64,000 bases of DNA from Candidatus Shapirobacteria bacterium. GTDB lineage: Bacteria > Patescibacteriota > Microgenomatia > UBA12405. The stretch's first letter is position 1; the number at the start of each line of letters is the position of its first letter. This document shows, in pieces, positions 1 to 64,000 of the stretch. The translations under genes and the position numbers were made by a program. Location of the stretch: the NCBI GenBank assembly GCA_041665485.1, contig JBAYIT010000001.1, positions 140,270 through 204,269 of the forward strand. Reading direction: 5' to 3'. The notes under the pieces are model-generated. The model had not been told where the DNA came from. It did no database searches and saw nothing but the letters and a program-made list of their open reading frames with translations.

Positions 1-127
1 TGGAAAGAAGCTACATCTATTTGATTATCAACCAAAAAATCGGTAATTTTTTCTGGGGATCTAAGAAGAGAAGAGTTGAGTTGGAGATGTTTGAGGTTCA
101 TGGTTCTTTGGTAAGTTTATCAGAGTG

Positions 128-1039
128 TCAAAAAAGCGAGGATTGGTTGGGGTTTTTGACTAACTTGATGGGCTTTTGGGAGTGGGTTTTGTGAAGGCGG
201 GAGAGGAGGGATTTGAAATTGTAGTCTTTAAAAATGGCTTCAAGGCCGGTAATTTTGTCTTCATTCCAACGGGCGGATTTAAGGCGGAATTTAATGGGAA
301 TATTGGAAATTAAAGTGGCCAGTTTTTGGGAAAGATAGGCATCTTCCCGACTGGTTTCGAGTTTTGATTTAATGGTAGGGCTAATATCGGCGAGGTGGAA
401 ATAAATAGTGTCTAAATTTTGATATTTGGTTAAGAGGTCAGTGGCGGTTTTGGGGCCGATGCCGGCAACACCGGGATAATTATCAGACATATCCCCCATC
501 AGAGCTTTAAGATCGATAACTTGGGTGGGGAGAACGCCAAGTTTTTCTTTAACCTCGTTGATGCCATAAATTTTAGTTTCGGAAAGGCCGCGAATAGGGA
601 CAAAAAGGTTAACCCGGCGGTCGACCAACTGCATAAGATCCTTGTCGCCGGTAATAATAGTTATTTTTCTGACAAAGCGCTTTTTTTTGTAAACAATGGT
701 AGCGATTAAATCGTCGGCCTCGAAACCACCAACAGCGTAAAAAGGGATTTGGGAAGTTTCCAGAGTTTGAGGAAGAACGGGAAGCTGACTAATAAGATCA
801 TGATCGGGAACTTGGCGTTTGGCGCGGTAGCCAACAAATTCAGACGAGCGAAAAGTTGGGCCGGGAGAATCGACACAAACAACGAGGTGACTGGGTTTTA
901 GGGTGTCGATGGCCGATAAAAGCATGGAATAAAAGCCATAAATAGCGTTGACTGGCTCGCCGTTGTGAGTTAGGGGTGGAATGGAGTGGTAGGCGCGATG
1001 AAGAATGGCATGGGCATCGATGATGACGAGATGAGACAT
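128..1039 (-). CDS. 5'-3' exonuclease (FEN / Pol I N-terminal-domain family)
   Basis: 303-aa ORF with 5'-3' exonuclease family motifs (GFEADDLIAT, ITGDKDLMQLV, H3TH-like GIGPKTA). Confidence 0.8.
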   Translation of the reverse strand: MSHLVIIDAHAILHRAYHSIPPLTHNGEPVNAIYGFYSMLLSAIDTLKPSHLVVCVDSPGPTFRSSEFVGYRAKRQVPDHDLISQLPVLPQTLETSQIPFYAVGGFEADDLIATIVYKKKRFVRKITIITGDKDLMQLVDRRVNLFVPIRGLSETKIYGINEVKEKLGVLPTQVIDLKALMGDMSDNYPGVAGIGPKTATDLLTKYQNLDTIYFHLADISPTIKSKLETSREDAYLSQKLATLISNIPIKFRLKSARWNEDKITGLEAIFKDYNFKSLLSRLHKTHSQKPIKLVKNPNQSSLF

Positions 1040-1045
1040 AAGTAA

Positions 1046-1306
1046 TTAACGATAGAGCTGGCTGTGAGTGCCAATTAACTGAAAAATAATAAGGTCTTCG
1101 TTGATGGAATATAAAGCCCGACAGTCTCCTGAAACATTAATACTGTAAAGGTGGGACAATTTACCCTTAAGACGATGTAAGTTTAAAATAGGATTGTTTC
1201 TATCGTCAATAAATTGGCCGAGTCGTTTATCAAAAGCTGTTTGAAGATTTCTTGGCAGTTTACGGTATAGTTTTTTAAAATTTTTCGTAAATTTAATCTT
1301 GGTCAC
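1046..1306 (-). CDS. type II toxin, RelE/ParE (YafQ-like) family
   Basis: 86 aa; RelE/ParE-like core LHRLKGKLSHLYSINVSGDCRALY; overlaps the upstream antitoxin-like ORF by 14 nt, as in TA operons. Confidence 0.7.
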   Translation of the reverse strand: MTKIKFTKNFKKLYRKLPRNLQTAFDKRLGQFIDDRNNPILNLHRLKGKLSHLYSINVSGDCRALYSINEDLIIFQLIGTHSQLYR

Positions 1307-1583
1307 TCTTCAACCATTTTAGCGCATCTTTCGACTTAGTGAAGGCGGGAGAGGTTTGCCCGGCTTCCAAATCAGAAACGGACTTTGCCAGATTATTGGA
1401 AAACCATTGGGAAGGCTTGGTTTCATCTGGTTCAAGAGAGAGATGGAGCGACTTGTTGCGGATGAATTGTTTTAACAAAACATTGATTAACGAGCTTAGA
1501 CTAAGCCCAAGTTCTTCGGCTAGATAGGCAGCCTGCCGTTTAATATTTAAATCAGTTTTGATGTTGATGACAGAGGTGTTCAT
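1293..1583 (-). CDS. DinJ/RelB-family antitoxin (start trimmed to the internal ATG at 1583)
   Basis: N-terminus MNTSVINIKTDLNIKRQAAYLAEELGLSLSSLINVLL resembles DinJ/RelB antitoxins; the track ORF 1293..1691 starts on TTG and its first 36 codons look non-genic; forms an operon with the RelE-like toxin. Confidence 0.5.
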   Translation of the reverse strand: MNTSVINIKTDLNIKRQAAYLAEELGLSLSSLINVLLKQFIRNKSLHLSLEPDETKPSQWFSNNLAKSVSDLEAGQTSPAFTKSKDALKWLKSDQD

Positions 1584-1682
1584 TAGGAAGTAGTATATAC
1601 GATGTATGGATATTGTAAATAGTGAAATTACCGTTAATTTGGAGTGTGTGGTAGGTTGGATAATAAATGATAAAATGGGCAT

Positions 1683-2441
1683 ATGAAACAACCAATTACT
1701 GATAGTTATCAGCGAATATTTGCCGATAAAAAAAGGGTGTTAGTGGTTTTTGCCCATCCTGATGACCTTGAACTCTACTGTGGTGGTACGGTTGCCCGCC
1801 TAATCTCGGATGGAAAAATAGTACGATCTGTCAAAATGACCAGTGGCGAGATGGGTTCGCGCCAGGAAAAGATTACTCAAGAGGAATTGCTATCCATTAG
1901 AGAAAAAGAGGACTCGGCCTCAATGACCGAATTGGGAATTGCCAGGGAAGATAATGTTTATCTTCGTCGCGGGGATGGCAAAATCGAAAATAATCTTGAA
2001 ATTATTGGCGATGTGGCTAAGCAAATTCGATTATTTCAACCTGATTTAATTATTACCCATAATCCACAGGACTTAGTTATTCGTTTTGATAAAGACATAA
2101 ACTGGTTTAATCACAGGGATCACCGCAATACCGGCCAGATCGTTATTGATGCTTCTTACCCATACGCGCGCGATATTCTCTTTTATCCAGACCACTTTCA
2201 AGATCCGGTGGCAAAATCTTGGACGTGTACTGAGTTTCTTTTGGTTGACTCATACGGCCATGAGGATAGTGTTTTCGTTGATATCACCAAATTTATTAGC
2301 AAAAGAGTAGCAGCTCACGCAAGACACAAATCTCAATACTCAACAAAAGACGCCAAAGATTCGGCTGATTTTTTTACCAAAAGTTGGGACTCACAAGGAA
2401 AAAACAAATATGAAACATTCCGCCATGTTATCGTCGACTGA
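1683..2441 (+). CDS. PIG-L/LmbE-family N-acetylglucosaminyl deacetylase
   Basis: VVFAHPDDLELYCGGT signature near the N-terminus plus downstream His/Asp metal-ligand region. Confidence 0.8.
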   Translation: MKQPITDSYQRIFADKKRVLVVFAHPDDLELYCGGTVARLISDGKIVRSVKMTSGEMGSRQEKITQEELLSIREKEDSASMTELGIAREDNVYLRRGDGKIENNLEIIGDVAKQIRLFQPDLIITHNPQDLVIRFDKDINWFNHRDHRNTGQIVIDASYPYARDILFYPDHFQDPVAKSWTCTEFLLVDSYGHEDSVFVDITKFISKRVAAHARHKSQYSTKDAKDSADFFTKSWDSQGKNKYETFRHVIVD

Positions 2442-2528
2442 TCTACGTCTTTTTTCTGACAATGTGATAAGTTTTTTTCATCGTTCCGCTAAATATAAGT
2501 AATTGATTTGCGGATGCGGCTGTTGGAC

Positions 2529-3434
2529 CTAGGACAGTAATTTCTCATCTGGTAGTAATAAGTAGGGAGCCATTTCTTGAGCTGTTTTTAAGATTCTTTG
2601 CCATTCTTCGTCTATTAGACGAAATTGTTGGCCAACATATTCTCTATAACCCTGATCATTTTCATCCAAAGGTTCTCTTTCAGTTCTGTTAATTTCATCC
2701 AACCAGCTTTGTCTTGAAATACGAACCAATTCAACATCTCTTGCAATAGATCTGATAGCCAGTATCTCTACAGGAGGGTGCATTTGGCCATCAAACCATA
2801 GAGGATTATTCCCCTTTACTATTTCAATCTCCTCAGCGCTTAAAGGAGTACCATCATCTCTGTAAATTCCAATTAATCTAGTGCCTATTCCACCTTTTTC
2901 GTTTGTAATTATTTCGGCCTCTGTCAAGTCAGGCATCTTTTGTATAACTGGATGAACAGCACTGTAAAAGAGAACATTTTCCACTGGCATCTCCACAACT
3001 GAGTAATATCCTCTTCCTTGTATTCCTCCCAATCCACATGCTTCACCAGCCCATGCTTGAGCAATGTCTTCAGTCATAGTATATGAGTCATAAGGAAAAA
3101 GTCTTAGTCTTTCTATTGGTAAACCTCTACCGAAACCACGCCATGCAGTAAATCTTTTCCCTAATTTCTGTTCAGCCTGTCGTTGAGAGATTGATTGGAT
3201 TTCAGCCGCTTCAGCTGGATTATCAATAATAGCTTTGACCACGTCTTCTTTACCTTGGGCTCCAGGACTTCCTACCCATCCAATTAATGCTCTATGAACC
3301 GGCATGTTTTCGGTTGCAGTAAACCACTTGTAAGTATCCTTAAAAATCTCTCTCCATTTTCGTGTAATGTCATCATCGAGAACAAGGGGGTCTTGTTGGT
3401 TTGTAGGAACAGGGATTTTTTCATCTAATATCAT
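2529..3434 (-). CDS. hypothetical protein with atypical codon usage (candidate horizontally acquired gene)
   Basis: 301-aa ORF rich in A/T-ending codons (tta, aga, cct, gct), whereas neighbours prefer G-ending codons (ttg, gtg, ggg); no family recognised by eye. Confidence 0.5.
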   Translation of the reverse strand: MILDEKIPVPTNQQDPLVLDDDITRKWREIFKDTYKWFTATENMPVHRALIGWVGSPGAQGKEDVVKAIIDNPAEAAEIQSISQRQAEQKLGKRFTAWRGFGRGLPIERLRLFPYDSYTMTEDIAQAWAGEACGLGGIQGRGYYSVVEMPVENVLFYSAVHPVIQKMPDLTEAEIITNEKGGIGTRLIGIYRDDGTPLSAEEIEIVKGNNPLWFDGQMHPPVEILAIRSIARDVELVRISRQSWLDEINRTEREPLDENDQGYREYVGQQFRLIDEEWQRILKTAQEMAPYLLLPDEKLLS

Positions 3435-3585
3435 AAAATGATTGGGTTCTGACTAGATAACACTAACTTTGTTGCCTCCTAATGTTTTCTTGCCCACAAA
3501 TAACACTCGGGGCCGAGGAATAATCAAATATTCGCATACAGTTAAGTATAACGCAGGGTGGGACGTTAGCTGTTAGAATTAATAA

Positions 3586-4506
3586 ATGGAACAGCATTCG
3601 ATCCCGCAACAGATAAGCTCGTATGAGTTTAAGCTGGTGGGGGAAATGACTTTGAAACAGTTTTTGAAGGCGGCAGTGGGGATAGTACTGGCCCTAATGA
3701 TTAATGCCACTGGACTGGTGTTTTTTATAAAATACCCCTTAGTTTTGGCGCTTGGAGGCGGAGGTTTGGCTTTGGCGTTTGTGCCTTTTGAAGACAGACC
3801 GCTGGAAACTTGGATTTTGTCTTTTTTGAAGTCAATTTATACTCCGACGATTTTGATTTACAAAAAAAGGGCTGATAAAAACTGGCTTAATATTGACTAC
3901 ACTAGGGCCAAGTTTATTGAGGAAGAAAAAGAAGAGGAGGAAAAAGCGATTCCGATGAAGAATAAAAGCAAAGTGGCAGAATTTATCGATTCGTTGCCAT
4001 CGGTAAAAAGAGCGGATGAGGAGGGTGAGAATCTAGAATCTGGAATCAAGAATCTAGATTTGAAAACCAAAAACCAAGAAATGGGAGAACAGAAATTAGT
4101 AACTAGTAACAAGATACAAGAAGGAGCCGAGCAAAAGACAACTGACTGGAGGGGGGCAGCGGCAAATTTGGGATTGAAATCGGAAAAATTAGAAGCAACG
4201 GCAAAAGCAACTTTTGGATCGATACCAATGCCAGATATTCCCGACCTACCAAACCTGTTGGTTGGAATGGTGACTAGCAAAGAAGGAAAAATAGTTGACG
4301 GAGCAATCGTTGAAATTTTGGACAACTTGGGCAACCCAGTAAGAGTATTAAAGACTAACCCCTTGGGACAATTTAGAACCTCGACACAATTAAGTGACGG
4401 AAAATATCTGGTAGTGACTGAAAAAGAAGGGTTTGGCTTTGATAGAGTAGAAATAAACCTATCAGGAGGGATAGTTGAGCCGATTAAAATCCAGGCATTG
4501 GCCTAA
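3586..4506 (+). CDS. PrgI/VirB3-like T4SS membrane protein with long C-terminal extension
   Basis: N-terminus SYEFKLVGEMTLKQFLKAAVGIVLALMI followed by two TM helices matches PrgI-family proteins that precede VirB4 in Gram-positive-type T4SS; the C-terminal ~190 aa contain an in-frame GAATCTAGAATCTGGAAT repeat and a beta-sandwich-like tail. Confidence 0.5.
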   Translation: MEQHSIPQQISSYEFKLVGEMTLKQFLKAAVGIVLALMINATGLVFFIKYPLVLALGGGGLALAFVPFEDRPLETWILSFLKSIYTPTILIYKKRADKNWLNIDYTRAKFIEEEKEEEEKAIPMKNKSKVAEFIDSLPSVKRADEEGENLESGIKNLDLKTKNQEMGEQKLVTSNKIQEGAEQKTTDWRGAAANLGLKSEKLEATAKATFGSIPMPDIPDLPNLLVGMVTSKEGKIVDGAIVEILDNLGNPVRVLKTNPLGQFRTSTQLSDGKYLVVTEKEGFGFDRVEINLSGGIVEPIKIQALA

Positions 4507-4538
4507 AGACGAGAGATTGGTTATTATTATGTAGCAAT

Positions 4539-5252
4539 ATGGCAACTGACCCGTTAAAAGTCGCAATTAGAGGAACAACACAAGACCACCTACCAATGGA
4601 GGATGTGATTGATGATGTGGTGTTAATGAAAAACGGCGAATGTGCAGCGATAATGCAAGTTTCGTCGGTAAACTTCGACCTTTTGTCGGAAAGAGAGCAA
4701 CAAGCAATGGTCTATGCCTATGGAGGGATTTTAAATTCCCTTAATTTTCCAATCCAAATTGTAATTTATTCAAATACCAAGGATGTTGGTTTTTATCTTT
4801 CGAACCTTAAGATAGCAGAAGAAAAACAGACTAACGGATTATTAAAAACGAGGATTCAGTCGTACCGCAAATTTATCGAGGAAACGGTTAGGAAAAATGA
4901 TGTTTTGTCAAAGTCGTTTTACGTGATAGTCCCCTTCTCAATTTTAGAGTTAGGAATTAAAAGTGCCCAAAGCTCAATTACCGGAAGCTTTAAACTACCA
5001 TTTGGTAATCACAACAAACAAACAGAGTTGCCATTTGAAAAAAACTATATTATAGAAAAGGCTAAAGCTAGTTTAAAACCAAAAAAAGACCATATTATTA
5101 GGTTGTTTGCAAGGTTGGGGTTAGAGATTAAAGCTTTAAATACCAAAGAAATAATTGAATTACTTTATAAAATTTACAATGAAGACACGGCGGCTAATCA
5201 AAAATTACAAACATTAAATTACGATGCGCCAGTGGTTACCGCTAAAATTTAG
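4539..5252 (+). CDS. VirB4 N-terminal-domain-like protein (possibly a split VirB4 segment)
   Basis: EDVIDDVVLMKNGECAAIMQVSSVNFDLLSEREQQAMVYAYGGILNSLNFPIQIVIYS matches the conserved N-terminal segment of VirB4/TrbE/CagE ATPases (DG..L.KDGSL.A..E..G.D..S..EE......N.AL). Confidence 0.5.
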   Translation: MATDPLKVAIRGTTQDHLPMEDVIDDVVLMKNGECAAIMQVSSVNFDLLSEREQQAMVYAYGGILNSLNFPIQIVIYSNTKDVGFYLSNLKIAEEKQTNGLLKTRIQSYRKFIEETVRKNDVLSKSFYVIVPFSILELGIKSAQSSITGSFKLPFGNHNKQTELPFEKNYIIEKAKASLKPKKDHIIRLFARLGLEIKALNTKEIIELLYKIYNEDTAANQKLQTLNYDAPVVTAKI

Positions 5253-5293
5253 ATCCTAGATGATAGATCTTAGATCTTAGATAAAAACAAAAA

Positions 5294-7924
5294 ATGGGAC
5301 TTAATATATTTGCAAAAAAGAAAGCAGACACAACAGCCGTGGCATCGGTTGCGCCACCTGTCGAGAAAACTAAACCTACCGGGGAAAAAGCGTTTGTGGA
5401 GGGATTAGTGTCGACCAAAGACATTATTGCTCCGGGAGCACTGGAGGTTGATTTTAATGAAATTAGAATAAATAACAAGTACTATCGGACCTGTTTTATT
5501 GCCGGATACCCCCGGTTTGTGGGAATGAACTGGCTCTCTCCATTAATCAATTTTGACGCATCGCTTTCGGTGTCGATGTACATCTACCCAACCGACGGCA
5601 AACAAATTTTGGACGATCTTAGGAGAAAAATTGCAGAAATGGAGGCGGAGATAAGTACTGATATTCAAAGAGGAAGGGTGGTTAATCCAACAACACAGGC
5701 AAAGTTGGAAGATGCACTTAATTTACAGGCAGATTTGGCCAAAGGAGAGGAGAGATTTTTTCAATTTGGGTTATATGTGACAATGGCAGCGGAAACAAAA
5801 GACGACTTAAATCGGATTACAAAAAACCTTGAGGCAGCGTTGGGGGCCTTAATGATTAGTAGTAAGAAATCAACCTTGCAGATGGAGGAAGGGTTTATAA
5901 CAACATTGCCTCTGGGAGCCGATAAATTGCAAATAACGAGAAACATGGACACGACGTCGTTGGCGACAACTTTCCCGTTTGTTAGCTCTGATCTTTCCGA
6001 CGATAAGGGGATAATGTATGGAATTAACGAACACAACGGCAGTTTGGTGATTTTTGACCGGTTTTCAATGCCAAACTACAACTCAGTCGTTTTTGCCACT
6101 GCCGGAGCGGGAAAATCATATTTAATTAAATTGGAAGTAATGAGGTCGTTAATGCTGGGAACAGAGATCATCGTTATTGACCCAGAAAACGAATATAAGG
6201 ACTTGTGCGAATCGGTTGGTGGGCAGTATGTGGCTTTTGGTTATAGTGAACCCTCAAAAATAAATCCTTTTGATTTGTCCTTGGTAACAGATGAAGGGGA
6301 AAACGCCCTTAATTCAAAGATTTTGGATTTGCACAAGTTGCTTAAGATAATGATTGGAGAGATGGACCCGATTGAGGAGTCGATTCTAGATAGGGCGGTA
6401 ATGGACGCCTATAAAATGAAGGGAATTACACCGGATCCAGAGACACAAAATAAAGAACCACCTCTAATTGAGGATTTGTATAAATCATTGATTGGAATGG
6501 AGGAGGAAAAAGCGAGAGGTTTGTCGGCCAGAATTGAAAAATATATTAAAGGGTCGTTTGCCGGTATTTTTAATCAAAAAACAACGGTTAGTTTAAACAA
6601 CAAGTTTGTGGTTTTTGGGATTAGAAATTTGGAAGATGCTCTGCGGCCGGTGGCAATGCAAATAATTCTTGACTATATTTGGACGACAGTAAAGAAAAAT
6701 TTAAAAAAGAGAATATTGGTGGTTGATGAGGCGTGGTACTTGATGCAATATGATGATTCAGCGGCGTTTTTGAGAGGAATTGTGAAGAGAGGGAGAAAAT
6801 ATTACTTGGGGGTAACAACAATAACCCAAGATGTGGACGACTTTTTACAAACGCCATATGGCAAAGAAATTGTGACCAATAGCTCGATTCAAATATTGCT
6901 AAAACAGCATAGCGCGGCAATAGATATGATTGGTGATGTTTTTTACCTGTCTGAAGGGGAAAAACAGCTATTAATGTCAGCGGCGAAGGGCGAGGGGATA
7001 TTTTTTGCCGGGCAAAATCATGTAGCGATTAGAGTGATTGCCTCGGAAGAAGAGCATCTTCTGATTACATCAAACCCAGAGGAAGTAATGAAGATTAAGA
7101 ATCAACGAATCAAAGAATCTGCGAATTTAGATTTAAGCAATACAAATATTACAAAACCAGAACCTGCTGAACCGGCTCCCGTGATACAACCTAATGATCC
7201 CGTGGTGCCAGTCGATCCAACTCCTACATCGATCCCAACCCCAGTGGTTGAGCCGTCTATCAGCCCGGTTCCAGTAGTTCCGGCTCCTGTAGCTCAAACC
7301 CCCGTAGTACCAGTAGTAAGTGAACCAAGTAAACCCAGATTTGTAACGGAGGTAGTGGGTGTACCTCAAGAAACTAGCCATGAGGAATTGCTATCAAAAA
7401 AGATTAATGAAATGGAGGAACTGGAAAAGGCCGAATTGGCAAAATTCGAGGAACAGAAAAAGATAGATGACGAGAAAAAGAAGAAAGAGGAAGAAGAAAA
7501 GGCAAAAATGGGTGGATTTGGAGGAAGTAGTTTTGGGGGGTTACCCAAATACGGCGATTTATTTAAATCAGCCGGAAAGTTACCACCACTACCTCCCCTA
7601 CCACCTTTACCTAAATATCAAGCACCAACAGTAAATAACCAAACAATTTCTCCGTCTGAGACGGATTCCGCTTCGCTTCACAATAACCAAATTCCAAGTT
7701 CCAAACAGGAAGATAAAAAAACTAAACCAATATTCGTGGATATGACGGAGAAACAAATACCCCAACCACTGCAATTGCAGAAAAAAGCAAAACCCATTTT
7801 TGAAGAATCTACGAATCTAGAATCTGGAATTAAGAAAGACAACAAAAATGAGGAAATAGGAACAAAAAAAGACGACAAAGTAAACAAATCCTATGATGAG
7901 TTGTTTGGAAACGGGATTGTTTAG
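5294..7924 (+). CDS. virB4: VirB4/TrbE/PrgJ-family type IV secretion ATPase with Pro-rich and Lys/Glu-rich C-terminal tail
   Basis: Walker A VFATAGAGKSYL, Walker B ILVVDEAWYL and the VirB4 N-domain segment YYRTCFIAGYPRFVGMNWLSPLI; about 180 aa of tail contain a PxP-rich stretch, PPLPPLPPLP and a repeat-encoded ESTNLESGIKK. Confidence 0.85.
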   Translation: MGLNIFAKKKADTTAVASVAPPVEKTKPTGEKAFVEGLVSTKDIIAPGALEVDFNEIRINNKYYRTCFIAGYPRFVGMNWLSPLINFDASLSVSMYIYPTDGKQILDDLRRKIAEMEAEISTDIQRGRVVNPTTQAKLEDALNLQADLAKGEERFFQFGLYVTMAAETKDDLNRITKNLEAALGALMISSKKSTLQMEEGFITTLPLGADKLQITRNMDTTSLATTFPFVSSDLSDDKGIMYGINEHNGSLVIFDRFSMPNYNSVVFATAGAGKSYLIKLEVMRSLMLGTEIIVIDPENEYKDLCESVGGQYVAFGYSEPSKINPFDLSLVTDEGENALNSKILDLHKLLKIMIGEMDPIEESILDRAVMDAYKMKGITPDPETQNKEPPLIEDLYKSLIGMEEEKARGLSARIEKYIKGSFAGIFNQKTTVSLNNKFVVFGIRNLEDALRPVAMQIILDYIWTTVKKNLKKRILVVDEAWYLMQYDDSAAFLRGIVKRGRKYYLGVTTITQDVDDFLQTPYGKEIVTNSSIQILLKQHSAAIDMIGDVFYLSEGEKQLLMSAAKGEGIFFAGQNHVAIRVIASEEEHLLITSNPEEVMKIKNQRIKESANLDLSNTNITKPEPAEPAPVIQPNDPVVPVDPTPTSIPTPVVEPSISPVPVVPAPVAQTPVVPVVSEPSKPRFVTEVVGVPQETSHEELLSKKINEMEELEKAELAKFEEQKKIDDEKKKKEEEEKAKMGGFGGSSFGGLPKYGDLFKSAGKLPPLPPLPPLPKYQAPTVNNQTISPSETDSASLHNNQIPSSKQEDKKTKPIFVDMTEKQIPQPLQLQKKAKPIFEESTNLESGIKKDNKNEEIGTKKDDKVNKSYDELFGNGIV

Positions 7925-7947
7925 GAAATTTTGGGTATAATTTCGGT

Positions 7948-10857
7948 GTGGCAACAGACATAAAACAAAGACGACAACCTATTGAAGTGGTGGGGGCCGG
8001 CGGATGGGATAGAAACGAACCAGAAACAGTGGGAGAAGTTTTGAGGTTACTTGAAGCTAGAGGCGGAAGAATAATAGACATAGAGGAAGAAGGTGGAGTT
8101 TGGCGGAAAATTGTTCAAATTTGTCAATACTTTGGAGTTACTGGTAAATTAAGCGTTGATCCGGTAGAGATCTTGAAGACACTTAAGATTGAGGCAAAAG
8201 ATGAAAATTTGACTTTGGATGAGGTGGCTGAAGAACTTAATAAAAGAATAGAAGAGGCGATTGAAAGGCCGGAGTTGGAGACTAAGACGTTGAATTCGGA
8301 ACAACTAAAGATATTGCTTAGGAAACTTGACGACCATTTGATGGAGCAAGGAAAAACAACAGAGGCAGTTGAGAGAGTGGCAAAAACATACGGCCTCGAC
8401 AAGGACGGAGAGGCTTTATTGGCCCAGGCGGTGGCGAGAAAAAAAGAAATTGAGATAAAACTGGCGAAACATGGAGCTGATGTCATCAGTGACAGCCAGG
8501 TAGTAGCTGAAGCAATGTTGGTTGAGGAAGGGTTGTCCAAAAAAGAAGCCAAAGAATCGGCAGAAAAGATGGTTGAAGTAGTGGTGGAAGATAGAACTAA
8601 TAGACCGAAAGTTAGAGAAGAGCTTGCTGGTGAGAGTGAATCAGTAAGACAGGTGGCGGAAGAGTTGACAGTAGCCTTGGAAATCGAAGAAAAGCTTCAA
8701 GATGCAACGAGGGAAACAGTGGAACTAACTAGAGAGACAGAGGCAAAATTGAGACCAGTGCTGGGTGATAGGGCACTGGAAGTGGCAGTGGCGGTGGCAA
8801 ATGGAACCGAACCAGAGAAGGCAGTGCCAACGGAATTAAAAATAGAAAGAAGAGAGAGGGAGGTAGTGATAGTAGAACTAGGACATGAAAGAGAAACGAT
8901 AATGGTCGAACAACAAATCAGAGAAAAGGTAAATATTGTTTCGACTAGATTGGCAGAAGTGTTGGGAATAGAAAGGGATGGTGTGGCAGTTGAAGAGATA
9001 AGACGAGAAGTGGAAGAAAGAATGAGGATGACAATGAGAGATGGAGGTGATTTGAACCGACCAGTGGCGACTGTAGTGTCAGGGACAGAAGGTGTAGTAG
9101 TACGAACGACAATGATAGGTAAAGTTGAGGAGGTGGTAGGGGCTGAAGTACCAACAGAAAAACTGAAGCAGGTAAATTCAATATTGGATGGCGCGAGTCA
9201 GGAGCTGAATAAATACCAAGATCAGTTTGGTGATGTTTTAGCTTGGCGCAAAAGACATACTCGGGAAGAAGTAATTGATGCGATGGTGGCTAGAAGCGGA
9301 GTAAGCAACCAGTCTATTGTCGATTATGCTTCGAGATTGGCTGATATAGCCGAGAAAGAGAGTCCAATTGAAAAATGGAAAAATGTAGCTTTAAGTAATC
9401 TTGAAGCACAACAAATGAATTTGGCCGAAAACGAAAGATTAAGCCCGACTCAAAGAGAAAATGCTTGGGATAAAATAGTGGGGATTTCAAAAATCCTAAG
9501 AATGTCGCCTGACGTTTTTGATGCTACAGTAGCAGCTAGGAATAAAGTGGTTGAAGCGATTGGTGAAACAGCCGTTGATGGAGTAAAACTAGGTAGAGTC
9601 GGTATTTATGATCAGATATTTAAGTTGGCGGGGGAAAATGAGGGGCTGAAATCGATGTTGAATTTTGTTCAAAAGAAAGTGGCCTTTTTTGAACAATTTA
9701 ACAACCTTGGCTTTCAAATATTTAGCCGATTGGGCGGAGAAGAAATGGCGCTTAATTTTGCCGGCAGAATTGCCGGACAAGCAGGGGTGGAGTTTGCCAA
9801 AGAAGGTTTAATGATAATGGCGGAACAAGGAGCTGGGGCAGGAATAAGATTTGGATTGGAGAAAATTGCTGGGCAATTAGCGGTAAGATTTGGGATAAAC
9901 TCGGCGACTACAGTTGCAACTAGCGGGGCAACAACTGGATCAATTGCGGTGGCGGGAGCGGCGACAGGCCCACCAGGATGGGTGATAGCAGCAATAGTAA
10001 TTGGTGTTCAATTGGTAGGAAAGGCGGTGGGGTGGGTGGTGGGGAAAATTAAGGGATTTTTTGGAGGAATGCTGGGGGCACTGGGAATAGATGCCAAGAT
10101 GTTTGATGCGGTTGGGGGAATTAAAAACTTTTTGAAAGAGAATGGTATGGGACTGTTGAACAAGCCGATGGAATTGATTGAGGGTTTACTGAATATAATC
10201 GGGATGGGGTGGATAGCAAAGGATTTGGGGAACTTAATAATTTGGGTGGTTAGTGGAGTTTTTGTGGGGTTTTTACTGATTTCTTCAATGCTGACGGCTC
10301 CGATTGCCTCACTTTTTCTGCCACCGGGGAGAGGGGTGGGAGGGGCGGTGGTGGACCAGACGACGCTAAACGGCGGTTATTTGGCGGCGGCGCCATGGAG
10401 CGGTGACATAAACGAACTGCCAGACTCCTGCCCACCAGATAGCTTGCCAATTGGGGGAACGGTGACACAGGGACCTTTAGCAAAAGACTGCTCTCATGCT
10501 CTTTACAAAAACGTCATTGATGTGGCCGGACCGAAAGATAATATCTTATCAACTCATGATGGAGTAGTAGAAGCAGTAATAAATATGGGTGATGGGTATG
10601 GGCAATATGTTGATATTAGGGGAAGGTGTGGCACGACTACTTTTGTAACCCGTTATGCGCACATGGTTGTTGGTTCACCTAAAGTGAAGGTGGGAGAAAA
10701 AGTGGAAAAAGAGAAAACAATACTTGGGACGCGAAATAGTTCGGGAAATTCAAGCGGAAATCACTTACACTATGAAATTAGAGGACTAACAACAGAATAT
10801 TTTCATGACTGGGAGGGATGTTGTAATGAAAATAATGGTACTTTTTGTAAAAATTAA
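7948..10857 (+). CDS. large coiled-coil / Gly-rich membrane protein with C-terminal M23 (LytM) peptidase domain
   Basis: 969 aa. The N-terminal ~470 aa are Glu/Arg/Lys-rich and predicted coiled-coil. The middle has Gly/Ala-rich hydrophobic segments. The C-terminus carries M23 motifs HDGVV...YAHM...GNSSGNHLHYEI. Confidence 0.7.
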   Translation: MATDIKQRRQPIEVVGAGGWDRNEPETVGEVLRLLEARGGRIIDIEEEGGVWRKIVQICQYFGVTGKLSVDPVEILKTLKIEAKDENLTLDEVAEELNKRIEEAIERPELETKTLNSEQLKILLRKLDDHLMEQGKTTEAVERVAKTYGLDKDGEALLAQAVARKKEIEIKLAKHGADVISDSQVVAEAMLVEEGLSKKEAKESAEKMVEVVVEDRTNRPKVREELAGESESVRQVAEELTVALEIEEKLQDATRETVELTRETEAKLRPVLGDRALEVAVAVANGTEPEKAVPTELKIERREREVVIVELGHERETIMVEQQIREKVNIVSTRLAEVLGIERDGVAVEEIRREVEERMRMTMRDGGDLNRPVATVVSGTEGVVVRTTMIGKVEEVVGAEVPTEKLKQVNSILDGASQELNKYQDQFGDVLAWRKRHTREEVIDAMVARSGVSNQSIVDYASRLADIAEKESPIEKWKNVALSNLEAQQMNLAENERLSPTQRENAWDKIVGISKILRMSPDVFDATVAARNKVVEAIGETAVDGVKLGRVGIYDQIFKLAGENEGLKSMLNFVQKKVAFFEQFNNLGFQIFSRLGGEEMALNFAGRIAGQAGVEFAKEGLMIMAEQGAGAGIRFGLEKIAGQLAVRFGINSATTVATSGATTGSIAVAGAATGPPGWVIAAIVIGVQLVGKAVGWVVGKIKGFFGGMLGALGIDAKMFDAVGGIKNFLKENGMGLLNKPMELIEGLLNIIGMGWIAKDLGNLIIWVVSGVFVGFLLISSMLTAPIASLFLPPGRGVGGAVVDQTTLNGGYLAAAPWSGDINELPDSCPPDSLPIGGTVTQGPLAKDCSHALYKNVIDVAGPKDNILSTHDGVVEAVINMGDGYGQYVDIRGRCGTTTFVTRYAHMVVGSPKVKVGEKVEKEKTILGTRNSSGNSSGNHLHYEIRGLTTEYFHDWEGCCNENNGTFCKN

Positions 10858-10859
10858 TT

Positions 10860-11831
10860 ATGAAAATAAAAATAATTGGCTTAATTTTGGTAATAATGGC
10901 AATAGTGGGGTTAACGGTGCTAAGTTTGGTTAACAAAAACAAAACCGACCAAGACCAAACGATAAAAATGGGGAAGATTCCAGAGATTGCTGATAAACCA
11001 GTTTACAGAAAGGAGTATTTGGAAAACTATGAAAGGGTGAGCAATATTTGGTGGGAAACGGAAAGGGTAGAACTGCCAACTGAGGCCCAGGCAATAAAAT
11101 TAAAACCAGGGTTTGTGGACATAGCTAATTTAAGACAATGGGCAGAGAAGATGGGACTAGAGTATGTGGAGGGCAAGTGGACCGACGGCAATAAAAAACA
11201 ACTAAGCTATAACCCGCAAACAAAAAAGTTGGAGTATGCAGAAAATATTGAGAGCAAAAAACAACTAACGGGAAACAACCTACCAATAGAAACAATTAAA
11301 GATAATTTAATAAAACTTTTGGCGGAAATTGAAGGACCAAAAAATTTGCCGGTGGTAATTACCGAAACAATTCCCAGAAAACTGGTTTATCCAAGGTGGG
11401 TGACAACAACAGAAAAAGAGGCTGAAGTGTTTGAAATCAGAGCCAATTATAAAATTAACGGAGTGGAAGTGGCTATTGACGGCTGGGAATCGATAAAAAG
11501 TGTCTGGACTCGAGGTGGAAAACTAATAAAACTAGTGACGGTTTGGCCGTTAGAGACGGGGGAGAAACAAGATATAAAAACTAAAAATCTAGCTGAAATA
11601 CAGAGCGCTTTAAATGGGGGTGGAATAAGAATATGGCAAGTTAGAGGAGGAGAGAAAACCGATTTAAGCTACAATACAGAGACAATAAATAGGGCGGTAA
11701 ATGAAATAAGCCTGATGTATGTTTATGATGAAAAAAATAGTTGGCTAATGCCTTATTACAAATTAGTGGGAAATGCAATTGCTAACAATGAGCCGGTTAG
11801 AATTGAATTTGTTGCGGAAGCAGGAAATTAG
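10860..11831 (+). CDS. membrane-anchored hypothetical protein (T4SS-locus associated)
   Basis: N-terminal TM helix IIGLILVIMAIVGLTVLSLV; the start codon overlaps the upstream stop; no recognisable domain. Confidence 0.5.
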   Translation: MKIKIIGLILVIMAIVGLTVLSLVNKNKTDQDQTIKMGKIPEIADKPVYRKEYLENYERVSNIWWETERVELPTEAQAIKLKPGFVDIANLRQWAEKMGLEYVEGKWTDGNKKQLSYNPQTKKLEYAENIESKKQLTGNNLPIETIKDNLIKLLAEIEGPKNLPVVITETIPRKLVYPRWVTTTEKEAEVFEIRANYKINGVEVAIDGWESIKSVWTRGGKLIKLVTVWPLETGEKQDIKTKNLAEIQSALNGGGIRIWQVRGGEKTDLSYNTETINRAVNEISLMYVYDEKNSWLMPYYKLVGNAIANNEPVRIEFVAEAGN

Positions 11832-11852
11832 ATGTTAGATCCTAGATTTTAG

Positions 11853-12254
11853 ATGATAGATATTAAAAATAAATACCAAAAATATCAGATTTTGATTTGG
11901 TTAGGAGCGATAGTGGTGGCGATGTCGGTGATAAAAATTACCTATAAACCGGATAAAAACGAGATTATTAATCAACAAATTAGTCAACCGGGGGTGACTA
12001 TTGCTTTGACACCAACGGTGGAGCCGGAACCACCAATAACCGAACCGGAAACAAATTATGATGAAGATTTTCCCTTGTGGCAGTTACTCCCCTACTCGGG
12101 AGCCGGGTTTACGGTTGACCGCTATTTATCGCCAAAAACGCTTGGGGTAAAAATTAAGGGAATTGATAAAAAAATAGTGGAGGAAAGAATTAAAACGTGG
12201 CTTCTACAAAATAAGATTGAGGAAGGAAGTCATAAAATTGAATACCTCAATTAA
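11853..12254 (+). CDS. membrane-anchored hypothetical protein
   Basis: 133 aa with an N-terminal TM helix ILIWLGAIVVAMSVI. Confidence 0.45.
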   Translation: MIDIKNKYQKYQILIWLGAIVVAMSVIKITYKPDKNEIINQQISQPGVTIALTPTVEPEPPITEPETNYDEDFPLWQLLPYSGAGFTVDRYLSPKTLGVKIKGIDKKIVEERIKTWLLQNKIEEGSHKIEYLN

Positions 12255-12308
12255 ATTTTTAATTTGAAATTTTTAATTTTTAATCAATTTTTAATTATTA
12301 AATTTTAA

Positions 12309-12572
12309 ATGATAAAAAAAATAGTTTTAACTATGCTTTTTGGTTTAATGTTGGGTGGGTGTAGTTTGGGAAAACCACAAGAGAGTGCAGTGGTAGAGAT
12401 GATGGGAACAGTAAAAACGAAAGTTGGCGATGAATATATTTTTATGACTAACGGCGAACTGAAAAACATTACCAGCAACAAAGTTAATTTAGACCAATAT
12501 GTAGGAAAAGAGATAAAAGTAAAGGGAATGTATTCGGGATCAACATTGTATGTGGATGAAGTGGGGAATTAG
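12309..12572 (+). CDS. small lipoprotein
   Basis: Signal peptide with lipobox LMLGGCS. Confidence 0.55.
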   Translation: MIKKIVLTMLFGLMLGGCSLGKPQESAVVEMMGTVKTKVGDEYIFMTNGELKNITSNKVNLDQYVGKEIKVKGMYSGSTLYVDEVGN

Positions 12573-12595
12573 AAACCAGAAATAAGAGATAAGAA

Positions 12596-13063
12596 CTAAG
12601 AGCTAAGATCTTTTTCTAGGTCAACAACCCAATCCTCTACCCCATTATAAATTCCGTCCAAGTATGGTTTGTCAGAGATTACTTTGTAGTCGAGTTTTTC
12701 GTATAATCTTTTAGCGTTGGCATTTAAATCAGGATTAACGGCTAAACCAGTCTTTTTAAACCCTTTATTTTTGGCTTTATTTTCGCATTCTTGAATTAGA
12801 GCGGTTCCAAAACCCTTGCCTCTTTCAGAATCTTTAATGTAAAGATCACCCATGTCGGGATATTCGGGATGAGTTTCTTTGCCAGTCCACTTTAAAACAA
12901 CAAAACCAATAATTTGGCCATCAACTTCTATGATTAAAAATTCAGAATCACCTTTATTTTGATCTGACAGTCTTTGATTAATAATCTCGTCGGAAAGATT
13001 TTCGGAGCGAATAAGTTTAAGTGAGGAAATATCGGAATAAATGACGGGGCGAATAGTAATCAC
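12596..13063 (-). CDS. GNAT-family N-acetyltransferase (start set to GTG at 13061-13063, 2 nt after the dnaN stop)
   Basis: GNAT motifs IGFVVL...RGKGFGTALIQ; the track ORF extends to 13183 but would overlap the dnaN 3' end by 118 nt. Confidence 0.65.
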   Translation of the reverse strand: MITIRPVIYSDISSLKLIRSENLSDEIINQRLSDQNKGDSEFLIIEVDGQIIGFVVLKWTGKETHPEYPDMGDLYIKDSERGKGFGTALIQECENKAKNKGFKKTGLAVNPDLNANAKRLYEKLDYKVISDKPYLDGIYNGVEDWVVDLEKDLSS

Positions 13064-13065
13064 TT

Positions 13066-14184
13066 TTAGTCCTGAATGCGGACAGGCATGATGATGTGGG
13101 TGAAATGAGGACTGCCTTGATCTTGGAAGGAGCCGGGGGTTAAGGATTGATTGAGACCAATAACGATTTCTTCGCCTTGGCAAACAGCCAGAAAGTCAGA
13201 AACATATTTATAGTTAAAGGCAATTTCTAAAGGCTCGCCTTCAATTTTGGCGTCAACGACGGCGAGATTTTGGCCAATTTGGGGAGCATTGGCAGTCAAC
13301 TCAAGAGTGGAGGACTTAAAATTAAACTTAACCACATTGGCTGATTCACGGGCAAAAACAGAGGCGATTTTAACGGCTTGAGCTAGTTCTTCGCGATTAA
13401 CAAAGGCCTTGGTGGTAAATTCGGGAGGGATAATTCTTTGGTAATCAGGGTAGTCGCCCTGAAGGAGACGGGAGACAATCTCTAGATCCTCTAGAACGAA
13501 GACGACTTGATGGGAGTCGCTGGTGAGACCAACCTTGACAGTCTTGGCGTTTTTAGCAAGCTTAGTGACTTCAGATAGGGTTCGGGAGGGAATAAGAAAG
13601 GTGTTAGAGTCATCGGCTTTTAGGTCGATAGGGTTGACCAGTTTAACGTCTTCCAGAGAAAGACGAAAACCGTCGGTGCCGACCATGAGTAAATTATTGG
13701 CAGAAAAACGGCAAAGAATGGAGGTTAAAACGGGGCGGGAATCATCGATGGCGGCGGTAAAGGCGACTTTGCCAACAGCTGGAGAAAAAGATTGATAGTC
13801 GAGCTCAAAAGCAGTTTTGGGATCGAGGGTAGGGATTTGGGGAAAGTCGGCAACAGGGGTAGTGGCAAAAGTGGAATTGGCCTTAGGAGAAGAAATTTTT
13901 AATAAGCCATTAGTAACCTCAAGGTCTATTTTTCCAGGAGTAAGGTAAGAAACAAACTCGGTAATTTCTTTGGCGGGAACACTGATGGCACCTTCTTCGT
14001 CGATTTTGGCACCTAACCAATAATTGATACTTAAATCAAGGTTGGTGGCGGAAAGTTTGAGACGGCCGGAATCAGTGGCTAGGACAATATTATTCAAGAT
14101 GGGTAATTGAGATTTGGAGGCAACAAAACGGGAAACGTGAGTGAGAGCAGTTTGGAAGTTGTCTTGAAGGAGAGAAAGTTTCAT
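13066..14184 (-). CDS. dnaN: DNA polymerase III beta sliding clamp
   Basis: 372 aa with beta-clamp three-domain pattern; lies immediately downstream of dnaA. Confidence 0.9.
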   Translation of the reverse strand: MKLSLLQDNFQTALTHVSRFVASKSQLPILNNIVLATDSGRLKLSATNLDLSINYWLGAKIDEEGAISVPAKEITEFVSYLTPGKIDLEVTNGLLKISSPKANSTFATTPVADFPQIPTLDPKTAFELDYQSFSPAVGKVAFTAAIDDSRPVLTSILCRFSANNLLMVGTDGFRLSLEDVKLVNPIDLKADDSNTFLIPSRTLSEVTKLAKNAKTVKVGLTSDSHQVVFVLEDLEIVSRLLQGDYPDYQRIIPPEFTTKAFVNREELAQAVKIASVFARESANVVKFNFKSSTLELTANAPQIGQNLAVVDAKIEGEPLEIAFNYKYVSDFLAVCQGEEIVIGLNQSLTPGSFQDQGSPHFTHIIMPVRIQD

Positions 14185-14451
14185 GTTGGTTTATATTAAC
14201 AAATTAGTTTAATTAAACAGTAGTGATGTTAATAGAGGGTGGGGATTTGTGTATAAGAAATAAAAACGACGTAATCAGTAACTGGTAATTGGTAATTAGT
14301 AATTGGGGAAAACAAGAAATGGTGACAGAAAAGAATAAAAACAACTTTTCTATCTTATAGAACGAGGTCAGATTTGGGTAAGATTCGGGGGAAAAAAGGG
14401 AAATATTTTGGGGAAAGAAATGTGGATAAGTAGAGGCCTTTGGTGGATAAG
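14185..14451. promoter_or_regulatory. putative oriC segment: AT-rich stretch plus DnaA boxes in the dnaA-dnaN intergenic region
   Basis: TGTGGATAA at 14421-14429 is a perfect consensus DnaA box; GTGGATAA at 14443-14450; variant TGTGTATAA at 14249-14257; AT-rich 14190-14240. Confidence 0.5.
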
Positions 14452-15789
14452 TCATAGTGATGAGGAAATTTGAGCTTTAAGACGGTGGACAAGTTCTTGA
14501 GATTGTGGATTAGTGGATAAGTCGTGAGCGATTTTGTCGCGGGCGTGGATAATGCTGGTGTGATCACGGCCACCAAGAAGACGGCCAACATCCTGAAGAG
14601 GGAGTTTAAGTTCAGAGAGGAGGAGGTAGGCGGTGATGTGGCGGGCGGTGACAAGATTTTTGGAACGGGCAGGACCGCAGAGATCACCGGTTTTGATGTC
14701 AAAAAATTTAGCACAAACGGAAATAAGGTGGCGGGGGGTAGCTTGAGCGACGTCGGGAGAAGATGATGAAGACATTAAGCCGACAATTTCAGGGGTAACC
14801 CGACTAATCTTTTGAGAAAGACATTTGGCGCTGATCTCCTGAATTTTGCCTTCGATATCGCGGATATTTGAAGTTAGGTTTTCGGCCATGTAGGAGAGAG
14901 CCGGAGAGTCGATAGTTAATCCCCTATCTTCAAATTTCTGGCGGATGATGGCGTGGCGCATTTCCAGGTCGGGCGGTTGAATATCAACGGTGAGACCACC
15001 AAGAAAACGGGAAACCAGCCGGTCGGCTAGTCCGGAGATATCACTTGGTTTACGGTCGGAAGTAAGAATGATCTGTTTGCCGTTAAGATGGAGAGCGTTG
15101 AAGGTGTGAAAAAATTCTTCTTGAATATATTCCTTGCCGGCGATGAATTGAATATCATCAACAAGAATACAATCGACGGAGCGGTATTTGTCTTTAAACT
15201 GGTTGATGGTTTTAGATTTAAGGGCAGAAATGAGCTCGTTACCAAAAGTTTCGGCGGGGAAATAACGGATTTTAAATTGATTGTTTTTGGTTAAAAGCTC
15301 ATGGCCGACAGCCTGCATTAAATGGGTTTTGCCGACCCCTACCCCACCCCAGATAAAGAAAGGGTTGTAGATAGTGCCGGGATTATTAACAATGCCTTGG
15401 GCGGCAGCAAAGGCAAAATTATTACTGTTGCCAACAATAAGATTGGCAAAAGTGTATTTGGGGTGAAGATTGGTTTTGGTGGCAGGGACGAAAGTGGGAG
15501 CGTCAAAAAGAGGAGCGGGCGAGGGAGTGGAGGTGCTGGAGATAACGGGAGAAGTAATAAATTCGAGGATGCAGGTTTGCTGGGATTGGTGGTCGAGGGC
15601 GGATTTAAAAAGTTGATGATAGCGGCGACGGTTGAGATCGGCTAAATATTCATTGGAACAGCCGATGGTGGCTTGGCTGTTGTCGAGTTTAATAAGTTGA
15701 GTGTTGGCAACAAAGGTTTGGTAGACGGCTGGGGCCATAACAACACGGAGCTCTTCCTGGGTATTTTTCCAAAGCCTTGTTAAGTCCAT
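14452..15789 (-). CDS. dnaA: chromosomal replication initiator DnaA
   Basis: AAA+ Walker A GGVGVGKTHL, DnaA box-VII region and C-terminal DNA-binding domain. Confidence 0.9.
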   Translation of the reverse strand: MDLTRLWKNTQEELRVVMAPAVYQTFVANTQLIKLDNSQATIGCSNEYLADLNRRRYHQLFKSALDHQSQQTCILEFITSPVISSTSTPSPAPLFDAPTFVPATKTNLHPKYTFANLIVGNSNNFAFAAAQGIVNNPGTIYNPFFIWGGVGVGKTHLMQAVGHELLTKNNQFKIRYFPAETFGNELISALKSKTINQFKDKYRSVDCILVDDIQFIAGKEYIQEEFFHTFNALHLNGKQIILTSDRKPSDISGLADRLVSRFLGGLTVDIQPPDLEMRHAIIRQKFEDRGLTIDSPALSYMAENLTSNIRDIEGKIQEISAKCLSQKISRVTPEIVGLMSSSSSPDVAQATPRHLISVCAKFFDIKTGDLCGPARSKNLVTARHITAYLLLSELKLPLQDVGRLLGGRDHTSIIHARDKIAHDLSTNPQSQELVHRLKAQISSSL

Positions 15790-16039
15790 GTTGTTTAGAA
15801 TCTACGAATCTAGAATCTACGAATTTAGATAGAACAAATAAATAACCTAAATACCGGCAAGAAACAGTCTCGGGGAGGAGAAAGGGGTAGGAGGTTTTCC
15901 ACAGTCATAATAGAGGAGTTTTCCACAATTGACAAGAGGGAAAAAGAATCTACGAATTTACGAATCTACGAATTAGAGAGAGTTGGGGGTGGAGAATGGG
16001 AGGGGTTTGGAGTAAATTGGAGGTAGTCATCTTTTAAAT
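15790..16039. promoter_or_regulatory. dnaA upstream region with two DnaA-box-like TTTTCCACA sites, flanked by GAATCTACGAAT repeats
   Basis: TTTTCCACA at 15896-15904 and 15919-15927, each one mismatch from TTATCCACA; tandem word repeats at 15797-15830 and 15945-15973. Confidence 0.4.
15797..15830. repeat. word-repeat family A (GAATCTACGA variants), representative copy
   Basis: GAATCTACGAATCTAGAATCTACGAATTTAGAT; other copies at about 4023-4053, 7806-7835, 15945-15973, 24016-24055, 37847-37880, 37974-38040, 43631-43670, 56754-56785. Confidence 0.8.
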
Positions 16040-16930
16040 ATGCCGGAAGGTTTGTTTCCAACACCCGATTTTGTTCGAACAGTAATTAACCTTGAGCCTG
16101 ATTTGAGGAATAATGCTTATATTAGGAGAGCGGTGGCGCCACTATTTCCAGAAACAGATTTTTTGGGAATGGGAGCAGATTGTATAACGATTGTTCATCC
16201 ATATGATCAAGGAAAAGTCGTTTCATATGAAAAAGGGGTGCAAAACGATGATCCTTTTAGTGCTTGGGAACTGTATTACGTTCACAATTTTCTCTGGGCG
16301 TTGTTCCCCCATAATTTTCCAAAGGTGTATGGAAAAACTTCTGGCCTTGATTCGAAAAGGGTGGCAGAGAGAATTGTTGACGGAGGTGGGGAGGTAATTT
16401 TTCCGTTTAGTAAAGTAATTGAAACGTGTGAAGAGATGTGTTTCCCTTTGAGTATTGATGGAAATTCGGGAAATTTTATTGTTGGTAGTGACGGGGGCGA
16501 GTATTATGTGGACAAAGTTGATGTGGGGGTGAATGATCTTGAGATGGCAAATTTCTTGAGAAGTAGACAAACTAAGGATGGTTGGGATCAAAAAACGATT
16601 TTGTATTTTACTCGATTAAGAGAGTTGATGGCAATAAAAAATTTGTGGGGATTTGTAAGTAATCCAGAAATTACCCCAATTAAGTATCAGAAAAACCCTG
16701 GGTTATGGTATGAAAAATTAATAGACCAGTGTGGCTTTGATAGAGAAGGTGAAGACCTAGAGTCGAGAGAGAGAATAATGAGAATTACGAGTCGGTTAGA
16801 GGAAATTAGGGAGGGTGTTGTTCCAGAGAAAAAGGAAGTTGGTTTATTTAAAAAATGGATTTTGGTGGTGGGTGACGTGGCAAACACTGTAAAAAATCAT
16901 TTGAGATCATTTAGGAGAAGCGGTGAGTGA
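16040..16930 (+). CDS. hypothetical protein
   Basis: 296-aa soluble protein with no recognisable motif; lies between dnaA and rpmH. Confidence 0.45.
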   Translation: MPEGLFPTPDFVRTVINLEPDLRNNAYIRRAVAPLFPETDFLGMGADCITIVHPYDQGKVVSYEKGVQNDDPFSAWELYYVHNFLWALFPHNFPKVYGKTSGLDSKRVAERIVDGGGEVIFPFSKVIETCEEMCFPLSIDGNSGNFIVGSDGGEYYVDKVDVGVNDLEMANFLRSRQTKDGWDQKTILYFTRLRELMAIKNLWGFVSNPEITPIKYQKNPGLWYEKLIDQCGFDREGEDLESRERIMRITSRLEEIREGVVPEKKEVGLFKKWILVVGDVANTVKNHLRSFRRSGE

Positions 16931-16969
16931 GTGAGTAGATTTTAGGGTGGGTTTGGTGTAAATTGGGAT

Positions 16970-19429
16970 ATGGGTCAACAGGATAAACAAATAGGTTTGC
17001 CGGCGCAACCTGATGAATTAAGTCAGGCGGCAGAAGTGGCTCGTGGGAGTGTGCAAATAGAAATTCCTTTTGGTGTTATGAGACTTCAATCTGGTAATGT
17101 ATATGTGGGTCTTTGTGGCGGTAATTTGGCAATAAGAGCAAGTGAAGAAGAGTTGACACAAGAAGCAAGAGTAAAACTTGGAATGATGGGGCCGAAAGCG
17201 ATAGAGGTTTTGCCTGGGGTGGCAACAGTTATTCCGGCAATGATTGGAGTTAGTTCAGTTCAAGTGCAAGTAAATGGAGGTGGTATGGCAGAGGTAAAGG
17301 TGCATCATCATGGTGGTGATGGACAGGAACATCACGAGACATACTCTGTTAGTAACTTTATTCGGCTATTTTCGGGTAATAATCCGGCTCTGTCGAGAAT
17401 GGCGGGAACGGCTGATTCAGATGTTTATGTTTTGTATTTACCAGTTAAGGGTGATCCAAGTGCCAGATTGGCCTGTTTTCTAACAGATAACACAGATCCA
17501 AGAGACGTAAGAGCAATACCGGGGACAGCCTTGTTGGGGCCATTATCGAGAGGGGTGGTGAGTCAAGTGTTGACGGAAGGGAGTGGTTTATATCAAGCAT
17601 TTTTGGAGGGAGTATATGCGAGTGAGGGTTTTCCCCTGGCTTTAGCAACAACATGGGAAGGGGTAAGGCCTGATCAGGTGGCAGGTATGAGAGATGGTTT
17701 AATCAGAAGTGCTTTGGGAAGTATGTCGGAGGAAAGTTTTGATGAGAGGAGGAGGGCAGACAGAGAGAGGTTTGCAAACTTACATCATGATAATTTTGGC
17801 TATACGGCGTGGCCGTCTTTGTTGGAAGTTGCCGCTTTGGCAAAAAATTGGGATAAAATAGGTAGATGTGGCTCAATTGAAGAGGCGAGGGCGTTGGGAA
17901 AAAGTCATAGTGTTGATGCTAATGATTTGGATCAACTATTTGTTGAGGGACAGGTTGGCAGGGCGGAAGAAAGACCAGTTCGACGGATAGTAAAAAAAAG
18001 GAGAACGATCAAGCCTGTTGTTGGGCAACAAGTGGCTAAAGTTGAAACAGTGATGGTTGGGCCGACAAAACCACCAGTGGTATTTAAGGCAGAAGTGGTG
18101 GCGTCAGCGGTTGAACCAAGACAAGAAAGAGTTGAGGCGGCAAAGGCAAGGTTGGGAGCGGAGGTTGTTTCAGGTAGTGGCAGGATGACAGAAGATGGAA
18201 CACGAAGTGTTCTTGATTATTTGGTATGGAGTGACGTAAGTGTGTTTAGTGGTGATCCCTTTAAAGGGATAGAAGAGATGGTGAGATTCGGTAATTTTAC
18301 AGGTATAACGGATTATCATCGAGCCAGGTTTCCGTTGGAAATAGATGGTTCAGAAAAGCAAAAGGTTAATTTTGGGTATTATTCTGGGACGGTGAAGTTT
18401 AGTAGACCAGATGGTAGCACTTATGGAATGGATAGCAATTTAATAATAATATGGGGAATAGAACATGCTTTGTGGTGTATTGGATCAGTAGGACTAGGCG
18501 AGGTTTTTGTTGCCAGAGATATTACAATGAGGGACGGTGTGGTTTGTGTTGATTCCTCCAGTAATAGGGTTATGCTAAAGAATCCTCGGGAGGCATATGG
18601 ATTAAAGGATGGTAGTTTAGAAGAATTTGAGAGTCGGTTTCCTTCTGATATTAGGGATAGAGCATGTCGAGCGCTAGAGGGTGTGATGTCTGCGTATTTG
18701 GACATGAAGCTTGAACACAGACGAATGATTGAAAGAGATTTTGGAGATTATCGAGATATTAATAATGGAGTCAGGTGGGGTGATCTTTTAAGAAGGGCCC
18801 AAGAGGGCAATATGGGAGATATTGGGCGAATAATTGGTTGGTACAAACAAGGTGGTTCTGGGGGAAGATCTGAAAGAGATTATAGAGACAGGGGGAGGGA
18901 AAAGGATCTGTACCCAGGATATATTGAAGAAATGATACTTTTAGCGGAAAAGATGAAAGCGACGGAGAAACATGCCGGAGGGATCATGGCGGCATCTTCT
19001 TTGGTGGGCGCAGTGGCGGGTGCAGGGCTTACAGCATGGGTGATGGTTAGTTTGGGTTTAATTGGTGTACCAACCATAGGAGTGGTAACAGGGGCAGGGG
19101 GGATGTCTTTTGGTGCGGGGTTTGCGTTCGGAAAAGGATGGGTTGAGGGAAAAATTGCATTTAGCCCGGGATGGAGATATGCCGGGTTAAGAGAAATTAT
19201 AATTAAGGCAATAGGACTGCGAGAATGTCCGGATCCGGCAACGGAAAGACTGTTGTCTTATTTTGATGCAGGGAAAACAAAAGAAGATGAGAAGGAGTTG
19301 GGGCAGGTTGTTTCTACTGAAACAGTAGCCTCTGAGACTGTTGGATATGGGGCGAGGAGCGAGGGTGATCTAGATGAAGATTTTGGGCGTGGGCAAAAAA
19401 GAAAACAAGCCAGGGTGGCAGGTGCTTAA
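16970..19429 (+). CDS. large hypothetical protein with C-terminal Gly-rich hydrophobic segment
   Basis: 819 aa with His-rich patch HHHGGDGQEHHE and a TM-like AASSLVGAVAGAGLTAWVMVSLGLIGVPTIGVVTGAGG near the C-terminus. Confidence 0.45.
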   Translation: MGQQDKQIGLPAQPDELSQAAEVARGSVQIEIPFGVMRLQSGNVYVGLCGGNLAIRASEEELTQEARVKLGMMGPKAIEVLPGVATVIPAMIGVSSVQVQVNGGGMAEVKVHHHGGDGQEHHETYSVSNFIRLFSGNNPALSRMAGTADSDVYVLYLPVKGDPSARLACFLTDNTDPRDVRAIPGTALLGPLSRGVVSQVLTEGSGLYQAFLEGVYASEGFPLALATTWEGVRPDQVAGMRDGLIRSALGSMSEESFDERRRADRERFANLHHDNFGYTAWPSLLEVAALAKNWDKIGRCGSIEEARALGKSHSVDANDLDQLFVEGQVGRAEERPVRRIVKKRRTIKPVVGQQVAKVETVMVGPTKPPVVFKAEVVASAVEPRQERVEAAKARLGAEVVSGSGRMTEDGTRSVLDYLVWSDVSVFSGDPFKGIEEMVRFGNFTGITDYHRARFPLEIDGSEKQKVNFGYYSGTVKFSRPDGSTYGMDSNLIIIWGIEHALWCIGSVGLGEVFVARDITMRDGVVCVDSSSNRVMLKNPREAYGLKDGSLEEFESRFPSDIRDRACRALEGVMSAYLDMKLEHRRMIERDFGDYRDINNGVRWGDLLRRAQEGNMGDIGRIIGWYKQGGSGGRSERDYRDRGREKDLYPGYIEEMILLAEKMKATEKHAGGIMAASSLVGAVAGAGLTAWVMVSLGLIGVPTIGVVTGAGGMSFGAGFAFGKGWVEGKIAFSPGWRYAGLREIIIKAIGLRECPDPATERLLSYFDAGKTKEDEKELGQVVSTETVASETVGYGARSEGDLDEDFGRGQKRKQARVAGA

Positions 19430-19464
19430 AATATCGGGTGATTTTGTTGATATAATTCCCCTAT

Positions 19465-19605
19465 ATGAAACAAAAAGGAACTTTTCAACCAAAAAAGAAA
19501 AAGAGAGTTAGAGTCCATGGCTTTATGAAGCGGATGGAAACCCAGGATGGGCGGAACGTGATTAAAAGGAGACGGGTGAAGGGCCGGGCCAAACTAACGG
19601 TGTAG
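19465..19605 (+). CDS. rpmH: 50S ribosomal protein L34
   Basis: Translation of 19465-19602 gives [46 protein letters not shown], which matches L34; it is below the track's 60-aa cutoff; sits just upstream of rnpA. Confidence 0.85.
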
Positions 19606-19608
19606 TAC

Positions 19609-19980
19609 ATGGCATTAAAAAAAGCATACCGATTAAAGAAAAAAAAGGAATTTGAGGAGGTTCGAGAGAAAGGCCGTGTTTGGCATGGGCCAAAAATAAG
19701 CCTGGCGGTGTTAGAAAAGGATGAAGGAGGAATGAGGGTGGGAGTGGTGGTGTCGAAAAAGGTTGATAAAAGAGCGGTGGAAAGAAATCGATTAAGAAGG
19801 CTAGTGGCTGAAGTGTTCAGAAAAAATTGGAAGGTTTGGGGGAAGCAAAATCGGTGGTTGGTGGTGATTGTGAGGAGGAATCAGTTGAATTTGAAAGAGA
19901 TGGAGGAGGAAATTGCGGGATTGCTTCGTCCTCCGAAAGCTTTCGGAGTCCTTCCGTCTGAGCCGGACGCGGCGCAATGA
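19609..19980 (+). CDS. rnpA: ribonuclease P protein component
   Basis: Conserved rpmH-rnpA order; basic RnpA motif KKVDKRAVERNRLRRL. Confidence 0.85.
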   Translation: MALKKAYRLKKKKEFEEVREKGRVWHGPKISLAVLEKDEGGMRVGVVVSKKVDKRAVERNRLRRLVAEVFRKNWKVWGKQNRWLVVIVRRNQLNLKEMEEEIAGLLRPPKAFGVLPSEPDAAQ

Positions 19981-19992
19981 CGCAACTTAGTT

Positions 19993-20196
19993 ATGAAACA
20001 AATAATATTAAAAAGTTTAAAGTTTTATAAAAGATATTTATCTTTTGGTAATCATTGCCGGTTTGATCCGAGTTGTTCGGTGTATGCCTACCAGGCGGTG
20101 GAAAAATATGGGGTAATAAGGGGGTTGTGGCTGGGGTTGGTGGGTTTAGTACATTGTCACCCGTGGAGCAAAGGGAATGATAGAATAGCCCTATGA
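19993..20196 (+). CDS. yidD: membrane protein insertion efficiency factor YidD
   Basis: CRFDPSCSVYAYQAV...HCHPW motifs. Confidence 0.8.
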   Translation: MKQIILKSLKFYKRYLSFGNHCRFDPSCSVYAYQAVEKYGVIRGLWLGLVGLVHCHPWSKGNDRIAL

Positions 20197-20990
20197 ATTT
20201 ACTAATTGCTCCGTTTGTGAACGCTTTGTTTGGATTGTATTATTTGACGGGAAATTTAGGGTTGGCAGTAATTTTGGTGACGGTGATTATTAGGGTATTA
20301 CTTTTTCCCTTAGTTCTCCCCTCTTTTAAATCAGCCCAGAAAATGCGGGAGTTGCAACCAAGGTTGAAGAAGTTGCAGGAAAAATATGCCGGAGACAAAG
20401 AAGGATTAGCCAAGGCGCAGATGGATTTCTATAAGCAAGAAGGGGTAAACCCGCTGGGAGGTTGTTTGCCACAATTGGCACAAGTGGCTATATTGATAAT
20501 TTTTTTCTCGGCCTTTAATTTGGTGACCGGATTTAGTGAGGGGAAAAAGACAATGGTGGAAATCAACCAACAGTTAATCCCCTCTTTTCAAATAAAAGAC
20601 GATTTTAAATTTGATGTAAATTTCTTGGGCAGTGATTTAAGAGAAACGCCGGCGAAGATTTTTCAGAAAGGGATAGGAATCTGGTTAGTGGTGCCTTTGT
20701 TTATGTTGCTGGGATCGGGAGTGTTGCAGTATTTGGGAGCGAAGCTTATGTTGCCTGGTGGCAACAAGTTATCAGTTACGAGTGATCAGTTACGAATTAA
20801 AGAAAAAGAGGAAGAGAAACCGAAATCTGACGATATGCAGGAGATGATGAGAACGCAGACAATGTATATGATGCCGTTAATGACGATATTTATTGGCTGG
20901 AGCTTTAGTATTGGAATACTTCTATATTGGTTTGTGAACAGTGCTGTCATGACGGCGCAACAGGTGTGGGTGAATGGGAAGAAGAATTAA
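20193..20990 (+). CDS. yidC: YidC/Oxa1-family membrane protein insertase (short form)
   Basis: Position after yidD; YidC core LLFPL...Q.KMRELQP....L.EKY; in-frame AGTTACGA repeat at 20764-20793. Confidence 0.8.
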   Translation: MNLLIAPFVNALFGLYYLTGNLGLAVILVTVIIRVLLFPLVLPSFKSAQKMRELQPRLKKLQEKYAGDKEGLAKAQMDFYKQEGVNPLGGCLPQLAQVAILIIFFSAFNLVTGFSEGKKTMVEINQQLIPSFQIKDDFKFDVNFLGSDLRETPAKIFQKGIGIWLVVPLFMLLGSGVLQYLGAKLMLPGGNKLSVTSDQLRIKEKEEEKPKSDDMQEMMRTQTMYMMPLMTIFIGWSFSIGILLYWFVNSAVMTAQQVWVNGKKN

Positions 20991-21020
20991 GAGATAAGAA
21001 TCAAGTATAATTTCTCGTGT

Positions 21021-22835
21021 ATGCGCGAAACCCCTGTGGGAAAGATTCCGAATGTAGTGCCTGAAGGTACGACGTTGGCCGTTGACAGAGTACCTCCAAT
21101 TGCCATTTCATCTGAGGCGATAAGGCTTACACCAAAACTAGTTCCACTTGATGGTGCTACTCTTTTTGACCTACTTGCTGGTAAATCTGCTTTTATCGAA
21201 GCTTGCAAGAGACGGTGTTATAGTGGCACGTATGATGACTCGGATTTGAGTGTATATTCGGATGAGATGGCTGCCTTGTTGTCATCAGGCGGACAACTTG
21301 TTGATGGGGTGACGGCAACAAGTTCTACTGGCCGGGAGGTTGACGCTCTTGAAATTATGAGAAGGTCTACTTTAGGGGTAATTGCCGGCCATCTACCTAA
21401 CTTACAGGAAGATTTAAAATTTATGGGTAACAGTGTTCCACTAATGGTGGTGAGTCGTAGGTTGCTTAAAGAGAGTGTGGAAGACGCTAGGTTGTTTGAA
21501 GAGGCTTCGGCTAAAGGTGTTTATGTTCCCCCATCGCTTTTGCAGACGGCTTCTAGCCGTATGGATATCGACCTTGGTTCTCATGTGAACGTAGCTTATC
21601 CACCAAGATTTTTAGCTGATTTATATTCCTACGCACATGAGTTAGGTCATCATGTGGAAAGAACGATTAGGCTAAATAACACTGAGAGGCCAGAAGATAT
21701 GGATTTAGCGGTGAAGGATGAGGAGGTTTTAGCTTGGCAGTATGCCGATGAAATATTTGCCGACTTGACAGGCGCACTAGGGGTAGATATGGAACCATAT
21801 AACGTGATGTTGCTAAGGTTTACCGCTTTAGCATCTCGATTTACTTATCACCAATCTGAATTTTTTTCGCTTATTCAGGACTACAATCGTCGGGGTAGGT
21901 GGGGAGGTTTAGAAGGAGAGAGACTCTCAGAACTGGTGCGCGTATTAAGACGATCTGAGCGTTTGGGTGAGAGGGTACATGCTAGGATAAGCGAAAGGTC
22001 ATTTGATATCAGTGGAGTGAGGGAGGAGGATTTTCTGGCTGCATACGATGTGCTTGAGAGGTATTTTACTGCTTTAAATCAAGGGGGTGAGGTTACGAAT
22101 CGGGAGACATTTGAGTTTGCTGATCGGAGGTCATCAATCGAGGCTGGGGATCCTAGTGCCCTTCAGGATTTACAAGGTTTTTTAATTTTGCATTACTATG
22201 GCGAACAAGTACTTGAGACGAGAACCGCAAGTTCACTTGGTGACTTGGCAAGCGGATATGTGGATGTTGAACCAGTTGGTTCTTTTTTAGTGAGAAGTGG
22301 TGTTTACTCAAAACTTAGACCGATGGATGCGATACTGGCCAGTGGTAGAAAGTCCCCATTTTTTGTTGAAGTGGCGGACGACAAGGGTGGAAAATGGATA
22401 AGTATTAGAAATCCTCGGGAGTTTGTCGAGTTTCATTTTTGTCCATTTGCAACTTTAAATAATGTAGAAAACCCCGAACTTACGCTACCTATGTTGGCCA
22501 TGTGTGTTGCTGACTTTAGATCTTTACTCGAGATATTGAACAATACTCGTAAAAGCGATAGACCAGACCATGTTGTAACCTATGCTGCGACCAAAAATTC
22601 GAGGATTGTAAATCTTGCAAGAAAAATGGGTTTTGGAACAGCCAGGGTCCATTATGGTGGGAGTGATTCCGATCAAACCATACTTTATGTGTCAATAAAA
22701 AATCTTCTTGAAGGGTTTGAACAAAAGACAGAATCTCTTGATAGAACCCAAGCCATTATTACAAGAAGAGGCTGGAGTGTTGAACGAGCACGTAAGTTGG
22801 CTATTACAAGCCTGGCAAAAAACATTGTTAACTAA
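21021..22835 (+). CDS. hypothetical protein with HExxH zinc-metallopeptidase-like motif
   Basis: 604 aa; YAHELGHHVERT contains HExxH; inserted between yidC and jag, which are usually adjacent. Confidence 0.45.
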   Translation: MRETPVGKIPNVVPEGTTLAVDRVPPIAISSEAIRLTPKLVPLDGATLFDLLAGKSAFIEACKRRCYSGTYDDSDLSVYSDEMAALLSSGGQLVDGVTATSSTGREVDALEIMRRSTLGVIAGHLPNLQEDLKFMGNSVPLMVVSRRLLKESVEDARLFEEASAKGVYVPPSLLQTASSRMDIDLGSHVNVAYPPRFLADLYSYAHELGHHVERTIRLNNTERPEDMDLAVKDEEVLAWQYADEIFADLTGALGVDMEPYNVMLLRFTALASRFTYHQSEFFSLIQDYNRRGRWGGLEGERLSELVRVLRRSERLGERVHARISERSFDISGVREEDFLAAYDVLERYFTALNQGGEVTNRETFEFADRRSSIEAGDPSALQDLQGFLILHYYGEQVLETRTASSLGDLASGYVDVEPVGSFLVRSGVYSKLRPMDAILASGRKSPFFVEVADDKGGKWISIRNPREFVEFHFCPFATLNNVENPELTLPMLAMCVADFRSLLEILNNTRKSDRPDHVVTYAATKNSRIVNLARKMGFGTARVHYGGSDSDQTILYVSIKNLLEGFEQKTESLDRTQAIITRRGWSVERARKLAITSLAKNIVN

Positions 22836-22862
22836 ATTCGTTGTTGTGTTAGAATAGCCTCA

Positions 22863-23333
22863 ATGGACAACAAAGAAAGAAATGAAAAAATTTTGGCGTT
22901 AACGTGTGAGTTGTTGGGAAAGATGAATTTTGAGATGGAAAATGCTTTTGTGGAAGATGTGGAAGGCGAAGAACCACAGGTGCTGGTGGGAGTTGAAGTA
23001 GCAAATCCAGGAAGCTTGATTGGTTTTAAGGGACGGAATTTGGCGGCGGTGCAATTGATTTTGAGCTTGATGGTGAAAAAATCGCTGGGAGAATGGGTGA
23101 GAGTTCTACTTGACGTAAATAATTACAGGCAAGAGCAGAGAATGAGACTAGAGACGATGTCCCGAGATTTGGCTAAGAAAGCAATAGAAACAGGCAAGCC
23201 GGTGGCGATGATGACAATGAGCCCGTATGAAAGGCGGATTTGCCACGTGGTGCTGACGGAAACAGAAGGAGTGACGGGAGAGTCGGAGGGAGAAGGAGAA
23301 GAGAGACATATCGTAATTAAACCTACTGTTTAA
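22863..23333 (+). CDS. jag: Jag/KhpB-like KH + R3H domain RNA-binding protein
   Basis: R3H motif ERRICHVVL; position within the rnpA-yidC-jag cluster. Confidence 0.8.
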   Translation: MDNKERNEKILALTCELLGKMNFEMENAFVEDVEGEEPQVLVGVEVANPGSLIGFKGRNLAAVQLILSLMVKKSLGEWVRVLLDVNNYRQEQRMRLETMSRDLAKKAIETGKPVAMMTMSPYERRICHVVLTETEGVTGESEGEGEERHIVIKPTV

Positions 23334-23356
23334 TTACGAAATTTTTAATTTGAAAT

Positions 23357-24667
23357 TTGAAATTTTTAATCAATTTAAAATTTTTAATTTTAAAATTAGA
23401 TTGGAATAAGTGGTTGTGGGTGGTTTGGTTGTTGCTGGTGCCGACGCAGTTGGGAAAACATTTTTGGCCGGAGTGGAGCTTGGTGGCGGGAGTAAGGGTG
23501 GACTATCTATCACCTACTTTGTATTTGGGGGACATTATTTGGGTTTTGCTCGTAATTTTTAATTTGAAATTTGTCCGTCTGAGACGGACTTCGCTTCGCT
23601 TCGAAATTATTAAATTAATTAAAAGCAGGAAGTTTTGGGTGGGGGTGGTTTTAGTAGTGATAAATATTTTGGTGGCGGGGAATAGATGGGAGGCAATTTA
23701 TAGGTGGATAAGAATAGGACAGGTTTTAATTAGTTTAAAGTTTATCAAGTTTAAAGTTTATCAAGTTAGGTGGTATTTGTTGTGGATAATACCGATTTGG
23801 ATAGTGGTGGAGAGTTGGTTGGGATTGGCGCAAGTGGTGAATGGGGGAAGTTTGGGAGGGATTTGGTGGTGGCTAGGAGAAAGAAGATTTGCTTTGGGAG
23901 GAATAGGATTGGCGGAATGGCAGGTGGCGGGAGAAAACATAATTAGAGCTTATGGGACATTCTCTCACCCTAATAGTCTCGCCGGTTTTCTTTTAGTATC
24001 GTTGATTTACTGGCTAGGAATCTACGAATCTAGGAATCTAGGAATTAAGAATTTTTATAAATGGACAGTTTTATGGAGTGGGGTTTTGGGAATAGTTTTG
24101 AGTGGAAGTAGAGTAGTTTGGGGAGTGGGAATAATTATTCTCATAATTTCTAATTTCCAATTTCTAATTTCTAAAAAAAATATTAATTTAAGAAAAATAA
24201 TAGGTTACTTAGGAGTGGGATCGGGGGTAATAATATTAATTTTAGGTTTGATTTCAATAAATTATAGAGTTGGGGATTTTGTGGGAGGGTGGGATAGAAA
24301 CTCAATAGATAAAAGATTGGAATTAGCGAGGCAGGCGGGGGCAATGATAAAGCTTAATCCCCTATTTGGGGTTGGGGCGGGGAATTTTTTGGTGGCTCAG
24401 CCAAGGTTTGAGATTGAAGGACAAGGGAGATGGAGACAGCCGGTGCATAATATATTTTTGTTGTGGCTTAGTGAAATGGGAATAATTATTACGATTTATA
24501 TAATCCACAAATTACAAACCTACAAGTTCCAAACAAATTTCAAAAAACAATTTCCAAATTACAAATTAGTGATTATGGGGGTGATAGCCATAACGGGGAT
24601 GGTGGACCATTATTGGCTGACATTGCCACAAAACTGGTGGCTGTTGGCGATAATGTTGGCGGTTTAA
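23357..24667 (+). CDS. O-antigen ligase/polymerase-family polytopic membrane protein (start uncertain)
   Basis: Ten or more TM helices and the loop GVGAGNFLVAQPRFEIEG...HNIFLLWLSEMGII typical of WaaL/Wzy-like proteins; the first ~15 track codons are coded by an A/T word repeat; three further word repeats lie in-frame. Confidence 0.6.
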   Translation: MKFLINLKFLILKLDWNKWLWVVWLLLVPTQLGKHFWPEWSLVAGVRVDYLSPTLYLGDIIWVLLVIFNLKFVRLRRTSLRFEIIKLIKSRKFWVGVVLVVINILVAGNRWEAIYRWIRIGQVLISLKFIKFKVYQVRWYLLWIIPIWIVVESWLGLAQVVNGGSLGGIWWWLGERRFALGGIGLAEWQVAGENIIRAYGTFSHPNSLAGFLLVSLIYWLGIYESRNLGIKNFYKWTVLWSGVLGIVLSGSRVVWGVGIIILIISNFQFLISKKNINLRKIIGYLGVGSGVIILILGLISINYRVGDFVGGWDRNSIDKRLELARQAGAMIKLNPLFGVGAGNFLVAQPRFEIEGQGRWRQPVHNIFLLWLSEMGIIITIYIIHKLQTYKFQTNFKKQFPNYKLVIMGVIAITGMVDHYWLTLPQNWWLLAIMLAV

Positions 24668-24681
24668 GTTAAAATACAGAC

Positions 24682-25893
24682 ATGTGGGCGACAATTTGGA
24701 ATACCGGAGTACAGGTGGGAGGGAAAGTAACGACGGGTTTGTTGGGCCTGGTGGCAACAATGCTTTTGACCCGGGGTTTGGGGGTGGAGCATTACGGGCA
24801 GCTGTCGCTTATTACTGCCTTTTTGGTGTTTTTGGACACGCTGGCGGATTTTGGAACAAGATTGATTGGAGTAAGGGAGATGGCTAAGAATCAAGAGGGG
24901 GTGTGGAGCCAGATGGTGTGGTTGAGAGTTATAACAACGGGATTAGCTTTTGGCTTGGGGGTGGTAGTAATTGGCTGGTGGCCGGGGTTTGAAGGGGTGA
25001 GAGGAGAGGCGATAGTGGCAATAATGATGGTGTGGCTGACAATGTTGGCCGGCAACCTAGAGATGGTGTGGCAGGCAAAACTCCGGATGGGAATGAAGGT
25101 AATGGGCGAAGTGTTGTTTTCGGTGCTGATTTTGGTGTTTTTATATCTATTTAGGATAGAGATTAACTTGATGTTGGTGATGGAAATATACCTGATAGCG
25201 AGAATTTTGAGCTTGGTGGTGGCGACGGGTTGGCTTAATAAACTCACTGGAGTGAGCAGGATTGAAAAATGGCAAAAAGACGACCTGGGACGACTGTGGA
25301 GGGAGGTTTGGCCAATGGGAGTGTATCTACTGATCTTTGCGGCTTATGACCGAGTGGTGGACTCACTGATGATTGAAAGATTTTTGGGGATAAGGGAGGT
25401 GGCCTGGTATGGACTGGCTTATAAGATGTATGCGGTGTTGATTATGCCGGCTTATTTTTTAATGGGAAGTGTGTTTCCCCTACTAGCCAAGGGTGGCAAT
25501 AATAAAGAAGCTGAAAAGAAAGTTAGGTGGTTGCTGATGGCCGGAGCAATAGGAGTAATTTTAGTGGTGGAACTCTTGGCGCCGATAATGGTGGCAATTA
25601 TGGGTGGAGACAGCTACTGGCCAACAATTGGGGTATTGCGGGGATTGATGGTGGCGCTGTTTTTTGCTTATAACAACCATTGGTTAGGGTTTAAGTTAAT
25701 AGCGAGGGGCGAACAGAAGCTAGTGTTAAAGGCAGGCCTGGTGGCGTTGACAGTGAATTTTGTAGGAAATTTATGGGCAATACCGAGGTTTGGAATTATG
25801 GGAGCGGTGGCAGTGACCGGATTGACGGAGTTGGTGTCGAGTGTGGTACTTATGGGTAGAGATAAGAACACAGAGATAAGAAATAAGAGATAA
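24682..25893 (+). CDS. Wzx-like polysaccharide flippase (MOP superfamily)
   Basis: Twelve-TM protein with Polysacc_synt-like N-terminus LLGLVATMLLTRGLGVEHYGQLSLITAFLVFLDTLADFG; its C-terminus RDKNTEIRNKR is coded by the GAGATAAGAA repeat. Confidence 0.7.
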   Translation: MWATIWNTGVQVGGKVTTGLLGLVATMLLTRGLGVEHYGQLSLITAFLVFLDTLADFGTRLIGVREMAKNQEGVWSQMVWLRVITTGLAFGLGVVVIGWWPGFEGVRGEAIVAIMMVWLTMLAGNLEMVWQAKLRMGMKVMGEVLFSVLILVFLYLFRIEINLMLVMEIYLIARILSLVVATGWLNKLTGVSRIEKWQKDDLGRLWREVWPMGVYLLIFAAYDRVVDSLMIERFLGIREVAWYGLAYKMYAVLIMPAYFLMGSVFPLLAKGGNNKEAEKKVRWLLMAGAIGVILVVELLAPIMVAIMGGDSYWPTIGVLRGLMVALFFAYNNHWLGFKLIARGEQKLVLKAGLVALTVNFVGNLWAIPRFGIMGAVAVTGLTELVSSVVLMGRDKNTEIRNKR

Positions 25894-26176
25894 GAAGCAA
25901 GATTTTGATATATTTCTCTGTTTGATGTAATGACAGTTTTATGGTGAGGTTGGGACGGTTTTTTGAGTTGAGAAAACAAGTTTTTAAGCATTGCCGATTT
26001 CAACGAGATTGCTTCGCTACGCTCGCAATGACGTTATTGAGGTTATGACGGATTTTTCACGTTCCGACCAGATACTTTGATGGAGTAAGAACAGATTGAT
26101 AAGATAATTACCGCATAATCCCCTTATTATCCCCGCAGGTAACTCAATGCCGATTTAATTTGGCTAAAATGGAGAC

Positions 26177-29134
26177 ATGGAAGCACGGATGGTGGCAGTA
26201 ATAATCGGTGGGGAAGATAGCTTGGTGGCCAATAGACTAGAGGAGTGGCTAAGGGAACACGGAGTGGAGGCGGTGAGAGCTGACCGTGAACAGTTAACCG
26301 TTGACAGTAAACCGTTAGAAGCAAAGTATGTATTTATATTCGATAGTTCTGGATTAGACCAGATGGCTTGGAGTGAAGGATCGAGGGTGGTGTTTGTTAA
26401 TGAGAACTCAGAACTAAGAACTAAGAATCAAGAATTAAATTCAGGTTTTGACTGGAGGGCAATAAAATTACATGATGTTTATGGGCCAGGGATGGGGGAT
26501 GAGGGGTGGTTGCCGACAACTTTGAGATTGGCGGTAAAGAACCAGAATTTAATACTACCACCGCCTAGCCAAAAAATTAGATTGCTGTATGTGGAAGACG
26601 CAGTGGAAGCGATTATGAGGGCATGTTTGATGTCGGGGACAGCGGGAAATACTTTTGAGGTTTATGGCGAGGAAATAACTTCGGCTGATTTGGCAGTATT
26701 GTTGATGGATCTGGCAAAGATGACGAAGACACATGTGGCCCAGATAGAGCCATCCTTCGCCAAGGCTTCGGATGATGTAAATGTGGTGGAAACTTGGGAG
26801 AAATTAAGATGGCGACCAGAGATGGGGTTTAGAGAGGGGATGGAGCCGACCTTGCAATATTTTTTTGGCAAAATAGATGAAGAAGCAAGGCGTCCTAAAC
26901 CTGTGACACCTAAAGTGGTAATAGAAAGGGAAAAGAAAGGGTGGGATGTTGAAGTCGAAGAGAGTAATCAGTTACCAGTTACGAGTTACGAGTTAGAAAA
27001 AGAAACAGAAGAAATAAAGATAGAAAAAGAACCGGAGCCGACTTCGTCAAGCTATGACGGCCGGGGAGCTACGGCGGGTAAAGAGGAAATAGTGGAAGAG
27101 CCACTAAAAATTGATAATAGGATTCTGGAGATAAGAAATAAGATGTTAGAAGATAAACTAGAGATAAGAGCTAAGAAGCAAGAGCTAAGAGAAGAAGAAA
27201 TAATTGAGGAGAGTGAGGCTGATAGGATCCTAGATCCTGGATCTTTGATCTTAGATAAAGAAGAGAAAAAGCCAGAAGTTAGAGACAAGAACACAGAGAT
27301 AAGAACTAAGAAGTTTAAGTTGCCTAGGATTAGATTTGGATTAATATTGTCGGGAATATTGGGGATAGTAGCGGTGGGAATGGTGGCGTGGTGGGGGTGG
27401 CCGATAATGAAGGTGGCTAATTTGGTTTCGGCAACAGAGAAAGCTTTAGCAGAGGGGAAAACAGAAAAAGTGGCCTTGGAGTGGGCTAAATTAGCCGACC
27501 TTTCCCGAAGCCGATTGGAAGTGTCGGGAGGGGGGAACTATGGGGAATTGATGAGATTGATTGAGGAAGGTTCAACATCAATGATGGGGCTGGTGGAGAC
27601 AAGTAGAACAGCAGAAAATGTGGCCAACTCGATCTTGAATGATAAAGACATAAATTGGGAAACAGAAGGAAAGAGTTTAATAAATGGGGTAGATAAATTG
27701 TGGACGAATAGCGGAAAACTGTCGGCGCGAATGGCGGGTGATTGGCGATGGTTGCCTTTTGGCGCTGGAGGGAAAATTAATGACTGGCGAAAAAGGCTGG
27801 TTACTGAAAGAGAAGGCCTTGAAGAGGCGAAAAAATTAGTAGGACTATTGCCGGAGATTTTGGGAGTTTCGGGAAGAAGAGAATATATGGTTTTACTCCA
27901 AAATCAGATGGAGCTGAGACCAAGTGGCGGATTTATTGGGAGTTATGGAATACTAACTTTTGAAAACGGGAAGCTGACAAACTTTACGGTCAACGATGTA
28001 TATGAGGCTGATGGCCAACTTAAGGGACACGTGGAGCCACCGGAACCAATTAAGAAATATTTGGGAGAAGCGGGCTATTTTATGAGGGATGCTAACTGGA
28101 AGGCCGACTTTACCGAAGTCTCAAAAGATATCCAGTGGTTTTTGGAGAAGGAGACAGGGAGGAAAGTTGACGGAGTGATAGGAATAAATCTTGAGGTGGT
28201 GAGGGCAATTTTGGGAGTAGTGGGGGAAATGAATGTGCCTGATTTTGGGGAAAAAATAAATAAAGATAATCTCTATGAACAGGCGGAGTATTATTCGGAG
28301 ACAAAGTTTTTTCCGGGGTCAAAACAGAAAGCCAGTTTTTTGGGAGGAATTTCCCGACAATTGTTTGAGGAGATAAAAACAGCTTCTGGAGAGAAGAGAT
28401 GGAAAATGATGGAAGCAATGCTTTTAATGCTTAATAATCGGGAAATTCAGATGGCGATTAACAATAAAGAAGTGGCGAGAGCGCTGGCTGAAACAGGGTG
28501 GAGCGGAGGGATGTTTGCTGGGGAGTGCGCCAAAGACAGATGTTTGGCGGATTATTTGTTTCCGGTAGAGGCAAATCTGGGGGTAAACAAGGCTAATTAC
28601 TTTATAAGACGGCAAACAGAAATGCTGGTGGAAATAGGGACGAATGCGGTGGTGAGAACAGTAAAGATTAGTTATGAAAATACGGCCAAAAGTAATGCCT
28701 GGCCGGGAGGGGATTATAAAAATTATTTGCGGGTTTACTTACCGATTGGAATTAATATGGCGGGAGTAAAAATAAGTGACGGGAGTACTGGGGAAATAAT
28801 AAAGACGATGGGTGGGGAGGATATGACGATAATGACGGTGGCAGGGAAGACGGAGGTGGGAATGCTAGTAATGGTGCCGATTAATAGCAAACGGGTGGTG
28901 GAGTTCAAATACGTGTCGCCAATAAACCTGTTGACCGGAGACAAGTTTTCTTACCTGTGTTACCTGCAAAAGCAGTCGGGGTGGGGGGATACGGGGCTGG
29001 TGACGTTGGTGTCGATGCCTCCTGGCTGGCAGCCAGTGCAAGTCGAGCCGGAGGCAACGGTGGTGGGAGGGAAATTATTGTTTAATAGGAGGTGGGAGAG
29101 GGATATAAAGCTTGGAGTTGAAATTTCTAAATAA
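26177..29134 (+). CDS. fusion protein: truncated NAD-epimerase/dehydratase-like domain, repeat-encoded charged linker, TM helix, DUF4012-like domain
   Basis: N-terminal region resembles the C-terminal half of SDR epimerases (VYGPGMG...LYVEDAVEA). Residues 830-870 contain MELRPSGGFIGSYG, the DUF4012 hallmark. The linker at 26940-27310 is built from GAGATAAGA, AGTTACGAG and GATCTTAGAT word repeats. Confidence 0.55.
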   Translation: MEARMVAVIIGGEDSLVANRLEEWLREHGVEAVRADREQLTVDSKPLEAKYVFIFDSSGLDQMAWSEGSRVVFVNENSELRTKNQELNSGFDWRAIKLHDVYGPGMGDEGWLPTTLRLAVKNQNLILPPPSQKIRLLYVEDAVEAIMRACLMSGTAGNTFEVYGEEITSADLAVLLMDLAKMTKTHVAQIEPSFAKASDDVNVVETWEKLRWRPEMGFREGMEPTLQYFFGKIDEEARRPKPVTPKVVIEREKKGWDVEVEESNQLPVTSYELEKETEEIKIEKEPEPTSSSYDGRGATAGKEEIVEEPLKIDNRILEIRNKMLEDKLEIRAKKQELREEEIIEESEADRILDPGSLILDKEEKKPEVRDKNTEIRTKKFKLPRIRFGLILSGILGIVAVGMVAWWGWPIMKVANLVSATEKALAEGKTEKVALEWAKLADLSRSRLEVSGGGNYGELMRLIEEGSTSMMGLVETSRTAENVANSILNDKDINWETEGKSLINGVDKLWTNSGKLSARMAGDWRWLPFGAGGKINDWRKRLVTEREGLEEAKKLVGLLPEILGVSGRREYMVLLQNQMELRPSGGFIGSYGILTFENGKLTNFTVNDVYEADGQLKGHVEPPEPIKKYLGEAGYFMRDANWKADFTEVSKDIQWFLEKETGRKVDGVIGINLEVVRAILGVVGEMNVPDFGEKINKDNLYEQAEYYSETKFFPGSKQKASFLGGISRQLFEEIKTASGEKRWKMMEAMLLMLNNREIQMAINNKEVARALAETGWSGGMFAGECAKDRCLADYLFPVEANLGVNKANYFIRRQTEMLVEIGTNAVVRTVKISYENTAKSNAWPGGDYKNYLRVYLPIGINMAGVKISDGSTGEIIKTMGGEDMTIMTVAGKTEVGMLVMVPINSKRVVEFKYVSPINLLTGDKFSYLCYLQKQSGWGDTGLVTLVSMPPGWQPVQVEPEATVVGGKLLFNRRWERDIKLGVEISK

Positions 29135-29145
29135 ATTTCAACTCC

Positions 29146-29290
29146 AAGAATTTCCAATTTCCAATAACCAATTTCCAAACAAATCACAACGATCAATAAC
29201 TCCGCCAGAGGCGGACTTCGCTTCGCTTCGCAAATTCTAATTTCCAAACAAATCACAATGATCAAATTGCAAACTCCAAATAAAAAATTT
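29146..29290. repeat. word-repeat families E (AATTTCCAATAACC / CAAACAAATCACAA) and G (CCGTCTGAGACGGACTTCGCTTCGCTTCG) in one intergenic block
   Basis: Family E also occurs at 24150-24180, 24495-24560, 54735-54765 and in both 23S insertions; family G also at 7646-7680, 19940-19975, 23575-23615. Confidence 0.75.
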
Positions 29291-29362
29291 ATAAAAATAA
29301 AAGAAGATTAACCCGATAAATCTACTACTTGACTAGTGAAATAACCGGGTTATTATTAAGGT

Positions 29363-30628
29363 ATGATTAAAAGAAGTTTATTTTCTGATATTAAGGCGCA
29401 CCTCAAAAATCCTGAAATTACCTTGATCATTGGCCCTCGTCAAGCAGGTAAGACCACGTTAATGCGTCAATTGATGGATGATTTGAATAAAGATGCTGAG
29501 AAGACTTTATTTTTAAGCCTAGACAACGACTTAGATCGGCCGTATTTTGATTCGCAAGATGCTTTGATTGGTAAGATTGAGCTAGCTTTTGGCAACCAAA
29601 AAGGTTATGTTTTTATTGATGAAATTCAAAGAAAGGTTGATGCGGGTTTGTTTTTGAAAGGAATTTACGACAGAGGTCTGCCTTATAAATTTATTGTGAC
29701 TGGCTCAGGGAGTGTTGAGTTGAAAGAGAGGGTCCATGAGTCGTTGGTGGGTAGAAAAAGGCTGTTTGAGTTGAGTACTCTTTCGTTTGGGGAATTTGTA
29801 AATTATAAAACGGAGTATAGGTACGAAAGTAAATTAGCTGATTTCTTTTTGGTTGAGTCAGGGTTGACTCAAAAATATTTTCAAGAATATTTAGATTTTG
29901 GTGGGTATCCAAGGGTTGTTTTGGCCGAAACTGAAGAAGAAAAGAGAAAAACTATTCAAGACATTTACGAAAGTTATTTGGAAAAAGATATTGCCTTGTT
30001 GTTAAACATTCAAAAAACGGTTAGTTTGACAAACTTAGTTAGGCTATTGGCGTCTCAAGCGGGAGGTTTGGTTAATGTTTCGGAAATATCATCAACTTTG
30101 GGGATATCGGTTGAGACGGTTAACAATTATCTTTGGTATTTGGAAAAAACATATATTGTGGAAAGAGTTACGCCATTTTTTAAGAATATTCGTAAAGAAA
30201 TTACAAAATCGCCAATTTACTATTTTGTGGATTTGGGGATGAAAAATTATGCCCAAAGACAATTTGGGTCATCGTTTCAACACCTGGCCGATGGTCATTT
30301 GTTTGAAAATTTTGTTTATCTACTTCTTAAAGGAAGCTTAATTCCGCCAACAAGTTTACATTTTTGGCGAACTCAAGATAAAGCCGAAGTTGATTTCGTA
30401 ATTGATTTTGGCAACGAAATAGTTCCTGTTGAGGTTAAGGCGACTAAGTTGACGGAACCAAAAATAACCCGATCTTTTAGGTCGTTTACTGATAGTTATC
30501 AACCAAAAGAGGCCTATGTGATTCATCTGGGAAAAGAATTTCAATTCAAGATCAACAATCTGACTGTTTCATTTTTGCCTTATTTTTCTTTGTTAACTAA
30601 CCATATTAGTACTTATGATGGGGATTAG
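29363..30628 (+). CDS. AAA+ ATPase (AAA_14 + DUF4143 architecture)
   Basis: Walker A GPRQAGKTTL, Walker B VFIDEIQ and the C-terminal region typical of DUF4143 ATP-binding proteins. Confidence 0.75.
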   Translation: MIKRSLFSDIKAHLKNPEITLIIGPRQAGKTTLMRQLMDDLNKDAEKTLFLSLDNDLDRPYFDSQDALIGKIELAFGNQKGYVFIDEIQRKVDAGLFLKGIYDRGLPYKFIVTGSGSVELKERVHESLVGRKRLFELSTLSFGEFVNYKTEYRYESKLADFFLVESGLTQKYFQEYLDFGGYPRVVLAETEEEKRKTIQDIYESYLEKDIALLLNIQKTVSLTNLVRLLASQAGGLVNVSEISSTLGISVETVNNYLWYLEKTYIVERVTPFFKNIRKEITKSPIYYFVDLGMKNYAQRQFGSSFQHLADGHLFENFVYLLLKGSLIPPTSLHFWRTQDKAEVDFVIDFGNEIVPVEVKATKLTEPKITRSFRSFTDSYQPKEAYVIHLGKEFQFKINNLTVSFLPYFSLLTNHISTYDGD

Positions 30629-30654
30629 TTAAGAAAATTCTGGGTATAAAGATT

Positions 30655-30954
30655 ATGAAAAATTTTATAAAAAAAATAGAAAATTTTAAATGTGAGAGGT
30701 GTGGGGAAGAGGTGACGGGGGATGGGTATACGGATCATTGCCCACGGTGTTTGTGGGGGAAGCATGTGGATGAAATTATTCCGGGGGATAGGAAAAGTGG
30801 GTGCAAAGGCTTAATGGAGCCGGTGGGGGTGGACAAGGTGAAGGGCGAGGATAAAATAGTTTACAAATGCCTCAAGTGCGGGCATAAATTTAGAGTAAGA
30901 TTGGCGGAAAATGATGATAGAGGGGTGTGGGAAAAAGTAGGATGCGGGGAATAA
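30655..30954 (+). CDS. zinc-ribbon protein, RNHCP-domain-like
   Basis: CERCG...[12 protein letters not shown]...CLKCGH cysteine pairs. Confidence 0.5.
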
Positions 30955-31011
30955 AAGGAGAATGTGCGGAGTTTTTTGTAGAGATAAGAACTAAGAGATA
31001 AGAACTAAGAA

Positions 31012-31020
31012 TGGTATAAT
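31012..31020 (+). promoter_or_regulatory. extended -10 promoter TGGTATAAT for ftsH; the ATG lies 8 nt downstream (leaderless)
   Basis: TGGTATAAT at 31012-31020; ftsH ATG at 31029; no Shine-Dalgarno sequence. Confidence 0.45.
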
Positions 31021-31028
31021 CGGAGACG

Positions 31029-32969
31029 ATGAAAAAGTGGCTAGAAAAGATTAGAAATTGGCGGAAGAAAACGGTAAAAAAACCGGTGAAAAAGGCCGAT
31101 AATTTGGGAATACCTAAGGAGGTATTGGATAAACTCCCGCCGGGAGTGAAGATTAAAAAAATTGAAATTGGGCCACAACAGATTTTAAAAACAGTCTTGT
31201 GGATGCTATTAATTTTTTGGGGGTTGGGGGCGGTTCGACAACTATTAGTGCCGGAAGTATTGGAAAAAGTAACTTTGTCTAAGGCGATAGAAATAATCAA
31301 AACGACTAAGGGGGCGGAGGTGTCGGTGATGGATAATGAGATTTTAATCAAGTTAAAAGACCAGAATAAAATTCTGACGGCATCGAAAGAGGGGAATGTG
31401 GCGATGTCTGACTTGTTGCAAAAAGAAGGGGTTGATATTGCCACCATAAATTTTGGAGTTGACAATAGAAGTGGTTGGAAGATATTGGGAGATTTAGTGG
31501 TAACGGTGCTGACGGTGGGGCCGATACTGCTATTGGTATATTTTATGTTTATGCGACAAGGTGGTGGGGGAATGGGGGGCGGGATGTTTGGCTTTGGCAA
31601 ATCAAATGCAAGGCTTTTTGTGAAGGGGAAGCAAAATATAAAGTTTGACCGGGTGGCGGGGGTGGAAGAGGCAAAGAAGGATTTGGAGGAAGTAGTCGAC
31701 TTTTTGAAGAACCCGGATAAATATCTGAAGATGGGGGCGAGAGCGCCAAAGGGAGTGTTGTTGGTGGGCCCGGCGGGAGTGGGAAAAACTTTACTGGCAA
31801 AGGCGGTGGCGGGAGAAGCTAATGTGCCATTCTTTTCGATGGCAGGAAGTGAATTTATGGAAATGTTGGTGGGGGTAGGAGCGAGTCGGGTGCGGGATTT
31901 GTTTGCAACAGCCAAAAAAGCCGGGAAAGCGATTATTTTTATTGATGAAATTGATGCGATTGGGCGGATGCGGGGCGGAATGGATGGGGGGCACAGCGAG
32001 CGGGACCAAACTTTAAATCAGATATTGGTGGAAATGGACGGGTTTGAACCGAGTACGGCAGTGGTGGTGTTGGCGGCAACTAATAGAGGCGACTTGCTTG
32101 ACCCAGCGTTGTTGCGGCCGGGGAGATTTGACCGGAGGGTGGTGCTAGAAATTCCAGACCTTAAGGCGAGAATAGAAATACTTAAGATTCACGCTAGGGG
32201 CAAACCGTTTGAAAAAGATGTTGACTGGGAGGTGGTGGCCAGACGGACAGTGGGGTTTTCGGGGGCGGATTTGGAAAATACTTTAAACGAGGCGGCAATT
32301 AAAGCGGCCAGGGAAGACAAAAAGACAATAAGTATGGAGGATATTGAAGAATCGGCCTTGAAAGCAAAGCTCGGACGAGAGAAGAGGCGGGACCAAACCG
32401 AGGAGGACAAGAAAATGACGGCCTACCACGAAGCCGGGCACGCGATTGTTAATTATGTAGAGGGCCTAGATTCGGTGACAAGAATATCGATAGTGTCTCG
32501 CGGGATGGCGCTTGGGTTTACCTTAGTGCCACCAAAGAGAGATGAAATTCACCAAACAAGAAGTAATTTGATTAAGCGGATGGCAATGGCGATGGGGGGA
32601 AGGGCGGCGGAAGAGATAGTGTTTGGGGATATAACCACGGGGGCGGCCTCGGATATTACCCATGTAACGGCGATAGCTCGCGACATGGTGGTGGAATGGG
32701 GAATGAGTGAACTTGGGCCCATAAACCTGGGGCCGCAGGTGGATGTGTCGGACTGGGGCAAGGCTTATTGGGAGCCGGCCAAAATATCGGACGCCATGCA
32801 GGCAAAAGTGGACAAAGAAATAGGGGGATTGGTTAATACGGCTCTGGCGAGGGCGAGAACGATATTAAAGCAAAACCGAAAAAAGATGGATGAGTTGGCA
32901 AAAATTTTGGTAGAGAAAGAGACGATTGGGGAGGAGGAGTTTGGGATCATTATGGGGACTAAGAGATAA
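31029..32969 (+). CDS. ftsH: ATP-dependent zinc metalloprotease FtsH
   Basis: Walker A GPAGVGKT, Walker [10 protein letters not shown], second region of homology, HEAGHAIV zinc site and two N-terminal TM helices. Confidence 0.9.
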
Positions 32970-32982
32970 GAACACAGAACTA

Positions 32983-33426
32983 AGAACACAGAGATAAGAG
33001 ATAAGAAGCAAAAAAAATTACTTAAAGGTTTTTGTTTTGGCAATTAAACCCAATAACAGTCTCTGAACATCCATTAGTTTTCCCAATAATTTAGTAAAAT
33101 CATCAACCGAAATAAAACCCAAATCCTTGGCAATAATTAATTGGTTTTTGACCTCCATTAAAGACCCTAAAGATAAATAATAAAAGTGGACTTTATCTTT
33201 ATATGTTTTTCTTCCGAATCCTTCAGCAATATTACTTGTTATTGAAACAACAGCTCTTTTTAATTGATCCACTAAGGCGTAAGTTTCGGTTTTGGGAAAT
33301 TTTCCCACTAATTTGTAAACCAATAAAACTGTTTCGTGACCTATCTGCCACACAACCAAATCTGTAAACTCATTAATCATTATTCTAATTTACCATCTTA
33401 TTTCTTATCTCTTATCTCTGTGTTCT
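32983..33426. repeat. 24-nt perfect inverted repeats AGAACACAGAGATAAGAGATAAGA (32983-33006 and 33403-33426) bracketing the four-helix-bundle gene
   Basis: Read directly from the sequence; the right copy is the exact reverse complement. Confidence 0.7.
33018..33380 (-). CDS. four-helix-bundle protein of the 23S-rRNA intervening-sequence family
   Basis: 120 aa; conserved ITSNIAEGFGR and four predicted helices typical of the TIGR02436-type family usually encoded inside 23S IVS elements. Confidence 0.75.
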   Translation of the reverse strand: MINEFTDLVVWQIGHETVLLVYKLVGKFPKTETYALVDQLKRAVVSITSNIAEGFGRKTYKDKVHFYYLSLGSLMEVKNQLIIAKDLGFISVDDFTKLLGKLMDVQRLLLGLIAKTKTFK

Positions 33427-33488
33427 TGATCAAAGTATTATAGGACTTGCTTATTGAAAATACGGGGTGGGGAGGGTAAAATGAGGGT

Positions 33489-36107
33489 ATGGCTGGAAGC
33501 GAAGCAGATAATAGAATACGTGAGGCTCAACAAAGGGAGGCGGTATTGCGCGATAGGGAGAGATCGGAGCAAACGAGGTTAATAAGGGCGGAGAGAACGA
33601 GGCATGATGCAATTGGAGTGGCTGGCCGAATTCTTGACGCAAGGATAAGAACTCCAGACGTTATTCAGCCGGAGCTGGTGGGGTTTGTGGCAGTAGCGGC
33701 GGCTGAAGGAGATGCGATATCGCCGTACGAAGCTGGGCCAATAAGAAGCGCTTTGTTGATTAGAGCAATGAGTGGCAACGTGGAAAGAGTTCAGGCTGGA
33801 TTGGTAGCAGAGAGAGATCGAGAAATGGAAGGAATGATGATGAATCCGTTGTTGGTGTCGGCTTTACATAAGTACAGTGCTATTGATCCAGATATTTTAG
33901 ATAGACCAGTGGAAATGACAGCAGATGAATGGAAGCTTTTTGGAGATTATCAGGTGGTAAAAGATGAAAGGCAGGCGATTGTAGACTCAATGACCAATGG
34001 GGTGGCGGGTTTGTATGATGACAGAGAAGATTTGCAGAGGAGGGTAGCGAAACTTGGAGCAAGACTGGAAGACTTAAGGTCGAGGGCAGGAAGTTTGGGT
34101 GGAGCAGAAAAGACAAGATATGAAGAACTTTTAACAAAAATGTTTAAGGAATTAAGGGGGCCAGAGGCGGCGAATTATAGTAGATGGGCAGGAATGGACC
34201 AAGACAACTTGAGACCAGAAGAAGCGGTGATGTTGGCTGATGTTTGGGGAAAGATGATGAGGGCGTTGGACGGAGGGGAGGAAGGAGAACTAGAAGAATT
34301 GAGGGAAAGGAAAGTAAGGGCGTTGAGGCCCGAAGAGCAGAGATTATATGATAAAAGGTTAGGCCAATTGAGGAGCAAAATAACAGATGCGGCAGAATTG
34401 GCGGAGTTTAATAGATTGATGGCTATTCCGTCGTACAAGAGGACGAAAGATGAAACTGAAACATTGGAGATGAGATTGGAGTTGGTGGCGGAAGATGCCG
34501 GGATTAGACCGGCGGAAATGACAACCTTTGAAAAATTAAAGGAGAGGGCTGAAGGAGCGGTGAGGTTGACGGAACTGGAAGCAAAGAAGGCACGAGGAGC
34601 TTTGTCGACTGGAGAGAGAGGGGAATTTGAGGATTTAAGGTCGAGGGCAGGGCTTTTAACTGAAGCAGAAACAGGGAGTATTGGGGTAATAGATGGTTTG
34701 GTAACAAATTTAAGGGGAAAGATTGGGGATATAAATAGACAAATTAGAGAAAAAACGGAACATTTAGGCGAGTCGTCGGAATGGATGAAAATGGTTAAGG
34801 CTTTTGATGGAATGGTGACTAATATAAACGTGACGGATCAGTGGAGAAAAGCGTGGCATGATTATGGAGCGGGAGCACAGGAGAGTTTTACTCAAACTAG
34901 ATGGGCGGAATATCAGAGAGTGTCGGATTTGGTGGCATTAATGGAAATGCCAATGGTGGGAGTAGCAATGCAGACGGCATTTAGGGCGATGTGTTTGATT
35001 GGATTAAATAGGACTGGTGATGTTGCTGGGTCGGCAAATATTATGCAGATGGAAAAATTGACCGAACAACAAGTACAAGAAAGATTTGTTGAACCGTGTA
35101 GAGGATATGTAAAACAAGCACTAAGGTATACTCCCGATCTGTATGTAAATTTTGGAGTGGAGATGGCGAGAATGTTGTTTGAGAATGGGTTTTGTGCTGG
35201 ATGGTTGTGTGTGGAAAGGGGGAACGATGGAAATATCATGTATAGAGAGACGGTGGTGGAAAGGAATGGGAATTTAAGATACGACGATTCCTCTGACTTT
35301 GGGTCTGTGGCGTATCGCTACGGTGTTCCAAAGGTTGTGGGGGATGGAACTGTTTATGCAGATAGACAAAATGATTATATTAAACCAGCAGCAACTAGGG
35401 CGAAGCAGATGAAGGAATACTCAAAAGGTTACGAAACGGGATTACCAGCATTGATCCCTGTTTTACCTGATAATTTGTCACAACCATGGGTTAGTCATCA
35501 AGAGATGTTGGCGATTGCAAATGGTAGGGTCAATTTAGCTGATGTTTTTAGAACAAGACCAGACAATAGTAGATGGGGTTGGACATATGGGATATTTAGA
35601 GGAGGACAGGTTTACGAGTTAGTTTCAAAATTTATTATTGGTTTGAAAGGGTATCGCGGAGTTGGAGAGGAAGTAGACTTTTTCTTTAATTCGCCGGCAA
35701 ACATGGGGTCGGTAGCAAAGAAAATCGACGTGGCTCTCAATTACTCTTTGGAGGCGAGGAGGTTGAGAATGAATTTGTTTATGGCGGCAGTGTATGCGAT
35801 AGATGATGATGCTGCCAACCCGGAAAGGTCTGACCAACTAAAGACGGTGTTGTCAGATATGACGAAAGCTCCCGAAAAGAGGTGGTTGAATTTTCAGAAA
35901 GATGATTATCGGCGTGCGTTTGTAAGAAATGGGTTTTTAACAGAAGAAGAATTTAACTATGCTTGGGGGAGGATAAAGAATATTTTGCCGGGTGATGGAG
36001 GAAAGGCTGGGAGTGGCTTGATAAAGAAGTCGGAAGAAGCGGGTTTGGCTAGGCTGAATGGATCAGGAGTGCAAAGAAGGGATAGGAGATTAGCAGATCA
36101 AGTGTAA
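33489..36107 (+). CDS. large hypothetical protein (soluble, Arg/Glu-rich)
   Basis: 872 aa with no recognisable domain. Confidence 0.45.
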   Translation: MAGSEADNRIREAQQREAVLRDRERSEQTRLIRAERTRHDAIGVAGRILDARIRTPDVIQPELVGFVAVAAAEGDAISPYEAGPIRSALLIRAMSGNVERVQAGLVAERDREMEGMMMNPLLVSALHKYSAIDPDILDRPVEMTADEWKLFGDYQVVKDERQAIVDSMTNGVAGLYDDREDLQRRVAKLGARLEDLRSRAGSLGGAEKTRYEELLTKMFKELRGPEAANYSRWAGMDQDNLRPEEAVMLADVWGKMMRALDGGEEGELEELRERKVRALRPEEQRLYDKRLGQLRSKITDAAELAEFNRLMAIPSYKRTKDETETLEMRLELVAEDAGIRPAEMTTFEKLKERAEGAVRLTELEAKKARGALSTGERGEFEDLRSRAGLLTEAETGSIGVIDGLVTNLRGKIGDINRQIREKTEHLGESSEWMKMVKAFDGMVTNINVTDQWRKAWHDYGAGAQESFTQTRWAEYQRVSDLVALMEMPMVGVAMQTAFRAMCLIGLNRTGDVAGSANIMQMEKLTEQQVQERFVEPCRGYVKQALRYTPDLYVNFGVEMARMLFENGFCAGWLCVERGNDGNIMYRETVVERNGNLRYDDSSDFGSVAYRYGVPKVVGDGTVYADRQNDYIKPAATRAKQMKEYSKGYETGLPALIPVLPDNLSQPWVSHQEMLAIANGRVNLADVFRTRPDNSRWGWTYGIFRGGQVYELVSKFIIGLKGYRGVGEEVDFFFNSPANMGSVAKKIDVALNYSLEARRLRMNLFMAAVYAIDDDAANPERSDQLKTVLSDMTKAPEKRWLNFQKDDYRRAFVRNGFLTEEEFNYAWGRIKNILPGDGGKAGSGLIKKSEEAGLARLNGSGVQRRDRRLADQV

Positions 36108-36142
36108 ATAAATGTGAGGCGGAAACAAAGATATTAAGTTTT

Positions 36143-37912
36143 TTACAGTTTCCCATCTTGCACTTTCTTTCCTATGTCTTGGACTGCTTTTCCAGCCCTG
36201 CCGGTTAGAGATGGATTCATACCCCAGGGAAGTTTGATTTTACTAAGTGGGCCTGTGTTGCTGGCAATACGAGAACCAACCTCTTGAATTAGTGGTCCAC
36301 CAATCTCTTGTCTTGCTGTAGATTCGATAAATTTATTGCTATAGCTTTGACCAATGGCTTGGGACCAGGGGGATGGTTTAAGGGAGAAGATAAACTGGGG
36401 GATCATCTCGGGCATTTTGGAGACAAGACCAAGGCCGGCGAGGCCGAGGCCGGCTTTGACGATGGCGTTGGCACTCCACCAGTTACTACCAGCGGCACCA
36501 ATGAGGAGTTGGCCGGGAATCCAGAGACTTTTACCGGCATCACTTAGGATTGTTTCGCCAATAAGGTTTAAAAGAACTAAGAATATAGTGGTGATGGGGA
36601 AAATGGCGATATAGCCAATAAGATCATTAATCCAAGAGGAAAATCCCATTTTGGAGCCGGGGAAAGCACCCATGGCAATTTCTAGTGGGGCAATAATAAT
36701 TTTAAAGATAATGGTGATATAGGCTTTGATTAGACCAAAAAATAGCTTGATGAGCCAGAAGGTCATGATGATGGTCATGACAAGAGAAACTAAGACTCCA
36801 CCGATGGTGCCACCGACGAGACCGCCGGTAATACCCATTCCGATTCTGGCAATATCGTTGCCTACTCCTCCCATAATAAGGTTGAAAATACCACCACCAA
36901 GGGTGCCCAGAACGACACTACTAACCATACCACTTAGGGCGTAGAGGGCCCAAGAGGGCATAGCATGATAGACCAGACTTTGATAAGTATTAAAGCTGGG
37001 GTTGGTGAGATGTTCGAGGGTGTAGGGACTGGTACCGGTAAATTGTTGATAAGCAGATTGTATAGCTGTTCCTGCCCAAGAGGTGGGCATAATATTATTA
37101 AAGATTCTCCAGGGGTTAAGAAGGTCACCGCCGAAGGCGGTGCCAGTAATGGTGTAGAACATGGCAATAACCAGGCCGGCGAGGAGATAGATAAAATCAA
37201 TGGCCAGACCGGCAATAGCGTAAGAGAAAGTGACGAGAATGAGAGTGGTGATGAGTCCCGGGATGGCATTTTGGATGGTGATGACGGCTTGGGGAGAGAT
37301 TTTGACCCGCAAAATTATCATGATGCCGATGGCGATAAAAACAATAGAAGATAAAACATAAACAATGTTTCTGAAACCACGCCAAAGAGGAAGAAGAGGC
37401 TGGAGACCGGCAAAACCAACACCTTGAGCGTAGGCTGGCTTACCTAAAAAATTATCTTTAACAGAGGCGATATATTCTATTCCAGATGCTTGGGGATAAT
37501 TTAGAGTGGCAATCATGCCAGAGAGATTGCCAGCAACACCTCCGGGAACCCATTGAGAAGAAGCGATGGGCTGACCGTTTTCAATAGAAGAAAGTAAACC
37601 ATCAGGAATGTCAATAATGTTGGTTAGAATGTTGAGAAAGTGAAAAATGGTGGTGAAAATGGTTGAACCGAACCAACCTTCGACGCTACCACCGGCTTTG
37701 ATAGCGTCGCGCTGATAGCGAATTTCAGATTTTTCGGCGGCGACAGGAACAGCAACTAGAAACAAGAAACAAAAACCGAGAACTAAGAGAATTTTGGTGG
37801 ATTTGGAGAGCTTGGGAAGAAGGGGGAGGTCACGACGATTAAGATTGGAATCTACGAATCTACGAATCTGGAATCTGGAAAAAAATGATGAAAAGCGAGA
37901 ACTTAGAGACAT
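36143..37912 (-). CDS. polytopic membrane protein, possibly VirB6/TrbL-like (start uncertain)
   Basis: 589 aa: signal/anchor, an extracytoplasmic domain of ~130 aa, then eight or more TM helices with Gly-rich loops; the track N-terminus is coded by GAATCTACGAAT repeats; lies downstream of the pilin-like array. Confidence 0.4.
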   Translation of the reverse strand: MSLSSRFSSFFSRFQIRRFVDSNLNRRDLPLLPKLSKSTKILLVLGFCFLFLVAVPVAAEKSEIRYQRDAIKAGGSVEGWFGSTIFTTIFHFLNILTNIIDIPDGLLSSIENGQPIASSQWVPGGVAGNLSGMIATLNYPQASGIEYIASVKDNFLGKPAYAQGVGFAGLQPLLPLWRGFRNIVYVLSSIVFIAIGIMIILRVKISPQAVITIQNAIPGLITTLILVTFSYAIAGLAIDFIYLLAGLVIAMFYTITGTAFGGDLLNPWRIFNNIMPTSWAGTAIQSAYQQFTGTSPYTLEHLTNPSFNTYQSLVYHAMPSWALYALSGMVSSVVLGTLGGGIFNLIMGGVGNDIARIGMGITGGLVGGTIGGVLVSLVMTIIMTFWLIKLFFGLIKAYITIIFKIIIAPLEIAMGAFPGSKMGFSSWINDLIGYIAIFPITTIFLVLLNLIGETILSDAGKSLWIPGQLLIGAAGSNWWSANAIVKAGLGLAGLGLVSKMPEMIPQFIFSLKPSPWSQAIGQSYSNKFIESTARQEIGGPLIQEVGSRIASNTGPLSKIKLPWGMNPSLTGRAGKAVQDIGKKVQDGKL

Positions 37913-37931
37913 GGAAAGATTATACTAAAAA

Positions 37932-37973
37932 GAGTTACGAGTTACGAGTTATCAGTTACGAGTTTGAAATCGG
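37932..37973. repeat. word-repeat family B (AGTTACGA variants), representative copy
   Basis: GAGTTACGAGTTACGAGTTATCAGTTACGAGTT; other copies at about 20764-20793, 26957-26990, 42800-42840, 56395-56420. Confidence 0.8.
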
Positions 37974-38058
37974 GAATCTACGAATCTGCCTGCCGGCAGG
38001 CAGGTCTGGAATTTACGAATTTAGAACCAGAAATTGGGTTTACGATTTACAAAATAAA

Positions 38059-40326
38059 TTAGAGTTGCCAGGAGGCGGGGAGGAGTTGGGGGTAGAACTT
38101 GTCGTGGTTAATGTCGGTTTGGGCGCCGGGGTGGGCGATAGGGAGCTGGGCGCCACCGCCGGCAGTGGAGTCGGAACCGGTGCGGGCCAATTTGCCTTGG
38201 TCTTTTTGAGGAGTGAGATTGAAGTAGGTTTGAGTGAGACTACCTTCGTTCTTAGCGATGTTGGCGGGATAATCGACTTCTACTTCAACTTTGGCAGTGA
38301 GAGTGGTGTCTTCGGTTATTTGCCTCCAGAGATTTTTAACCCAGGCAACAAAATCAAGAGGCGAGGGTTTGTTTTGAGTGTTGTAGCCACCACCCATGGA
38401 ACAAACATCGGGCTTGGGAATACTACTTTGTTGCTTGTAGGGAATCCACCAAGCGGTGGCCTCACCGGCTTGACCACTGCTCATGGCGGCTAAATTGGGC
38501 ATGGTGTGGGGGTAAGGAGTAGGTTCGACGCCACCACCGGCGCCAACATTTTTAACAGTTGTTTCCAGATTGGCGGAAGCGCAACCGGGATTGGTGGCGA
38601 GAAAATAGGTGTAGCCGTTTTTGTAGCAACCACTGTAGGTTTCCCAAAAAGGGATGCCAGTGCGCTTTTCGTAACCACCACCTTCGTATTGTTTGGAGAG
38701 GAGTTCGCGAACATCACCGGGGACACCGTCTTCTACAATTTTTCCTTGAACACATTTGACGGCGAATTGATTGATTTTACCGGATTTAATCATGCCCCAA
38801 ACATATTCACTCATAAACATTGGTCGGCCGGCGCCTTGGCCGGATTTGTCCATGTCACGACAACCGCCAGTGTCGTGATAGGCGGTGCCGATTTGCTGGT
38901 CGTTGGCAATAAGATAGGGGTTGCGTTTAAGTTTGTCTTCTTCAAGAGAACGGACGGCTTCCTGGAAAAGTTTCCATTTTAGGTCAAGTTGCATGCAATA
39001 ACTCATGGAGCGGGTGACGGGGTTGTAGCCAAAACGATTGAATTTGCCGAACTCGCTTGCTAGAGAAAGAGGATCAGTGCGATTGGCGTGGACAATGTAT
39101 TGCTGGTGGTGGGTGGGGAGCTGGGAATAACTAGTGTAAGTGCAGTATTTGGCCGGGCCGAGGTTGGTTTGAGGGCCATCGACTTTGACTTCTTCTTCAA
39201 CTGAAGTAACGGTAAGTGGCTCGGTTTCGGTGGTGGTGGAACCGTCCTGATTTTTAGTAGTAGTTTTTTTGGGGGAATAAGATTGTTTGATGCTAGCCTG
39301 AAAGGTGCAGATTTGACCACCTTTGAGGTTGGCGTAGGCGTTAGTGTCGTAAATGCCGTTAATGTAACCGCGGGGATGAAGATAGGGGGTAGTGTTGACG
39401 GCGGGGGGGAGGAGGTCGTCGATTGACTCGCCACCGAGCTTGCTGGTAGGTAGAGGGGTAACGGAGGGACGGTGATTGGGGTTGGGGAGATTGGTTTGGT
39501 CGCATTTGCCGGAGATGGCATTGGCGACGTTGTCGTTGATAGTCCAGGAACCACCACTGAAATTACCGGGGGCGGCGGTGAAAAGAAAATAGGCAAGAAC
39601 GTCTGGTTTTGATTGCCATTGACTGATGATATTTTCGCCACAAAAGAAGTTGATAAAAGCCTGATCGTCATAGATTAGACCGTTTTTGTCGACGCCGATT
39701 TCAGTAAAAAGAAATTTTTTGCCAGCGAGGGGGCCTTTGTCATAATTAATAGCGGTGTCAGAGCGGTAAGGGTGATAGGAAATAATGTCAAAATAGGAAA
39801 AGGCCTTACTGGTGACGGGGTAATTGGGATTTTGAGGATCGAGAGCGGGGGAGATAAGGGTGGCGTTTTGAAGTTGGCTTTTGATGTCTTTAATGAAATT
39901 GTTGGCTCGGGAAATGGATTCTTCCAGAGTAATGTAGCCATCGGGAGCGCGCCGTTCGTAGTCTTGTTCAAGTTCGTTGAAAGGTTCGACATAAACGGTT
40001 TTACCGGAGGCGGCGAATTGGTTGATGGCTTGGCTCCATTCGGAAGCAATGGTGGCCTGTTGTTCTTTGGAACCGAGCATGAGTTGGCCGGTTTCGGTCC
40101 AAGAGGAATGAATGCGGACAACGACATTATTGGCCTGAATATCGGCTGTGAGCAGTTCTTGGGGAGAGCCGGGGGCGTAGAGAACCCAGTTTTGAACGTC
40201 TTGGTTAACAGTGTAACCGGCGGAGCTGGGATCGTTAATAAGATTGAGACCGGGGTCGGCGGCATTAACCGGTTGGGGAGAAATAAGAACTAAGAGATAA
40301 GAGATAAGAGATAAGAGATAAAACAC
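38059..40326 (-). CDS. secreted protein with N-terminal clan GH-A (GH5-like) glycoside-hydrolase domain (GTG start)
   Basis: Signal peptide with AxA site ...VLISPQPVNA/ADP; VEPFNELEQDY gives an NEx acid/base candidate; KFLFTEIGVD gives a TE nucleophile candidate, about 100 aa after the NEx; about 470 aa of C-terminal region are unrecognised; the hydrophobic core of the signal peptide is coded by the reverse complement of the GAGATAAGA repeat. Confidence 0.5.
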   Translation of the reverse strand: MFYLLSLISYLLVLISPQPVNAADPGLNLINDPSSAGYTVNQDVQNWVLYAPGSPQELLTADIQANNVVVRIHSSWTETGQLMLGSKEQQATIASEWSQAINQFAASGKTVYVEPFNELEQDYERRAPDGYITLEESISRANNFIKDIKSQLQNATLISPALDPQNPNYPVTSKAFSYFDIISYHPYRSDTAINYDKGPLAGKKFLFTEIGVDKNGLIYDDQAFINFFCGENIISQWQSKPDVLAYFLFTAAPGNFSGGSWTINDNVANAISGKCDQTNLPNPNHRPSVTPLPTSKLGGESIDDLLPPAVNTTPYLHPRGYINGIYDTNAYANLKGGQICTFQASIKQSYSPKKTTTKNQDGSTTTETEPLTVTSVEEEVKVDGPQTNLGPAKYCTYTSYSQLPTHHQQYIVHANRTDPLSLASEFGKFNRFGYNPVTRSMSYCMQLDLKWKLFQEAVRSLEEDKLKRNPYLIANDQQIGTAYHDTGGCRDMDKSGQGAGRPMFMSEYVWGMIKSGKINQFAVKCVQGKIVEDGVPGDVRELLSKQYEGGGYEKRTGIPFWETYSGCYKNGYTYFLATNPGCASANLETTVKNVGAGGGVEPTPYPHTMPNLAAMSSGQAGEATAWWIPYKQQSSIPKPDVCSMGGGYNTQNKPSPLDFVAWVKNLWRQITEDTTLTAKVEVEVDYPANIAKNEGSLTQTYFNLTPQKDQGKLARTGSDSTAGGGAQLPIAHPGAQTDINHDKFYPQLLPASWQL

Positions 40327-40331
40327 GGTTA

Positions 40332-40337
40332 ATTATA
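40332..40337 (-). promoter_or_regulatory. -10 box TATAAT (minus strand) 5 nt upstream of the GTG start of the GH-A-like gene (leaderless)
   Basis: Minus-strand reading AGTTATAATTAACCGTG. Confidence 0.4.
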
Positions 40338-40341
40338 ACTT

Positions 40342-40380
40342 AAAGTCCGAAAAGTCCAAAAAGTTAGAAAGTCCAAAAAG
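40342..40380. repeat. word-repeat family C (AAGTCCAAAA variants), representative copy
   Basis: AAGTCCGAAAAGTCCAAAAAGTTAGAAAGTCCAAAAAG; other copies at about 46056-46098, 47145-47185, 47535-47580, 58325-58375. Confidence 0.8.
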
Positions 40381-40385
40381 CTATT

Positions 40386-40793
40386 CTAGCCGGGGATTTG
40401 GAAGATAGTGAGAGTGGAAATACCGGTGAAATTTTGGATAAGGCGTAAGATTAGCCAAGATGCAATGACACCAACTAGGCCGATAATGGCAGAAGTGAGG
40501 GTGCCAGCAGCGCCGGCGGCTTTTTTAGGATCGCCGTTACTTAGGACATAATTGAACCCACCAACAATAAACATAACCAAGAACACTAAACCGGCAATAG
40601 TGACGACGACAGATAGAGTGTTGTAAAAGAGACATTCGAGACCCTGAATAGTGGCAACGTCAGGGTTGGCTTTATCGACACAACGGGGGTCGCGAGCTTT
40701 CCAGTCTTGTTGGGCGAGGGCGGGGGCGGGGGCGGGAGAGATAAGAACTAAAAGATAAGAGATAAGAACTAAGAGATAAGACAGGCGGGACAT
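40386..40793 (-). CDS. pilin-like two-TM 'GDSKK-loop' protein, paralog 6 (start trimmed to ATG at 40791-40793)
   Basis: [29 protein letters not shown] signal-like segment coded by the repeat, then TM1, loop NGDPKKAAGAAG and TM2; the track ORF to 40949 would overlap paralog 1. Confidence 0.5.
   Translation of the reverse strand: MSRLSYLLVLISYLLVLISPAPAPALAQQDWKARDPRCVDKANPDVATIQGLECLFYNTLSVVVTIAGLVFLVMFIVGGFNYVLSNGDPKKAAGAAGTLTSAIIGLVGVIASWLILRLIQNFTGISTLTIFQIPG
40731..40790. repeat. word-repeat family D (GAGATAAGA / ACTAAGA variants), representative copy
   Basis: Other copies at about 12565-12605, 25855-25895, 26405-26440, 27110-27310, 30975-31010, 32960-33006, 33396-33426 (inverted), 40285-40320. 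Confidence 0.8.
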
Positions 40794-40800
40794 AAGTGGA

Positions 40801-40840
40801 TTATAGCAAACTAAAACCCCTCCGATAGCTATCGGAGGGG
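40801..40840 (-). terminator. Rho-independent terminator candidate after pilin paralog 1
   Basis: Perfect 24-nt palindrome CCCCTCCGATAGCTATCGGAGGGG (40817-40840) followed on the minus strand by TTTTAGTTT. Confidence 0.5.
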
Positions 40841-40867
40841 TTTGGAAAACAAGATCAGTTTCCAGAC

Positions 40868-41236
40868 TTATGGCTGGAAAGTGGGAACAGTCAAGGTTCC
40901 GAGAATGTCGATACCAAAGACGGTACCAATTAGCTTCATGATAGCCCAAGCAGCGAAGACAATGGCCAAACCAATGAGAGCATTGGTGATTTGATTTCTG
41001 GCACCTTCAACATTTTTACTATCGCCTTGGCTCATGACCCAACGAAGGCCACCCCAGACGAGCATAAAGAAAAACACAAGGGCAACGACCAACATAATAA
41101 GGGAGATGGCGCCGGAGATTATACCGCCAGCAGTAAGACCAGTAAGGGAATCCCACCCGCCACCAGCTTTTGGCTGGAGTTTAATTTGTTGTTGGGCGTA
41201 AGCCGGAACAACCAGAGAAAGTTGACTTAGGTTCAT
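40868..41236 (-). CDS. pilin-like two-TM 'GDSKK-loop' protein, paralog 1 (TrbC/VirB2-like architecture)
   Basis: 122 aa: signal-like N-terminus with AYAQQ, TM1, loop SQGDSKNVEGARNQ and TM2. Confidence 0.55.
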   Translation of the reverse strand: MNLSQLSLVVPAYAQQQIKLQPKAGGGWDSLTGLTAGGIISGAISLIMLVVALVFFFMLVWGGLRWVMSQGDSKNVEGARNQITNALIGLAIVFAAWAIMKLIGTVFGIDILGTLTVPTFQP

Positions 41237-41291
41237 AGTTTTTTAATTTATAAGTTAAATTTGGTTTATTTTAGCAATAAACCTTAATTTA

Positions 41292-41612
41292 TTAAATAGG
41301 GAGGAAAATTTGGAGATTTTCCAGATCCTTAAGGCCGAAGACCCAGCCGACTAATTTAAGGACAGCAAAGAGAGAGAAAAGAAGAACAAGACCAATCATG
41401 CCGTTGGTGAGCTCTTTTTTGGACTCTTCAATTTTTTTGCTGTCGCCTTGGCCGTCAATGAGATGAAAAGCAGCCATGAAGATAAACCAACAGAAATAAA
41501 GAACGCCAACTAACATAAAGATGGAGAAAACCGATTGAATAACGTTGTTAAGATAGATGATGGGTTCGTTGACCTGGGCTCCCGGAGTTTTGAGAATTGG
41601 GTTGGTGATCAT
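41292..41612 (-). CDS. pilin-like two-TM 'GDSKK-loop' protein, paralog 2
   Basis: 106 aa: TM1, loop DGQGDSKKIEESKK and TM2. Confidence 0.55.
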   Translation of the reverse strand: MITNPILKTPGAQVNEPIIYLNNVIQSVFSIFMLVGVLYFCWFIFMAAFHLIDGQGDSKKIEESKKELTNGMIGLVLLFSLFAVLKLVGWVFGLKDLENLQIFLPI

Positions 41613-41974
41613 AGGCCAAGTTTATCAAACATACTATTGAGATCGAGGACATTTTCCAGACCGAGGAGCTTGGCCATAAGAGCACCCAGGCCGAGAGAAA
41701 CAACAACAATAAATAAACCTAAAATGCCGTCGGTAAGGCGCTTTTTGGCATCTTGGGCTTTTTTGGCATCACCTTCGGAAGAAATGTAGGCATAGCCGGC
41801 AAAAATAATCTGGATAGAGAAGTAAATGACAGCAACAACGGTGAGGATGCCGATAACACGACCGACGGTGAGCTCGAGAGCGCTGGTGGCAGTTTTGGGA
41901 GAATTGGGATTTTGACCCGGACCACTTAGACCGTAATTGTTGTGAGGAATTTGGGCTAAAAGTTTATTGAACAT
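41609..41974 (-). CDS. pilin-like two-TM 'GDSKK-loop' protein, paralog 3 (start trimmed to ATG at 41972-41974)
   Basis: TM1, loop SSEGDAKKAQDAKK and TM2; the stop of the preceding paralog overlaps. Confidence 0.5.
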   Translation of the reverse strand: MFNKLLAQIPHNNYGLSGPGQNPNSPKTATSALELTVGRVIGILTVVAVIYFSIQIIFAGYAYISSEGDAKKAQDAKKRLTDGILGLFIVVVSLGLGALMAKLLGLENVLDLNSMFDKLGL

Positions 41975-41978
41975 AAAA

Positions 41979-42335
41979 TTAATTTGGCCCCCAAATAACA
42001 GGTTTGGTGGCGGAGATACCGGTGAGGCGCTCGATAACACCGGAAAGAATAAAAGCCGAAGAAATAATAACCAACCCTAAAATACTTTGCCAAATTTTGG
42101 CCCAAGCCAGCTCGGTTTTTTTGGAATCACCATTGGCAGAAATATATTCGTAACCGGCGATAATGAATTGAAAAACAACATAAATAGCGCCGATAGTGCC
42201 AACAATTTTAAAAATATTGCTCATGAAGATAAAGAGACCGGAGCCGGCATCGCTTTTATATGCAGTGGGGTTGCCAACTGTACCAAAAATTCCGGCTGCA
42301 GAAGCGGGAATTTTAGAAACTAGAAACCCCCCCAT
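41979..42335 (-). CDS. pilin-like two-TM 'GDSKK-loop' protein, paralog 4 (start uncertain; track ORF extends to 42488)
   Basis: TM1, loop SANGDSKKTELAW and TM2; upstream 42339-42420 holds a 13-nt inverted repeat and is more likely intergenic. Confidence 0.45.
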   Translation of the reverse strand: MGGFLVSKIPASAAGIFGTVGNPTAYKSDAGSGLFIFMSNIFKIVGTIGAIYVVFQFIIAGYEYISANGDSKKTELAWAKIWQSILGLVIISSAFILSGVIERLTGISATKPVIWGPN

Positions 42336-42444
42336 GCCCGTCATCGCGAGGCCGAAGGCCGTGGCGATCCCAACGAGATTGCTTCGTCCCCCGATAGTTA
42401 TCGGGATCCTCGCAATGACGTATGGGGTTATTTGTTTGATCATG

Positions 42445-42780
42445 TTAGATGGTGGGGTTGAGGATTTTGAGGCCAGTAATAACTTCAACTATTTGAATAA
42501 TAAAGTAAGCTAAAAAGACAACTAAAAAACCAATAAGGGCGTTGGTGATGGCTCCAGATGATTGAGCTGTTTTTTTAGAATCACCGCTACCGGCATTAAT
42601 TATAAAGGTAAGACCGCCGAAAATCAAAAGAGCCAGAAAAACAATACCAGCAACAGTGAGAGCGTTTTTGAGAATAATGGAGACGAGAACGGCCAGATTG
42701 GGATAGGAAGAGGAGATGGTGTGGCCACTGCCAAGAGGAGTATCACCAATTTGAACTTGAGCAAGAACTGGTTTAAACAC
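42445..42780 (-). CDS. pilin-like two-TM 'GDSKK-loop' protein, paralog 5 (first gene of the array; GTG start)
   Basis: 111 aa: TM1, loop NAGSGDSKKTAQSSG and TM2. Confidence 0.55.
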   Translation of the reverse strand: MFKPVLAQVQIGDTPLGSGHTISSSYPNLAVLVSIILKNALTVAGIVFLALLIFGGLTFIINAGSGDSKKTAQSSGAITNALIGFLVVFLAYFIIQIVEVITGLKILNPTI

Positions 42781-42786
42781 GGGTTA

Positions 42787-42792
42787 ATTATA
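42787..42792 (-). promoter_or_regulatory. -10 box TATAAT (minus strand) 6 nt upstream of the GTG start of the pilin-like array (leaderless)
   Basis: Minus-strand reading CATAGTATAATTAACCCGTG, near-identical to the context of the GH-A-like gene. Confidence 0.45.
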
Positions 42793-42862
42793 CTATGTCA
42801 GTTGACAGTTTTCAGTTACGAGTTACGAGTTATTGGGTACTAGGTACTTGGAGCTAGGTACA

Positions 42863-42871
42863 TGGTATAAT
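42863..42871 (+). promoter_or_regulatory. extended -10 promoter TGGTATAAT for the divergent 7TM/ATP-grasp cluster
   Basis: TGGTATAAT at 42863-42871; ATG at 42894. Confidence 0.4.
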
Positions 42872-42893
42872 ACGGCCAAATTAGATCCCCCCT

Positions 42894-43637
42894 ATGCTTA
42901 ACAAAATAATAGTATTTGTGTTGGCCGGAGCATTAGTTGCCAGCTGGCGAACAACTCCGATTTTGGCAGTAGAGCATTGGAACGGGTGGAATGGAATGAG
43001 GGTGATAGTGGGGATGGCAATTGAGCGAGGAGTTCCGGCGGAAACGATTGTTCTATTATTGTTATTGCCAGTAGTGGCGACAATGGTGGGGATTATTCAT
43101 TATTTGGTAGGTTTTACCGGTTACGGGATTTTTATGCCAACGATGGTGGCAGTGGTGTTGACGGCAACAGGAATTCCGAGCGGTTTATTACTTTTTGGCC
43201 TGATTTTGATGATATCGAGCGGAGGAAATATGCTTTTGAAGCGACTCAAACTTCATTTTTGGCCGTCAAGATCGATTAATTTAGTAATGATTGGACTGGG
43301 GACGTTTGGGTTGATGCTGTTGGGGACAGTAACTCCGTGGATAGATTTGAGTAAGATATCGATTTTCCCGGTGTTATTTATGGTGATGTTGGCGGAGGAG
43401 TTTGTGAGAACGCAGTTGATTAAAAGCCGAAAAGAGGCGGTGAAATTGACTTTGGGAACATTGATTTTAGCGGTGGTGGGGGCAGTAATTATGGATGTTG
43501 GCTGGATTAGAGAGGCGGTGTTGTTAAATCCGGAAATTGTTTTGGTGGTGGTAGCGGTTAATTTGCTGGTGGGAAACTATAGTGGGATTAGACTGACGGA
43601 GATTGCTAGATTTAAGAAAGCGATTCGGAAAAAATAA
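42894..43637 (+). CDS. seven-TM membrane protein (resembles the 7TM module found next to ATP-grasp peptide ligases)
   Basis: 247 aa with about seven hydrophobic helices; first gene of an operon with ATP-grasp genes. Confidence 0.45.
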   Translation: MLNKIIVFVLAGALVASWRTTPILAVEHWNGWNGMRVIVGMAIERGVPAETIVLLLLLPVVATMVGIIHYLVGFTGYGIFMPTMVAVVLTATGIPSGLLLFGLILMISSGGNMLLKRLKLHFWPSRSINLVMIGLGTFGLMLLGTVTPWIDLSKISIFPVLFMVMLAEEFVRTQLIKSRKEAVKLTLGTLILAVVGAVIMDVGWIREAVLLNPEIVLVVVAVNLLVGNYSGIRLTEIARFKKAIRKK

Positions 43638-43676
43638 GAATTTACGAATATACGAATCTACGAATTAAGATAAAAA

Positions 43677-45041
43677 ATGATATTTGGATTAGAGAAATAC
43701 AAACAGTTTTTGACGAAAAATGAGAGAAATAAGGTGTATTTGCGAAAAAATTCGATAGAGGGAAGGCGAGTGGCGGATAGTAAATGGAAAACAAAGATGG
43801 TGTTGCAAAAAGAAGGGGTGGGGGTGCCAAAATTGATCGGGAGATTGAGATCGGGGGCAGGGGTAGAGAAATTTGAGTGGGAAAAATTAACAGGTAATTT
43901 TGTAATTAAGCCGGTGTCGGGATATGGAGGAGAAGGGATATTAATAATAAAAAAGAAAATTTCTAATGACAAATTTCTAATGATGGATGGGAAAACTATA
44001 TTTATAGAAGATTTAAAGAGGCATTGTTTAGAGATATTGGCGGGGAGATATAGCTTGTATGGAATGCCGGACACGGTGTTAATTGAAGAAAGAATAAAAA
44101 TTCATCCGATGTTTTTGAGCTATACCCGAACTGGGACGCCGGATATCCGGGTAATTGTTTATAACCGAGTGCCGGTAATGGCGATGTTGCGGATTCCAAC
44201 CGAAAAAAGCCAAGGAAAGGCAAATTTACAACAGGGAGCAATGGGGCTGGGGGTGGATTTGGCTACAGGAATTACTACTTTTGGAATTGAGGGCAAAGGA
44301 GAAATAATCAAGAAAATTTATGACCGAGGGAAAAAGAGAATGATTAAGGTGAATGGAATTAAAATTCCAAAATGGAGAGAAGTGCTGGAAGTGGCGATAA
44401 GTTGCCAGAGAGCGATTCCGGAATTGGGCTTTGTGGGAGTGGACATAGTCTTAGATAAGGAAAGAGGGCCATTGGTGCTGGAAGTCAATTCCCGCCCCGG
44501 ATTGTCAATACAATTATGTAATCGGGCGGGATTGAAGGCTAGAATGCAAAAAGTTGAGGATGTGGAGGCAAAAAGTGTGGAGCACAGTATTTCCCTGGCT
44601 AAGTATCTATTTGGGGAGAGCTTTTTTGAGAAAGTAGAGCAAAAAGAGAGGGCAAAAACAATCAAGCCAATTGAAATAATTGAAATTAAAGTGCCAAAAG
44701 GCTTTGTGCCAAGTTTTGAAAAAAGCCCAGTGCTAAAAAAAGGAAAACATCGGGTGGTGGAAGTGAGAGCTAAAATAGATACCGGGGCATTTAGGAGTTC
44801 GATTGATAAGGTTCTGGCGGAAAAGATGGGGTTGCTTGATAAAACACGGGTGTTGTATTATCGACATTATCGGTCGAGTTTGGGAAGACAGGTGGACAGG
44901 CCAGTGGTGGGAGTAACTTTCTGGGTGTTGGGGAAAAAGATTGTGACGGCGGTAAATGTGGCCGATAGACATAAGTTGAGGACAAAATTTTTATTGGGGA
45001 GAAAAGATTTAGAAGGTTTTTTAATTTCTGCAAATAAATAA
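43677..45041 (+). CDS. ATP-grasp ligase (alpha-L-glutamate-ligase-related type) fused to C-terminal retropepsin-like 'Zn-protease' domain
   Basis: ATP-grasp motifs FVIKPVSGYGGEGI, GVDIVLDKERGPLVLEVNSRPG; the C-terminal ~120 aa (RVVEVRAKIDTGAFRSSID...) resemble the RimK-associated putative protease domain. Confidence 0.6.
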   Translation: MIFGLEKYKQFLTKNERNKVYLRKNSIEGRRVADSKWKTKMVLQKEGVGVPKLIGRLRSGAGVEKFEWEKLTGNFVIKPVSGYGGEGILIIKKKISNDKFLMMDGKTIFIEDLKRHCLEILAGRYSLYGMPDTVLIEERIKIHPMFLSYTRTGTPDIRVIVYNRVPVMAMLRIPTEKSQGKANLQQGAMGLGVDLATGITTFGIEGKGEIIKKIYDRGKKRMIKVNGIKIPKWREVLEVAISCQRAIPELGFVGVDIVLDKERGPLVLEVNSRPGLSIQLCNRAGLKARMQKVEDVEAKSVEHSISLAKYLFGESFFEKVEQKERAKTIKPIEIIEIKVPKGFVPSFEKSPVLKKGKHRVVEVRAKIDTGAFRSSIDKVLAEKMGLLDKTRVLYYRHYRSSLGRQVDRPVVGVTFWVLGKKIVTAVNVADRHKLRTKFLLGRKDLEGFLISANK

Positions 45042-45140
45042 AAACCCTTCCCCTAACCCCTTCACCTCCGCCTGTCGTCGGACAGGTTGACAGGGCAGGG
45101 GAAAAAATAATTTTTAATTTTAAATTTTTAATTTTAAAAA

Positions 45141-46100
45141 ATGACAAAAGTTGCGGTGTTTTATGGAGGAAAGTTGACTGATCATTTGGTGATGCTAAAG
45201 CGGGCAGGAAAGAAAGAAGGGGTGGAGTTAAAGTTGTTTTCTTACAACAAAGTGGTGTTTAGTAGTGACAGGCCCAATATTATGCTGAGAGATGGATTAA
45301 CCAAGTCGTTGAAAAGCGGGCGTGATTATGGCCTTGATTATTTTGATGTGCTGTTTTTTAGAACGGCGAAAAAGCACTGGCAAGAGGTGTCTTGGTTGGT
45401 TGATGAGGCTAAGATCTTAGGGAAAATAATTGTTGACCCGGTGGTGGGGAGTGCCAGACCAACTGACGCCTGCAAGGCATTTCAAATGTTACAGATGTTA
45501 AAAGCGGGAATTCCGACACCAAAAACTTTATATGGAAGTTTGGGTTATTTATTAACTGAAGCGCCAAAATATTTAGGTTTTCCAGTAATAATTAAGGGAA
45601 GTGGAGGCCATCGGGGAGGGAGTGTGTATAAAGCTGACAACAAAATGGAGTTGGATAAAATCATGGCAGAGTTAAGACCAGTAGAGATTGCCGAAGGGAG
45701 GAGATATTTAGCTCAAGAGTTTATTAAAAATAGCGGGGATTATCGGGTGATTGTGTTGGGAGACAAAGTACTGGGGGCGATGAAAAGATCGGCTCAGGTG
45801 GAAGGAGAATTTAGAAATAATTTCTCCCGAGGAGGGACGGTAGAATTAGCGGAACTTGACGAAGAAACAAAGAAGTTGTGTGTAAAGGCAGCAAAAGCTT
45901 GCGGATTATGGGTGGCAGGAGTGGATTTGGTGTTTGCCAATGATGATAAAAAAAGGCCAATGTTTTGGGAAGTTAACCGAGGACCGCAGTTTAGAGGGTT
46001 TATGCAGGCGACAGGAATTGATGTGCCACGAGAAATCGTAAGATTTCTGGTAAGTTTAAAGTTAGAAAGTCCAAAAAGTCCAAAAAGTCCAAAAAGTTAA
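45141..46100 (+). CDS. RimK-family ATP-grasp ligase 1
   Basis: FPVIIKGSGGHRGGSVYK, YLAQEFIKNSGDYRVIVLGDKVLGAMKR and GVDLVFANDDKKRPMFWEVNRGP motifs; C-terminus LESPKSPKSPKS coded by the AAGTCCAAAA repeat. Confidence 0.75.
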   Translation: MTKVAVFYGGKLTDHLVMLKRAGKKEGVELKLFSYNKVVFSSDRPNIMLRDGLTKSLKSGRDYGLDYFDVLFFRTAKKHWQEVSWLVDEAKILGKIIVDPVVGSARPTDACKAFQMLQMLKAGIPTPKTLYGSLGYLLTEAPKYLGFPVIIKGSGGHRGGSVYKADNKMELDKIMAELRPVEIAEGRRYLAQEFIKNSGDYRVIVLGDKVLGAMKRSAQVEGEFRNNFSRGGTVELAELDEETKKLCVKAAKACGLWVAGVDLVFANDDKKRPMFWEVNRGPQFRGFMQATGIDVPREIVRFLVSLKLESPKSPKSPKS

Positions 46101-46107
46101 AACATAA

Positions 46108-46677
46108 ATGATTAAAGAGGGGGAGTTGAAGAAAAGGCGGATACCGAAGATTTTTTGGGCGGGGTTGATATTGGCCGGAACGGTGGGAATGGTAAAGATG
46201 GGAGCCTTTGGTGATTTCAGAAATAATAAGCTGGTATTTCCAACTAAGACAGTCGTAACCGTGATAATTGATGGTGATACTTTTACGCTTAAAAATGGGT
46301 TAAGTTTTCGGTTGGCGGGAGTAAATGCTCCAGATAGAAATGTTAATTATGAAGATTATTTGAAGGCCAAGGACTGGTTAACAAGAAGAATCAAAGACAA
46401 AGTGGTGTATCTAGAGTATGATCGGTATTTGGATGAAAAATTTGGAAGATTAACAGGATATGTGTGGCTGGGGTGTGAATCTACTCCAAAGTTTAAACCT
46501 TGGAATTACATGAAAAAAAGTCAAAACGAATCTATGCCGGAATTAAGGGAGAATCCTGATGGGTGCAAGGCTGGTGTGATGGTTAACGAAGAGTTAATCA
46601 AATCTGGGAATGGAAAGTTTAAGGTGTATAGCGAGTGGGGAAAGCTGAAATATCAGGGAAGATTGGGAAAAGATTAG
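46108..46677 (+). CDS. staphylococcal-nuclease-like (SNase/thermonuclease) protein with N-terminal TM anchor
   Basis: VIDGDTFTL...RLAGVNAPD...GRLTGYVW motifs of SNc-fold nucleases. Confidence 0.65.
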   Translation: MIKEGELKKRRIPKIFWAGLILAGTVGMVKMGAFGDFRNNKLVFPTKTVVTVIIDGDTFTLKNGLSFRLAGVNAPDRNVNYEDYLKAKDWLTRRIKDKVVYLEYDRYLDEKFGRLTGYVWLGCESTPKFKPWNYMKKSQNESMPELRENPDGCKAGVMVNEELIKSGNGKFKVYSEWGKLKYQGRLGKD

Positions 46678-46731
46678 ATCTTAGATTTTGGTTCTTAGTT
46701 CTTAGATACTGGGTACTGGATGCAAAATGTG

Positions 46732-46740
46732 TGGTATAAT
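46732..46740 (+). promoter_or_regulatory. extended -10 promoter TGGTATAAT; ATG 7 nt downstream (leaderless RimK-2)
   Basis: TGTGGTATAATCGGCCAGATGG; the track ORF start at 46727 lies inside the promoter. Confidence 0.4.
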
Positions 46741-46747
46741 CGGCCAG

Positions 46748-47686
46748 ATGGATAAGAAGATAATTGCTTTTACGATGTCGCCGAAACAAAGCCAATTTGA
46801 GGTGGATAGGTTGGCACAAGAAGGGAAGAAGTTGGGAGTGGAAGTGGAGAAAGTAAATTATCGAGATTTGACTTTTGAGGTTAATAATCAAAAACCTAGG
46901 GTATATATAAATAGTATAGAGAGAAATGGGGAGAACACTTTGGGCTGTTGGTTTAGAGTGGCGGGAACAAAGTCGGGGAAATATGTGGAAGGGAGGAATA
47001 TGCTAATCCGATTAAAACAAAATGAGATGTTTTGTGTTAATGCGGGGAGCTATTTGGGTTGGCCAAGAATGGGGAAGATTTCCCAACATGCGGTGTTTGT
47101 GGAGGCGGGAATTCCAGTAGTGCCGACGGCGATCTTCTATGAAAGATCGCAAGTCAAAAGTCTGAAAGTAGAAAGTCCAAAAAGTTTTGGTGAGTGGGAT
47201 TTTCCGATAATTACAAAACATGAGAGGGGGTATCAGGGGAAGTCGGTGAGGAAACTTGAGAATTGGGAGGAAGTGGAAAAGTGGCTTAATAAGATCGATG
47301 AAAAAAATTTGGGGATGTTTTTGTGGCAAAAGTTTTTGCCGGGGGGGTGGGATTTGAGGGTGATTGTGCTTGACGGTAAGGTGCTGGGAGCAATGAAGCG
47401 GACGGCTTCCGGTGATGAATTTAGAAGTAACTATAGCCTTGGAGGGGCGGTGGAAAAATGGGAGTTATCGGATGAGGACACTAAATTAGCGGAAAAGGTG
47501 GCTAAAGTGTGCGGGCTGGATTATTGCGGAGTGGATATTATGAAGTCCAAAAAGCCTGAAAGTCCAAAAAGTGAGGAAAGTGTGGTGTTGGAGGTGAATA
47601 GGCAGTGCCAGTTTAAGGGGTTTGAAGAGGCAACAGGAATAAATGTGGCTAGGGCAGTGGTTGACATGATAAGAAAAAGAGGCTAA
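46748..47686 (+). CDS. RimK-family ATP-grasp ligase 2 (start set to ATG at 46748)
   Basis: FPIITKHERGYQGKSV, WDLRVIVLDGKVLGAMKR and CGVDIMKS...VVLEVNRQCQF motifs; two in-frame AAGTCCAAAA-type repeats code ESPKSF and KPESPKSEES. Confidence 0.75.
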   Translation: MDKKIIAFTMSPKQSQFEVDRLAQEGKKLGVEVEKVNYRDLTFEVNNQKPRVYINSIERNGENTLGCWFRVAGTKSGKYVEGRNMLIRLKQNEMFCVNAGSYLGWPRMGKISQHAVFVEAGIPVVPTAIFYERSQVKSLKVESPKSFGEWDFPIITKHERGYQGKSVRKLENWEEVEKWLNKIDEKNLGMFLWQKFLPGGWDLRVIVLDGKVLGAMKRTASGDEFRSNYSLGGAVEKWELSDEDTKLAEKVAKVCGLDYCGVDIMKSKKPESPKSEESVVLEVNRQCQFKGFEEATGINVARAVVDMIRKRG

Positions 47687-47694
47687 ATTTATTT

Positions 47695-48903
47695 GTGCGA
47701 AGAATATTTTGGCCAATAGTTTTGATAATTTTTTTGGTTTTTGGCGTGACGGGAGTGAGAGCAGAGACTGATTGGTGTAAGCAAATAAGAGAAGTTTATG
47801 AAGCCTCAAAGGGCGGACGGTGTAATGAAGACGATCAAGATAAAAAATTTAGTTATTTTGCTGATCTTGATATTAATGATGTTGTCAATGAAGCCGACAA
47901 TGAACAGCTGGGCCGATTAACAGTGGAGCAGTGTAAAAATAAGATTGAGCATTCTAAAGCTATTTCAGAAACGGGTGAGTGCCGATGTGAGACAGGGTAT
48001 TGGCATACTCTTAATATTTTTAATTGTGACAAGCGAACTTTTTGTGGAATGAGCCTGATGACTGATAATGGCTTAAGGATTTTTAATACAGAGGATGAGT
48101 GTAAAAAAAGTGCTGGAGAAGAGGAGAAAAGGAGGGGTGGAGTGGGAATGCCGAATCCGGCATCGTTTTTTTGTGTTGATATGGGTTATCAAAATGTCGG
48201 AGGAATGTGCGTGAATGGGGAAAGTAGATGCAATGAATGGGCATTTTTTATGGGAGAATGTCGCTTGAATGGCAGTGGTAGTAAGCCACATCTTTATTTG
48301 GAGAGAAAGAGCGAAGAGACTAAGATTGGGGAGACAATGATGGTTACGGTGGGGATTGATAGTAAAGATAGAAAAATCGTTGGAGCTGATGTCATGATTA
48401 AGTTTAATGGTTCGTTAAATCTCGAAAAAGCGGAAATGGTGGATGAGTCTTTAGTTGGGTATCGTTATGATAGGAATAATTTTTATGGCAAGATTAATAA
48501 TGAGACTGGGGTTTATGATGTGACTTTAGTACCACCCAGTGAAGAATATGTTGGTTTGATGACTAAAACAGCAAAGGGGCCGGTGGTAAATTTGACTTTT
48601 CGACGAACAGATGGTGGATTACCCCAGGTATATTTTGCCTGTCGTCAAAATACGGTGAGAGATTCAAACATTATTAGTGACGATGCGATAGATATCATAA
48701 GTTGTGGTGACAACTTAAATTTGATTGGAATGGCGGGGGATGCAGATTGGGATTGGAATGTTGGTTTTAAAGATTTATTGATTTGGAAGGGTGGCTACTT
48801 GTACAAAGAGGATATGAGGGCTGATTTTGACCGGAGTAAGGAAGTTGATTTTGCTGATTTGAAAATATGGAAAGATAAATACCTGTTGTACCAAAATAAT
48901 TAA
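47695..48903 (+). CDS. secreted Cys-rich protein with DUF333-like segment
   Basis: Signal peptide; MPNPASFFCVDMGYQNVGGMCVNG...CNEWAFFMGEC resembles DUF333 (putative hemolysin-like) modules; C-terminal D/W-rich repeats DADWDWNVGFKDLLIWK and DFADLKIWK. Confidence 0.45.
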   Translation: MRRIFWPIVLIIFLVFGVTGVRAETDWCKQIREVYEASKGGRCNEDDQDKKFSYFADLDINDVVNEADNEQLGRLTVEQCKNKIEHSKAISETGECRCETGYWHTLNIFNCDKRTFCGMSLMTDNGLRIFNTEDECKKSAGEEEKRRGGVGMPNPASFFCVDMGYQNVGGMCVNGESRCNEWAFFMGECRLNGSGSKPHLYLERKSEETKIGETMMVTVGIDSKDRKIVGADVMIKFNGSLNLEKAEMVDESLVGYRYDRNNFYGKINNETGVYDVTLVPPSEEYVGLMTKTAKGPVVNLTFRRTDGGLPQVYFACRQNTVRDSNIISDDAIDIISCGDNLNLIGMAGDADWDWNVGFKDLLIWKGGYLYKEDMRADFDRSKEVDFADLKIWKDKYLLYQNN

Positions 48904-48905
48904 AC

Positions 48906-50390
48906 GTGTTAGATTTATCTGTGAAGAATAAATTTCAGCTGATAGTTTTGCTGATTTTAGGAGTGGCCCTGGCGGGTGGGGTGTATCTTTCTCAAAGAAG
49001 CCAGGAAACAAGAAGAGGAGCGGCGGGAGGAGAAAAAGTAATTTTGTTTATGCCGGATGAAAGAAACTTGAAGGTGGGGGAGGTGTTGGAAACAACGATT
49101 GTGGTTGGTACCGAGCCAGGGTATGGTTTATCTGCCGCAACTTTAAATATAAAATATAACCCACAGGTTGTTGATTTTCAGACGGCAGATGCGTTATCGT
49201 ATTTTGGGATTTTTAGTGAGACAGGTGTGTCGGGAGACAAGAACTTTGACCTAGTATATAAACCGGGAGGAGCAACGTTTGGCCCAGTATCGTTGGTTAA
49301 GTTAAGGTTCTTAGCTAAAGTTGCTGGTGCGGTTGATTTAAATGTTGGTGGAAATATCGACTTGTTGGATGCAGAAAACAACACATTGAGTGCTGTGGGA
49401 AGAAAACACAAGATAGTTTTTCTTACTTCGGAAATGGTGGCGAAGCCGAACTATGTGGTGGAAGGGAACCCAGTGGTGATTCCTTCGGGAACGGTTTGCA
49501 AAGAAGGGGTTAATACCTTGAAGATGGATGAGAACTACTCTTGCGATAGTGGAGGAGGATATAGGTATGCGAATTGCGAATGTTATGATGGGTTTGGTGC
49601 CAGAATCGGGTCGGAGGATGGCTGTTATAACTATGGAGAAATGGCAGAGTTGGCGAGGAAAGAGTGTGTGGGTAGATCTAATTGCTCAACAATACCAATT
49701 CCCGGAAGCGATGTTTCATTGAGTTTGTCGCTGTTGGGCAATGAGCCAGCGGTGGTGGGCAAACCGTTTAAGATCGGGGTTGATTTTAACTCAATTGATT
49801 CGAAAGTTCGGGTTTCAGGACTAAAGCTTAAATTTAATTATAATACGGACTATGTTTCTGATGCCAAGTGGCGTCCAGGAATTTTTTCCCAGGTTGGATC
49901 AACCGACACTGATATACAAAGTTTAGTCGGCGGAGAGCTGGATTTAAACTTGGTTTCAATGAAGCAAGGAGATGAATTATTGTCGAGCGGAAGAGTGGCA
50001 GAAATTGAGTTGATGCCAACTTTTCCGAAAGTAATGGATGGGGCTACGTTTAATGTATATTTGGATGTTGTTGAAGTAGTTGGAGTTGATATAAACGGAA
50101 AGAGTAAATCGTTTGGGGTGAAAGAAAGAACTATTAGTTTGCCGGTATCGGTGGTTTTACGGAAGCCAACGATTACTGATATGTGCCGATTTTGCCCGGA
50201 GGGCGAGAGAATTTTGGGTGACGCTAATTGTGACAATAGTGTAAGTATGCTTGATTTTGAGGTTTGGAGAAGCGCTAAACACGACCTGACCCCAATCTCG
50301 ATAATGGCGATGGCGAACTTGGATTGTAGTAGTGATGGGGTGATGATGGCTGACTTTGAAGTTTGGAGAAAAGCGATGTTTGACAAATAG
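48906..50390 (+). CDS. membrane-anchored cohesin-like + double dockerin-like protein
   Basis: N-terminal anchor; cohesin-like region VGEVLETTIVVGTEP...LNIKYNPQVVDF; C-terminus with two segments GDANCDNSVSMLDFEVWRSA and LDCSSDGVMMADFEVWRKA that fit the dockerin calcium-loop pattern D.N.D..V...D. Confidence 0.55.
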   Translation: MLDLSVKNKFQLIVLLILGVALAGGVYLSQRSQETRRGAAGGEKVILFMPDERNLKVGEVLETTIVVGTEPGYGLSAATLNIKYNPQVVDFQTADALSYFGIFSETGVSGDKNFDLVYKPGGATFGPVSLVKLRFLAKVAGAVDLNVGGNIDLLDAENNTLSAVGRKHKIVFLTSEMVAKPNYVVEGNPVVIPSGTVCKEGVNTLKMDENYSCDSGGGYRYANCECYDGFGARIGSEDGCYNYGEMAELARKECVGRSNCSTIPIPGSDVSLSLSLLGNEPAVVGKPFKIGVDFNSIDSKVRVSGLKLKFNYNTDYVSDAKWRPGIFSQVGSTDTDIQSLVGGELDLNLVSMKQGDELLSSGRVAEIELMPTFPKVMDGATFNVYLDVVEVVGVDINGKSKSFGVKERTISLPVSVVLRKPTITDMCRFCPEGERILGDANCDNSVSMLDFEVWRSAKHDLTPISIMAMANLDCSSDGVMMADFEVWRKAMFDK

Positions 50391-50436
50391 GGTGTTAATT
50401 ATGTTAAATTTATCTATATAAAGTTTTTTTAACAAA

Positions 50437-52887
50437 ATGCAAAAAATATTAGGGGGGGTGGGATTGTTAGTTTTGTTAGCGGCGTTGGCGGGAGGAGTCT
50501 ATCTTTCCCAAAAAAGCCAGGAAACGAGAAGAGGGGCGGCGGGAGGTAATGGAGTGGTGTTGTTTACACCAACAGAGAAAAATTTTAGAGTTGGTGAATT
50601 ACTTGAATCAACAGTGATATTGGATGTGGCCGGTTTGGGGGTAAGTGGAGCAACTGGTTTGTTGGGAGCTGAAGTCAATGTGGCTTATGATACGAATGTG
50701 GTGGGGTATGAAGGGATAGAACCATTATCCGGATATGAATTAATGTTTGATAAGATAGCTGATACAAGAACGGGGACGAATCTTTCTTTGGTTTTTACGA
50801 GAACGACAGCAGAACCGAACGGATCGGTGCAGTTGGCAAAATTGAAGTTTAGAGCTTTGAGGCCGGGTAATGTTAATTTGAAAGTGACGGGTGTATTTTC
50901 TGTGGTTAGATCAGCGACAACTGAATTAGCCAAGATAACGGTGACTGAAGAAAGAAATGCTGTGGCTGGCTATGTGGTGTTGGGTGATGCTTCGCCAACA
51001 GTGAGACCCGTGGTTGACTGTAGTCGATGCAGTGTTCTTTATGATAACCAGGCGGCTAAGTGGAGAGCAGTTGATTGCACTGTATTTCCGGGAGATGAGG
51101 TGGTGGAGAGAATTTATGACCCAGTGAATTGTCCACTGGCTCCGGCTTCAACCCGGAGAGTAAACACTTGTCAAAGATGTAGCACAGTAAACCAAGGACA
51201 GTATGTGTGGTGGGAGATTTCGGAGGGGGAGAGCTGTAATCGTGATCCGGCGCCCGGGGCTAAGATTTATCGAGCAGAGGGGGTGGCGATGTGTTTGACA
51301 ACGACACCAACAGTGAGTGTTGTTCCGGCTAAACCGATCGTTCTTACGATTGATTGTGCCAGAAAAGAAGCAAAAGGAGTTATTGCCGGCGGTTTGTCAA
51401 ATCAGAGAAATTTATGGTTGGTGATTCGTGATATGGTTACTGGCGATAAGATTATTCGCACTTATGTTGAGTCGTGGAGTGATACTTTGGCGGTGATAAA
51501 CACAGCTTCGGGAACATTGATTTCAATTCGGACAGGACAGGGGTATGTGTCGAGAATGTCTTTAATTGCTGATAGGCATTACGAAGTTTCAATTTATTCG
51601 GCGCCGTTTACGACGGGAATACCGACTTTTGGAACACCGTTGGCGCAGGGTGATTTGCATTATGATTGCCCGACGGTGGGTTTGACTTCGACACCAATTC
51701 CAACTCCAACTCCAACTTCTATAACCCCTACTTTGACTCCAACACCAACTCCAACAATAGCACCTTTGTCGTGTGGAGGGAGGTGTTATGGAGATGCTGA
51801 TTGCGCTAGTGGCTATACCTGTTTTCCGGTAGGAATGGATCGGTGTGAGGGGATTGCTTGGCCAACAGTGAAGAAATTTACTTCAGGAGAAAGACTTAAT
51901 ACACTGGAGATGGCAGACATAAAGAGAAGGTGTCCGGATTCGGTGGCGATAGTAAATAACATTGTGGCTGATCCGGAAAGAATGGTGGGCCAATGCCGAA
52001 AAGAAGAATGTGTGACCGATAAGAACTGTGCTTGTACACCCAGGTTTGGTTGCACTAGCGACAGCGGTTGTGAATCTTGGGAAAGGTGTGATGTGGCCAG
52101 AAATGTTTGCTTGTCTAATACCTGCGATATTGATGCTGATTGCCCATCTGACAGAAGGTGTATTAATAGGGTTTGCTTATCAAAAACGGTTAGCGAGGAT
52201 ATCGTTTCTCTGTCTATGAGTGGTGTTTCTCAAGCAGTTGTTGGCCAGCCGTTTGTGGTAACAATTAAATACAATACCGGAGACCTGAACAAGAAGGTGT
52301 CGGGATTGAAAATGACTTTTAAGGTGCCATCGGGTAGCTTTAAAATTTTGTCAAACATGGTTAGTGACGATTTTAAGGGAACTGGTAGTTCGACGCTTGT
52401 TACTGGCGACGGAATGACTAGCTCAGTGGAGTTTAATCTGGTGTCACTTAAAACATTTGAGGAATTGAAATCGAGCGGAGTGGCAGTGGAGATAAAAATA
52501 ATGCCATTAGTAACAGGAGTGTTTGTTGGCTCTGAAGATGGTGCAATAAGACTATTTACGACGGAAGTGGTGGGAAAGACTGTTTCTGGTGGGAGCATTT
52601 CTTATCCAATTGGCGGAGAAGTTAATCTTCCTATTACAGTAGTAAGTGGACCAACAATATCAGCTGATATTTGTCGTTTTTGTCCGAGTGGTGAGAGACT
52701 GGTTGGAGACGCTAATTGTGATGGCGCTCCGAGCATGCTCGACTTTGAAGTCTGGCGGAGTGCGATGTTTGATAAAACTCCACTTAGCCAGAGAGCGATG
52801 GCAGATATGGACTGCACCGGAGACGTAAAAATGCTTGACTTTGAAGTCTGGCGGAGTGCTTTCTTTGATAAAGTTTATGCCAATTAA
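50437..52887 (+). CDS. membrane-anchored cohesin-like + Cys-rich + double dockerin-like protein (paralog of 48906..50390)
   Basis: Shares the N-terminus ...LAGGVYLSQKSQETRRGAAGG... and the C-terminal CRFCP.GERL.GDANCD...MLDFEVWRSA repeats with its upstream paralog. Confidence 0.55.
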   Translation: MQKILGGVGLLVLLAALAGGVYLSQKSQETRRGAAGGNGVVLFTPTEKNFRVGELLESTVILDVAGLGVSGATGLLGAEVNVAYDTNVVGYEGIEPLSGYELMFDKIADTRTGTNLSLVFTRTTAEPNGSVQLAKLKFRALRPGNVNLKVTGVFSVVRSATTELAKITVTEERNAVAGYVVLGDASPTVRPVVDCSRCSVLYDNQAAKWRAVDCTVFPGDEVVERIYDPVNCPLAPASTRRVNTCQRCSTVNQGQYVWWEISEGESCNRDPAPGAKIYRAEGVAMCLTTTPTVSVVPAKPIVLTIDCARKEAKGVIAGGLSNQRNLWLVIRDMVTGDKIIRTYVESWSDTLAVINTASGTLISIRTGQGYVSRMSLIADRHYEVSIYSAPFTTGIPTFGTPLAQGDLHYDCPTVGLTSTPIPTPTPTSITPTLTPTPTPTIAPLSCGGRCYGDADCASGYTCFPVGMDRCEGIAWPTVKKFTSGERLNTLEMADIKRRCPDSVAIVNNIVADPERMVGQCRKEECVTDKNCACTPRFGCTSDSGCESWERCDVARNVCLSNTCDIDADCPSDRRCINRVCLSKTVSEDIVSLSMSGVSQAVVGQPFVVTIKYNTGDLNKKVSGLKMTFKVPSGSFKILSNMVSDDFKGTGSSTLVTGDGMTSSVEFNLVSLKTFEELKSSGVAVEIKIMPLVTGVFVGSEDGAIRLFTTEVVGKTVSGGSISYPIGGEVNLPITVVSGPTISADICRFCPSGERLVGDANCDGAPSMLDFEVWRSAMFDKTPLSQRAMADMDCTGDVKMLDFEVWRSAFFDKVYAN

Positions 52888-53342
52888 TGAGAAATAAAAT
52901 AATTTTGGGATTGATTGGGTTATTAGTGGTAGGGGGAGTGGTGATGGTAGCAATGAAGGTATTGCCGGGGGTGTTAGAGAAGAAGACGAATGAAGCAGTG
53001 GTGGTGATAGAGTGGAAAAAGGCTAATGGCCAATATGAGTTAGTGATCAATGGTGGCGAGAGAAAGGTGACGGCGGTTTCTTTAGAGGGAACGGGAGCAG
53101 TAACTAAAATTGAGACAGAGACTAGAGATGGATTGGTGGGAGAAATGGGGAAAACGATTAAAGGCGGAAGCTGGCGATGGGGGGCAGGAGTGTTGGGCCC
53201 GGCGGATAAAATAGAGACTGGCAAACAAGTGTGGGCGAGGTTTGAAGTTGGAGAGGGTGGAGTAAAGGCGAAAGGCTCGGTGGTGTTGGCCAAGCAAGGT
53301 GATAAGCCGGCAGAGGAAATTGAAGTTGAAGGAGGGATTTGA
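52887..53342 (+). CDS. small signal-anchored hypothetical protein
   Basis: N-terminal TM helix ILGLIGLLVVGGVVMVAM. Confidence 0.4.
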   Translation: MRNKIILGLIGLLVVGGVVMVAMKVLPGVLEKKTNEAVVVIEWKKANGQYELVINGGERKVTAVSLEGTGAVTKIETETRDGLVGEMGKTIKGGSWRWGAGVLGPADKIETGKQVWARFEVGEGGVKAKGSVVLAKQGDKPAEEIEVEGGI

Positions 53343-54097
53343 TGATTAAGTGGCTGGTTTTGGGGTTAAGTTTTTTGTGTTTTGCTACGGGTGTTTTAGC
53401 GGAGGATAAGGTAATAGTCAGGGTTGAGGCGCCAGGGAATGGGGAAATAAAATTGGGGGAAAAAATAACTTTGGAAGTGGTGGTTGAGGCAGGGGGGGCA
53501 AGGCTTTCGGCGGTTGATGTTGATTTGAGTTACGACTCGACTAAGATGACGGTGAATAAGGTGACAATGGGAGAGGCGATGTCGAAATTAAAAGCAACGG
53601 AAGCGGGAGGGGTGGTGAGTTTGGCGGGAGTGATCATGAGTGGTAATAGTGATTTGGTGACGGGCAGGATTAATCTGGGGACAATTGAAATTACTGGTAA
53701 AACGGCTGGAAAGATTGGTTTTACCTTAAAACGAATGGAAATAGTTGGCTATGGGGCAGGAAAAAGTGTGGTGGGAGTGGTGAGTGAGTATGGAGGGATG
53801 GTGGCGACAGGGGCGTCAGCCTTACCCACTTCTACTGGCGCTGGGACACCAACTTTGCCTGTTTCAAATTCTGACTGTAAAAAGGCAAATCTTGATTTAA
53901 GCAGTAAAGATGTTGGAATGGCAGATGGAAATGTTGATACACTCGATTACTCGTTTGCAAAAACAAGAGCTTTGGCAAGGGCAAGAGCAAATAGTGGTGG
54001 CTTATTGATGGCTGATATTAACGGGGACTGTATAGAGAATATGGCTGATTTGGGCTTGATAATAAGGCAAATGATATTGAAAATGGAGAGCCTCTAG
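53339..54097 (+). CDS. secreted cohesin-like + dockerin-like protein
   Basis: Signal peptide; cohesin-like beta region (ITLEVVVEAGGARLSAVDVDLSYD); C-terminal GMADGNVDTLDYSF and MADINGDCIENMADLGLII dockerin-like pair. Confidence 0.55.
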   Translation: MMIKWLVLGLSFLCFATGVLAEDKVIVRVEAPGNGEIKLGEKITLEVVVEAGGARLSAVDVDLSYDSTKMTVNKVTMGEAMSKLKATEAGGVVSLAGVIMSGNSDLVTGRINLGTIEITGKTAGKIGFTLKRMEIVGYGAGKSVVGVVSEYGGMVATGASALPTSTGAGTPTLPVSNSDCKKANLDLSSKDVGMADGNVDTLDYSFAKTRALARARANSGGLLMADINGDCIENMADLGLIIRQMILKMESL

Positions 54098-54128
54098 AAA
54101 CCTTAAGTGTGATATATTATCTTAGTTT

Positions 54129-54295
54129 GGGGTGATTAGCCCCACCTTCGTCCCGATAGCTATTGGGACTACGGCGGGCAAGTCAGTTAAAGTTGAGTAG
54201 TTTAACAATTTGGGTGTGGGGATACCCCACAATTAGAGTTAGAGCACTCCGACGTGACGTCGGAGGGGTCAATGGTTCGAGTAGTTTAAAAATTT
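54129..54295 (+). repeat. two degenerate tRNA-like pseudo-copies (54129-54211 and 54212-54295) in tandem upstream of tRNA-Ile
   Basis: Each copy starts with GGGTG and carries arm-like hairpins plus a T-arm-like GGGGTCAATGGTTCGAGT, but cannot close an acceptor stem; direct repeat GAGTAGTTTAA[A/C]AATTTGGGTG at both junctions. Confidence 0.4.
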
Positions 54296-54369
54296 GGGTG
54301 ATTAGCTCAGTTGGTTAGAGCACCGTCCTGATAAGACGGGGGTCAATAGTTCGAGTCTATTATCACCCA
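54296..54369 (+). tRNA. tRNA-Ile (anticodon GAT)
   Basis: 74-nt cloverleaf folded by hand: acceptor GGGTGAT/ATCACCC, D-arm GCTC/GAGC, anticodon arm CCGTC-CTGATAA-GACGG, T-arm AATAG-TTCGAGT-CTATT; CCA is not encoded. Confidence 0.85.
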
Positions 54370-54374
54370 CACAA

Positions 54375-54650
54375 ATGCTAGGATATGTATATATTCTCGT
54401 GAGTGAGAAAAATGGTAGATATTATGTTGGTAGTAGCTTTGACCCAAAGAAGAGATTGGTTGAATTTCATAATTGTGGCAAAGTGAAGGCAACTAAATAT
54501 ATGACTCCATGGAAAATTGTTTTTGTCCAACAATATGAAGATGTTTCTATGGCTAGGAAAATCGAGCGTAGAATAAAAACCCTTAAATCAAGGAAAATCA
54601 TTGAAAAGATAATTGAGGATGGCAAATGTAATATAATAACTAGTGGTTAG
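54375..54650 (+). CDS. small stand-alone GIY-YIG nuclease-domain protein
   Basis: 91 aa; GYVYILVSEKNGRYYVGSS...RLVEFHN is the GIY-YIG core; lies 5 nt after tRNA-Ile and its last three codons run into a tRNA-derived fragment. Confidence 0.75.
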   Translation: MLGYVYILVSEKNGRYYVGSSFDPKKRLVEFHNCGKVKATKYMTPWKIVFVQQYEDVSMARKIERRIKTLKSRKIIEKIIEDGKCNIITSG

Positions 54651-54703
54651 AGCACTCCGACGTGACGTCGGAGGGGTCAATAGTTCGAGTCTATTATCAC
54701 CCA
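54643..54703 (+). repeat. partial tRNA 3' copy (D-loop to 3' end) with a replaced anticodon hairpin
   Basis: GGTTAGAGCAC + CTCCGACG-TGA-CGTCGGAG + GGGGTC-AATAG-TTCGAGT-CTATT-ATCACCC-A; T-arm and acceptor 3' strand are identical to tRNA-Ile; 35 nt (54647-54681) are identical to 54239-54273. Confidence 0.5.
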
Positions 54704-54828
54704 CAAGCAATTTTGCTCAAGCAAAATTGAAATTTTCAATTTCCAATAACCAATTTACAAAATAAAAATGAGAAAAATTGATTTTATAAAAACATTGGGG
54801 ATAGTAATGGCGGTGGTGTTGGTGGTAT

Positions 54829-56100
54829 TTGGGGGAATTGAAAATTTGTGGAGAACGATTAAAAGCATTAAGTATTAAATTAAGAATCAAGAACTTAGAG
54901 CTAAGAACTAAGATTTTTTTCTTTGTAATTTTGATCCTAGTGGTGATGGGAGGGGCGGGGTGGTGGTTTATGAGAGGAGAGGATGGGGGAATTTTGTCAC
55001 CTTTGGGAATGAAGAAACAAGAGAATGGCCTTAAAATAGTTGGTTTTTTGCCGACTTGGATGGTGGGCAAAACAAAAATCTATGGGGAAGAACTGGACAG
55101 GTTGGTATTTTTGGGAGTAGAAGTAAATGAAAAGGGAGATTTGGTTTGGGATGTTCAGGGAAAAAAGATAAATAATCCTGACTACCTTAAAATAAAGGAG
55201 GAGATTAAAAAGACAGGGGGCGAAAATATTTTGGGAGTGAAGTTGTTTAAAGACGAAAAACTGAAAAAGTTGATGGCTAGCAGTGAGGCGAGGGGGAGGC
55301 TAGTGGAGCAAGTAATGGCAGCAGTAGAGGCAGGTAATTTTGACGGGGTTAACCTTGATTTTGAGTATCAATATGACCCGCTGGCGGTGACGGAGGAAGT
55401 TTTTTTGGGATTAATTGCCGAAATGAGGGGGGCGGGGATTGAAAACATAAGCCTGGACGTGTTTGCTAACACAATTATTAAGAGCGGATATGAAAGACTC
55501 TTCAAGCTGGTGGGGGCGGTTGATGAGGTATTGGTGATGGCTTATGATTTTCACGCCAGTGGAAGTAGTAGCGCCGGGCCGGTGGCGCCATTGGGGGCAC
55601 CAACGGGTGAGAGAAGTATTTTGGAAGTGTTGGAGAAAATTGAAAGTAGCGGGGTGGATAAAAACAAAATAACGATTGCTTTGCCTTTATATGGCTACCA
55701 ATGGAAGACGGAAACGACCGAACTCGGATCACCGGCAACAGATTATGTGGCAATGTTGACTTATGCAAAAATGGGGGAATTTTTGCAGAGTGACGAGTTT
55801 TTAGGTAGAGTTAATCAAAATTGGGACGAATTGAGCGCCACGCCATGGATATGGCTCAAAAAGCAGGAGACAGTGAGCTGGAAAGAGAGGGTTAAAGTGG
55901 GAAAAGTGTGGAAAACGGTGGCAAAATCGAAACAGGTTGAGGTGATACATCAGGTTTATTACGAAGACCAGAGGAGCCTAATGGAAAAAATTAAGGCAAT
56001 TCGAGAGGCAGGAATAAATAGTATTGGCTTTTGGGCACTAGGGTATGAGGGAGAGACGAATTTGCTTGGTACAATAAGAAATGATCAAAACGATAATTGA
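54829..56100 (+). CDS. glycoside hydrolase family 18 (chitinase-like) protein with N-terminal membrane anchor
   Basis: GH18 catalytic motif FDGVNLDFEY (DxxDxDxE). Confidence 0.7.
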   Translation: MGELKICGERLKALSIKLRIKNLELRTKIFFFVILILVVMGGAGWWFMRGEDGGILSPLGMKKQENGLKIVGFLPTWMVGKTKIYGEELDRLVFLGVEVNEKGDLVWDVQGKKINNPDYLKIKEEIKKTGGENILGVKLFKDEKLKKLMASSEARGRLVEQVMAAVEAGNFDGVNLDFEYQYDPLAVTEEVFLGLIAEMRGAGIENISLDVFANTIIKSGYERLFKLVGAVDEVLVMAYDFHASGSSSAGPVAPLGAPTGERSILEVLEKIESSGVDKNKITIALPLYGYQWKTETTELGSPATDYVAMLTYAKMGEFLQSDEFLGRVNQNWDELSATPWIWLKKQETVSWKERVKVGKVWKTVAKSKQVEVIHQVYYEDQRSLMEKIKAIREAGINSIGFWALGYEGETNLLGTIRNDQNDN

Positions 56101-56752
56101 TTTCTTTTTGCATATTGATAAAAATTTGGCTTGGATAATTGGAGCCTTTGGGGGGTGGAGCTATGCCATATTATTTTTGGTTATTTTTGTGGAGACAGGG
56201 TTGGTGATAATGCCGTTTTTACCGGGTGATTCTTTGCTTTTTGCGGCGGGAGCCTTAACGGCTTCTTTGGGGGTATTTAATATATTTTTGTTGTGGGGAT
56301 TAATGATAATGGCGGCATTTGTTGGGGACACAGTCAATTATTGGATAGGACATACTATTGGGTCGAAAGCTTTTGACCCAAATTACAGGTTAAAAGTTTT
56401 CAGTTACGAGTTACGAGTTTCGAAAATACTGAAACCAGAATATTTAATCAAAGCGCAGGGATTTTATGATAAACATGGGGGGAAGGCGATAATACTGGCC
56501 CGTTTTGTGCCGATTGTGCGAACTTTTGCCCCATTTGTGGCCGGGGTGAGCAAAATGAGCTACCCTAAGTTTTTATCGTTTAATTTGGTGGGAGGAGCCC
56601 TGTGGGTGTCGGCGTTTGTGTGGGGAGGGTACTTGTTTGGAAATATACCATTGGTTAAGGATAATTTTCACTATTCAGTGGTTTTGATTGTGTTAATTTC
56701 GGTAGTGCCGATTGGGGTGGAGTGGGTGAAAAGTAGGAGGGCAAGAATTTAA
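56081..56752 (+). CDS. DedA-family (VTT domain) membrane protein
   Basis: LVIFVETGLVIMPFLPGDSLLFAAGAL signature; in-frame AGTTACGA repeat at 56395-56420. Confidence 0.8.
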   Translation: MIKTIIDFFLHIDKNLAWIIGAFGGWSYAILFLVIFVETGLVIMPFLPGDSLLFAAGALTASLGVFNIFLLWGLMIMAAFVGDTVNYWIGHTIGSKAFDPNYRLKVFSYELRVSKILKPEYLIKAQGFYDKHGGKAIILARFVPIVRTFAPFVAGVSKMSYPKFLSFNLVGGALWVSAFVWGGYLFGNIPLVKDNFHYSVVLIVLISVVPIGVEWVKSRRARI

Positions 56753-56816
56753 GAATCTGCGAATCTAGAATTTAGAAATAAGACTAAAGATTGGTGTAAA
56801 ATAGAGAAAATAAAAT

Positions 56817-57992
56817 ATGGTTGATAAAGGGGTAATTGAAACTGTTAGAGGACATGATGGTGTATTTCGACCGATTGGTGTGGTAGCCGAGAGTGGGGGA
56901 GTGGGAGAAGAGGAGTCGAGGTTGGCAAGGAGGGGTGCGTTTGTGGAAAGGTTAGTCGGAGAGAGATGTGGGAATCGAAGACCATATGGTGAAGAAGCCA
57001 TGCGGTTATTTAATTTAAGGAGGGAGTGGGAGGATAATTGTAAGAAGACTGGCTGTGTTGAACAATGGCGGTGGGGAGAGCCAAGATATTTACGGGCGGC
57101 GGTTGGCGACGGGGAGGCAGGAGAAGAAGGGGGTTGGCTGGATGAAGAGTATAAAAGGTATTTAACAGGGGTGGTTGGTGTAGAGCTAGTGGGGGAGAAA
57201 AAAGTTGTTTCTGGAAAACCATGGGAGGTGGCGGAGGCTCCGATTGACGGGCCTCGTTGGCGGAGAGTAGCAGAGCAGTTGGAACCGATTTTAAACCATT
57301 CATCCGGTGGAAGTAACTGTGTTCCAGAAGTAGCAACTTGGTGGGTGGCTTTAGCGAGAGGTGTGGACGGGACTGATAATTTGGAGAGATTAAGGAATGA
57401 GGTAATGGCAGATGTAGCTAGGGTTAGGCAAGATAGAAGCTTTACAAGGGGAAGATCTGATTGGTTGGATTCCAAATATCTTTATCGTGGATTAAGTGCA
57501 ACTATTGACGACAGTGGAGTTGGTCCGGGCAGACTGGGAGATACGATTCCGTATATAGATTTTTTGGGAACTAATGGTTTTTCTTGGCAAGAGCCGCAGG
57601 TTAAACAATTGGAAAGAGTAGTTAATTCGGCGGACGCTGGTAGGGTCATTTTGTCAAATTTTGCTGGGACACAAGAGCGATTTTGGGGACATCCAGTGAT
57701 AGCTTTAAATGTAATTAGTGAAATCGACGCTAGAGTAGTGATAACAAAGCCGGAGAATGAGTTTTTCAGAGAGGCAAAGTTTGGCCAACAGAGGGCACCG
57801 AGAGTAGGAGAAAAATGGACGTTAATTGGGGCACATTATGCGATGATAATAGGTTGGGACGAGAAACAGTTTATGGTGTTAGATCCACAGACGGGGATGG
57901 TTTTGGGAGTAAACAGAGATCTCTTTAACCAGAGACTGAAAGCTAGCGACTTAGTTTTGGATGGAGCAATTACGATTGATACAAGTAGATAG
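56817..57992 (+). CDS. hypothetical protein (soluble, Arg/Glu/Gly-rich)
   Basis: 391 aa with no recognisable domain. Confidence 0.45.
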   Translation: MVDKGVIETVRGHDGVFRPIGVVAESGGVGEEESRLARRGAFVERLVGERCGNRRPYGEEAMRLFNLRREWEDNCKKTGCVEQWRWGEPRYLRAAVGDGEAGEEGGWLDEEYKRYLTGVVGVELVGEKKVVSGKPWEVAEAPIDGPRWRRVAEQLEPILNHSSGGSNCVPEVATWWVALARGVDGTDNLERLRNEVMADVARVRQDRSFTRGRSDWLDSKYLYRGLSATIDDSGVGPGRLGDTIPYIDFLGTNGFSWQEPQVKQLERVVNSADAGRVILSNFAGTQERFWGHPVIALNVISEIDARVVITKPENEFFREAKFGQQRAPRVGEKWTLIGAHYAMIIGWDEKQFMVLDPQTGMVLGVNRDLFNQRLKASDLVLDGAITIDTSR

Positions 57993-58133
57993 AAAATAGC
58001 GAGTGATTTGGTGGGTTGATTATATTGAGATAATTAGATAGAATAGGTGCACTTGATGCTAGAAGGAGAAATAAAGTTTAACGGAATGGGGAGGGGGAGT
58101 ATCGCGTAGATTTTGTTTGGGAGAATGGAATTG

Positions 58134-58166
58134 GCCGAAGGCATCAAGCTTTCGGCATTTTTTTTG
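58134..58166 (+). terminator. Rho-independent terminator
   Basis: Hairpin GCCGAAGGCATCAAGCTTTCGGC followed by ATTTTTTTTG. Confidence 0.6.
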
Positions 58167-58246
58167 CCGAAAATCGTACATTAAATCAGGCTTGGGCCCG
58201 CCTACGTTGCACTACGGCGAGGTAAACCTGTGGCTTAGTCTAATGA

Positions 58247-58320
58247 TGGGCCCATGGCTCAGTTGGCTAGAGCACCTCATTTGCAATGAGGAGGTCAGGA
58301 GTTCGAGCCTCCTTGGGTCC
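58247..58320 (+). tRNA. tRNA-Ala (anticodon TGC)
   Basis: 74-nt cloverleaf: acceptor GGGCCCA/TGGGTCC with one G-U pair, anticodon arm CCTCA-TTTGCAA-TGAGG, T-arm AGGAG-TTCGAGC-CTCCT; G3:U70 Ala identity pair present. Confidence 0.85.
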
Positions 58321-58506
58321 ACAACAAGTTAAAAGTCCGAAAAGTGGAAAGTTAAAAAGTAGTTAGAAACAGAGGAAGTCAAACTTCCTCTGAACTGACT
58401 ACAACAGTACATTAACAATCTGTTGAATCGAAATTCCGAAGACACTTTGTCCGTGTCTTTGGAAAACTATTATTATCGAAACTAATAGGCCGGTAATAAT
58501 AGAGTT

Positions 58507-58527
58507 TTAGCGACTAAATTGAGTTGC
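58507..58527 (+). other. 5' half of the 23S processing stem (perfect 21-nt inverted repeat with 62109-62129)
   Basis: TTAGCGACTAAATTGAGTTGC versus GCAACTCAATTTAGTCGCTAA flanking the 23S gene; this is the classical RNase III processing-stem arrangement. Confidence 0.6.
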
Positions 58528-58699
58528 TAAATTGTTGATAAATTTTAATAAAGCAAATGGTGGATGCCTAGGTAGTCGAGACCGATGAAGGACGCAGAAG
58601 GCGGCGAAACAGATTGGGGAGTTGCCAACAAACGGTGATCCAATCAAATCCGAATGGAGAAATCCCGGCCCGAGCAATCGGGCTGAGCCACTGTTTCAC

Positions 58700-58835
58700 G
58701 GAGATAACAAATTACAAATCTACAAGTTCCAAGCAAATCACAAATTCAAAATTACAAGTTCCAGATGTTATATTTGAAATTTGTTTTTTGGAAATTGTTT
58801 GGAAATTGTTTTTTGTGAATTTGGAATTTCTGTGA
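58700..58835 (+). other. ORF-less intervening sequence / expansion in the 23S 5' domain (helix 9-10 region), built from AATTTCCAAACAAAT-type word repeats
   Basis: About 130 nt inserted between ...CACGGAGATAAC and GTGAAGCGGTGGC... where E. coli has a short helix; the two halves are roughly self-complementary. Confidence 0.5.
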
Positions 58836-59161
58836 AGCGGTGGCGGGTAAGCCGGGGAAGTGAAACATCTCAGTACCCGGAGGAAAAGAAATCGTATTCC
58901 GTCGTAAGACGGACATAGGAGATTCCGTTAGTAGCGGTGAGCGAAAACGGAAAAGCCCAAACCTGTCGCAAGACAGGGGTTGTAGGGTTTGGTATAAGGC
59001 ATTGAAAATCCAGAAAAACGTCCTGGAATGGGCGGCCAAAGAGGGTGAGAGCCCCGTATTTAAATGATAAGTAAATGCTGACCAAATACCTGAGTACTAC
59101 GGGACACGCGAAATGCCGTAGGAACCTGGGGAGACCAATCTCCAAGGCTAAATATCTCGAC

Positions 59162-59201
<40 letters not shown>

Positions 59202-59921
59202 ATACTGCAGATCGCAGGGTGAAATATATCTGAAACCATTTGCTAACAAACAGACAAAGCTCCGTAAGGGGTGATGTCGTGCCTATTGAAGAATGAGCCC
59301 GCGAGTGTTCTCAATTACCAAGTTTAATCCCCGATGGGGTGGAGGCGTAGCGAAAGCAAGTCTGAATAAGGCGATTAGGTAATTGGGGATGACCCGAAGC
59401 CACTTGAGCTAACCCTGGGCAGGGTGAACTTCGATGAAAATCGAAGGGAGGCCCGTACGGATCAGAGCTGCAAATCTGTCCGATGACTTGGGGTTAGGGG
59501 TAATATGCCAATCGAAAGTGGGAATAGCTGGCTCTCTCCGAAATATATATAGGTATAGCGCTTGGTGTTCAACGACGGGGGTAGAGCTACTGGATGAATG
59601 TTTTCAGCGCAAGCTGAGGCATTTAACCAAACTCCGAATACCGTTGTTCTAAGCCAGGCAGTCAGTCCGACCGGGCTAAGCTGGCCGGGCAAAAGGGGAA
59701 GACCCCAGACTCTCATCTAAGGTCTCTAAATCTATGCTAAGTGGGAAAGGTAGTGATTTTCCTCAGACAGGCAGGAGGTTGGCTCAGAAGCAGCCATCCT
59801 TTAAAGAAAGCGTAACAGCTCACTGTTCGATTTGTCCCGACGCAAGTTGGGACGGAGGAAGATTGCGCCGAAAATGTAACGAGGCTAAAGCATAGTACCG
59901 AAGGTGGAGAACTCGTCCTTT

Positions 59922-60062
59922 GGACGAGAAATTTCAATAATCAATAACCAATTTCCAAACAATAACCAATAACCAATTTCCAAATTTACAAACTTTTGTT
60001 TGTTATTTGAAATTTGTTATTTGTTTGGAACTTGTAGGTTTGTAATTTGGAATTTCCCGTCC
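59922..60062 (+). other. ORF-less intervening sequence at the helix-45 position of 23S, a known IVS site
   Basis: GGACGAGAAATTT...AATTTCCCGTCC form a terminal stem around about 115 nt of A/T-rich word repeats, inserted before the conserved CAGAGGATGGGTTGGTAGG. Confidence 0.55.
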
Positions 60063-61417
60063 AGAGGATGGGTTGGTAGGAGAGCGTTGTGGAGGCGGTG
60101 AAGGTTGGCTGTAAGGCTGGCTGGAGCGTCCACAAGTGAGAATGCGGGCATGAGTAGCGTAACTCTGGTGAGAATCCAGAGCGCCGAATATCCAAGGTTT
60201 CCTCAGCTACGTTGTTCGACTGAGGGTTAGGCGATCCTAACACGAACCTCGTATAATGCGGGGGTAGTGGACGGATAACCGGTTAATATTCCGGTCCTTT
60301 CTTGAATTCGTTTTAAGTTGGGGCATGACGACAAATGAAAGACTAGGTCTTGCAGTGAAATTGCAGGATTTAAGTATTAAGTTAGAAGGGGATTGGGAAA
60401 TCCGCCTCTTCGTTATAAAATGAAATACGAGTAGAAGTCTGGCGAAAGCCGGGCAATCTGGTTACGTTTATTTGTCCAAGAAAATTGTCGCAAATAGAAT
60501 TCAGGAAATTCGTACCAAAACCGACACTGGTGGATAGGTCGAGTAGACCAAGGCGATTGGAAGACAGATGGTTAAGGAACTTGGCAAATCAACTGGGCGT
60601 AAGTTTTACAAGATGCCCTGCCCCGATTAGTATCGGGGCTACAACAAAAGAATGCACGGCGACTGTTTACCACAAACACAGGTCCATGCAAACCCGTAAG
60701 GGGAAGTATATGGGCTGAAACCTGACCGGTGCCAGAAGGTTAAGAAGGCGGGTGATATCGCAAGATTGAGCCTGTTTTATAAGCCCTGGTGAACGTCAGC
60801 AGTAACTCTAACTGTTCTAAGGTAGCAAAGTCCTTTGTCGGGTAAGTTCCGACGCGTATGAAAGGTTTAACGACTGTGCAACTGTCTTAACTGTCTATCC
60901 AGCGAAATTGAAAGAGCGGTGAAGATGCCGTTTAGTTACTACAGGACAAAAAGACCCCATGAAGCTTTACTGGATCTTTACATTGATGAGAACTTAATGA
61001 TTGTCGAGCGTAGGAGGGAGCCTTCGGGCGTCAATGGAACACCTCCCTTTGTTAATTTCAAGTCTCACCTACTCCAATGGATGTTGGAGGGGAACCGTGT
61101 ATGGTTGCTAGTTTGCCTGGGGCAGGCACCTGCAAAAAAATAACGCGGGTACACAAAGGTCACCTTGGTCCGGCTAGAAATCGGACTATAAGTGCAAAAG
61201 CAAAAGGTGGCTTGACTGCGAGACATACTTGTCGAGGTCCCCGATTTATCGGGGGCATTTCAACCCAGTTTACTGTGTTGGAATCAGGGTCGAAAGACGG
61301 TTTTAGTGATCCTCGTGACCCACTGGTATGGGCACGGGCTTACTGGATAAAAGCTACTCTGGGGATAACAGGCTAGTCGCGTCCGATAGTTCATATTGAC
61401 GACGCGGTTCGGCACCT

Positions 61418-61699
61418 TAGCCAATTAAGGCTTATCGGGGTGGGCGGAAGTAATTCCGTTAGTCTGTTTTTTTTAATATCTAGCTCATAACGGTGAACGC
61501 TATATGCCAACACCGTGGGAAGTCCTCCGATGTGTTTCGGAGTGACCCCGTAACGACTTGTTGTTCGACGTCACGTCGAACACGGAGTCTTCTTTTTATT
61601 AAGGAGGCTAACACGCTAGCTCCTACTCTATCCGATGTTTATCGGATGACAAGAGGATGAAGGTATAGTCTAAAAATAACCTATTTATAGGTGAAATTG
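61418..61699 (+). mobile_element. candidate ORF-less group I intron in 23S, inserted after the U of GGCACCU (E. coli position ~2449)
   Basis: 282 nt interrupt ...CGGCACCT|...|CGATGTCGAC; the 5' exon ends in U and the insert ends in G; GGGGTG near the 5' end can pair with the exon CACCU (P1 with a U-G pair); AAGGTATAGTC resembles the conserved S/P7-3' element. Confidence 0.45.
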
Positions 61700-62240
61700 C
61701 GATGTCGACTTGGCGCATCCTGGCCTTGAAGAAGAGGCCAAGGGTTGGTCTGTTCGCCCATTAAAGCGCTGCGTTAGTTGGGTTCAGAGCGTCGCGAGAC
61801 AGCTCGGTCTCTATCCGTAGTAACCGTTCGATTCTTGAAGGGATTCACCTACAGTACGAGAGGACCTAGGTGAGGAAACCTCTAGTGGGCCAGTTGTTCC
61901 GTCAGGGGCAACGCTGGGTAGCTACGTTTCTATTTAGATAACTGCTGAAAGCATCTCAAGCAGGAAGCTGACCCTAAGATTAGGAATCGTTTTCCGAGCA
62001 ATCGGGATTAAGATCACCGGGAGACTACCGGTTTAATACTTTGGCGGTGGAAGGTCCGTAAGGATTTAAGCTTACCAAAGGATGGATCAAATAAATTTTT
62101 CAACAATTGCAACTCAATTTAGTCGCTAATATAGCGAAATCCTTGTTATGTTTTTTGAGTTCTGGCCAATGTGTGACCACGTTGGAGGAACTCAAAATTC
62201 CATAACTTCGGATTTTTTATTTTTAATAATTTGGTTTTTG

Positions 62241-62362
62241 GGTTCCGGTCATTGGAGCGATGTGGTACCACCTTTTCCCATTCCGAACAGAGAAGTGAAA
62301 CGCATCAGCGCTGACAATAGCTTCGGGGCAACTTGGAGTGAAAATAGGTCGTGACCGGAACC
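62241..62362 (+). rRNA. rrf: 5S ribosomal RNA
   Basis: Terminal helix GGTTCCGGTCA/TGACCGGAACC and conserved CCCATTCCGAACAGAGAAGT...GGTAGTG-like core. Confidence 0.85.
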
Positions 62363-62430
62363 GAGAAACCATGCGGGGAAGATTCAACAGATTGCATTTA
62401 TTCATTTATTTAGGGTAAACAATCCCGTTT

Positions 62431-62460
62431 ATCCCGAAGTAAATTTCGGGATTTTTATTT
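62431..62460 (+). terminator. Rho-independent terminator of the rRNA operon
   Basis: Hairpin ATCCCGAAGTAAATTTCGGGAT followed by TTTTTATTT. Confidence 0.6.
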
Positions 62461-62464
62461 AAAT

Positions 62465-63568
62465 ATGGCAAAAGTAAAAAAGGTAAGCAAAAAAAAGAAT
62501 GAGGCAATGACGATGGAGGAGTTGCTTTCGAATGAGAAAGTGGATTTGGTAGGACTTAAGAAAGGTCAGGAGTCTAAGGGAAGAATAACATCAATTAGGA
62601 GTAAGGCGATTTATATTGACGTTGGTGGAAAAACCGATGCGGTGGTGGCGGGAAAAGAATTTGAATTTGTTAAGGATTATGTTTCTGATTTAAAAACCGG
62701 AGACGAAATTGATGTTTTGATAAAACAGCCGGAAAACGATAAGGGCCAAATTTTAGTGTCGATTCGGGGAGCGGCTTCGGGTTATGGTTGGAACTATTTT
62801 AGCGAAAAAGAAAAATCGGGTGGAGAAGTGACAGTTTTTGCTAAGGAGCTAAACAGGGGTGGAGCGGTGGTGGTGGCTCCTTTTGGTTTCTTTGGATTTA
62901 TTCCAGGGAGTCAAATAGGTTCTAAATATGATGGAGACCCGGATAAGATGATTGGCAAAAAAGTGAAAGCCAAGGTGTTGGAGGTTGACCAAGCGAAAAA
63001 TAGATTGGTGTTTTCGGAGAGATTAGTGTCTGAGCCGGGAAAAGTGGGTGATGAAGCAAATGCAATTGAAGCCTTGGCTTTGGGTGATGAGTTCGAAGCA
63101 GATGTGGTTAGAGTTGAACCCTTTGGTGTTTTTGTAAGAATAGAGAAAGGAGAAATGAGACTTGAGGGACTGGTTCATATAAGTGAAATTTCTTGGGAGA
63201 AAGTTGAAAATGTTTCGAATATGTATAAACCAAAAGATAAAGTAGCAGTGAAGCTGATTAATAAAGATGATGGGAGGTTGCAATTTTCGATTAAGAGATT
63301 GCAATCTGATCCGTGGGAGAAGATTGAAGAAAGATATTCTAAAGACAAAGAAATTGATGGAGTGGTAACAAAAATTGCCAACTATGGAGCATTAGTTCGT
63401 CTGGAAAGCGGAATTGAGGGATTAGTGCATATTTCCAAATTGACATCGGGGATAAACTTTAAGGAAGGCGATAAACTTGAGGTTTACGTCGAATCTGTTG
63501 ATGTGGCCAAAAGAAAAATCTCTTTAGGACTAGTGGAGACAGATAAAAGTAGAGTAATTTACAAATAA
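62465..63568 (+). CDS. rpsA: 30S ribosomal protein S1-like (multiple S1 domains)
   Basis: 367 aa with four repeated S1-domain-like segments (G..V.G.V..I...G.FV). Confidence 0.7.
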   Translation: MAKVKKVSKKKNEAMTMEELLSNEKVDLVGLKKGQESKGRITSIRSKAIYIDVGGKTDAVVAGKEFEFVKDYVSDLKTGDEIDVLIKQPENDKGQILVSIRGAASGYGWNYFSEKEKSGGEVTVFAKELNRGGAVVVAPFGFFGFIPGSQIGSKYDGDPDKMIGKKVKAKVLEVDQAKNRLVFSERLVSEPGKVGDEANAIEALALGDEFEADVVRVEPFGVFVRIEKGEMRLEGLVHISEISWEKVENVSNMYKPKDKVAVKLINKDDGRLQFSIKRLQSDPWEKIEERYSKDKEIDGVVTKIANYGALVRLESGIEGLVHISKLTSGINFKEGDKLEVYVESVDVAKRKISLGLVETDKSRVIYK

Positions 63569-63579
63569 AACCGTTAACC

Positions 63580-64000
63580 GTGATTAGTAAACAGTTAACA
63601 GAAAAACTAGAACGGATTGGGGTTAGAGTGCCAAGGATTTTATTGCCCAAGGAAGGGGTGGATATGAGTAAGTGGGCGGTGGTGGCCTGCGATCAATTTA
63701 CTTCGGAGCCGGAGTATTGGGCGGGAGTAGAAAGGCTGGTGGCCGAGGTGTCGTCGACTTATAAAATAACATTGCCGGAGGTGTACCTCGAAAGCCCAGA
63801 TAAACAGGAGAGAATTAAGGAAATAAATGAGGAAATGAAAAAATATTTGGATGAGGAGGTATTAGAGGAAAAGTTTGAAGGATTCGTGTTGGTAGAAAGA
63901 ACGTTGAAAAGTGGTAAGGAGAGGCGGGGATTAATGGTGGCGTTGGATTTGGAGAAATATGATTATCACAAGGGCAGTAAAACTTTGATTCGGGCAACAG
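63580..64000 (+). CDS. DUF1015-family protein (5' partial, runs off the window end; GTG start assumed)
   Basis: WAVVACDQFTSEPEYW and LMVALDLEKYDYHKGS..LIRAT resemble conserved DUF1015 blocks. Confidence 0.45.
   Translation, partial: MISKQLTEKLERIGVRVPRILLPKEGVDMSKWAVVACDQFTSEPEYWAGVERLVAEVSSTYKITLPEVYLESPDKQERIKEINEEMKKYLDEEVLEEKFEGFVLVERTLKSGKERRGLMVALDLEKYDYHKGSKTLIRAT

Follow-up and report, generated by a model that had tools for sequence, protein, structure and literature searches.

A candidate-phyla-radiation (CPR) variant of an Rlo-type system, assigned as such from homology, is encoded by a five-gene operon in a Candidatus Shapirobacteria genome, and its set of 7TM and ligase genes is kept together in many uncultured bacteria. 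It lies within the 64-kb stretch of DNA that was analysed (64,000 nucleotides, hereafter the window), and its features are collected in Table 1. The initial annotation had treated the triad of 7TM protein, ATP-grasp ligase and protease as a computational prediction lacking experimental characterisation. This description is out of date, since the triad is that of the Rlo system, a recently named stress-tolerance system that has been worked on by genetics, structure and biochemistry in Pseudomonas aeruginosa (Lormand et al., mBio 2025, PMC12239564). NCBIfam now includes an RloB model (NF052267). P. aeruginosa RloA is a secreted retropepsin that cleaves poly-Glu. Mutants of the system have phenotypes in cell shape, beta-lactam response and hypo-osmotic conditions, and the rloA1-3 triple mutant, its hypo-osmotic phenotype included, is suppressed when either rloB or rloC is deleted (PMC12239564).

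Table 1. Features of the operon and of the adjoining pilin array, in window coordinates.
Feature	Coordinates	Strand	Basis
Six VirB2-like T4SS pilin paralogs, array	40386..42780	-	PF18895 matches
Divergent promoter region, pilin gene 1 to 7TM gene	42781..42893	.	113 bp intergenic
RloB-like 7TM membrane protein, 247 aa	42894..43637	+	PF14402 7TM_transglut
RloC-like ATP-grasp ligase + RimB/RloA-type retropepsin fusion, 454 aa	43677..45041	+	PF14397 ATPgrasp_ST, TIGR02291, retropepsin domain profile
RimK-family ATP-grasp ligase 1 (RimK-1), 319 aa	45141..46100	+	TIGR00768, PF08443, PDB RimK 5zct
Membrane-anchored SNase-like protein, 189 aa	46108..46677	+	PF00565
RimK-family ATP-grasp ligase 2 (RimK-2), 319 aa	46727..47686	+	TIGR00768, PF08443

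All five open reading frames were found where the initial annotation had placed them, and Pfam and NCBIfam profile searches of the five proteins upheld every one of its domain calls. The 7TM protein matched PF14402 with an E value of 6e-23 and 82 bits (cut-off 25), while its score against the RloB model was 61.8 bits (cut-off 900) and covered profile positions 313-506 only. After a signal or anchor helix and a short segment on the outside come seven TM helices and a basic, conserved cytoplasmic tail (NYSGIRLTEIARFKK); the 247-aa protein has no extracellular transglutaminase or PKD domain, and its AF2 model has a pLDDT of 70.7. The fused protein, which is the most conserved of the neighbourhood (median identity 73%), consists of an ATP-grasp domain (residues ~11-312), a low-confidence linker and a retropepsin domain (residues ~330-454, ~125 aa). 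Its ligase part covered positions 3-277 of the 278 of PF14397 (E 2e-62, 211 bits, cut-off 31) and scored 263 bits (E 3e-78) against the hypothetical equivalog TIGR02291, below the 314-bit cut-off. These scores point to a clear member of the RloC-type family that is probably not an equivalog.

As a single sequence the retropepsin domain fell below the 27-bit cut-off of PF05618 (7.5e-5, 23.1 bits). Among the matches listed, most homologs carry a precomputed PF05618 match, and a profile of the domain matched the solved RimB/RloA-family structures 9g59 (2.4e-8), 9g58 (2.5e-5) and 2pma (2.4e-3). The motifs AK.DTGA..SS, RPV, N..DR and LLGR are common to the domain and the solved proteins, and the domain has basic flap and channel residues. 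The catalytic DTGA is intact (residues 368-371, nt 44778-44789) and invariant across the Microgenomates family. No Cys occurs within residues 330-454, and neither a signal peptide nor a TM segment lies between the ligase and retropepsin domains.

Both remaining ligases are full-length RimK-type proteins, 39% identical to each other, in which the GVD...EVN motif (Mg/ATP) is readable. RimK-1 and RimK-2 scored 149.1 and 145.9 bits against TIGR00768, above the cut-off of 143.4, and matched PF08443 with E values of 1.4e-33 and 4e-30 over positions 6-187 and 4-188 of 188; RimK-1 also matched PDB RimK 5zct (E 2e-22). A 9-bp DNA repeat gives rise to the C-terminal SPKSPKSPKS tail of RimK-1 and to two in-frame ESPKS insertions in RimK-2. 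These two proteins are not ordinary S6-RimK orthologs: the S6-ligase equivalog PRK10446, with its cut-off of 331 bits, gave them 81.2 and 57.1 bits. A tblastn search with E. coli S6 found no S6 gene in the 64-kb window. Against the LysX/ArgX equivalog they scored 110 and 89 bits, far under the cut-off of 276. None of the five operon proteins matched a PADLOC anti-phage defence model at E <= 1e-3.

The operon block recurs in ~95 independent related loci, a recurrence that places it far beyond chance, and the core block is found in L003-L014. Gene-neighbourhood comparison bore out that the cluster is kept as a unit in relatives: among the 61 of the ~95 loci that were informative, the 7TM gene lies immediately 5' of the fused ligase gene in 60. 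The initial annotation had also taken the RimK pair to be an undescribed variant. This did not hold, as one to four RimK-like ligases trail the core in most CPR loci; such extra ligases, or a MATCAP-type carboxypeptidase gene, lie 3' of the core in 53/61 informative loci. A RimK-1 ortholog stands directly 3' of the fused ligase in most loci, and RimK-2 orthologs have a median identity of 61%. The modules are also joined in single proteins in several relatives, as 7TM+ATPgrasp_ST (P0238, P0244, P0253), transglutaminase+7TM+ATPgrasp_ST (P0248), signal-anchor+retropepsin+7TM+ATPgrasp_ST (P0265) and ATPgrasp_ST+retropepsin+second ATP-grasp (P0155) fusions. The retropepsin D[TS]G is retained in 66/78 metagenome fused proteins and lost in 38/41 relatives with a fused MATCAP carboxypeptidase, a domain (PF08014) that is fused to the ligase in ~48 of the 150 best representative relatives. 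Among relatives, the ligase is always paired with a hydrolase.

We tentatively favour, at somewhat less than an even chance, the reading that the operon encodes a membrane-docked amino-acid ligase machine making an acidic peptide, most likely alpha-linked poly- or oligo-glutamate, whose length is set by the machine's own protease. The RloC-like ATP-grasp domain would first bind the cytoplasmic tail of the 7TM protein, a docking suggested by gene adjacency and by the natural 7TM-ligase and retropepsin-7TM-ligase fusions. This domain and the two RimK-family ligases would then add amino acids in ATP-dependent reactions, in line with their homology; glutamate as the substrate is suggested by RimK chemistry and by RloA and RimB being specific for poly-Glu, and is extrapolated to RloC-type ligases. 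Next, the retropepsin may dimerise and, inside the cell, shorten or break down the acidic product in the way that RimB serves RimK. Finally, the 7TM protein may pass or present the product at the cell surface, since RloA is secreted in Pseudomonas, the retropepsin-7TM-ligase fusions separate protease and ligase by the membrane, and the 7TM proteins of other lineages carry variable extracellular domains (PKD, transglutaminase). Because the retropepsin of the window protein is cytoplasmic, its architecture does not demand this export step. The product would be either free or attached to a carrier or C-terminus, and a series of different ligases fits a defined hetero-peptide built in steps at least as well as a homopolymer.

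A different reading, which we consider doubtful, is that of reversible C-terminal protein tagging by a writer and an eraser, in which one or a few cellular proteins would receive Glu or other residues from the ligases and the 7TM protein would act as a regulatory membrane sensor or anchor. RimK-family enzymes act on protein C-termini (S6, LysW), as RimK/RimB does on S6 and TTL/MATCAP on tubulin, and the best PDB matches of the ligases are RimK and LysX/ArgX. The cytoplasmic protease, the weak TTL match in the domain search, the ligase-MATCAP fusions of relatives and the receptor-like PKD and transglutaminase extracellular domains of 7TM proteins would all fit such a cycle. Against it, the 64-kb window contains neither an S6 gene nor any ORF whose product ends in an acidic tail. 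Many distant CPR loci have rplKAJL-nusG beside the operon, which speaks for tagging, but the rplL neighbours are convergent with it rather than co-operonic and may reflect clade synteny. The retropepsin-7TM-ligase fusions and the secreted RloA also place the hydrolase outside the cell, at odds with a purely cytoplasmic target (PMC12239564).

The phenotypes of the Rlo mutants (PMC12239564) could also be read as those of a cell-envelope peptide assembly line, in which the ligases extend a peptidoglycan precursor, cross-bridge or other lipid-linked envelope polymer in the manner of Ddl or D-Asp ligase, with the 7TM protein acting on the lipid-linked intermediate. Ddl is among the structural neighbours, distinct ligases in series suit stepwise peptide building, and two loci (L015, L017) have murD-like, yggT, divIC and murJ genes close to the core pair. 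This neighbourhood is not general among loci, however, and no conserved glycosyltransferase, Mur-ligase or flippase gene stands next to the core. The RimB/RloA proteases have moreover been shown to be specific for poly-Glu rather than for stem peptides, and we regard this assembly line as unlikely.

With its three ATP-grasp enzymes, its protease domain and its membrane protein, the operon bears a superficial likeness to a microviridin-type cluster, and graspetide clusters are known from CPR (PMC8939145). In a graspetide or other RiPP cluster the ATP-grasp proteins would be maturases, accompanied by a leader protease and an exporter. The maturase models gave only 22.8 and 19.4 bits (TIGR04187, cut-off 350) and 16 bits (TIGR04185, cut-off 425), against ~146-149 bits for the RimK-family models. 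There is no conserved small precursor ORF, and the intergenic gaps are tandem-repeat spacers of 7-99 bp in the operon or are missing altogether in relatives. With a distribution that is housekeeping-like and vertically conserved, the system is extremely unlikely to be such a cluster.

The divergent pilin array and shared control region described in the initial annotation are both present. Four of the six pilin paralogs scored above the PF18895 gathering score of 26.6 bits (39.7, 39.1, 32.8 and 27.8) and two just under it (26.2 and 23.6). The region between the array and the 7TM gene holds 7-bp tandem repeats (42796-42861), a putative extended -10 for the operon on the plus strand (TGgTATAAT, 42863-42871) and, adjoining the pilin start, ATTATAC (GTATAAT on the minus strand); TGnTATAATACGC is kept upstream of the 7TM gene across 16 aligned Microgenomates loci. 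The start coordinate of the initial annotation, 42863, is the first base of the conserved extended -10 element. Every Microgenomates locus of sufficient length has the divergent arrangement (spacer 48-266 bp), and each of the six paralogs has a 1:1 ortholog in unchanged order. These features would suit a pilin-maturation module in which the ligases and protease modify the six VirB2-like pilins, for example by cyclising or tagging them. Yet of the 44 informative metagenome loci only 7, which are the closest relatives, have the array beside the core, and the 7TM-ligase core occurs without pilins in most CPR loci and in Proteobacteria. The pilin termini are non-acidic and extracytoplasmic after insertion, and since the whole block, VirB6-like and GH18 genes included, is syntenic in Microgenomates, common ancestry can account for the adjacency. 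Pilin maturation is very improbable. What stands of the proposed link to the surface apparatus is a tight divergent synteny confined to Microgenomates, and the array is a clade-specific neighbour. A broader version, which we judge improbable, makes the module an envelope machine of Patescibacteria, ancestral and close to housekeeping in character, that synthesises and exports a new anionic peptide polymer, a poly-alpha-glutamate-like surface or periplasm-equivalent polyanion, and that in Microgenomates has become functionally coupled to a VirB2-pilin/T4SS-like host-contact apparatus; if true, the coupling might run through envelope conditioning for pilus assembly or through pilin modification.

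The SNase-like gene, which had been counted as a component, is a lineage-specific passenger in a variable slot, outside the conserved system, because it is missing from all other loci and every other species compared and because an unrelated inositol-monophosphatase-like gene fills its slot in L012. Its product has an N-terminal membrane anchor and a PF00565 domain (E 8e-6, 26.7 bits, cut-off 21). In a BLASTP alignment with the S. aureus nuclease sequence, it retains D19/D21, R35 and R87, and two catalytic positions are substituted (Asp40 to Asn, Glu43 to Asp; S. aureus numbering).

The closest known counterpart of the operon is Rlo itself. The two systems share three homologous modules (PF14402 7TM, PF14397/TIGR02291 ATP-grasp and a PF05618 RimB/RloA-type retropepsin with DTGA), and in both the 7TM gene adjoins the ligase gene. 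RloB bears a periplasmic inactive transglutaminase domain that the window 7TM protein lacks. RloA is encoded on its own and secreted, and it has a signal peptide and a conserved disulfide; its counterpart here is a Cys-free domain fused to the C-terminus of a cytoplasmic ligase. The window operon adds two RimK-family ligases, and its host is a CPR bacterium, while the distribution of RloB has been reported as 96% proteobacterial (PMC12239564). With RimK-RimB(-RimA) of Pseudomonas, which poly-glutamylates S6 and reverses the modification, the operon shares a cytoplasmic RimK-family ligase, a cytoplasmic RimB-type retropepsin and the principle of pairing a ligase with a dedicated trimming protease. 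It differs in RimK proteins far under the S6-ligase cut-off, in a protease fused to an RloC-type rather than a RimK-type ligase, and in having an obligatory membrane partner but neither RimA nor a nearby S6 gene. LysX/ArgX of the LysX/ArgX-LysW systems (RimK family) ranks among the nearest neighbours of the three window ligases in both structure and sequence, but the window has neither a LysW-like carrier ORF nor genes for making lysine or arginine. In eukaryotes, the tubulin tyrosine ligase/MATCAP cycle couples an ATP-grasp ligase to a MATCAP-family (PF08014) carboxypeptidase; by analogy, many relatives share this pairing, and the window protein has a retropepsin in place of MATCAP. PgsBCA/CapBCA combines a membrane-coupled amide ligase, an anionic surface poly-gamma-glutamate and a dedicated hydrolase, with PgsB being Mur-ligase-like and the linkages gamma. 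Its resemblance to the window system, in which export through the 7TM protein would be the corresponding step, is one of functional analogy without homology.

Matches to Pfam and NCBIfam models confirmed the five genes and the domains that the initial annotation had assigned to them (see the table). Gaps of only 7-99 bp separate the genes. A small precursor ORF, as a reading of the locus as a RiPP cluster would require, was rejected because these gaps are so short and are missing in relatives, and we regard that reading as scarcely credible. The NCBIfam RloB model aligned with ORF 1 over model positions 313-506 of 508, which is its C-terminal 7TM part only, and a lenient Pfam scan of 37 homologs of this 7TM protein found no consistent second family, the matches to PIG-P and OATP being weak and sporadic. 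For the last ~125 residues of ORF 2, the single-sequence matches (PF05618 and clan-AA aspartic proteases) were weak. The related RimK/RimB pair puts glutamate tails on ribosomal protein S6 and takes them off. RimK-1 and RimK-2 scored 149 and 146 bits against the RimK family model TIGR00768, barely exceeding its cut-off of 143, and 81 and 57 bits against the S6-ligase equivalog, for which the cut-off is 331. A tblastn search for S6 found none in the window and a single weak match in one distant related locus (L031). The view that these ligases are something other than ordinary S6-modifying RimK orthologs was thus upheld, and the S6 reading was rejected on the equivalog scores. A defence-system reading was likewise rejected, since PADLOC gave zero matches.

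Features of the window, with median identities to orthologs in close relatives
Feature	Coordinates	Strand	Length	Matches and remarks	Median identity
T4SS-like genes	3586-11831; 13066-15789			PrgI-like/VirB3-like; VirB4-like ATPase (876 aa); M23-peptidase protein (969 aa); adjoin dnaN, dnaA	
VirB6-like membrane protein	36143-37912	-	589 aa	weak TrbL/VirB6 match, E 8.6e-4; adjoins pilin array	43%
Six VirB2-like pilin genes	40386-42780	-		PF18895; upstream of ORF 1	44-64%
Intergenic spacer	42781-42893		113 bp	two promoters back to back	
Ligase operon	42894-47686	+		five ORFs	
ORF 1, 7TM protein	42894-43637	+	247 aa	PF14402 7TM_transglut, E 6e-23	60%
ORF 2, fused ligase	43677-45041	+	454 aa	PF14397 ATPgrasp_ST, full length, E 2e-62; TIGR02291, E 3e-78	73%
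ORF 3, RimK-1	45141-46100	+	319 aa	39% identical to RimK-2	53%
ORF 4, SNase-like	46108-46677	+	189 aa	N-terminal membrane anchor; PF00565, E 8e-6	
ORF 5, RimK-2	46727-47686	+	319 aa	39% identical to RimK-1	61%
Secreted proteins, then GH18 and DedA/VTT genes	47695-54097		402, 494, 816, 151, 252 aa	weak cohesin/dockerin/DUF333 matches	
AAAGTCCRAAAAG repeat	40342-40380; 46066-46096; 47172-47184; 47559-47571; 58332-58344	+	13 nt	nine occurrences	
Operon spacer repeats	42796-42861; 43634-43670; 45108-45138; 46674-46707		7-8 bp units	AGTTACG, ATACGAAT, TAATTTT, TTAGATC	
AGAGATAAGAA... repeat	40279-40321; 40737-40781		7/21 bp units	tandem	

A single-sequence search of the PDB returned nothing for the fused protein or the SNase-like protein, and a profile of the C-terminal domain was needed to place the retropepsin. 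This profile matched solved proteins of the RimB/RloA family, namely 9g59 (2.4e-8), 9g58 (2.5e-5) and 2pma (2.4e-3), the last being Lpg0085, a molecular-replacement model for RloA in Lormand et al. (PMC12239564). The domain and these proteins have the motifs AK.DTGA..SS, (E/D)RPV, N..DR and LLGR in common, and across 43 aligned homologs D368 and T369 were at least 90% conserved while G441 and D444 were invariant. Since it contains no cysteine and no signal peptide, the domain is closer to the cytosolic RimB than to the secreted RloA. Basic residues abound in its flap (YYRHYRSSLGK..DRPV) and in its C-terminal strand (DR.KLRTKFLLGRKD), a composition consistent with an acidic substrate without proving one. 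In the AlphaFold model of the fused ligase (mean pLDDT 84.9), a linker of low confidence (residues 316-326) separates two well-folded domains. Among solved structures, RimK, ArgX/LysX, Ddl and cyanophycin synthetase come closest to the ligase domain.

Shapirobacteria, Woesebacteria and other Microgenomates contributed more than 120 clusters of the fused protein, with 69-88% identity. A single-protein search of genome contigs yielded only nine close loci, and an alignment-based metagenome scan was far more informative. We compared the neighbourhoods of related loci by annotation (L003-L005) and by phmmer mapping (L003-L014). Every sufficiently long locus showed the same order, with a VirB6-like gene and six pilin genes on the minus strand followed by the 7TM, fused ligase, RimK-1 and RimK-2 genes on the plus strand, and the six pilin paralogs were 1:1 orthologs in conserved order. 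The cluster is kept as a unit in relatives. The SNase-like gene, counted in the initial annotation as a component, had no ortholog in any of L003-L014, and in L012 an unrelated 255-aa inositol-monophosphatase-like gene occupies the gap between RimK-1 and RimK-2. Both findings mark the nuclease as a passenger in a variable slot. Relative to the S. aureus nuclease, it carries Asn and Asp at the equivalents of Asp40 and Glu43. The fused ligase is the best-conserved protein of the block and, at ~73% identity across Shapirobacteria and Woesebacteria, among the most conserved proteins of these reduced genomes, which suggests that it has an important role, in the envelope or in stress, across a very large set of uncultured bacteria. 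Assembly of envelope or peptidoglycan peptides as such we consider unlikely.

Within the 113-bp spacer, the ligase operon has an extended -10 element, TGnTATAATACGC, that was conserved in 16/16 aligned loci. The -10 element of the pilin operon, a conserved GTATAAT, is separated from the start codon of pilin 1 by only 6-12 nt, a distance that suggests a leaderless or nearly leaderless pilin mRNA. This back-to-back arrangement permits shared regulation of operon and pilins but does not demonstrate it. In the window and in homologous spacers, a conserved C-rich TCCCCT precedes the 7TM gene in place of a Shine-Dalgarno sequence. Nearly all operon spacers consist of short tandem repeats, and the same spacers in L004, L005, L006, L011-L013, L021 and L026 carry other heptamers, for example ATTACGA x3. 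The 13-mer AAAGTCCRAAAAG occurs nine times, where chance predicts 0.02 occurrences. In noncoding DNA it makes up tandem units of 9 bp, and it is read in frame as the RimK-1 tail SPKSPKSPKS and as two ESPKS insertions in RimK-2. It has the look of a short repeat that is spreading in coding and noncoding sequence alike. The AGAGATAAGAA repeat encodes a repeated signal-peptide segment in two secreted proteins, a 755-aa protein and pilin 6.

HMMER, run over the full set of 1.84 billion representatives, returned 2069 relatives at E <= 1e-3 (368 at E <= 1e-30), and we classified the best 150 of the 2069 with our own HMMs. Ligase plus retropepsin accounted for 54, ligase plus retropepsin plus MATCAP (PF08014, DUF1704/TIGR02421) for 41, ligase plus MATCAP for 7, ligase alone, fragments included, for 42, 7TM plus ligase for 5, and retropepsin plus 7TM plus ligase for 1. 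Pfam confirmed the architectures and added a transglutaminase-7TM-ligase protein (P0248) and a ligase-retropepsin protein with a second ATP-grasp domain (P0155). The intactness of the two hydrolase types is complementary: the D[TS]G motif was kept in 66/78 metagenome ligase-retropepsin proteins, whereas it was gone in 38/41 proteins that also carry MATCAP. The ligase thus always retains one functional hydrolase partner. In P0265 the order is signal-anchor, retropepsin, 7TM module and ligase, and its seven helices would leave the protease extracellular and the ligase intracellular. The C-terminal tail that the 7TM protein has in the cytoplasm, NYSGIRL.E..RF, is almost invariant, and action of the ligase at this tail is supported most strongly by the natural fusions.

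Reversible C-terminal tagging of a protein, a less likely rival reading, would agree with the MATCAP fusions and with RimK-family precedents; it is weakened by the extracytoplasmic proteases of relatives and by the lack of an acidic-tailed candidate nearby, no ORF of the window having an acidic C-terminal tail. The 7TM C-terminus was rejected as acceptor, being basic and having no free end in fused relatives. The reading that we tentatively favour, at slightly less than even odds, is that the system makes an acidic peptide, probably alpha-poly-glutamate-like, in a membrane-coupled manner. The 7TM tail would serve as docking site for the ligase, and the RimK paralogs would lengthen the chain or make it more diverse. 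Trimming on the cytoplasmic side would fall to the fused retropepsin, and the product would be passed out of the cell, or presented there, by the 7TM protein. Homologies, conserved core, fusions and the complementary intactness of the hydrolases were observed; the amino-acid specificity, export and polymeric nature of the product we infer.

Scanning metagenomes with an alignment of diverse ligase-retropepsin proteins gave 80 loci with 37-59% identity to the related protein P0121, which we annotated with our own HMMs. The 7TM gene lay directly upstream of the ligase in 60/61 informative loci. The RimK pair, part of a variant that the initial annotation did not recognise as described, belongs to a general pattern, as at least one extra RimK-like ligase followed within 4 kb downstream in 50/61 loci (53/61 with separate MATCAP genes). 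Where the downstream sequence reached at least 2.5 kb (44 loci), 9/19/13/2/1 loci had 0/1/2/3/4 extra ligases. These numbers are too low, as the models missed another ATP-grasp family of ~317 aa that is present in 14 loci. Pilin arrays were present in only 7/44 informative loci, all among the nearest relatives, and a role in pilin maturation is very improbable. From these counts the conserved system consists of the 7TM protein, the ligase-hydrolase and accessory RimK-like ligases, and its association with pilins is clade-specific.

Peregrinibacteria, other Patescibacteria and one Nitrospirota MAG have the 800-aa form fused to MATCAP, always with a PKD-PKD-7TM_transglut gene in front and no pilin array. 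At one patescibacterial locus (L016, 9361-16376) a DegT aminotransferase, DUF3541 and five more ATP-grasp genes stand right after the 7TM and ligase-MATCAP pair, which suggests a much longer ligase assembly line. Many distant CPR loci (L030-L097) have convergent rplL-rplJ-rplA-rplK-nusG after the ligase operon, with a DsbA-like gene, ruvC and yebC recurrent upstream and mnmA another recurrent neighbour; such housekeeping neighbours suggest old vertical inheritance. The rplL-nusG adjacency may reflect either clade synteny or a ribosome link. In at least one of these loci the L7/L12 homolog has a Glu/Lys-rich N-terminal extension.

Elsewhere in the window, the T4SS-like genes beside dnaA and dnaN match the origin-proximal T4SS location reported for Patescibacteria. 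GC skew of the plus strand was +0.16 to +0.48 in 31/32 2-kb windows (-0.03 at 2001-4000) and strongly positive on both sides of dnaA. Relatives encode orthologs of the VirB6-like protein (~43% identity) at the corresponding position; VirB6 is described as scarce or undetectable in Microgenomatia (PMC12102498). The secreted run after RimK-2, whose cohesin-like proteins are poorly conserved, is followed by GH18 and DedA/VTT genes, and GH18 and VTT recur in relatives.

The triad of 7TM protein, ATP-grasp ligase and protease, regarded in the initial annotation as a computational prediction only, corresponds to the Rlo system described in 2025 (PMC12239564). There, the RloA proteins are retropepsins that the cell secretes and that cut poly-glutamate in vitro; a mutant in all three rloA genes dies in hypo-osmotic medium and is defective in antibiotic tolerance, biofilm formation and cell shape, and deletion of rloB (transglutaminase-7TM) or rloC (ATP-grasp) suppresses these defects (PMC12239564). 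Its authors consider either free poly-Glu or poly-glutamylated proteins as substrate, and report RloB to be 96% proteobacterial (PMC12239564). Microgenomatia pilin arrays near dnaA have been described with the ATP-grasp genes unmentioned (PMC12102498), and we found no description in the literature of the CPR ligase-retropepsin fusion or its RimK-like accessories. RloA is a separate, secreted protein, whereas here the retropepsin is fused to the ligase and lacks a signal peptide. The logic of the system is easier to read in CPR, where ligase and hydrolase share a single polypeptide, an intact retropepsin or, after decay of that domain, a MATCAP carboxypeptidase serves as the hydrolase, and natural fusions link the ligase to the 7TM cytoplasmic tail. 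These features offer compact constructs for identifying the product in vitro, which makes the CPR variant useful for working out what RloC-type ligases make. In architecture the cluster is a variant of the Rlo/Rim kind that is widespread among Patescibacteria and strongly conserved there.

Follow-up and report, generated by a model that had tools for sequence, protein, structure and literature searches.

In a 64,000-nt stretch of a Candidatus Shapirobacteria contig (JBAYIT010000001.1, assembly GCA_041665485.1; hereafter the window, whose positions serve as coordinates), a small GIY-YIG nuclease gene lies among several partial copies of tRNA-Ile. The locus raises the question of what ties a nuclease to a tRNA gene and to the broken copies around it. 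We compared it with related loci (L numbers), all of them from metagenome assemblies, where repeats may be mis-assembled.

Layout of the tRNA-Ile locus

The locus, in which all features lie on the plus strand, was in all particulars as the first-pass annotation had described it. An intact, uninterrupted tRNA-Ile(GAT) (54296..54370) was called by ARAGORN and by a local Rfam scan (tRNA, 70 bits), and was missed by the gathering-cutoff Rfam scan of the whole window. After 5 nt (CACAA) it is followed by a GIY-YIG gene matching Pfam PF01541 (54375..54650; 91 aa, single domain), which is single-copy within the window and whose stop codon (TAG, 54648-54650) falls inside GGTTAGAGC, the D arm of a second, partial tRNA copy. 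This copy, unit D (54645..54703), spans the D loop to the discriminator base; it is what remains of the resident tRNA-Ile on the 3' side (nt 18-26, a hairpin, nt 44-73) and runs on into the original 3' flank. As had been noticed from the letters, its anticodon arm is exchanged for a hairpin, CTCCGACGTGACGTCGGAG (CTCCGACG-TGA-CGTCGGAG; 54655..54673), which replaces tRNA nt 27-43.

Two degenerate tRNA-like copies stand upstream, the nearer one with the same hairpin. This nearer copy, unit B (54212..54295), is a pseudo-tRNA in the order nt 1-5, the hairpin TGGGGATACCCCA, the 3' side of the D arm, a further hairpin where the anticodon arm would be, nt 44-60 and the spacer AGTTTAAAAATTT; this further hairpin (54247..54265) is again CTCCGACGTGACGTCGGAG in place of nt 27-43. 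Homologues of unit B, often arrayed, occur in L001, L098, L099, L100 and L108, and the L001 array contains an N gap. The 35-nt direct repeat first reported (54239-54273 and 54647-54681) is an identical block, but the full repeat between units B and D extends to 45 nt (54238-54282 and 54646-54690, 44/45 identical). The farther copy, unit A (54130-54211), begins with nt 1-11 of the resident tRNA-Ile (GGGTGATTAGC, 54130..54140), which are continuous with the conserved left flank and form the left junction of the insert described below. They are followed by hpA (54141..54178), a long imperfect hairpin inserted in the D arm (-27.9 kcal/mol, z=-3.1), the inner part of which, TCCCGATAGCTATTGGGA, is a degenerate CCGAY-type hairpin. 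The homologue of hpA in L089 shows compensatory changes, and its position, after TAGC, matches that of the hairpin pairs in Parcubacteria-type cassettes. In the remainder of unit A (54179..54211), TCAGTT (tRNA nt 12-17) precedes what is left of a degenerate T arm and the spacer AGTTTAACAATTT; a 22-nt repeat links this part with the end of unit B (54195-54216 and 54279-54300, 95% identity). None of the partial copies in the window was called as a tRNA by ARAGORN or Rfam. We rejected partial copies as working tRNAs on this ground and because their hairpin loops are palindromic and vary in length; the ARAGORN calls '???-TA' and 'Stop-TTA' in L106 and L117 are hairpin artefacts.

Upstream of unit A lies a promoter-like, AT-rich flank (AAGTGTGATATATTATCTTAG, 54105..54129), and downstream of unit D the tRNA transcription unit has a terminator-like hairpin (CAATTTTGC-TCAA-GCAAAATTG, 54708..54729). 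The latter was absent from the output of a strict terminator scan, and simple promoter and terminator scans gave no signal above shuffled background. The GIY-YIG gene is the sole credible ORF, with no recombinase gene in or beside the ~530-nt insert, and a Pfam profile search found no HUH (Y1) transposase domain. There was no Intron_gpI match within 54000-54800 at E<=10, and Rfam scans of the region and 16 related loci returned tRNA matches only, the leaders carrying no ribozyme or known RNA motif.

The cassette splits the resident tRNA gene

The same locus was found empty in relatives. Because a close relative (L087; adjacent GH18 protein 81% identical) has the same gene order with a plain tRNA-Ile(GAT) alone, ~54141-54673 is an insertion; L090 and L091 are likewise empty. 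The window's flanks, aligned with L087, continue into nt 1-11 of unit A on the left, where homology to the empty allele ends after nt 11, and into the 3' end of unit D on the right, and the flank after unit D is the one that follows the L087 tRNA. The promoter-like flank is common to the empty allele (54105-54125 agrees at 21/21 nt with the sequence upstream of the L087 tRNA-Ile), and L087 also has the terminator-like hairpin, though its loop is another. The internal intact tRNA-Ile has the same sequence as the L087 tRNA, but neither of its flanks matches the empty allele; it lies in the insert as a replacement, or 'cargo', copy and is not the undisturbed target. The cassette splits the resident tRNA gene: the left border retains the 5' end and the right border the 3' end, each abutting a hairpin, and the cell stays supplied by the internal tRNA. 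The proposal of a selfish, insertion-polymorphic GIY-YIG cassette is supported by this empty allele, and that of a tRNA-gene-mutating system holds in the limited sense that the resident copy is disrupted and a replacement supplied.

Presence and absence among close relatives was observed at two independent loci, the Shapirobacteria tRNA-Ile locus and one in Liptonbacteria. The latter occurs in three allelic states, namely empty, filled, and filled minus the nuclease. Its empty alleles (L136, L139) hold a resident tRNA-Ile(TAT) with the acceptor stem GGGCCAG/CTGGCCC. The filled allele (L036) reads GGGCCAGTAG, a hairpin pair and, further on, the GIY gene and then an intact tRNA, a hairpin pair and the resident remainder ending CTGGCCCA. 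The acceptor stem of this inner tRNA (GGGCGCA/TGCGCCC) is unlike that of the resident, which marks it as foreign, and the resident gene is split; L137 has kept the cassette and lost the nuclease. In L031, L033, L036, L051 and L085 alike, the left piece pairs 7/7 with the 3' end of the right copy, and the acceptor stem of the inner tRNA differs from that of the split resident. Foreign intact tRNAs and chimeric D-arm pieces inside split resident tRNAs are the mark of co-conversion, in which flanking markers of the donor move along with the gene, and the cassette, as is usual for a free-standing homing gene, occupies no intron or intein and occurs sporadically at a fixed site in related genomes.

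Recurrence of the nuclease and its hairpin modules

Collecting by protein motif alone yielded 88 GIY copies, with a same-strand tRNA within 30 nt in 70 and within 200 nt in 82; about 20 anticodons are represented among the adjoining tRNAs. Searched for at the DNA level alone, hairpin-substituted tRNA pieces turned up in 44 metagenome contigs, and in ~35 of these a GIY ORF lies beside the piece, confirming that fragments and hairpins recur elsewhere alongside the nuclease. The design is found in ultra-small bacteria (CPR) and Bacteroidota, and as the same architecture recurs in >100 independent contigs, a chance origin is excluded. The nearest neighbour of a GIY protein has the same tRNA anticodon in 33/81 cases (5.6 expected), and jumps between tRNA identities also occur. 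Arrays without GIY, pseudogenised ORFs and deleted ORFs exist, which we take as signs of a life cycle. Tandem arrays of hairpin-substituted units stand upstream of the nuclease gene in L079 (6 units), L100 (3) and L108 (3). The design is apparently undescribed: the full-text literature searched, which leaves out much subscription literature, contained neither tRNA-nested UPF0213-like GIY-YIG cassettes nor CCGAY hairpins, searchable literature held no report of tRNA nesting or hairpin modules for UPF0213 proteins, and a published survey of Patescibacteria tRNA introns mentions neither GIY-YIG nor the hairpins.

The partial tRNA copies carry conserved YCCGAY...RTCGGR hairpins, which either replace the anticodon arm, substituting exactly nt 27-43, or insert precisely in the D arm. 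In the D-arm class, the upstream tRNA copy ends at nt 10/11 or 15/16 and resumes with the next nucleotide past the hairpin pair, without target duplication. Each class goes with a protein subfamily, KSRKIIEK with anticodon-arm replacement (15:1) and KRKDYIEK with D-arm insertion (30:1), as for a cassette that behaves as a unit. Hairpins with CCGA arms reached 3.8/kb near GIY against 0.14/kb elsewhere, compared with 6.4/kb and 5.5/kb for other hairpins. The motif is independent of tRNA identity, and an identical 19-nt hairpin was present in pseudo-copies of tRNA-Lys and of tRNA-Ile. CTCCGACGTGACGTCGGAG is identical in L099, whose GIY protein is only 64% identical, and despite saturated dS the hairpins of the window and L099, like those of L063 and L064, agree at 100% of positions. 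Pairing is maintained with several pair types around palindromic loops of variable length. An RNA-only structure was rejected on the strand pattern, as 248 hairpins showed no sense-strand G.U excess over A.C mismatches (36 G.T vs 26 A.C). A hairpin arising from a palindromised local anticodon stem was also rejected, fitting L001 (CCGAT) and not the window, Ala or Pro loci. CCGAY hairpins are not confined to the cassette, since this genome also has them as ordinary terminator-like or rRNA/intron hairpins; the related hairpin noticed earlier near 61563, GTTCGACGTCACGTCGAAC, was located at 61563-61581, in a group-I-like insert of 294 nt within the 23S rRNA.

The protein itself is predicted to be a minimal UPF0213/Slx1-like GIY-YIG nuclease. 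It matched the Pfam GIY-YIG family PF01541 with E=9.7e-14 and 51.9 bits (cutoff 22.6), and the SegE_GIY-YIG match was weak (E=0.0015, below cutoff). Across 24 relatives, Y6 (90% or more), Y16/Y17, G19, R27, H32 and E64 show little or no variation, among them the GIY and YIG tyrosines, the Arg and the metal-binding Glu that mark the superfamily. The AlphaFold2 model (pLDDT 93.8; E3-10, E16-21, H24-32, E46-54, H57-70, H73-82) has the GIY-YIG superfamily fold, a three-stranded sheet with flanking helices, and its top PDB fold matches are GIY-YIG domains. The closest sequences were the UPF0213/YhbQ proteins BH0048 (1ZG2, E=2.6e-14) and EF2693 (1YWL, E=1.2e-10), followed by Slx1 (E about 1e-6) and I-TevI (E=6e-5), and Foldseek likewise ranked UPF0213 first and then Slx1. 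The protein is thus nearer to the structure-specific UPF0213/Slx1 proteins than to I-TevI or Seg enzymes, and shares with UPF0213/YhbQ and the eukaryotic Slx1 domain the same minimal core; Slx1 requires Slx4 and has a RING domain, whereas the cassette protein is a single domain. No second Pfam domain or DNA-binding module (NUMOD, IENR1, HTH) was detected in the 91 aa. Some 4,000 clusters (50% identity) matched at E<=1e-10. Family dN/dS values of 0.07-0.23 reveal purifying selection, and synonymous sites are saturated between cassettes sharing a tRNA; together they indicate long retention, which is equally compatible with domestication. A phage origin was rejected, with no relatives in IMG/VR and INPHARED and only weak homing-endonuclease matches in PHROG and PADLOC. 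One weak plasmid match was recorded. The stop codon formed by T8-A9-G10 of the tRNA was found in 31/88 copies, near the one in three expected for an ORF abutting a tRNA, and a host ORF in L028 behaves likewise; we therefore treat it as a consequence of the tight junction and not as a special mechanism.

Homing and its alternatives

We consider the locus to be probably a selfish cassette of the homing type, which breaks a tRNA gene and brings along a substitute for it, and we compare it to phage T4 SegB. Three parts travel together, namely the ~90-aa nuclease, the hairpin modules and a complete, functional same-anticodon tRNA, with hairpin modules in every non-functional tRNA copy. As to the cleavage target of the nuclease and the role of the hairpins, we infer that the nuclease would break a cassette-free tRNA gene and that repair of the break would copy in the cassette from a filled allele, with tRNA sequence as the homology arms. 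Through the conserved D-arm and T-arm boxes, the cassette may now and then reach other tRNA genes. In the leftover copies, the hairpins would break up both the target site and the long homology between direct repeats, and they may double as the cis site of the nuclease. Tandem pseudo-tRNA arrays could result from repeated break repair, and the tRNA promoter would drive transcription of the cassette.

T4 SegB is a free-standing GIY-YIG endonuclease whose recognition site is a conserved motif in the T arm of tRNAs; through break repair it is passed on together with the tRNA genes next to it, and it drives tandem amplification of tRNA-containing segments (PMC2330249; PMC13096335). The cassette resembles it in that a GIY-YIG nuclease gene is physically tied to tRNA genes. 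SegB is a phage protein of ~220 aa with a DNA-binding region. The cassette proteins are less than half that size (85-95 aa), single-domain and of the UPF0213/Slx1 branch, have no relatives in the phage collections searched and match the Seg family weakly; unlike SegB, the cassette lies inside its target tRNA gene, together with a same-anticodon replacement tRNA and conserved hairpins. With intron and intein homing endonucleases (I-TevI) and Patescibacteria tRNA group I introns, it shares the invasion of an essential gene whose product is kept, and the empty/filled polymorphism. Unlike in group I introns, function is restored by a whole carried or duplicated tRNA gene and not by splicing, and no ribozyme was detected.

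Against homing stand the lack of a DNA-binding domain, the closer kinship with UPF0213/Slx1 than with I-TevI or Seg enzymes, the strong purifying selection, the hairpin conservation, which exceeds what homing alone requires, and the insertion of a hairpin pair as a 40-nt module, which plain homing does not explain. In addition, the cargo in the window matches the tRNA of the empty allele, and it is hard to see why a nuclease that cuts that gene would leave its own copy alone. If homing nevertheless applies, the cassette represents a compact parasitic strategy that targets the most conserved and indispensable genes, which offer targets and homology arms in every genome, and lets the host survive on a spare copy. 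It would suggest a possible biological role for a large branch of the uncharacterised UPF0213/YhbQ family, and explain several annotation problems in CPR and Bacteroidota genomes, namely debris of pseudo-tRNAs, tRNA-like units arrayed in tandem, and tRNA calls that are falsely 'suppressor' or undetermined. The loci also show that horizontal replacement of tRNA genes can happen in reduced genomes. The ~90-aa nuclease with its 17-40 nt candidate hairpin sites could also be an attractive minimal model for DNA cleavage that depends on sequence or structure.

Tentatively, the locus may instead belong to a new, nuclease-only, hairpin-guided class of natural cleave-and-rescue-type elements in cellular genomes, in which a structure-specific nuclease devoid of a DNA-binding domain would invade the loops of structured RNAs through double-hairpin modules and carry a replacement tRNA; these loops would be tRNA D loops and anticodon arms, and possibly rRNA/intron loops. 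Synthetic, Cas9-based 'Cleave and Rescue' selfish elements were reportedly made in eukaryotes by Oberhofer, Ivy and Hay in 2019. The cassette follows a similar logic, with a nuclease linked to a working copy of an essential gene whose resident copy is disrupted.

It is doubtful, though worth considering, that the cassette moves by hairpin-directed transposition, the Slx1-like nuclease cutting single-stranded hairpins or cruciforms in the donor so that the cassette or a bare module enters structured-RNA loops, with the double-hairpin modules as element ends or as the mobile unit. IS200/IS605 and REP/RAYT elements use HUH tyrosine transposases, which form covalent intermediates. The cassette resembles them in its short conserved hairpins, small nuclease gene and insertion without target duplication, and lacks an HUH transposase, so that a GIY-YIG enzyme would have to take over the same logic. 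Such movement would suit the precise insertions, the full cassettes bracketed by hairpin pairs as direct repeats, the hairpins nested in one another's loops and, in L064, a fresh 40-nt double-hairpin insertion within another hairpin; the extreme conservation of the hairpins, their pairing with several pair types and no sense-strand G.U excess, and the structure-specific nearest structural relatives of the nuclease also speak for it. Against it, the flanks of filled alleles are those predicted by double-strand-break repair from a filled donor, CCGAY hairpins are found outside the cassette, and, to our knowledge, GIY-YIG enzymes cut DNA by hydrolysis, and DNA joining is not known for them.

The preferred homing reading also has to be set against an addiction or decoy module, which we regard as unlikely. 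Here the nuclease would destroy the resident tRNA gene and a linked, resistant tRNA would rescue the cell, or the nuclease would attack tRNA as RNA and be countered by pseudo-tRNA RNA antitoxin decoys in a type III toxin-antitoxin-like layout. The arrays upstream of the nuclease gene in L079, L100 and L108, the full-length, cloverleaf-like copies with a closed anticodon arm in L106 and L117, and the supply of a cargo tRNA beside a disrupted resident one are consistent with such a module. The tandem arrays are present, but their units are mostly truncated, without a T arm and 3' acceptor strand, and so are not tRNA-shaped; moreover, D-arm-type cassettes hold only a 24-nt tRNA piece, the cargo and resident tRNA sequences in the window are identical, and we know of no GIY-YIG RNase.

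Very unlikely is a YhbQ-like nuclease with a housekeeping role that only happens to lie in operons with tRNAs, the fragments being left by replication slippage or unequal crossing-over. UPF0213 membership by sequence, the strong purifying selection and conserved placements, such as that at tRNA-Phe in many Parcubacteria, would fit it. The first-pass annotation had named such an ortholog as the finding that would overturn its view; the protein is indeed YhbQ/UPF0213-like by sequence, but it is not fixed, and the empty alleles (L087, L090, L091, L136, L139) largely refute a housekeeping role. The foreign tRNA inside a split resident tRNA, the nuclease-less remnants, the spread over ~20 host tRNAs and the two copies in one MAG (L041/L045) are likewise at odds with it.

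The site-specific insertion and excision first suggested, read as what is left of a classical integrase-mediated island with its att direct repeats at the 3' end of a tRNA, can be set aside: the 30-nt tRNA 3' end does occur in duplicate, on either side of the GIY gene, but no recombinase accompanies the insert, the left junction falls after tRNA nt 11 in the D arm, the duplicated copy begins in the D loop with its anticodon arm replaced, and the same cassette design recurs elsewhere without integrases. Integrase islands encode recombinases and duplicate an att core, whereas the cassette is ~0.5 kb in size and marked by hairpin substitution. It does share with them, and with archaeal integrative elements, the displacement of tRNA fragments to the insert borders and population heterogeneity at the insertion locus, as seen at the Caldiarchaeum tRNA-Thr locus (PMC3293823).

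The tRNA-Ile(GAT) locus and its empty relatives

The tRNA-Ile, GIY-YIG ORF, repeats and hairpins described in the first-pass annotation were all found in the window by ARAGORN, a local Rfam scan, Pfam and repeat comparison. The intact tRNA-Ile(GAT) at 54296-54370 was confirmed by ARAGORN and the local Rfam scan (70 bits); the whole-window Rfam gathering scan passed over it because of its speed filter, and nothing in the gene itself accounts for the omission. The GIY-YIG ORF (54375-54650, 91 aa; Pfam GIY-YIG E=9.7e-14), a single-copy gene within the 64-kb window, starts 5 nt past the tRNA, and its stop codon lies within the D arm of unit D, a partial tRNA copy (54645-54703) with nt 27-43 swapped for the perfect hairpin CTCCGACGTGACGTCGGAG. 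Upstream of the intact tRNA, unit B carries the same hairpin with tRNA flanks, giving a 45-nt repeat with unit D (44/45 identical), and in unit A, further upstream, tRNA nt 1-11 precede a long hairpin (hpA) that is followed by TCAGTT.

Relatives were identified via the downstream GH18 gene (54829-56097). One of them, L087, encodes a GH18 protein 81% identical to that of the window in the same gene order, and has in common with it the upstream flank, a sequence-identical tRNA-Ile(GAT) and the downstream terminator-like flank; the GIY gene, tRNA fragments and hairpins are all absent from the L087 locus. When the two were aligned, the left flank of the window continued into nt 1-11 of unit A, where homology ended, the right flank came directly after unit D, and both sequences neighbouring the intact tRNA were new. 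The same site is empty in two more distant Shapirobacteria (L090 and L091), and in another relative (L089) the sole remnant is an hpA homologue with compensatory changes. The presence/absence comparison proposed in the first-pass annotation shows the cassette to be inserted DNA that interrupts a resident tRNA gene. Its contents are a functional tRNA, the gene for the nuclease and the hairpin modules, and it is polymorphic and subject to decay. The cassette is not an integrase island, intron or HUH element, and the earlier reading of site-specific insertion and excision is not supported in the integrase-island sense. Cargo and resident tRNAs are identical in the window, so that units A and D can be ascribed to the resident gene there by flank continuity alone. 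The rRNA operon is not contiguous here (54370-58248): several protein genes, among them GH18 and one for a DedA/VTT-family protein, separate tRNA-Ile from tRNA-Ala-23S-5S, an order kept in L087, L090 and L091; no 16S rRNA lies within the window.

Recurrence, architecture and hairpin conservation

In protein relatives from Shapirobacteria, Kuenenbacteria, Gracilibacteria and one Bacteroidales MAG, the gene abuts a tRNA (Ile-TAT, Ala-GGC, Ala-TGC or Pro-CGG), and each contig also has an incomplete copy of that tRNA in which a palindrome of the common motif YCCGAY...RTCGGR stands in place of the anticodon arm. A genome-collection scan seeded by the protein C-terminal motif alone returned 80 loci, which together with the homologue-context loci and the window gave 88 GIY copies. 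A same-strand tRNA lies within 30 nt of GIY in 70 of the 88 (61 downstream, 9 upstream) and within 200 nt in 82, with about 20 anticodons among the adjoining tRNAs. Up to 200 nt from the gene, perfect hairpins whose arm contains CCGA reach a density of 3.8/kb versus 0.14/kb elsewhere, and the remaining hairpin kinds show no enrichment (6.4/kb versus 5.5/kb). The converse metagenome scan, which drew on no protein information and looked at DNA level for tRNA pieces with a hairpin substitution, matched 44 contigs, about 35 of them with a GIY ORF adjoining the piece. The cassette of the window belongs to a large, coherent class. A profile search yielded 4,022 clusters (50% identity) at E<=1e-10, counted by profile match whatever the gene context. 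All sequences are metagenome assemblies, in which repeats can have been merged or wrongly joined (the L001 array contains an N gap), and array copy numbers are not to be trusted; the agreement among over 120 contigs, assembled in different projects, speaks against an assembly artefact. Two tandem GIY-YIG genes surround one tRNA in L003 (3001-3683; dN/dS 0.12 between copies) and L074 (1992-2543; identical 79-aa copies).

Two architectural classes track two protein subfamilies. Proteins of the KSRKIIEK type, including that of the window, pair with anticodon-arm replacement (15:1), and the Parcubacterial KRKDYIEK type pairs with a hairpin pair inserted in the D arm (30:1). The leader of the D-arm class begins with an exact copy of nt 1-10/11 or 1-15/16 of the neighbouring tRNA, followed by HP1 (YCCGACG..GTCGGR) and HP2 (YCCGAC..CGTCGGR); the tRNA then picks up at the very next nucleotide and runs to about nt 24, a few nucleotides before the ATG. 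The hairpin pair was therefore inserted precisely, with no duplication of the target. The ORF extends as far as the 5' end of the intact tRNA; beyond this tRNA there is often an extra copy, complete as far as its 3' end and bearing the same hairpin pair in its D arm. In 31 copies the ORF reads across tRNA nt 1-7 and stops at T8-A9-G10, the roughly one-in-three share expected from reading frame. A host ORF upstream of the cassette on contig L028 (~1940-1960) likewise continues into the 5' piece of the tRNA, with its stop at T8-A9-G10, and overlaps of this kind may be frequent where genomes are so compact.

Contig L079 (760-1260) has six tandem ~72-nt units upstream of an intact tRNA-Ala(GGC), each with tRNA-Ala nt 1-26, a hairpin and a spacer holding a Bacteroidota-type TAnnTTTG promoter motif. 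It is labelled Bosea thiooxidans, is 95% identical in its GIY protein to a Chitinophagaceae MAG (L054), and is probably mis-binned. ARAGORN labels full-length hairpin-substituted copies 'tRNA-???(TA)' or 'tRNA-Stop(TTA)' (L106 2767-2841, L109, L113, L119, L121, L135 and L117 1108-1184), and such cassette debris could pass for suppressor tRNAs in genome annotation.

At stem positions on which the search pattern set no constraint, complementarity was kept in 25/25, 24/25 and 19/25 distinct sequences, against shuffled expectations of 17.0, 12.4 and 7.5, and each position showed between two and four types of pair. The window and L099 agree in hairpin and flanks at 100% identity, with just 64% identity between their proteins; hairpin and flanks are also identical in L063 and L064, whose ORFs differ by a dS of ~1.1. 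Relative to L063, L064 has a clean 40-nt double-hairpin insertion within HP2, resembling the leader of tRNA-Arg(GCG) cassettes. Hairpins were also found nested in the loops of others, and one identical 19-nt hairpin is common to tRNA-Lys(CTT) and tRNA-Ile pseudo-copies. Mismatches in 248 hairpins included 36 G.T versus 26 A.C; this lack of sense-strand G.U bias does not indicate an RNA-only role.

Nuclease, cargo tRNA and a probable homing mechanism

Purifying selection acts on the GIY protein (dN/dS 0.07-0.23 in eight pairs), and its catalytic residues are kept. A confident AlphaFold2 model (pLDDT 93.8) shows a single GIY-YIG core with a C-terminal helix. Among proteins of solved structure, BH0048 and EF2693, two uncharacterised members of UPF0213, come closest in both sequence and fold; the structure-specific nuclease Slx1 ranks after them, and the I-TevI match is much weaker. 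Sequence puts the protein in the UPF0213/Slx1 branch. Neither IMG/VR nor INPHARED held phage relatives; one weak plasmid match was obtained. The nearest protein neighbour sits at a same-anticodon tRNA in 33/81 cases (5.6 expected), and there are many close pairs whose tRNAs differ.

In five loci (L031, L033, L036, L051 and L085), the piece to the left of the GIY gene has a 5' acceptor strand that pairs 7/7 with the 3' acceptor strand of the right-hand, hairpin-interrupted copy, and the intact tRNA between them has the same anticodon and a different acceptor stem. Relatives of the Liptonbacteria locus L036 were reached through a flanking 203-aa ORF. In the empty state (L136 and L139; flanks 81-87% identical to L036) there is a plain tRNA-Ile(TAT) with neither GIY gene nor hairpins, whose acceptor stem (GGGCCAG/CTGGCCC) and D arm (TAGCTTAGCGGTTAAAGCA) match the outer pieces of L036. 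In the filled state, L036, the resident gene is interrupted at nt 10/11 by a hairpin pair, GIY, a foreign tRNA-Ile(TAT) (acceptor stem GGGCGCA/TGCGCCC) and a second hairpin pair. In the nuclease-lost state, L137, the split gene and hairpins are as in L036, the ORF region is a ~90-nt remnant, and the cargo is yet another tRNA-Ile(TAT). These three allelic states match what an invade-fix-decay cycle of a selfish nuclease gene would predict. An AbiEii/DUF6922 pair and a LAGLIDADG-like ORF adjoin these loci (L137 3595-4517; L139 523-1176), indicating that other mobile or defence genes cluster there.

We infer that the cassette most likely homes by double-strand-break repair, with tRNA sequence as both homology arms. 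The hairpins would break up target and homology in leftover tRNA copies, and repeated repair would produce tandem arrays (A and B in the window; up to six units in L079). The precedent lies in SegB-type free-standing homing endonucleases, which the cassette resembles in its proposed way of working: T4 SegB, a free-standing GIY-YIG enzyme, recognises a conserved motif in the T arm of tRNA genes and is spread together with the tRNA genes beside it (PMC2330249), and it drives tandem amplification of the tRNA-segB segment through recombination at microhomology (PMC13096335). Unlike the cassette protein, this group typically has a separate DNA-binding domain. Homing leaves three observations unaccounted for: the window's internal tRNA is that of the empty allele, so its escape from cleavage needs explaining; hairpin sequence is strongly conserved; and bare hairpin modules insert through some agent. 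These keep alive a less probable, transposition-like process with the hairpins as the nuclease's own substrate, while addiction or decoy readings, which they also leave standing, seem quite improbable. The full-text literature searched, of incomplete coverage, and a recent survey of tRNA introns in Patescibacteria contained no description of such cassettes. Several features would surprise a specialist: the cargo is a replacement tRNA, the hairpin plugs are precise, the nuclease has only ~90 aa, and the cassettes occur in CPR as well as Bacteroidota.

CCGA-type hairpins outside the cassettes

Across the whole window, CCGA..TCGG stems with 5 bp or more numbered 12, versus ~2 in shuffles, so this hairpin style is used more broadly in this genome. 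Among other palindromes are a perfect, terminator-like CCGAT-type one at 40815-40849 (AAAACCCCTCCGATAGCTATCGGAGGGGTTT) and a complex nested one at 42335-42425 containing CCCCGATAGTTATCGGG. The 23S rRNA (58537-62103) has a 294-nt ORF-less insert near E. coli position 2500 (window 61424-61694), which matches Rfam Intron_gpI weakly (21.6 bits, under the gathering score) and carries three CCGA/TCGA-style hairpins, CCTCCGATGTGTTTCGGAG, GTTCGACGTCACGTCGAAC and ATCCGATGTTTATCGGAT. A separate expansion at ~61219-61284 (66 nt versus 18 in the Rfam consensus) contains TCCCCGATTTATCGGGGG. These 23S hairpins are either native helices or inserted modules. On a Gracilibacteria contig (L003/L015, ~1192-1208), the hairpin CCCGATGTAAAATCGGG lies ~25 nt upstream of the 16S rRNA 5' end (AGAGTTTGATCCTGGCTCAG), 1.8 kb from GIY cassettes.

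What the first reader, a model, noticed from the sequence alone, without database searches (positions are those of the whole stretch)
61418..61699. ORF-less 282-nt insertion in domain V of 23S rRNA at a classical group I intron site
The conserved GGCACCU|CGAUGUCGG stretch of the peptidyl-transferase region is interrupted by 282 nt. The upstream exon ends in U and the insert ends in G (omega-G). A GGGGUG element near the insert's 5' end can form P1 with the exon. An AAGGUAUAGUC element matches the conserved P7-3' (S) consensus. No ORF is encoded, so there is no homing endonuclease. Self-splicing introns in rRNA are a hallmark of CPR lineages but are usually ORF-containing; a minimal intron is notable. 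The insert contains the GTTCGACGTCACGTCGAAC hairpin shared with the tRNA-associated repeats.
Basis: partly seen in the sequence, partly recalled or inferred. Interest (0 to 1): 0.55.

Follow-up and report, generated by a model that had tools for sequence, protein, structure and literature searches.

The report
ORF-less group I intron in 23S rRNA
The 282-base insert in the catalytic centre of the 23S rRNA gene is a genuine but ordinary self-splicing-type (group I) intron without a homing-endonuclease gene, one of a large family found at the same site in many uncultured bacteria.

Summary
Window 61418-61699 (282 nt, + strand) interrupts the 23S rRNA exactly between E. coli U2500 and C2501 (site L2500). 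It has every sequence and structure element of a group I intron. P1 carries a U.G pair at the 5' splice site and lies next to P10 on one guide sequence. P2 to P9 are present, two extra hairpins (P7.1 and P7.2) sit between P7 and P3', and the last base is G.

Rfam's generic model scores it only 21.6 bits against a threshold of 50. However, a profile built from 35 other ORF-less L2500 introns finds it at E = 1.5e-30. On that family alignment the proposed helices are 96.9% paired, and 24 pairs show compensatory changes.

One scan of bacterial genomes returned 68 further L2500 introns, mostly from Patescibacteria/CPR. Forty-two lack an ORF, one has a truncated ORF, and 25 carry a LAGLIDADG_2 gene in P6. 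Published counts for CPR 23S rRNA are 222 ORF-less and 211 ORF-containing group I introns.

The only peculiarities are a P5 reduced to about 2 bp and a non-GNRA L9 loop. Splicing itself was not tested. Verdict: a new member of a known kind, of low interest.

The parts
61413..61417 (+). Last 5 nt of the 5' exon (CACCU, E. coli 2496-2500); 5' strand of P1. U61417 pairs with G61438 as the U.G wobble at the 5' splice site.
   Evidence: Invariant across 36 family members (helix 1).
61418..61699 (+). The intron itself: 282 nt with no ORF.
61419..61432 (+). P1 extension hairpin, AGCC-AAUUAA-GGCU.
   Evidence: Present in the minimum-free-energy fold. Specific to this intron; other members have different small hairpins here.
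61433..61442 (+). Internal guide sequence UAUCG|GGGUG. UAUCG pairs with the 3' exon CGAUG (P10), and GGGUG pairs with the 5' exon CACCU (P1).
   Evidence: Conserved in the family, 93-98% paired (helices 1-3).
61444..61459 (+). P2: 6 bp closed by a GUAA (GNRA) tetraloop, L2.
   Evidence: All 6 pairs show double compensatory changes in the family (helix 4).
61480..61484 (+). P3 5' strand, CUAGC.
   Evidence: Pairs with 61615-61619. All 5 pairs covary in the family: CUAGC/GCUAG, UCGGC/GCCGA, UUGGC/GCCAA, CCGGC/GCCGG (helix 5).
61490..61516 (+). P4 (ACGGUG/CACCGU) enclosing J4/5 (AAC), a vestigial P5 (GC-UAUAU-GC) and J5/4 (CAA).
   Evidence: P4 is 99% paired in the family (helix 6). The P5 segment is 12 nt here against 20-80 nt in the other 67 members whose anchors could be placed.
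61517..61549 (+). P6 (GGG/CCC), P6a (GUC/GAC) and P6b (CUCCGA/UCGGAG). In the long family members the LAGLIDADG ORF is inserted in this arm.
   Evidence: 100% paired in the family (helix 7).
61550..61558 (+). J6/7 (GUAAC) and the P7 5' strand (GACU). G61555-C61670 is the inferred guanosine-binding pair, next to the bulged C61554.
   Evidence: Invariant in 36 of 36 sequences (helix 8). The guanosine-binding role is inferred from general knowledge of group I introns.
61562..61582 (+). P7.1 hairpin: 9 bp with a UCA loop. It contains the palindrome GTTCGACGTCACGTCGAAC.
   Evidence: A first hairpin at this position is predicted in 35 of 36 family members.
61586..61609 (+). P7.2 hairpin: AGUCUUCUU / AAGGAGGCU, 9 bp.
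   Evidence: A second hairpin is predicted in 35 of 36 family members.
61615..61619 (+). P3 3' strand, GCUAG.
   Evidence: helix 5.
61621..61657 (+). P8: outer stem UCCU/AGGA plus inner stem AUCCGAU-GUUU-AUCGGAU.
   Evidence: Three of the four outer pairs show double changes in the family (helix 9).
61658..61670 (+). J8/7 (UGAAGGUAU) and the P7 3' strand (AGUC).
   Evidence: (Rfam alignment, posterior probability '*'), helix 8. This motif was part of my search pattern, so its conservation in the family was imposed by the search.
61675..61699 (+). Possible P9.0 (AAU/AUU); P9 (ACCUA-UUUA-UAGGU, 61679-61692); terminal G61699.
   Evidence: P9 is displaced by 3 nt from the family register, and its loop is UUUA where 63 of 69 have GNRA. 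P9.0 is inferred.
61700..61704 (+). First 5 nt of the 3' exon (CGAUG, E. coli 2501-2505); 3' strand of P10.
   Evidence: helices 2-3.

Best explanation
Window 61418-61699 is an ORF-less group I intron of the IA-like architecture, meaning it has extra helices P7.1 and P7.2 between P7 and P3'. It is inserted at site L2500 of the 23S rRNA gene, in the peptidyl-transferase loop.

Inferred mechanism:
1. After transcription the intron folds into the P1-P10 structure.
2. The guide sequence UAUCG|GGGUG holds the 5' exon end (CACCU, with a U.G wobble at the cleavage site) and the 3' exon start (CGAUG) side by side.
3. A free guanosine bound at the P7 G-C pair attacks after U61417.
4. The terminal G61699 then takes the same site, and the freed 3'-OH of U61417 attacks after G61699.
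5. The exons are joined to restore GGCACCU-CGAUGUCG, and the intron is released.

The intron descends from a mobile family whose full-length members carry a LAGLIDADG_2 homing endonuclease gene in P6. This copy has lost the gene, or never had it, so it can no longer home on its own.

Shown here: the position, all the sequence and structure elements, family membership and family covariation. Inferred: the catalysis itself.
For: - Position: the insertion falls exactly between E. coli U2500 and C2501.
- Rfam: RF00028 aligns end to end (model positions 1-253) at 61424-61694, E = 0.0025 in a 501-nt search.
- Fold: the minimum-free-energy fold recovers P1, P2, P4, P5, P6, P7.1, P8 and P9, with z = -4.5. 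My hand-drawn nested structure scores -89.3 kcal/mol against an MFE of -99.8.
- Family: 68 further introns at the same site in other bacteria share the core motifs.
- Profile test: a profile of 35 of them, excluding the window and the exons, hits 61433-61672 at 99.8 bits, E = 1.5e-30. It is the only significant hit in the 64 kb.
- Covariation: on the 36-sequence alignment my structure is 96.9% paired, against 36-44% when the 3' partners are slid by 1-3 columns. There are 24 pairs and 266 cells with double changes, against 23-54 cells when slid. The covariation score is 0.426 against 0.147 for shuffles, and 0 of 500 shuffles reach it.
- Core integrity: the window differs from the family consensus at only 6 of 100 conserved columns. 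None of the six lies in the catalytic core elements P3, P7, J4/5, J6/7 or J8/7.
- Curated threshold: family member L010 passes Rfam's gathering score for Intron_gpI with 77.5 bits.
- Long members: they encode LAGLIDADG_2 (PF03161, E ~1e-43) inside P6.
- Independent assemblies: the identical intron occurs in two metagenome assemblies.
- Necessity (inference from established ribosome knowledge): U2500 and C2501 lie in the peptidyl-transferase centre, so 282 extra nucleotides there must be removed.
Against: - The intron does not reach Rfam's gathering score (21.6 against 50 bits).
- P5 is reduced to about 2 bp, the shortest of the 68 sequences whose P5 segment could be measured. L9 is UUUA rather than the GNRA loop seen in 63 of 69. 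A tertiary contact normally used for folding has probably been lost, which could weaken self-splicing.
- No RNA data were available, so splicing was not observed.
- P7 and the P1/P10 guide are almost invariant in the family, so they carry no covariation evidence. The J8/7-P7 3' motif and the 3' exon were fixed by my search pattern.
- No close relative of this particular intron was found. The best match is 83% over 66 nt, so selection on this lineage's own peculiar features could not be tested.
Confidence: 0.9

Rival explanations
1. A crippled group I intron. It is a family member by descent, but loss of P5 and of the L9 tetraloop has left it unable to self-splice efficiently. It would then depend on a host or trans-acting protein, remain in the rRNA as reported for the Simkania L1931 intron, or be cut out to leave a fragmented 23S.
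For: - The P5 segment is 12 nt against 20-80 nt in the other 67 measured members.
- L9 is UUUA while 63 of 69 have GNRA, and P9 is displaced by 3 nt.
- No maturase or endonuclease ORF is present.
- An unspliced bacterial 23S group I intron has a precedent, cited as reference 28 in PMC11270868.
Against: - The catalytic core is intact: 94 of 100 conserved columns match the family, and the deviations lie outside P3, P7, J4/5, J6/7 and J8/7.
- P1, P10 and the terminal G are all in place.
- L2 (GUAA), P8, P7.1 and P7.2 are retained and can provide other stabilising contacts.
- The site is in the peptidyl-transferase centre, where a retained 282-nt insert should be lethal (inference).
- The identical sequence is kept in two samples.
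Confidence: 0.08
2. Not an intron but an rRNA expansion or RNase III-type intervening sequence, like the other insertions in this 23S gene.
For: The same gene has several other insertions, including two long hairpin-type ones at 58695-58844 and 59920-60068. The Rfam group I score is below threshold.
Against: - The insert does not form a single long hairpin. It has the complex multi-helix group I topology.
- It matches the L2500 intron family at E = 1.5e-30, with strong covariation for the group I helices.
- Members of that family carry homing endonuclease genes.
- The site is a conserved single-stranded part of the peptidyl-transferase loop, not the tip of a surface helix.
Confidence: 0.01
3. 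An assembly artefact or chimera placing foreign intron sequence in the 23S gene.
For: rRNA operons are often misassembled in metagenomes.
Against: - The identical 282 nt lie in the identical context in two assemblies from different archives and samples, with 2 mismatches in 11.5 kb.
- The junctions are exactly at the canonical site.
- The guide sequence is complementary to this gene's own exons.
Confidence: 0.01

Closest known systems
Group I introns in 23S rRNA genes of CPR/Patescibacteria (Tsurumaki et al., J Bacteriol 2024, PMC11270868; first noted by Brown et al. 2015, cited from my own knowledge)
   Same: Same gene and same region: the paper reports these introns clustered around the peptidyl-transferase centre in domain V. 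ORF-less and LAGLIDADG-containing versions occur at the same site with highly similar non-ORF parts, and degenerate ORFs occur. The paper counts 222 ORF-less against 211 ORF-containing introns in 23S. My scan found the same pattern at L2500.
   Different: The text I could read does not give the numeric coordinates of its sites 23IS6-14, so I could not confirm that L2500 is one of its numbered sites. This particular sequence has no close relative among the 68 recovered; the best match is 83% over 66 nt.
Chloroplast rrl group I intron at site 2500 (for example Floydiella terrestris Ft.rrl.6, 381 bp, no ORF; PMC2997540)
   Same: Same insertion site by E. coli numbering, also ORF-less and of similar size.
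   Different: That intron is classified IB in the paper. I had no sequence of it to compare, so homology is untested. The host is an organelle, not a bacterium.
Cyanobacterial L2593 LAGLIDADG introns (Synechococcus C9 and S. lividus C1, Thermosynechococcus; PMC1995217)
   Same: Bacterial 23S domain V introns described as having a short P5, a roughly 65-nt P7.1/P7.2 extension and a short P2. This is the same overall architecture as here.
   Different: A different site (2593 against 2500). They carry a LAGLIDADG ORF, and sequence relationship was not tested.
Subgroup IA phage introns with P7.1/P7.2 (Twort orf142-I2, T4 td); Azoarcus-type L2-P8 and L9-P5 tetraloop contacts (from my own knowledge)
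   Same: Two hairpins lie between P7 and P3', and GNRA loops cap P2 and, in the family, P9.
   Different: The host gene and sequence differ. The window's intron lacks the GNRA L9 and has only a vestigial P5.
Simkania negevensis L1931 unspliced intron; Coxiella burnetii L1917/L1951 introns (references 28 and 29 in PMC11270868)
   Same: Bacterial 23S group I introns. The title of the Coxiella paper says one element lacks the canonical terminal G, which parallels the 15 of 69 L2500 family members that end in A.
   Different: The sites differ. The window's intron has a canonical terminal G.

Membership tests
Group I intron (Rfam RF00028, Intron_gpI) | Score at or above Rfam's curated gathering threshold (50 bits). 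| tested here: not met
   21.6 bits, E = 0.0025 in a 501-nt search, with full-length alignment to model positions 1-253. Not listed at gathering threshold. Of four clear family members, only L010, which lacks P7.1/P7.2, passes with 77.5 bits; L070, L047 and L029 do not. The generic model under-detects this architecture.
Group I intron | P1 formed by the 5' exon end and an internal guide sequence, with a U.G wobble at the 5' splice site. | tested here: met
   CACCU (61413-17) pairs with GGGUG (61438-42), with U61417.G61438. Present in the MFE fold and conserved in 36 of 36.
Group I intron | Terminal guanosine, and P10 between the guide sequence and the 3' exon. | tested here: met
   G61699. UAUCG (61433-37) pairs with CGAUG (61700-04), directly adjacent to the P1 part of the guide.
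Group I intron | Conserved core helices P3-P8 in the canonical order, with the P3/P7 pseudoknot, supported by comparative data. | tested here: met
   P2, P3, P4, P6, P7, P8 and P9 are 96.9% paired on 36 sequences. Twenty-four pairs have double changes, and both the slid and shuffled controls are far lower. P7 itself is invariant, so it is uninformative.
Group I intron | Guanosine-dependent self-splicing. | not testable with these tools
   This needs an in vitro splicing assay or RNA-seq.
Bacterial L2500 23S intron family (defined here from 68 genome-contig loci) | Insertion between E. coli U2500 and C2501, plus the shared core motifs GGGGTG, AACGGTGAA, ACCGTGGGAAG, CCCGTAACGACT and GAAGRTATAGTC. 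| tested here: met
   nhmmer with a leave-one-out family profile gives 99.8 bits, E = 1.5e-30.
Subgroup IA-like architecture | Two extra helices (P7.1 and P7.2) between the 5' strand of P7 and the 3' strand of P3. | tested here: met
   The 56-nt segment folds into two 9-bp hairpins. The same two-hairpin fold is predicted in 35 of 36 family members despite unrelated sequences. Formal assignment to IA1, IA2 or IA3 was not made, because no reference subgroup library was available.
Mobile (homing) group I intron | An intron-encoded homing endonuclease. | tested here: not met
   No ORF exceeds 55 aa and none has a Pfam hit. P6, where relatives carry a LAGLIDADG_2 gene of about 190-220 aa, is only 33 nt here.
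RNase III-type intervening sequence or expansion segment | A single extended hairpin replacing the tip of a surface helix. | tested here: not met
   The fold is multi-helix, and the site is in the peptidyl-transferase loop strand.

The most novel reading that the evidence does not exclude
This copy is a naturally stripped-down ribozyme that lost the L9 GNRA tetraloop and its presumed docking helix P5 together. It would then no longer fold or splice on its own. Removal from the peptidyl-transferase centre would depend on a host factor. In the extreme case the insert would be retained, or excised without ligation to give a 23S split at U2500/C2501.
Probability: 0.07. Interest if true: 0.55.

Novelty: new member of a known kind. 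Interest (0 to 1): 0.15.

Why it matters
This finding matters little beyond correct annotation.

- It shows that the 23S gene of this uncultured bacterium is interrupted in the peptidyl-transferase loop by a standard ORF-less group I intron, so the mature rRNA should be modelled without 61418-61699.
- Rfam's generic group I model misses most members of this P7.1/P7.2-bearing L2500 family. Three of the four relatives tested fall below threshold, and so does this intron. Rfam-based censuses of rRNA introns in CPR bacteria may therefore undercount them.
- The family sample (43 ORF-less including this one, 1 with a truncated ORF, 25 with an intact LAGLIDADG gene) illustrates the gain-and-decay cycle of homing endonuclease genes.
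- The paired loss of P5 and of the GNRA L9 loop in this copy is a small natural experiment on a tetraloop contact. It is not a surprise to specialists.

Tried and rejected
- Rfam at gathering threshold over the whole window gave no group I hit. Only the permissive search found it, at 21.6 bits.
- A blastn search of the intron against phage genomes gave only chance matches of about 30 nt.
- I scanned metagenome contigs with the 19-nt P7.1 palindrome, hoping for close relatives or for a dispersed palindromic element. All 52 hits lie in high-GC coding DNA (an FDVTSN-type codon string), and none matches the intron or this 23S.
- I considered that the P7.1 palindrome is a mobile or recognition element shared with the tRNA-Ile-like repeats next to a GIY-YIG ORF. 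Only a 13-nt core is shared. There are no further copies in the 9.5 kb beyond the window, and GACGTC is not enriched. The tRNA-side hairpin is explained as a mutated anticodon arm. I judged the resemblance probably coincidental.
- Literature searches for 'L2500' with 'group I intron', and for 'site 2500' with 'rrl', found nothing. The site-2500 precedent came from a table in PMC2997540.
- The organism could not be identified. The 23S exons are only 70-77% identical to the best recovered loci. The named lineages among the best matches were Roizmanbacteria, Gottesmanbacteria, Levyibacteriota and WWE3, which suggests Patescibacteria but does not prove it.
- One multi-locus Rfam call failed internally and was repeated on fewer loci.
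- I did not build a covariance model. I used nhmmer and the count of structure pairs instead.

Full report
**The observation**

Rfam places a bacterial 23S rRNA at window 58537-62103 on the + strand (2143 bits), followed by a 5S rRNA at 62244-62360. The sequence reads ...UUCGGCACCU(61417), then 282 nt, then C(61700)GAUGUCGAC.... Pairwise alignment with an E. coli 23S gives a 282-nt insertion at exactly 61418-61699. In the 2904-nt rrlH of E. coli MG1655, the U of GGCACCU is position 2500 and the C of CGAUG is 2501. The insert therefore lies at site L2500, in the central loop of domain V next to A2503, G2505 and U2506. The boundaries are unambiguous, because only removal of 61418-61699 restores GGCACCU-CGAUG.

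The insert ends in G61699. GGGGUG lies at 61437-61442 and AAGGUAUAGUC at 61660-61670. The longest overlapping ORFs are 55, 44 and 40 aa, and none has a Pfam hit even at E <= 10. A neighbouring S1-domain protein led to two public contigs. One is ENA ERZ27249449 (411,674 bp, identical to the window). The other is JGI 3300037810 (2 mismatches in 11.5 kb). Both contain the identical insert, so the insert is real.

**Anatomy** (coordinates verified)

- P1: the exon CACCU (61413-17) pairs with GGGUG (61438-42), with the U61417.G61438 wobble at the 5' splice site.
- P10: immediately 5' of the P1 guide, UAUCG (61433-37) is complementary to the first five exon bases CGAUG (61700-04). One continuous guide sequence therefore aligns both exons, as in classical group I introns.
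- The P1 loop holds a small hairpin (61419-32).
- P2 (61444-59) is capped by a GUAA tetraloop.
- P3 is CUAGC (61480-84) paired with GCUAG (61615-19).
- P4 is ACGGUG/CACCGU (61490-95 with 61511-16). It encloses J4/5 (AAC), a vestigial P5 (GC-UAUAU-GC) and J5/4 (CAA).
- P6, P6a and P6b occupy 61517-49.
- J6/7 (GUAAC) leads into the P7 5' strand GACU (61555-58), which pairs with AGUC (61667-70).
- Two 9-bp hairpins lie between P7 and P3': P7.1 at 61562-82 and P7.2 at 61586-609.
- P8 is 61621-57, J8/7 is UGAAGGUAU, and P9 is ACCUA-UUUA-UAGGU (61679-92).
- A possible 3-bp P9.0 and the terminal G61699 complete the intron.

An unconstrained fold of 61405-61712 recovers P1, the P1 extension, P2, P4, P5, P6, P7.1, P8 and P9, with z = -4.5 against shuffles. 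The nested part of my hand structure costs -89.3 kcal/mol, against an MFE of -99.8.

**Database model**

Rfam's Intron_gpI model aligns end to end (model 1-253, window 61424-61694). It scores only 21.6 bits against a gathering score of 50, with E = 0.0025 in a 501-nt search, and the hit is absent at gathering threshold. On its own this is weak evidence.

**Related sequences**

I made one scan of one-genome-per-species bacterial contigs with GAAGRTATAGTC, a gap of 15-45 nt, then CGATGTCG. After requiring 23S sequence downstream and GGCACCU upstream, 68 loci carry an insertion at the same site.

Sixty-seven of these, plus the window, have the same core motifs in the same order. The motifs are GGGGTG/GGGGCG, AACGGTGAA, ACCGTGGGAAG, CCCGTAACGACT and the J8/7-P7 element.

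The lengths fall into two classes. Including the window, 43 are 247-552 nt with no ORF, and 25 are 796-891 nt. One, of 687 nt, has a truncated ORF. In the long class the P6 arm is swollen to about 550-570 nt. It encodes a protein of about 190-220 aa that matches Pfam LAGLIDADG_2 (E = 1e-43 and 2e-36 for the two tested).

By record title, about 60% of the hosts are Patescibacteria/CPR: Davies-, Gottesman-, Roizman-, Levyi-, Uhr-, Nomura- and Saccharibacteria, Paceibacterota, WWE3 and others. The rest include Eremiobacterota, a Coxiella endosymbiont, Acidobacteriota, Planctomycetota and Actinomycetota MAGs.

**Tests of membership and structure**

- A DNA profile of the 35 other ORF-less members up to 420 nt, with exons and the window left out, was run over the whole 64 kb with nhmmer. 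It gives one significant hit, 61433-61672, at 99.8 bits and E = 1.5e-30.
- On the 36-sequence MAFFT alignment I counted my structure: P1, P10, P2, P3, P4, P6, P6a, P7, the outer P8 stem and P9, 47 pairs in all.
- 96.9% of cells form standard pairs, against 36-44% when the 3' partners are slid by 1-3 columns.
- 24 pairs and 266 cells show changes on both sides, against 23-54 cells when slid.
- The covariation score is 0.426 against 0.147 for shuffles, and 0 of 500 shuffles reach it.
- P2, P3, P8 and P9 covary throughout. For example, P3 occurs as CUAGC/GCUAG, UCGGC/GCCGA, UUGGC/GCCAA and CCGGC/GCCGG.
- P7 and the P1/P10 guide are invariant, so they are uninformative. The J8/7-P7 3' strand and the 3' exon were fixed by my search pattern.
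- The segment between P7 and P3' folds into exactly two hairpins in 35 of 36 members despite unrelated sequences. This is the P7.1/P7.2 feature of subgroup IA, named here from my own knowledge of the Michel-Westhof scheme.
- The one member without these hairpins, L010, is also the only one of four tested that passes Rfam's gathering score, with 77.5 bits. The window's low Rfam score is therefore a property of the generic model, not of this intron.

**State of this copy**

Of 100 alignment columns conserved at 85% or more in the other 35 sequences, the window differs at 6. Four are in P9, one turns a G.U into G-C in P4, and one is an exon base. Other members differ at 0-10 columns. The catalytic core is therefore intact.

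Two things set this copy apart. Its P5 segment is 12 nt, the shortest of the 68 sequences measured (the others are 20-80 nt). Its L9 is UUUA, whereas 63 of 69 have a GNRA loop, and its P9 lies 3 nt out of the family register. In well-studied small group I introns, a GNRA L9 docks on P5 and a GNRA L2 docks on P8. That statement is from my own knowledge and was not tested here. On that basis the window's intron seems to have lost both partners of one contact while keeping L2 (GUAA), P8, P7.1 and P7.2. I read this as a tolerated simplification. It leaves a small chance that splicing is impaired or depends on a protein.

**Mechanism**

The mechanism is inferred, not shown. It is the standard two-step transesterification. 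An external guanosine bound at the P7 G61555-C61670 pair attacks after U61417. G61699 then occupies the same site, and the 5' exon attacks after it. P1 and P10 hold the exons together, and the reaction restores the peptidyl-transferase loop. Without an endonuclease gene, this copy cannot home by itself.

**Comparison with what is known**

- PMC11270868 surveyed CPR rRNA genes. By Rfam, 433 of 968 23S insertions were group I introns, 211 with annotated ORFs and 222 without. They cluster around the peptidyl-transferase centre. ORF-less and LAGLIDADG-containing forms occur at the same sites with very similar non-ORF parts, and degenerate ORFs occur. This is the situation found here, so an ORF-less intron is not unusual.
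- Site 2500 is a documented group I site in chloroplast rrl (Floydiella Ft.rrl.6, 381 bp, no ORF, classed IB), and another intron sits at site 2511 (PMC2997540).
- Cyanobacterial L2593 introns are described with a short P5, a P7.1/P7.2 extension and a short P2 (PMC1995217).
- I found no paper that names L2500 in bacteria. The CPR paper's numbered sites are given only in figures I could not read.

**The hairpin claim**

GTTCGACGTCACGTCGAAC occurs once in the window. Its 13-nt core CGACGTSACGTCG also occurs at 54250 and 54658, in two partial tRNA-Ile-like copies that flank tRNA-Ile and a GIY-YIG ORF. There the hairpin replaces the anticodon arm and differs from it by compensatory changes and a shortened loop, so it is most simply a mutated anticodon arm. 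In the intron, the hairpin is helix P7.1, which has a different sequence in every member.

The 19-mer occurs 52 times in public metagenome contigs, always in unrelated high-GC coding DNA. There are no more copies in the next 9.5 kb of the source contig. I regard the shared core as probably coincidental, though a 13-nt match is unexpected by simple chance (0 expected in shuffles).

**Verdict**

The insert is a genuine ORF-less group I intron at L2500. It belongs to a widespread, mostly CPR, bacterial family with LAGLIDADG-bearing relatives. It is a new member of a known kind and of low interest (0.15). Splicing remains to be shown experimentally.

Noticed in passing
window 54120-54710: tRNA-Ile(GAT) at 54296-54370 is surrounded by partial tRNA-Ile-like copies at 54238-54282 and 54646-54703, plus a 5' fragment near 54127. 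In these copies the anticodon arm is replaced by the palindrome CTCCGACGTGACGTCGGAG. A 91-aa GIY-YIG ORF (PF01541) lies between the tRNA and the downstream copy (about 54375-54650). This looks like a GIY-YIG element that has duplicated part of its tRNA target.
   Followed up: partly
window 58695-58844 and 59920-60068: The two largest other insertions in the 23S gene lie at roughly E. coli positions 170-190 and 1170-1180 (my estimate from the alignment). Each is an AT-rich long hairpin (z = -6.1 and -6.7), and they share about 60% of positions. That similarity explains the 116-nt, 78% inverted repeat between them. They resemble RNase III-type intervening sequences.
   Followed up: partly
window 54296-58537: No 16S rRNA gene is present anywhere in the 64-kb window, although tRNA-Ile, tRNA-Ala, 23S and 5S are. 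tRNA-Ile and tRNA-Ala are separated by 3.9 kb carrying protein genes: a glycosyl hydrolase 18, a VTT-domain protein and an unknown 391-aa protein.
   Followed up: no
L009, L021, L026, L027, L029, L030, L063, L066, L072, L076, L084, L090, L103, L109 and L119 (3' intron ends): Fifteen of the 69 L2500 introns end in A instead of the canonical G immediately before CGAUGUCG, for example ...AUGUA|CGAUG. Their guide sequence still pairs with CGAU, so the 3' splice site seems unchanged. A Coxiella 23S intron lacking the canonical terminal G is on record (title of reference 29 in PMC11270868).
   Followed up: partly
L030 and L044 (just after CGATGTCGGCTCA); L025, L084 and L099 (after ...GGAGAA): Several 23S genes with an L2500 intron have a second insertion only about 11-13 nt downstream, or about 35 nt downstream, leaving very short exons. 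The first position is near the chloroplast group I site 2511 listed in PMC2997540.
   Followed up: no
L070, L047 and L029 against L010: Rfam's Intron_gpI model at its gathering score detects only the L2500 family member that lacks P7.1/P7.2 (L010, 77.5 bits). It misses three clear members that have these helices. Rfam-based counts of bacterial rRNA group I introns are probably underestimates.
   Followed up: partly
window 58507-58527 with 62109-62129: A perfect 21-nt inverted repeat flanks the 23S gene, as expected for the RNase III processing stem of the precursor. A similar 20-nt repeat flanks the 5S gene (62232-62251 with 62352-62371).
   Followed up: no
L174 12756-14318 (about 2.3-3.8 kb beyond the window's 3' end): The source contig continues with a large serine recombinase (Resolvase and Recombinase domains), a KAP NTPase and HTH proteins. 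This may be an integrated element downstream of the rRNA operon.
   Followed up: no
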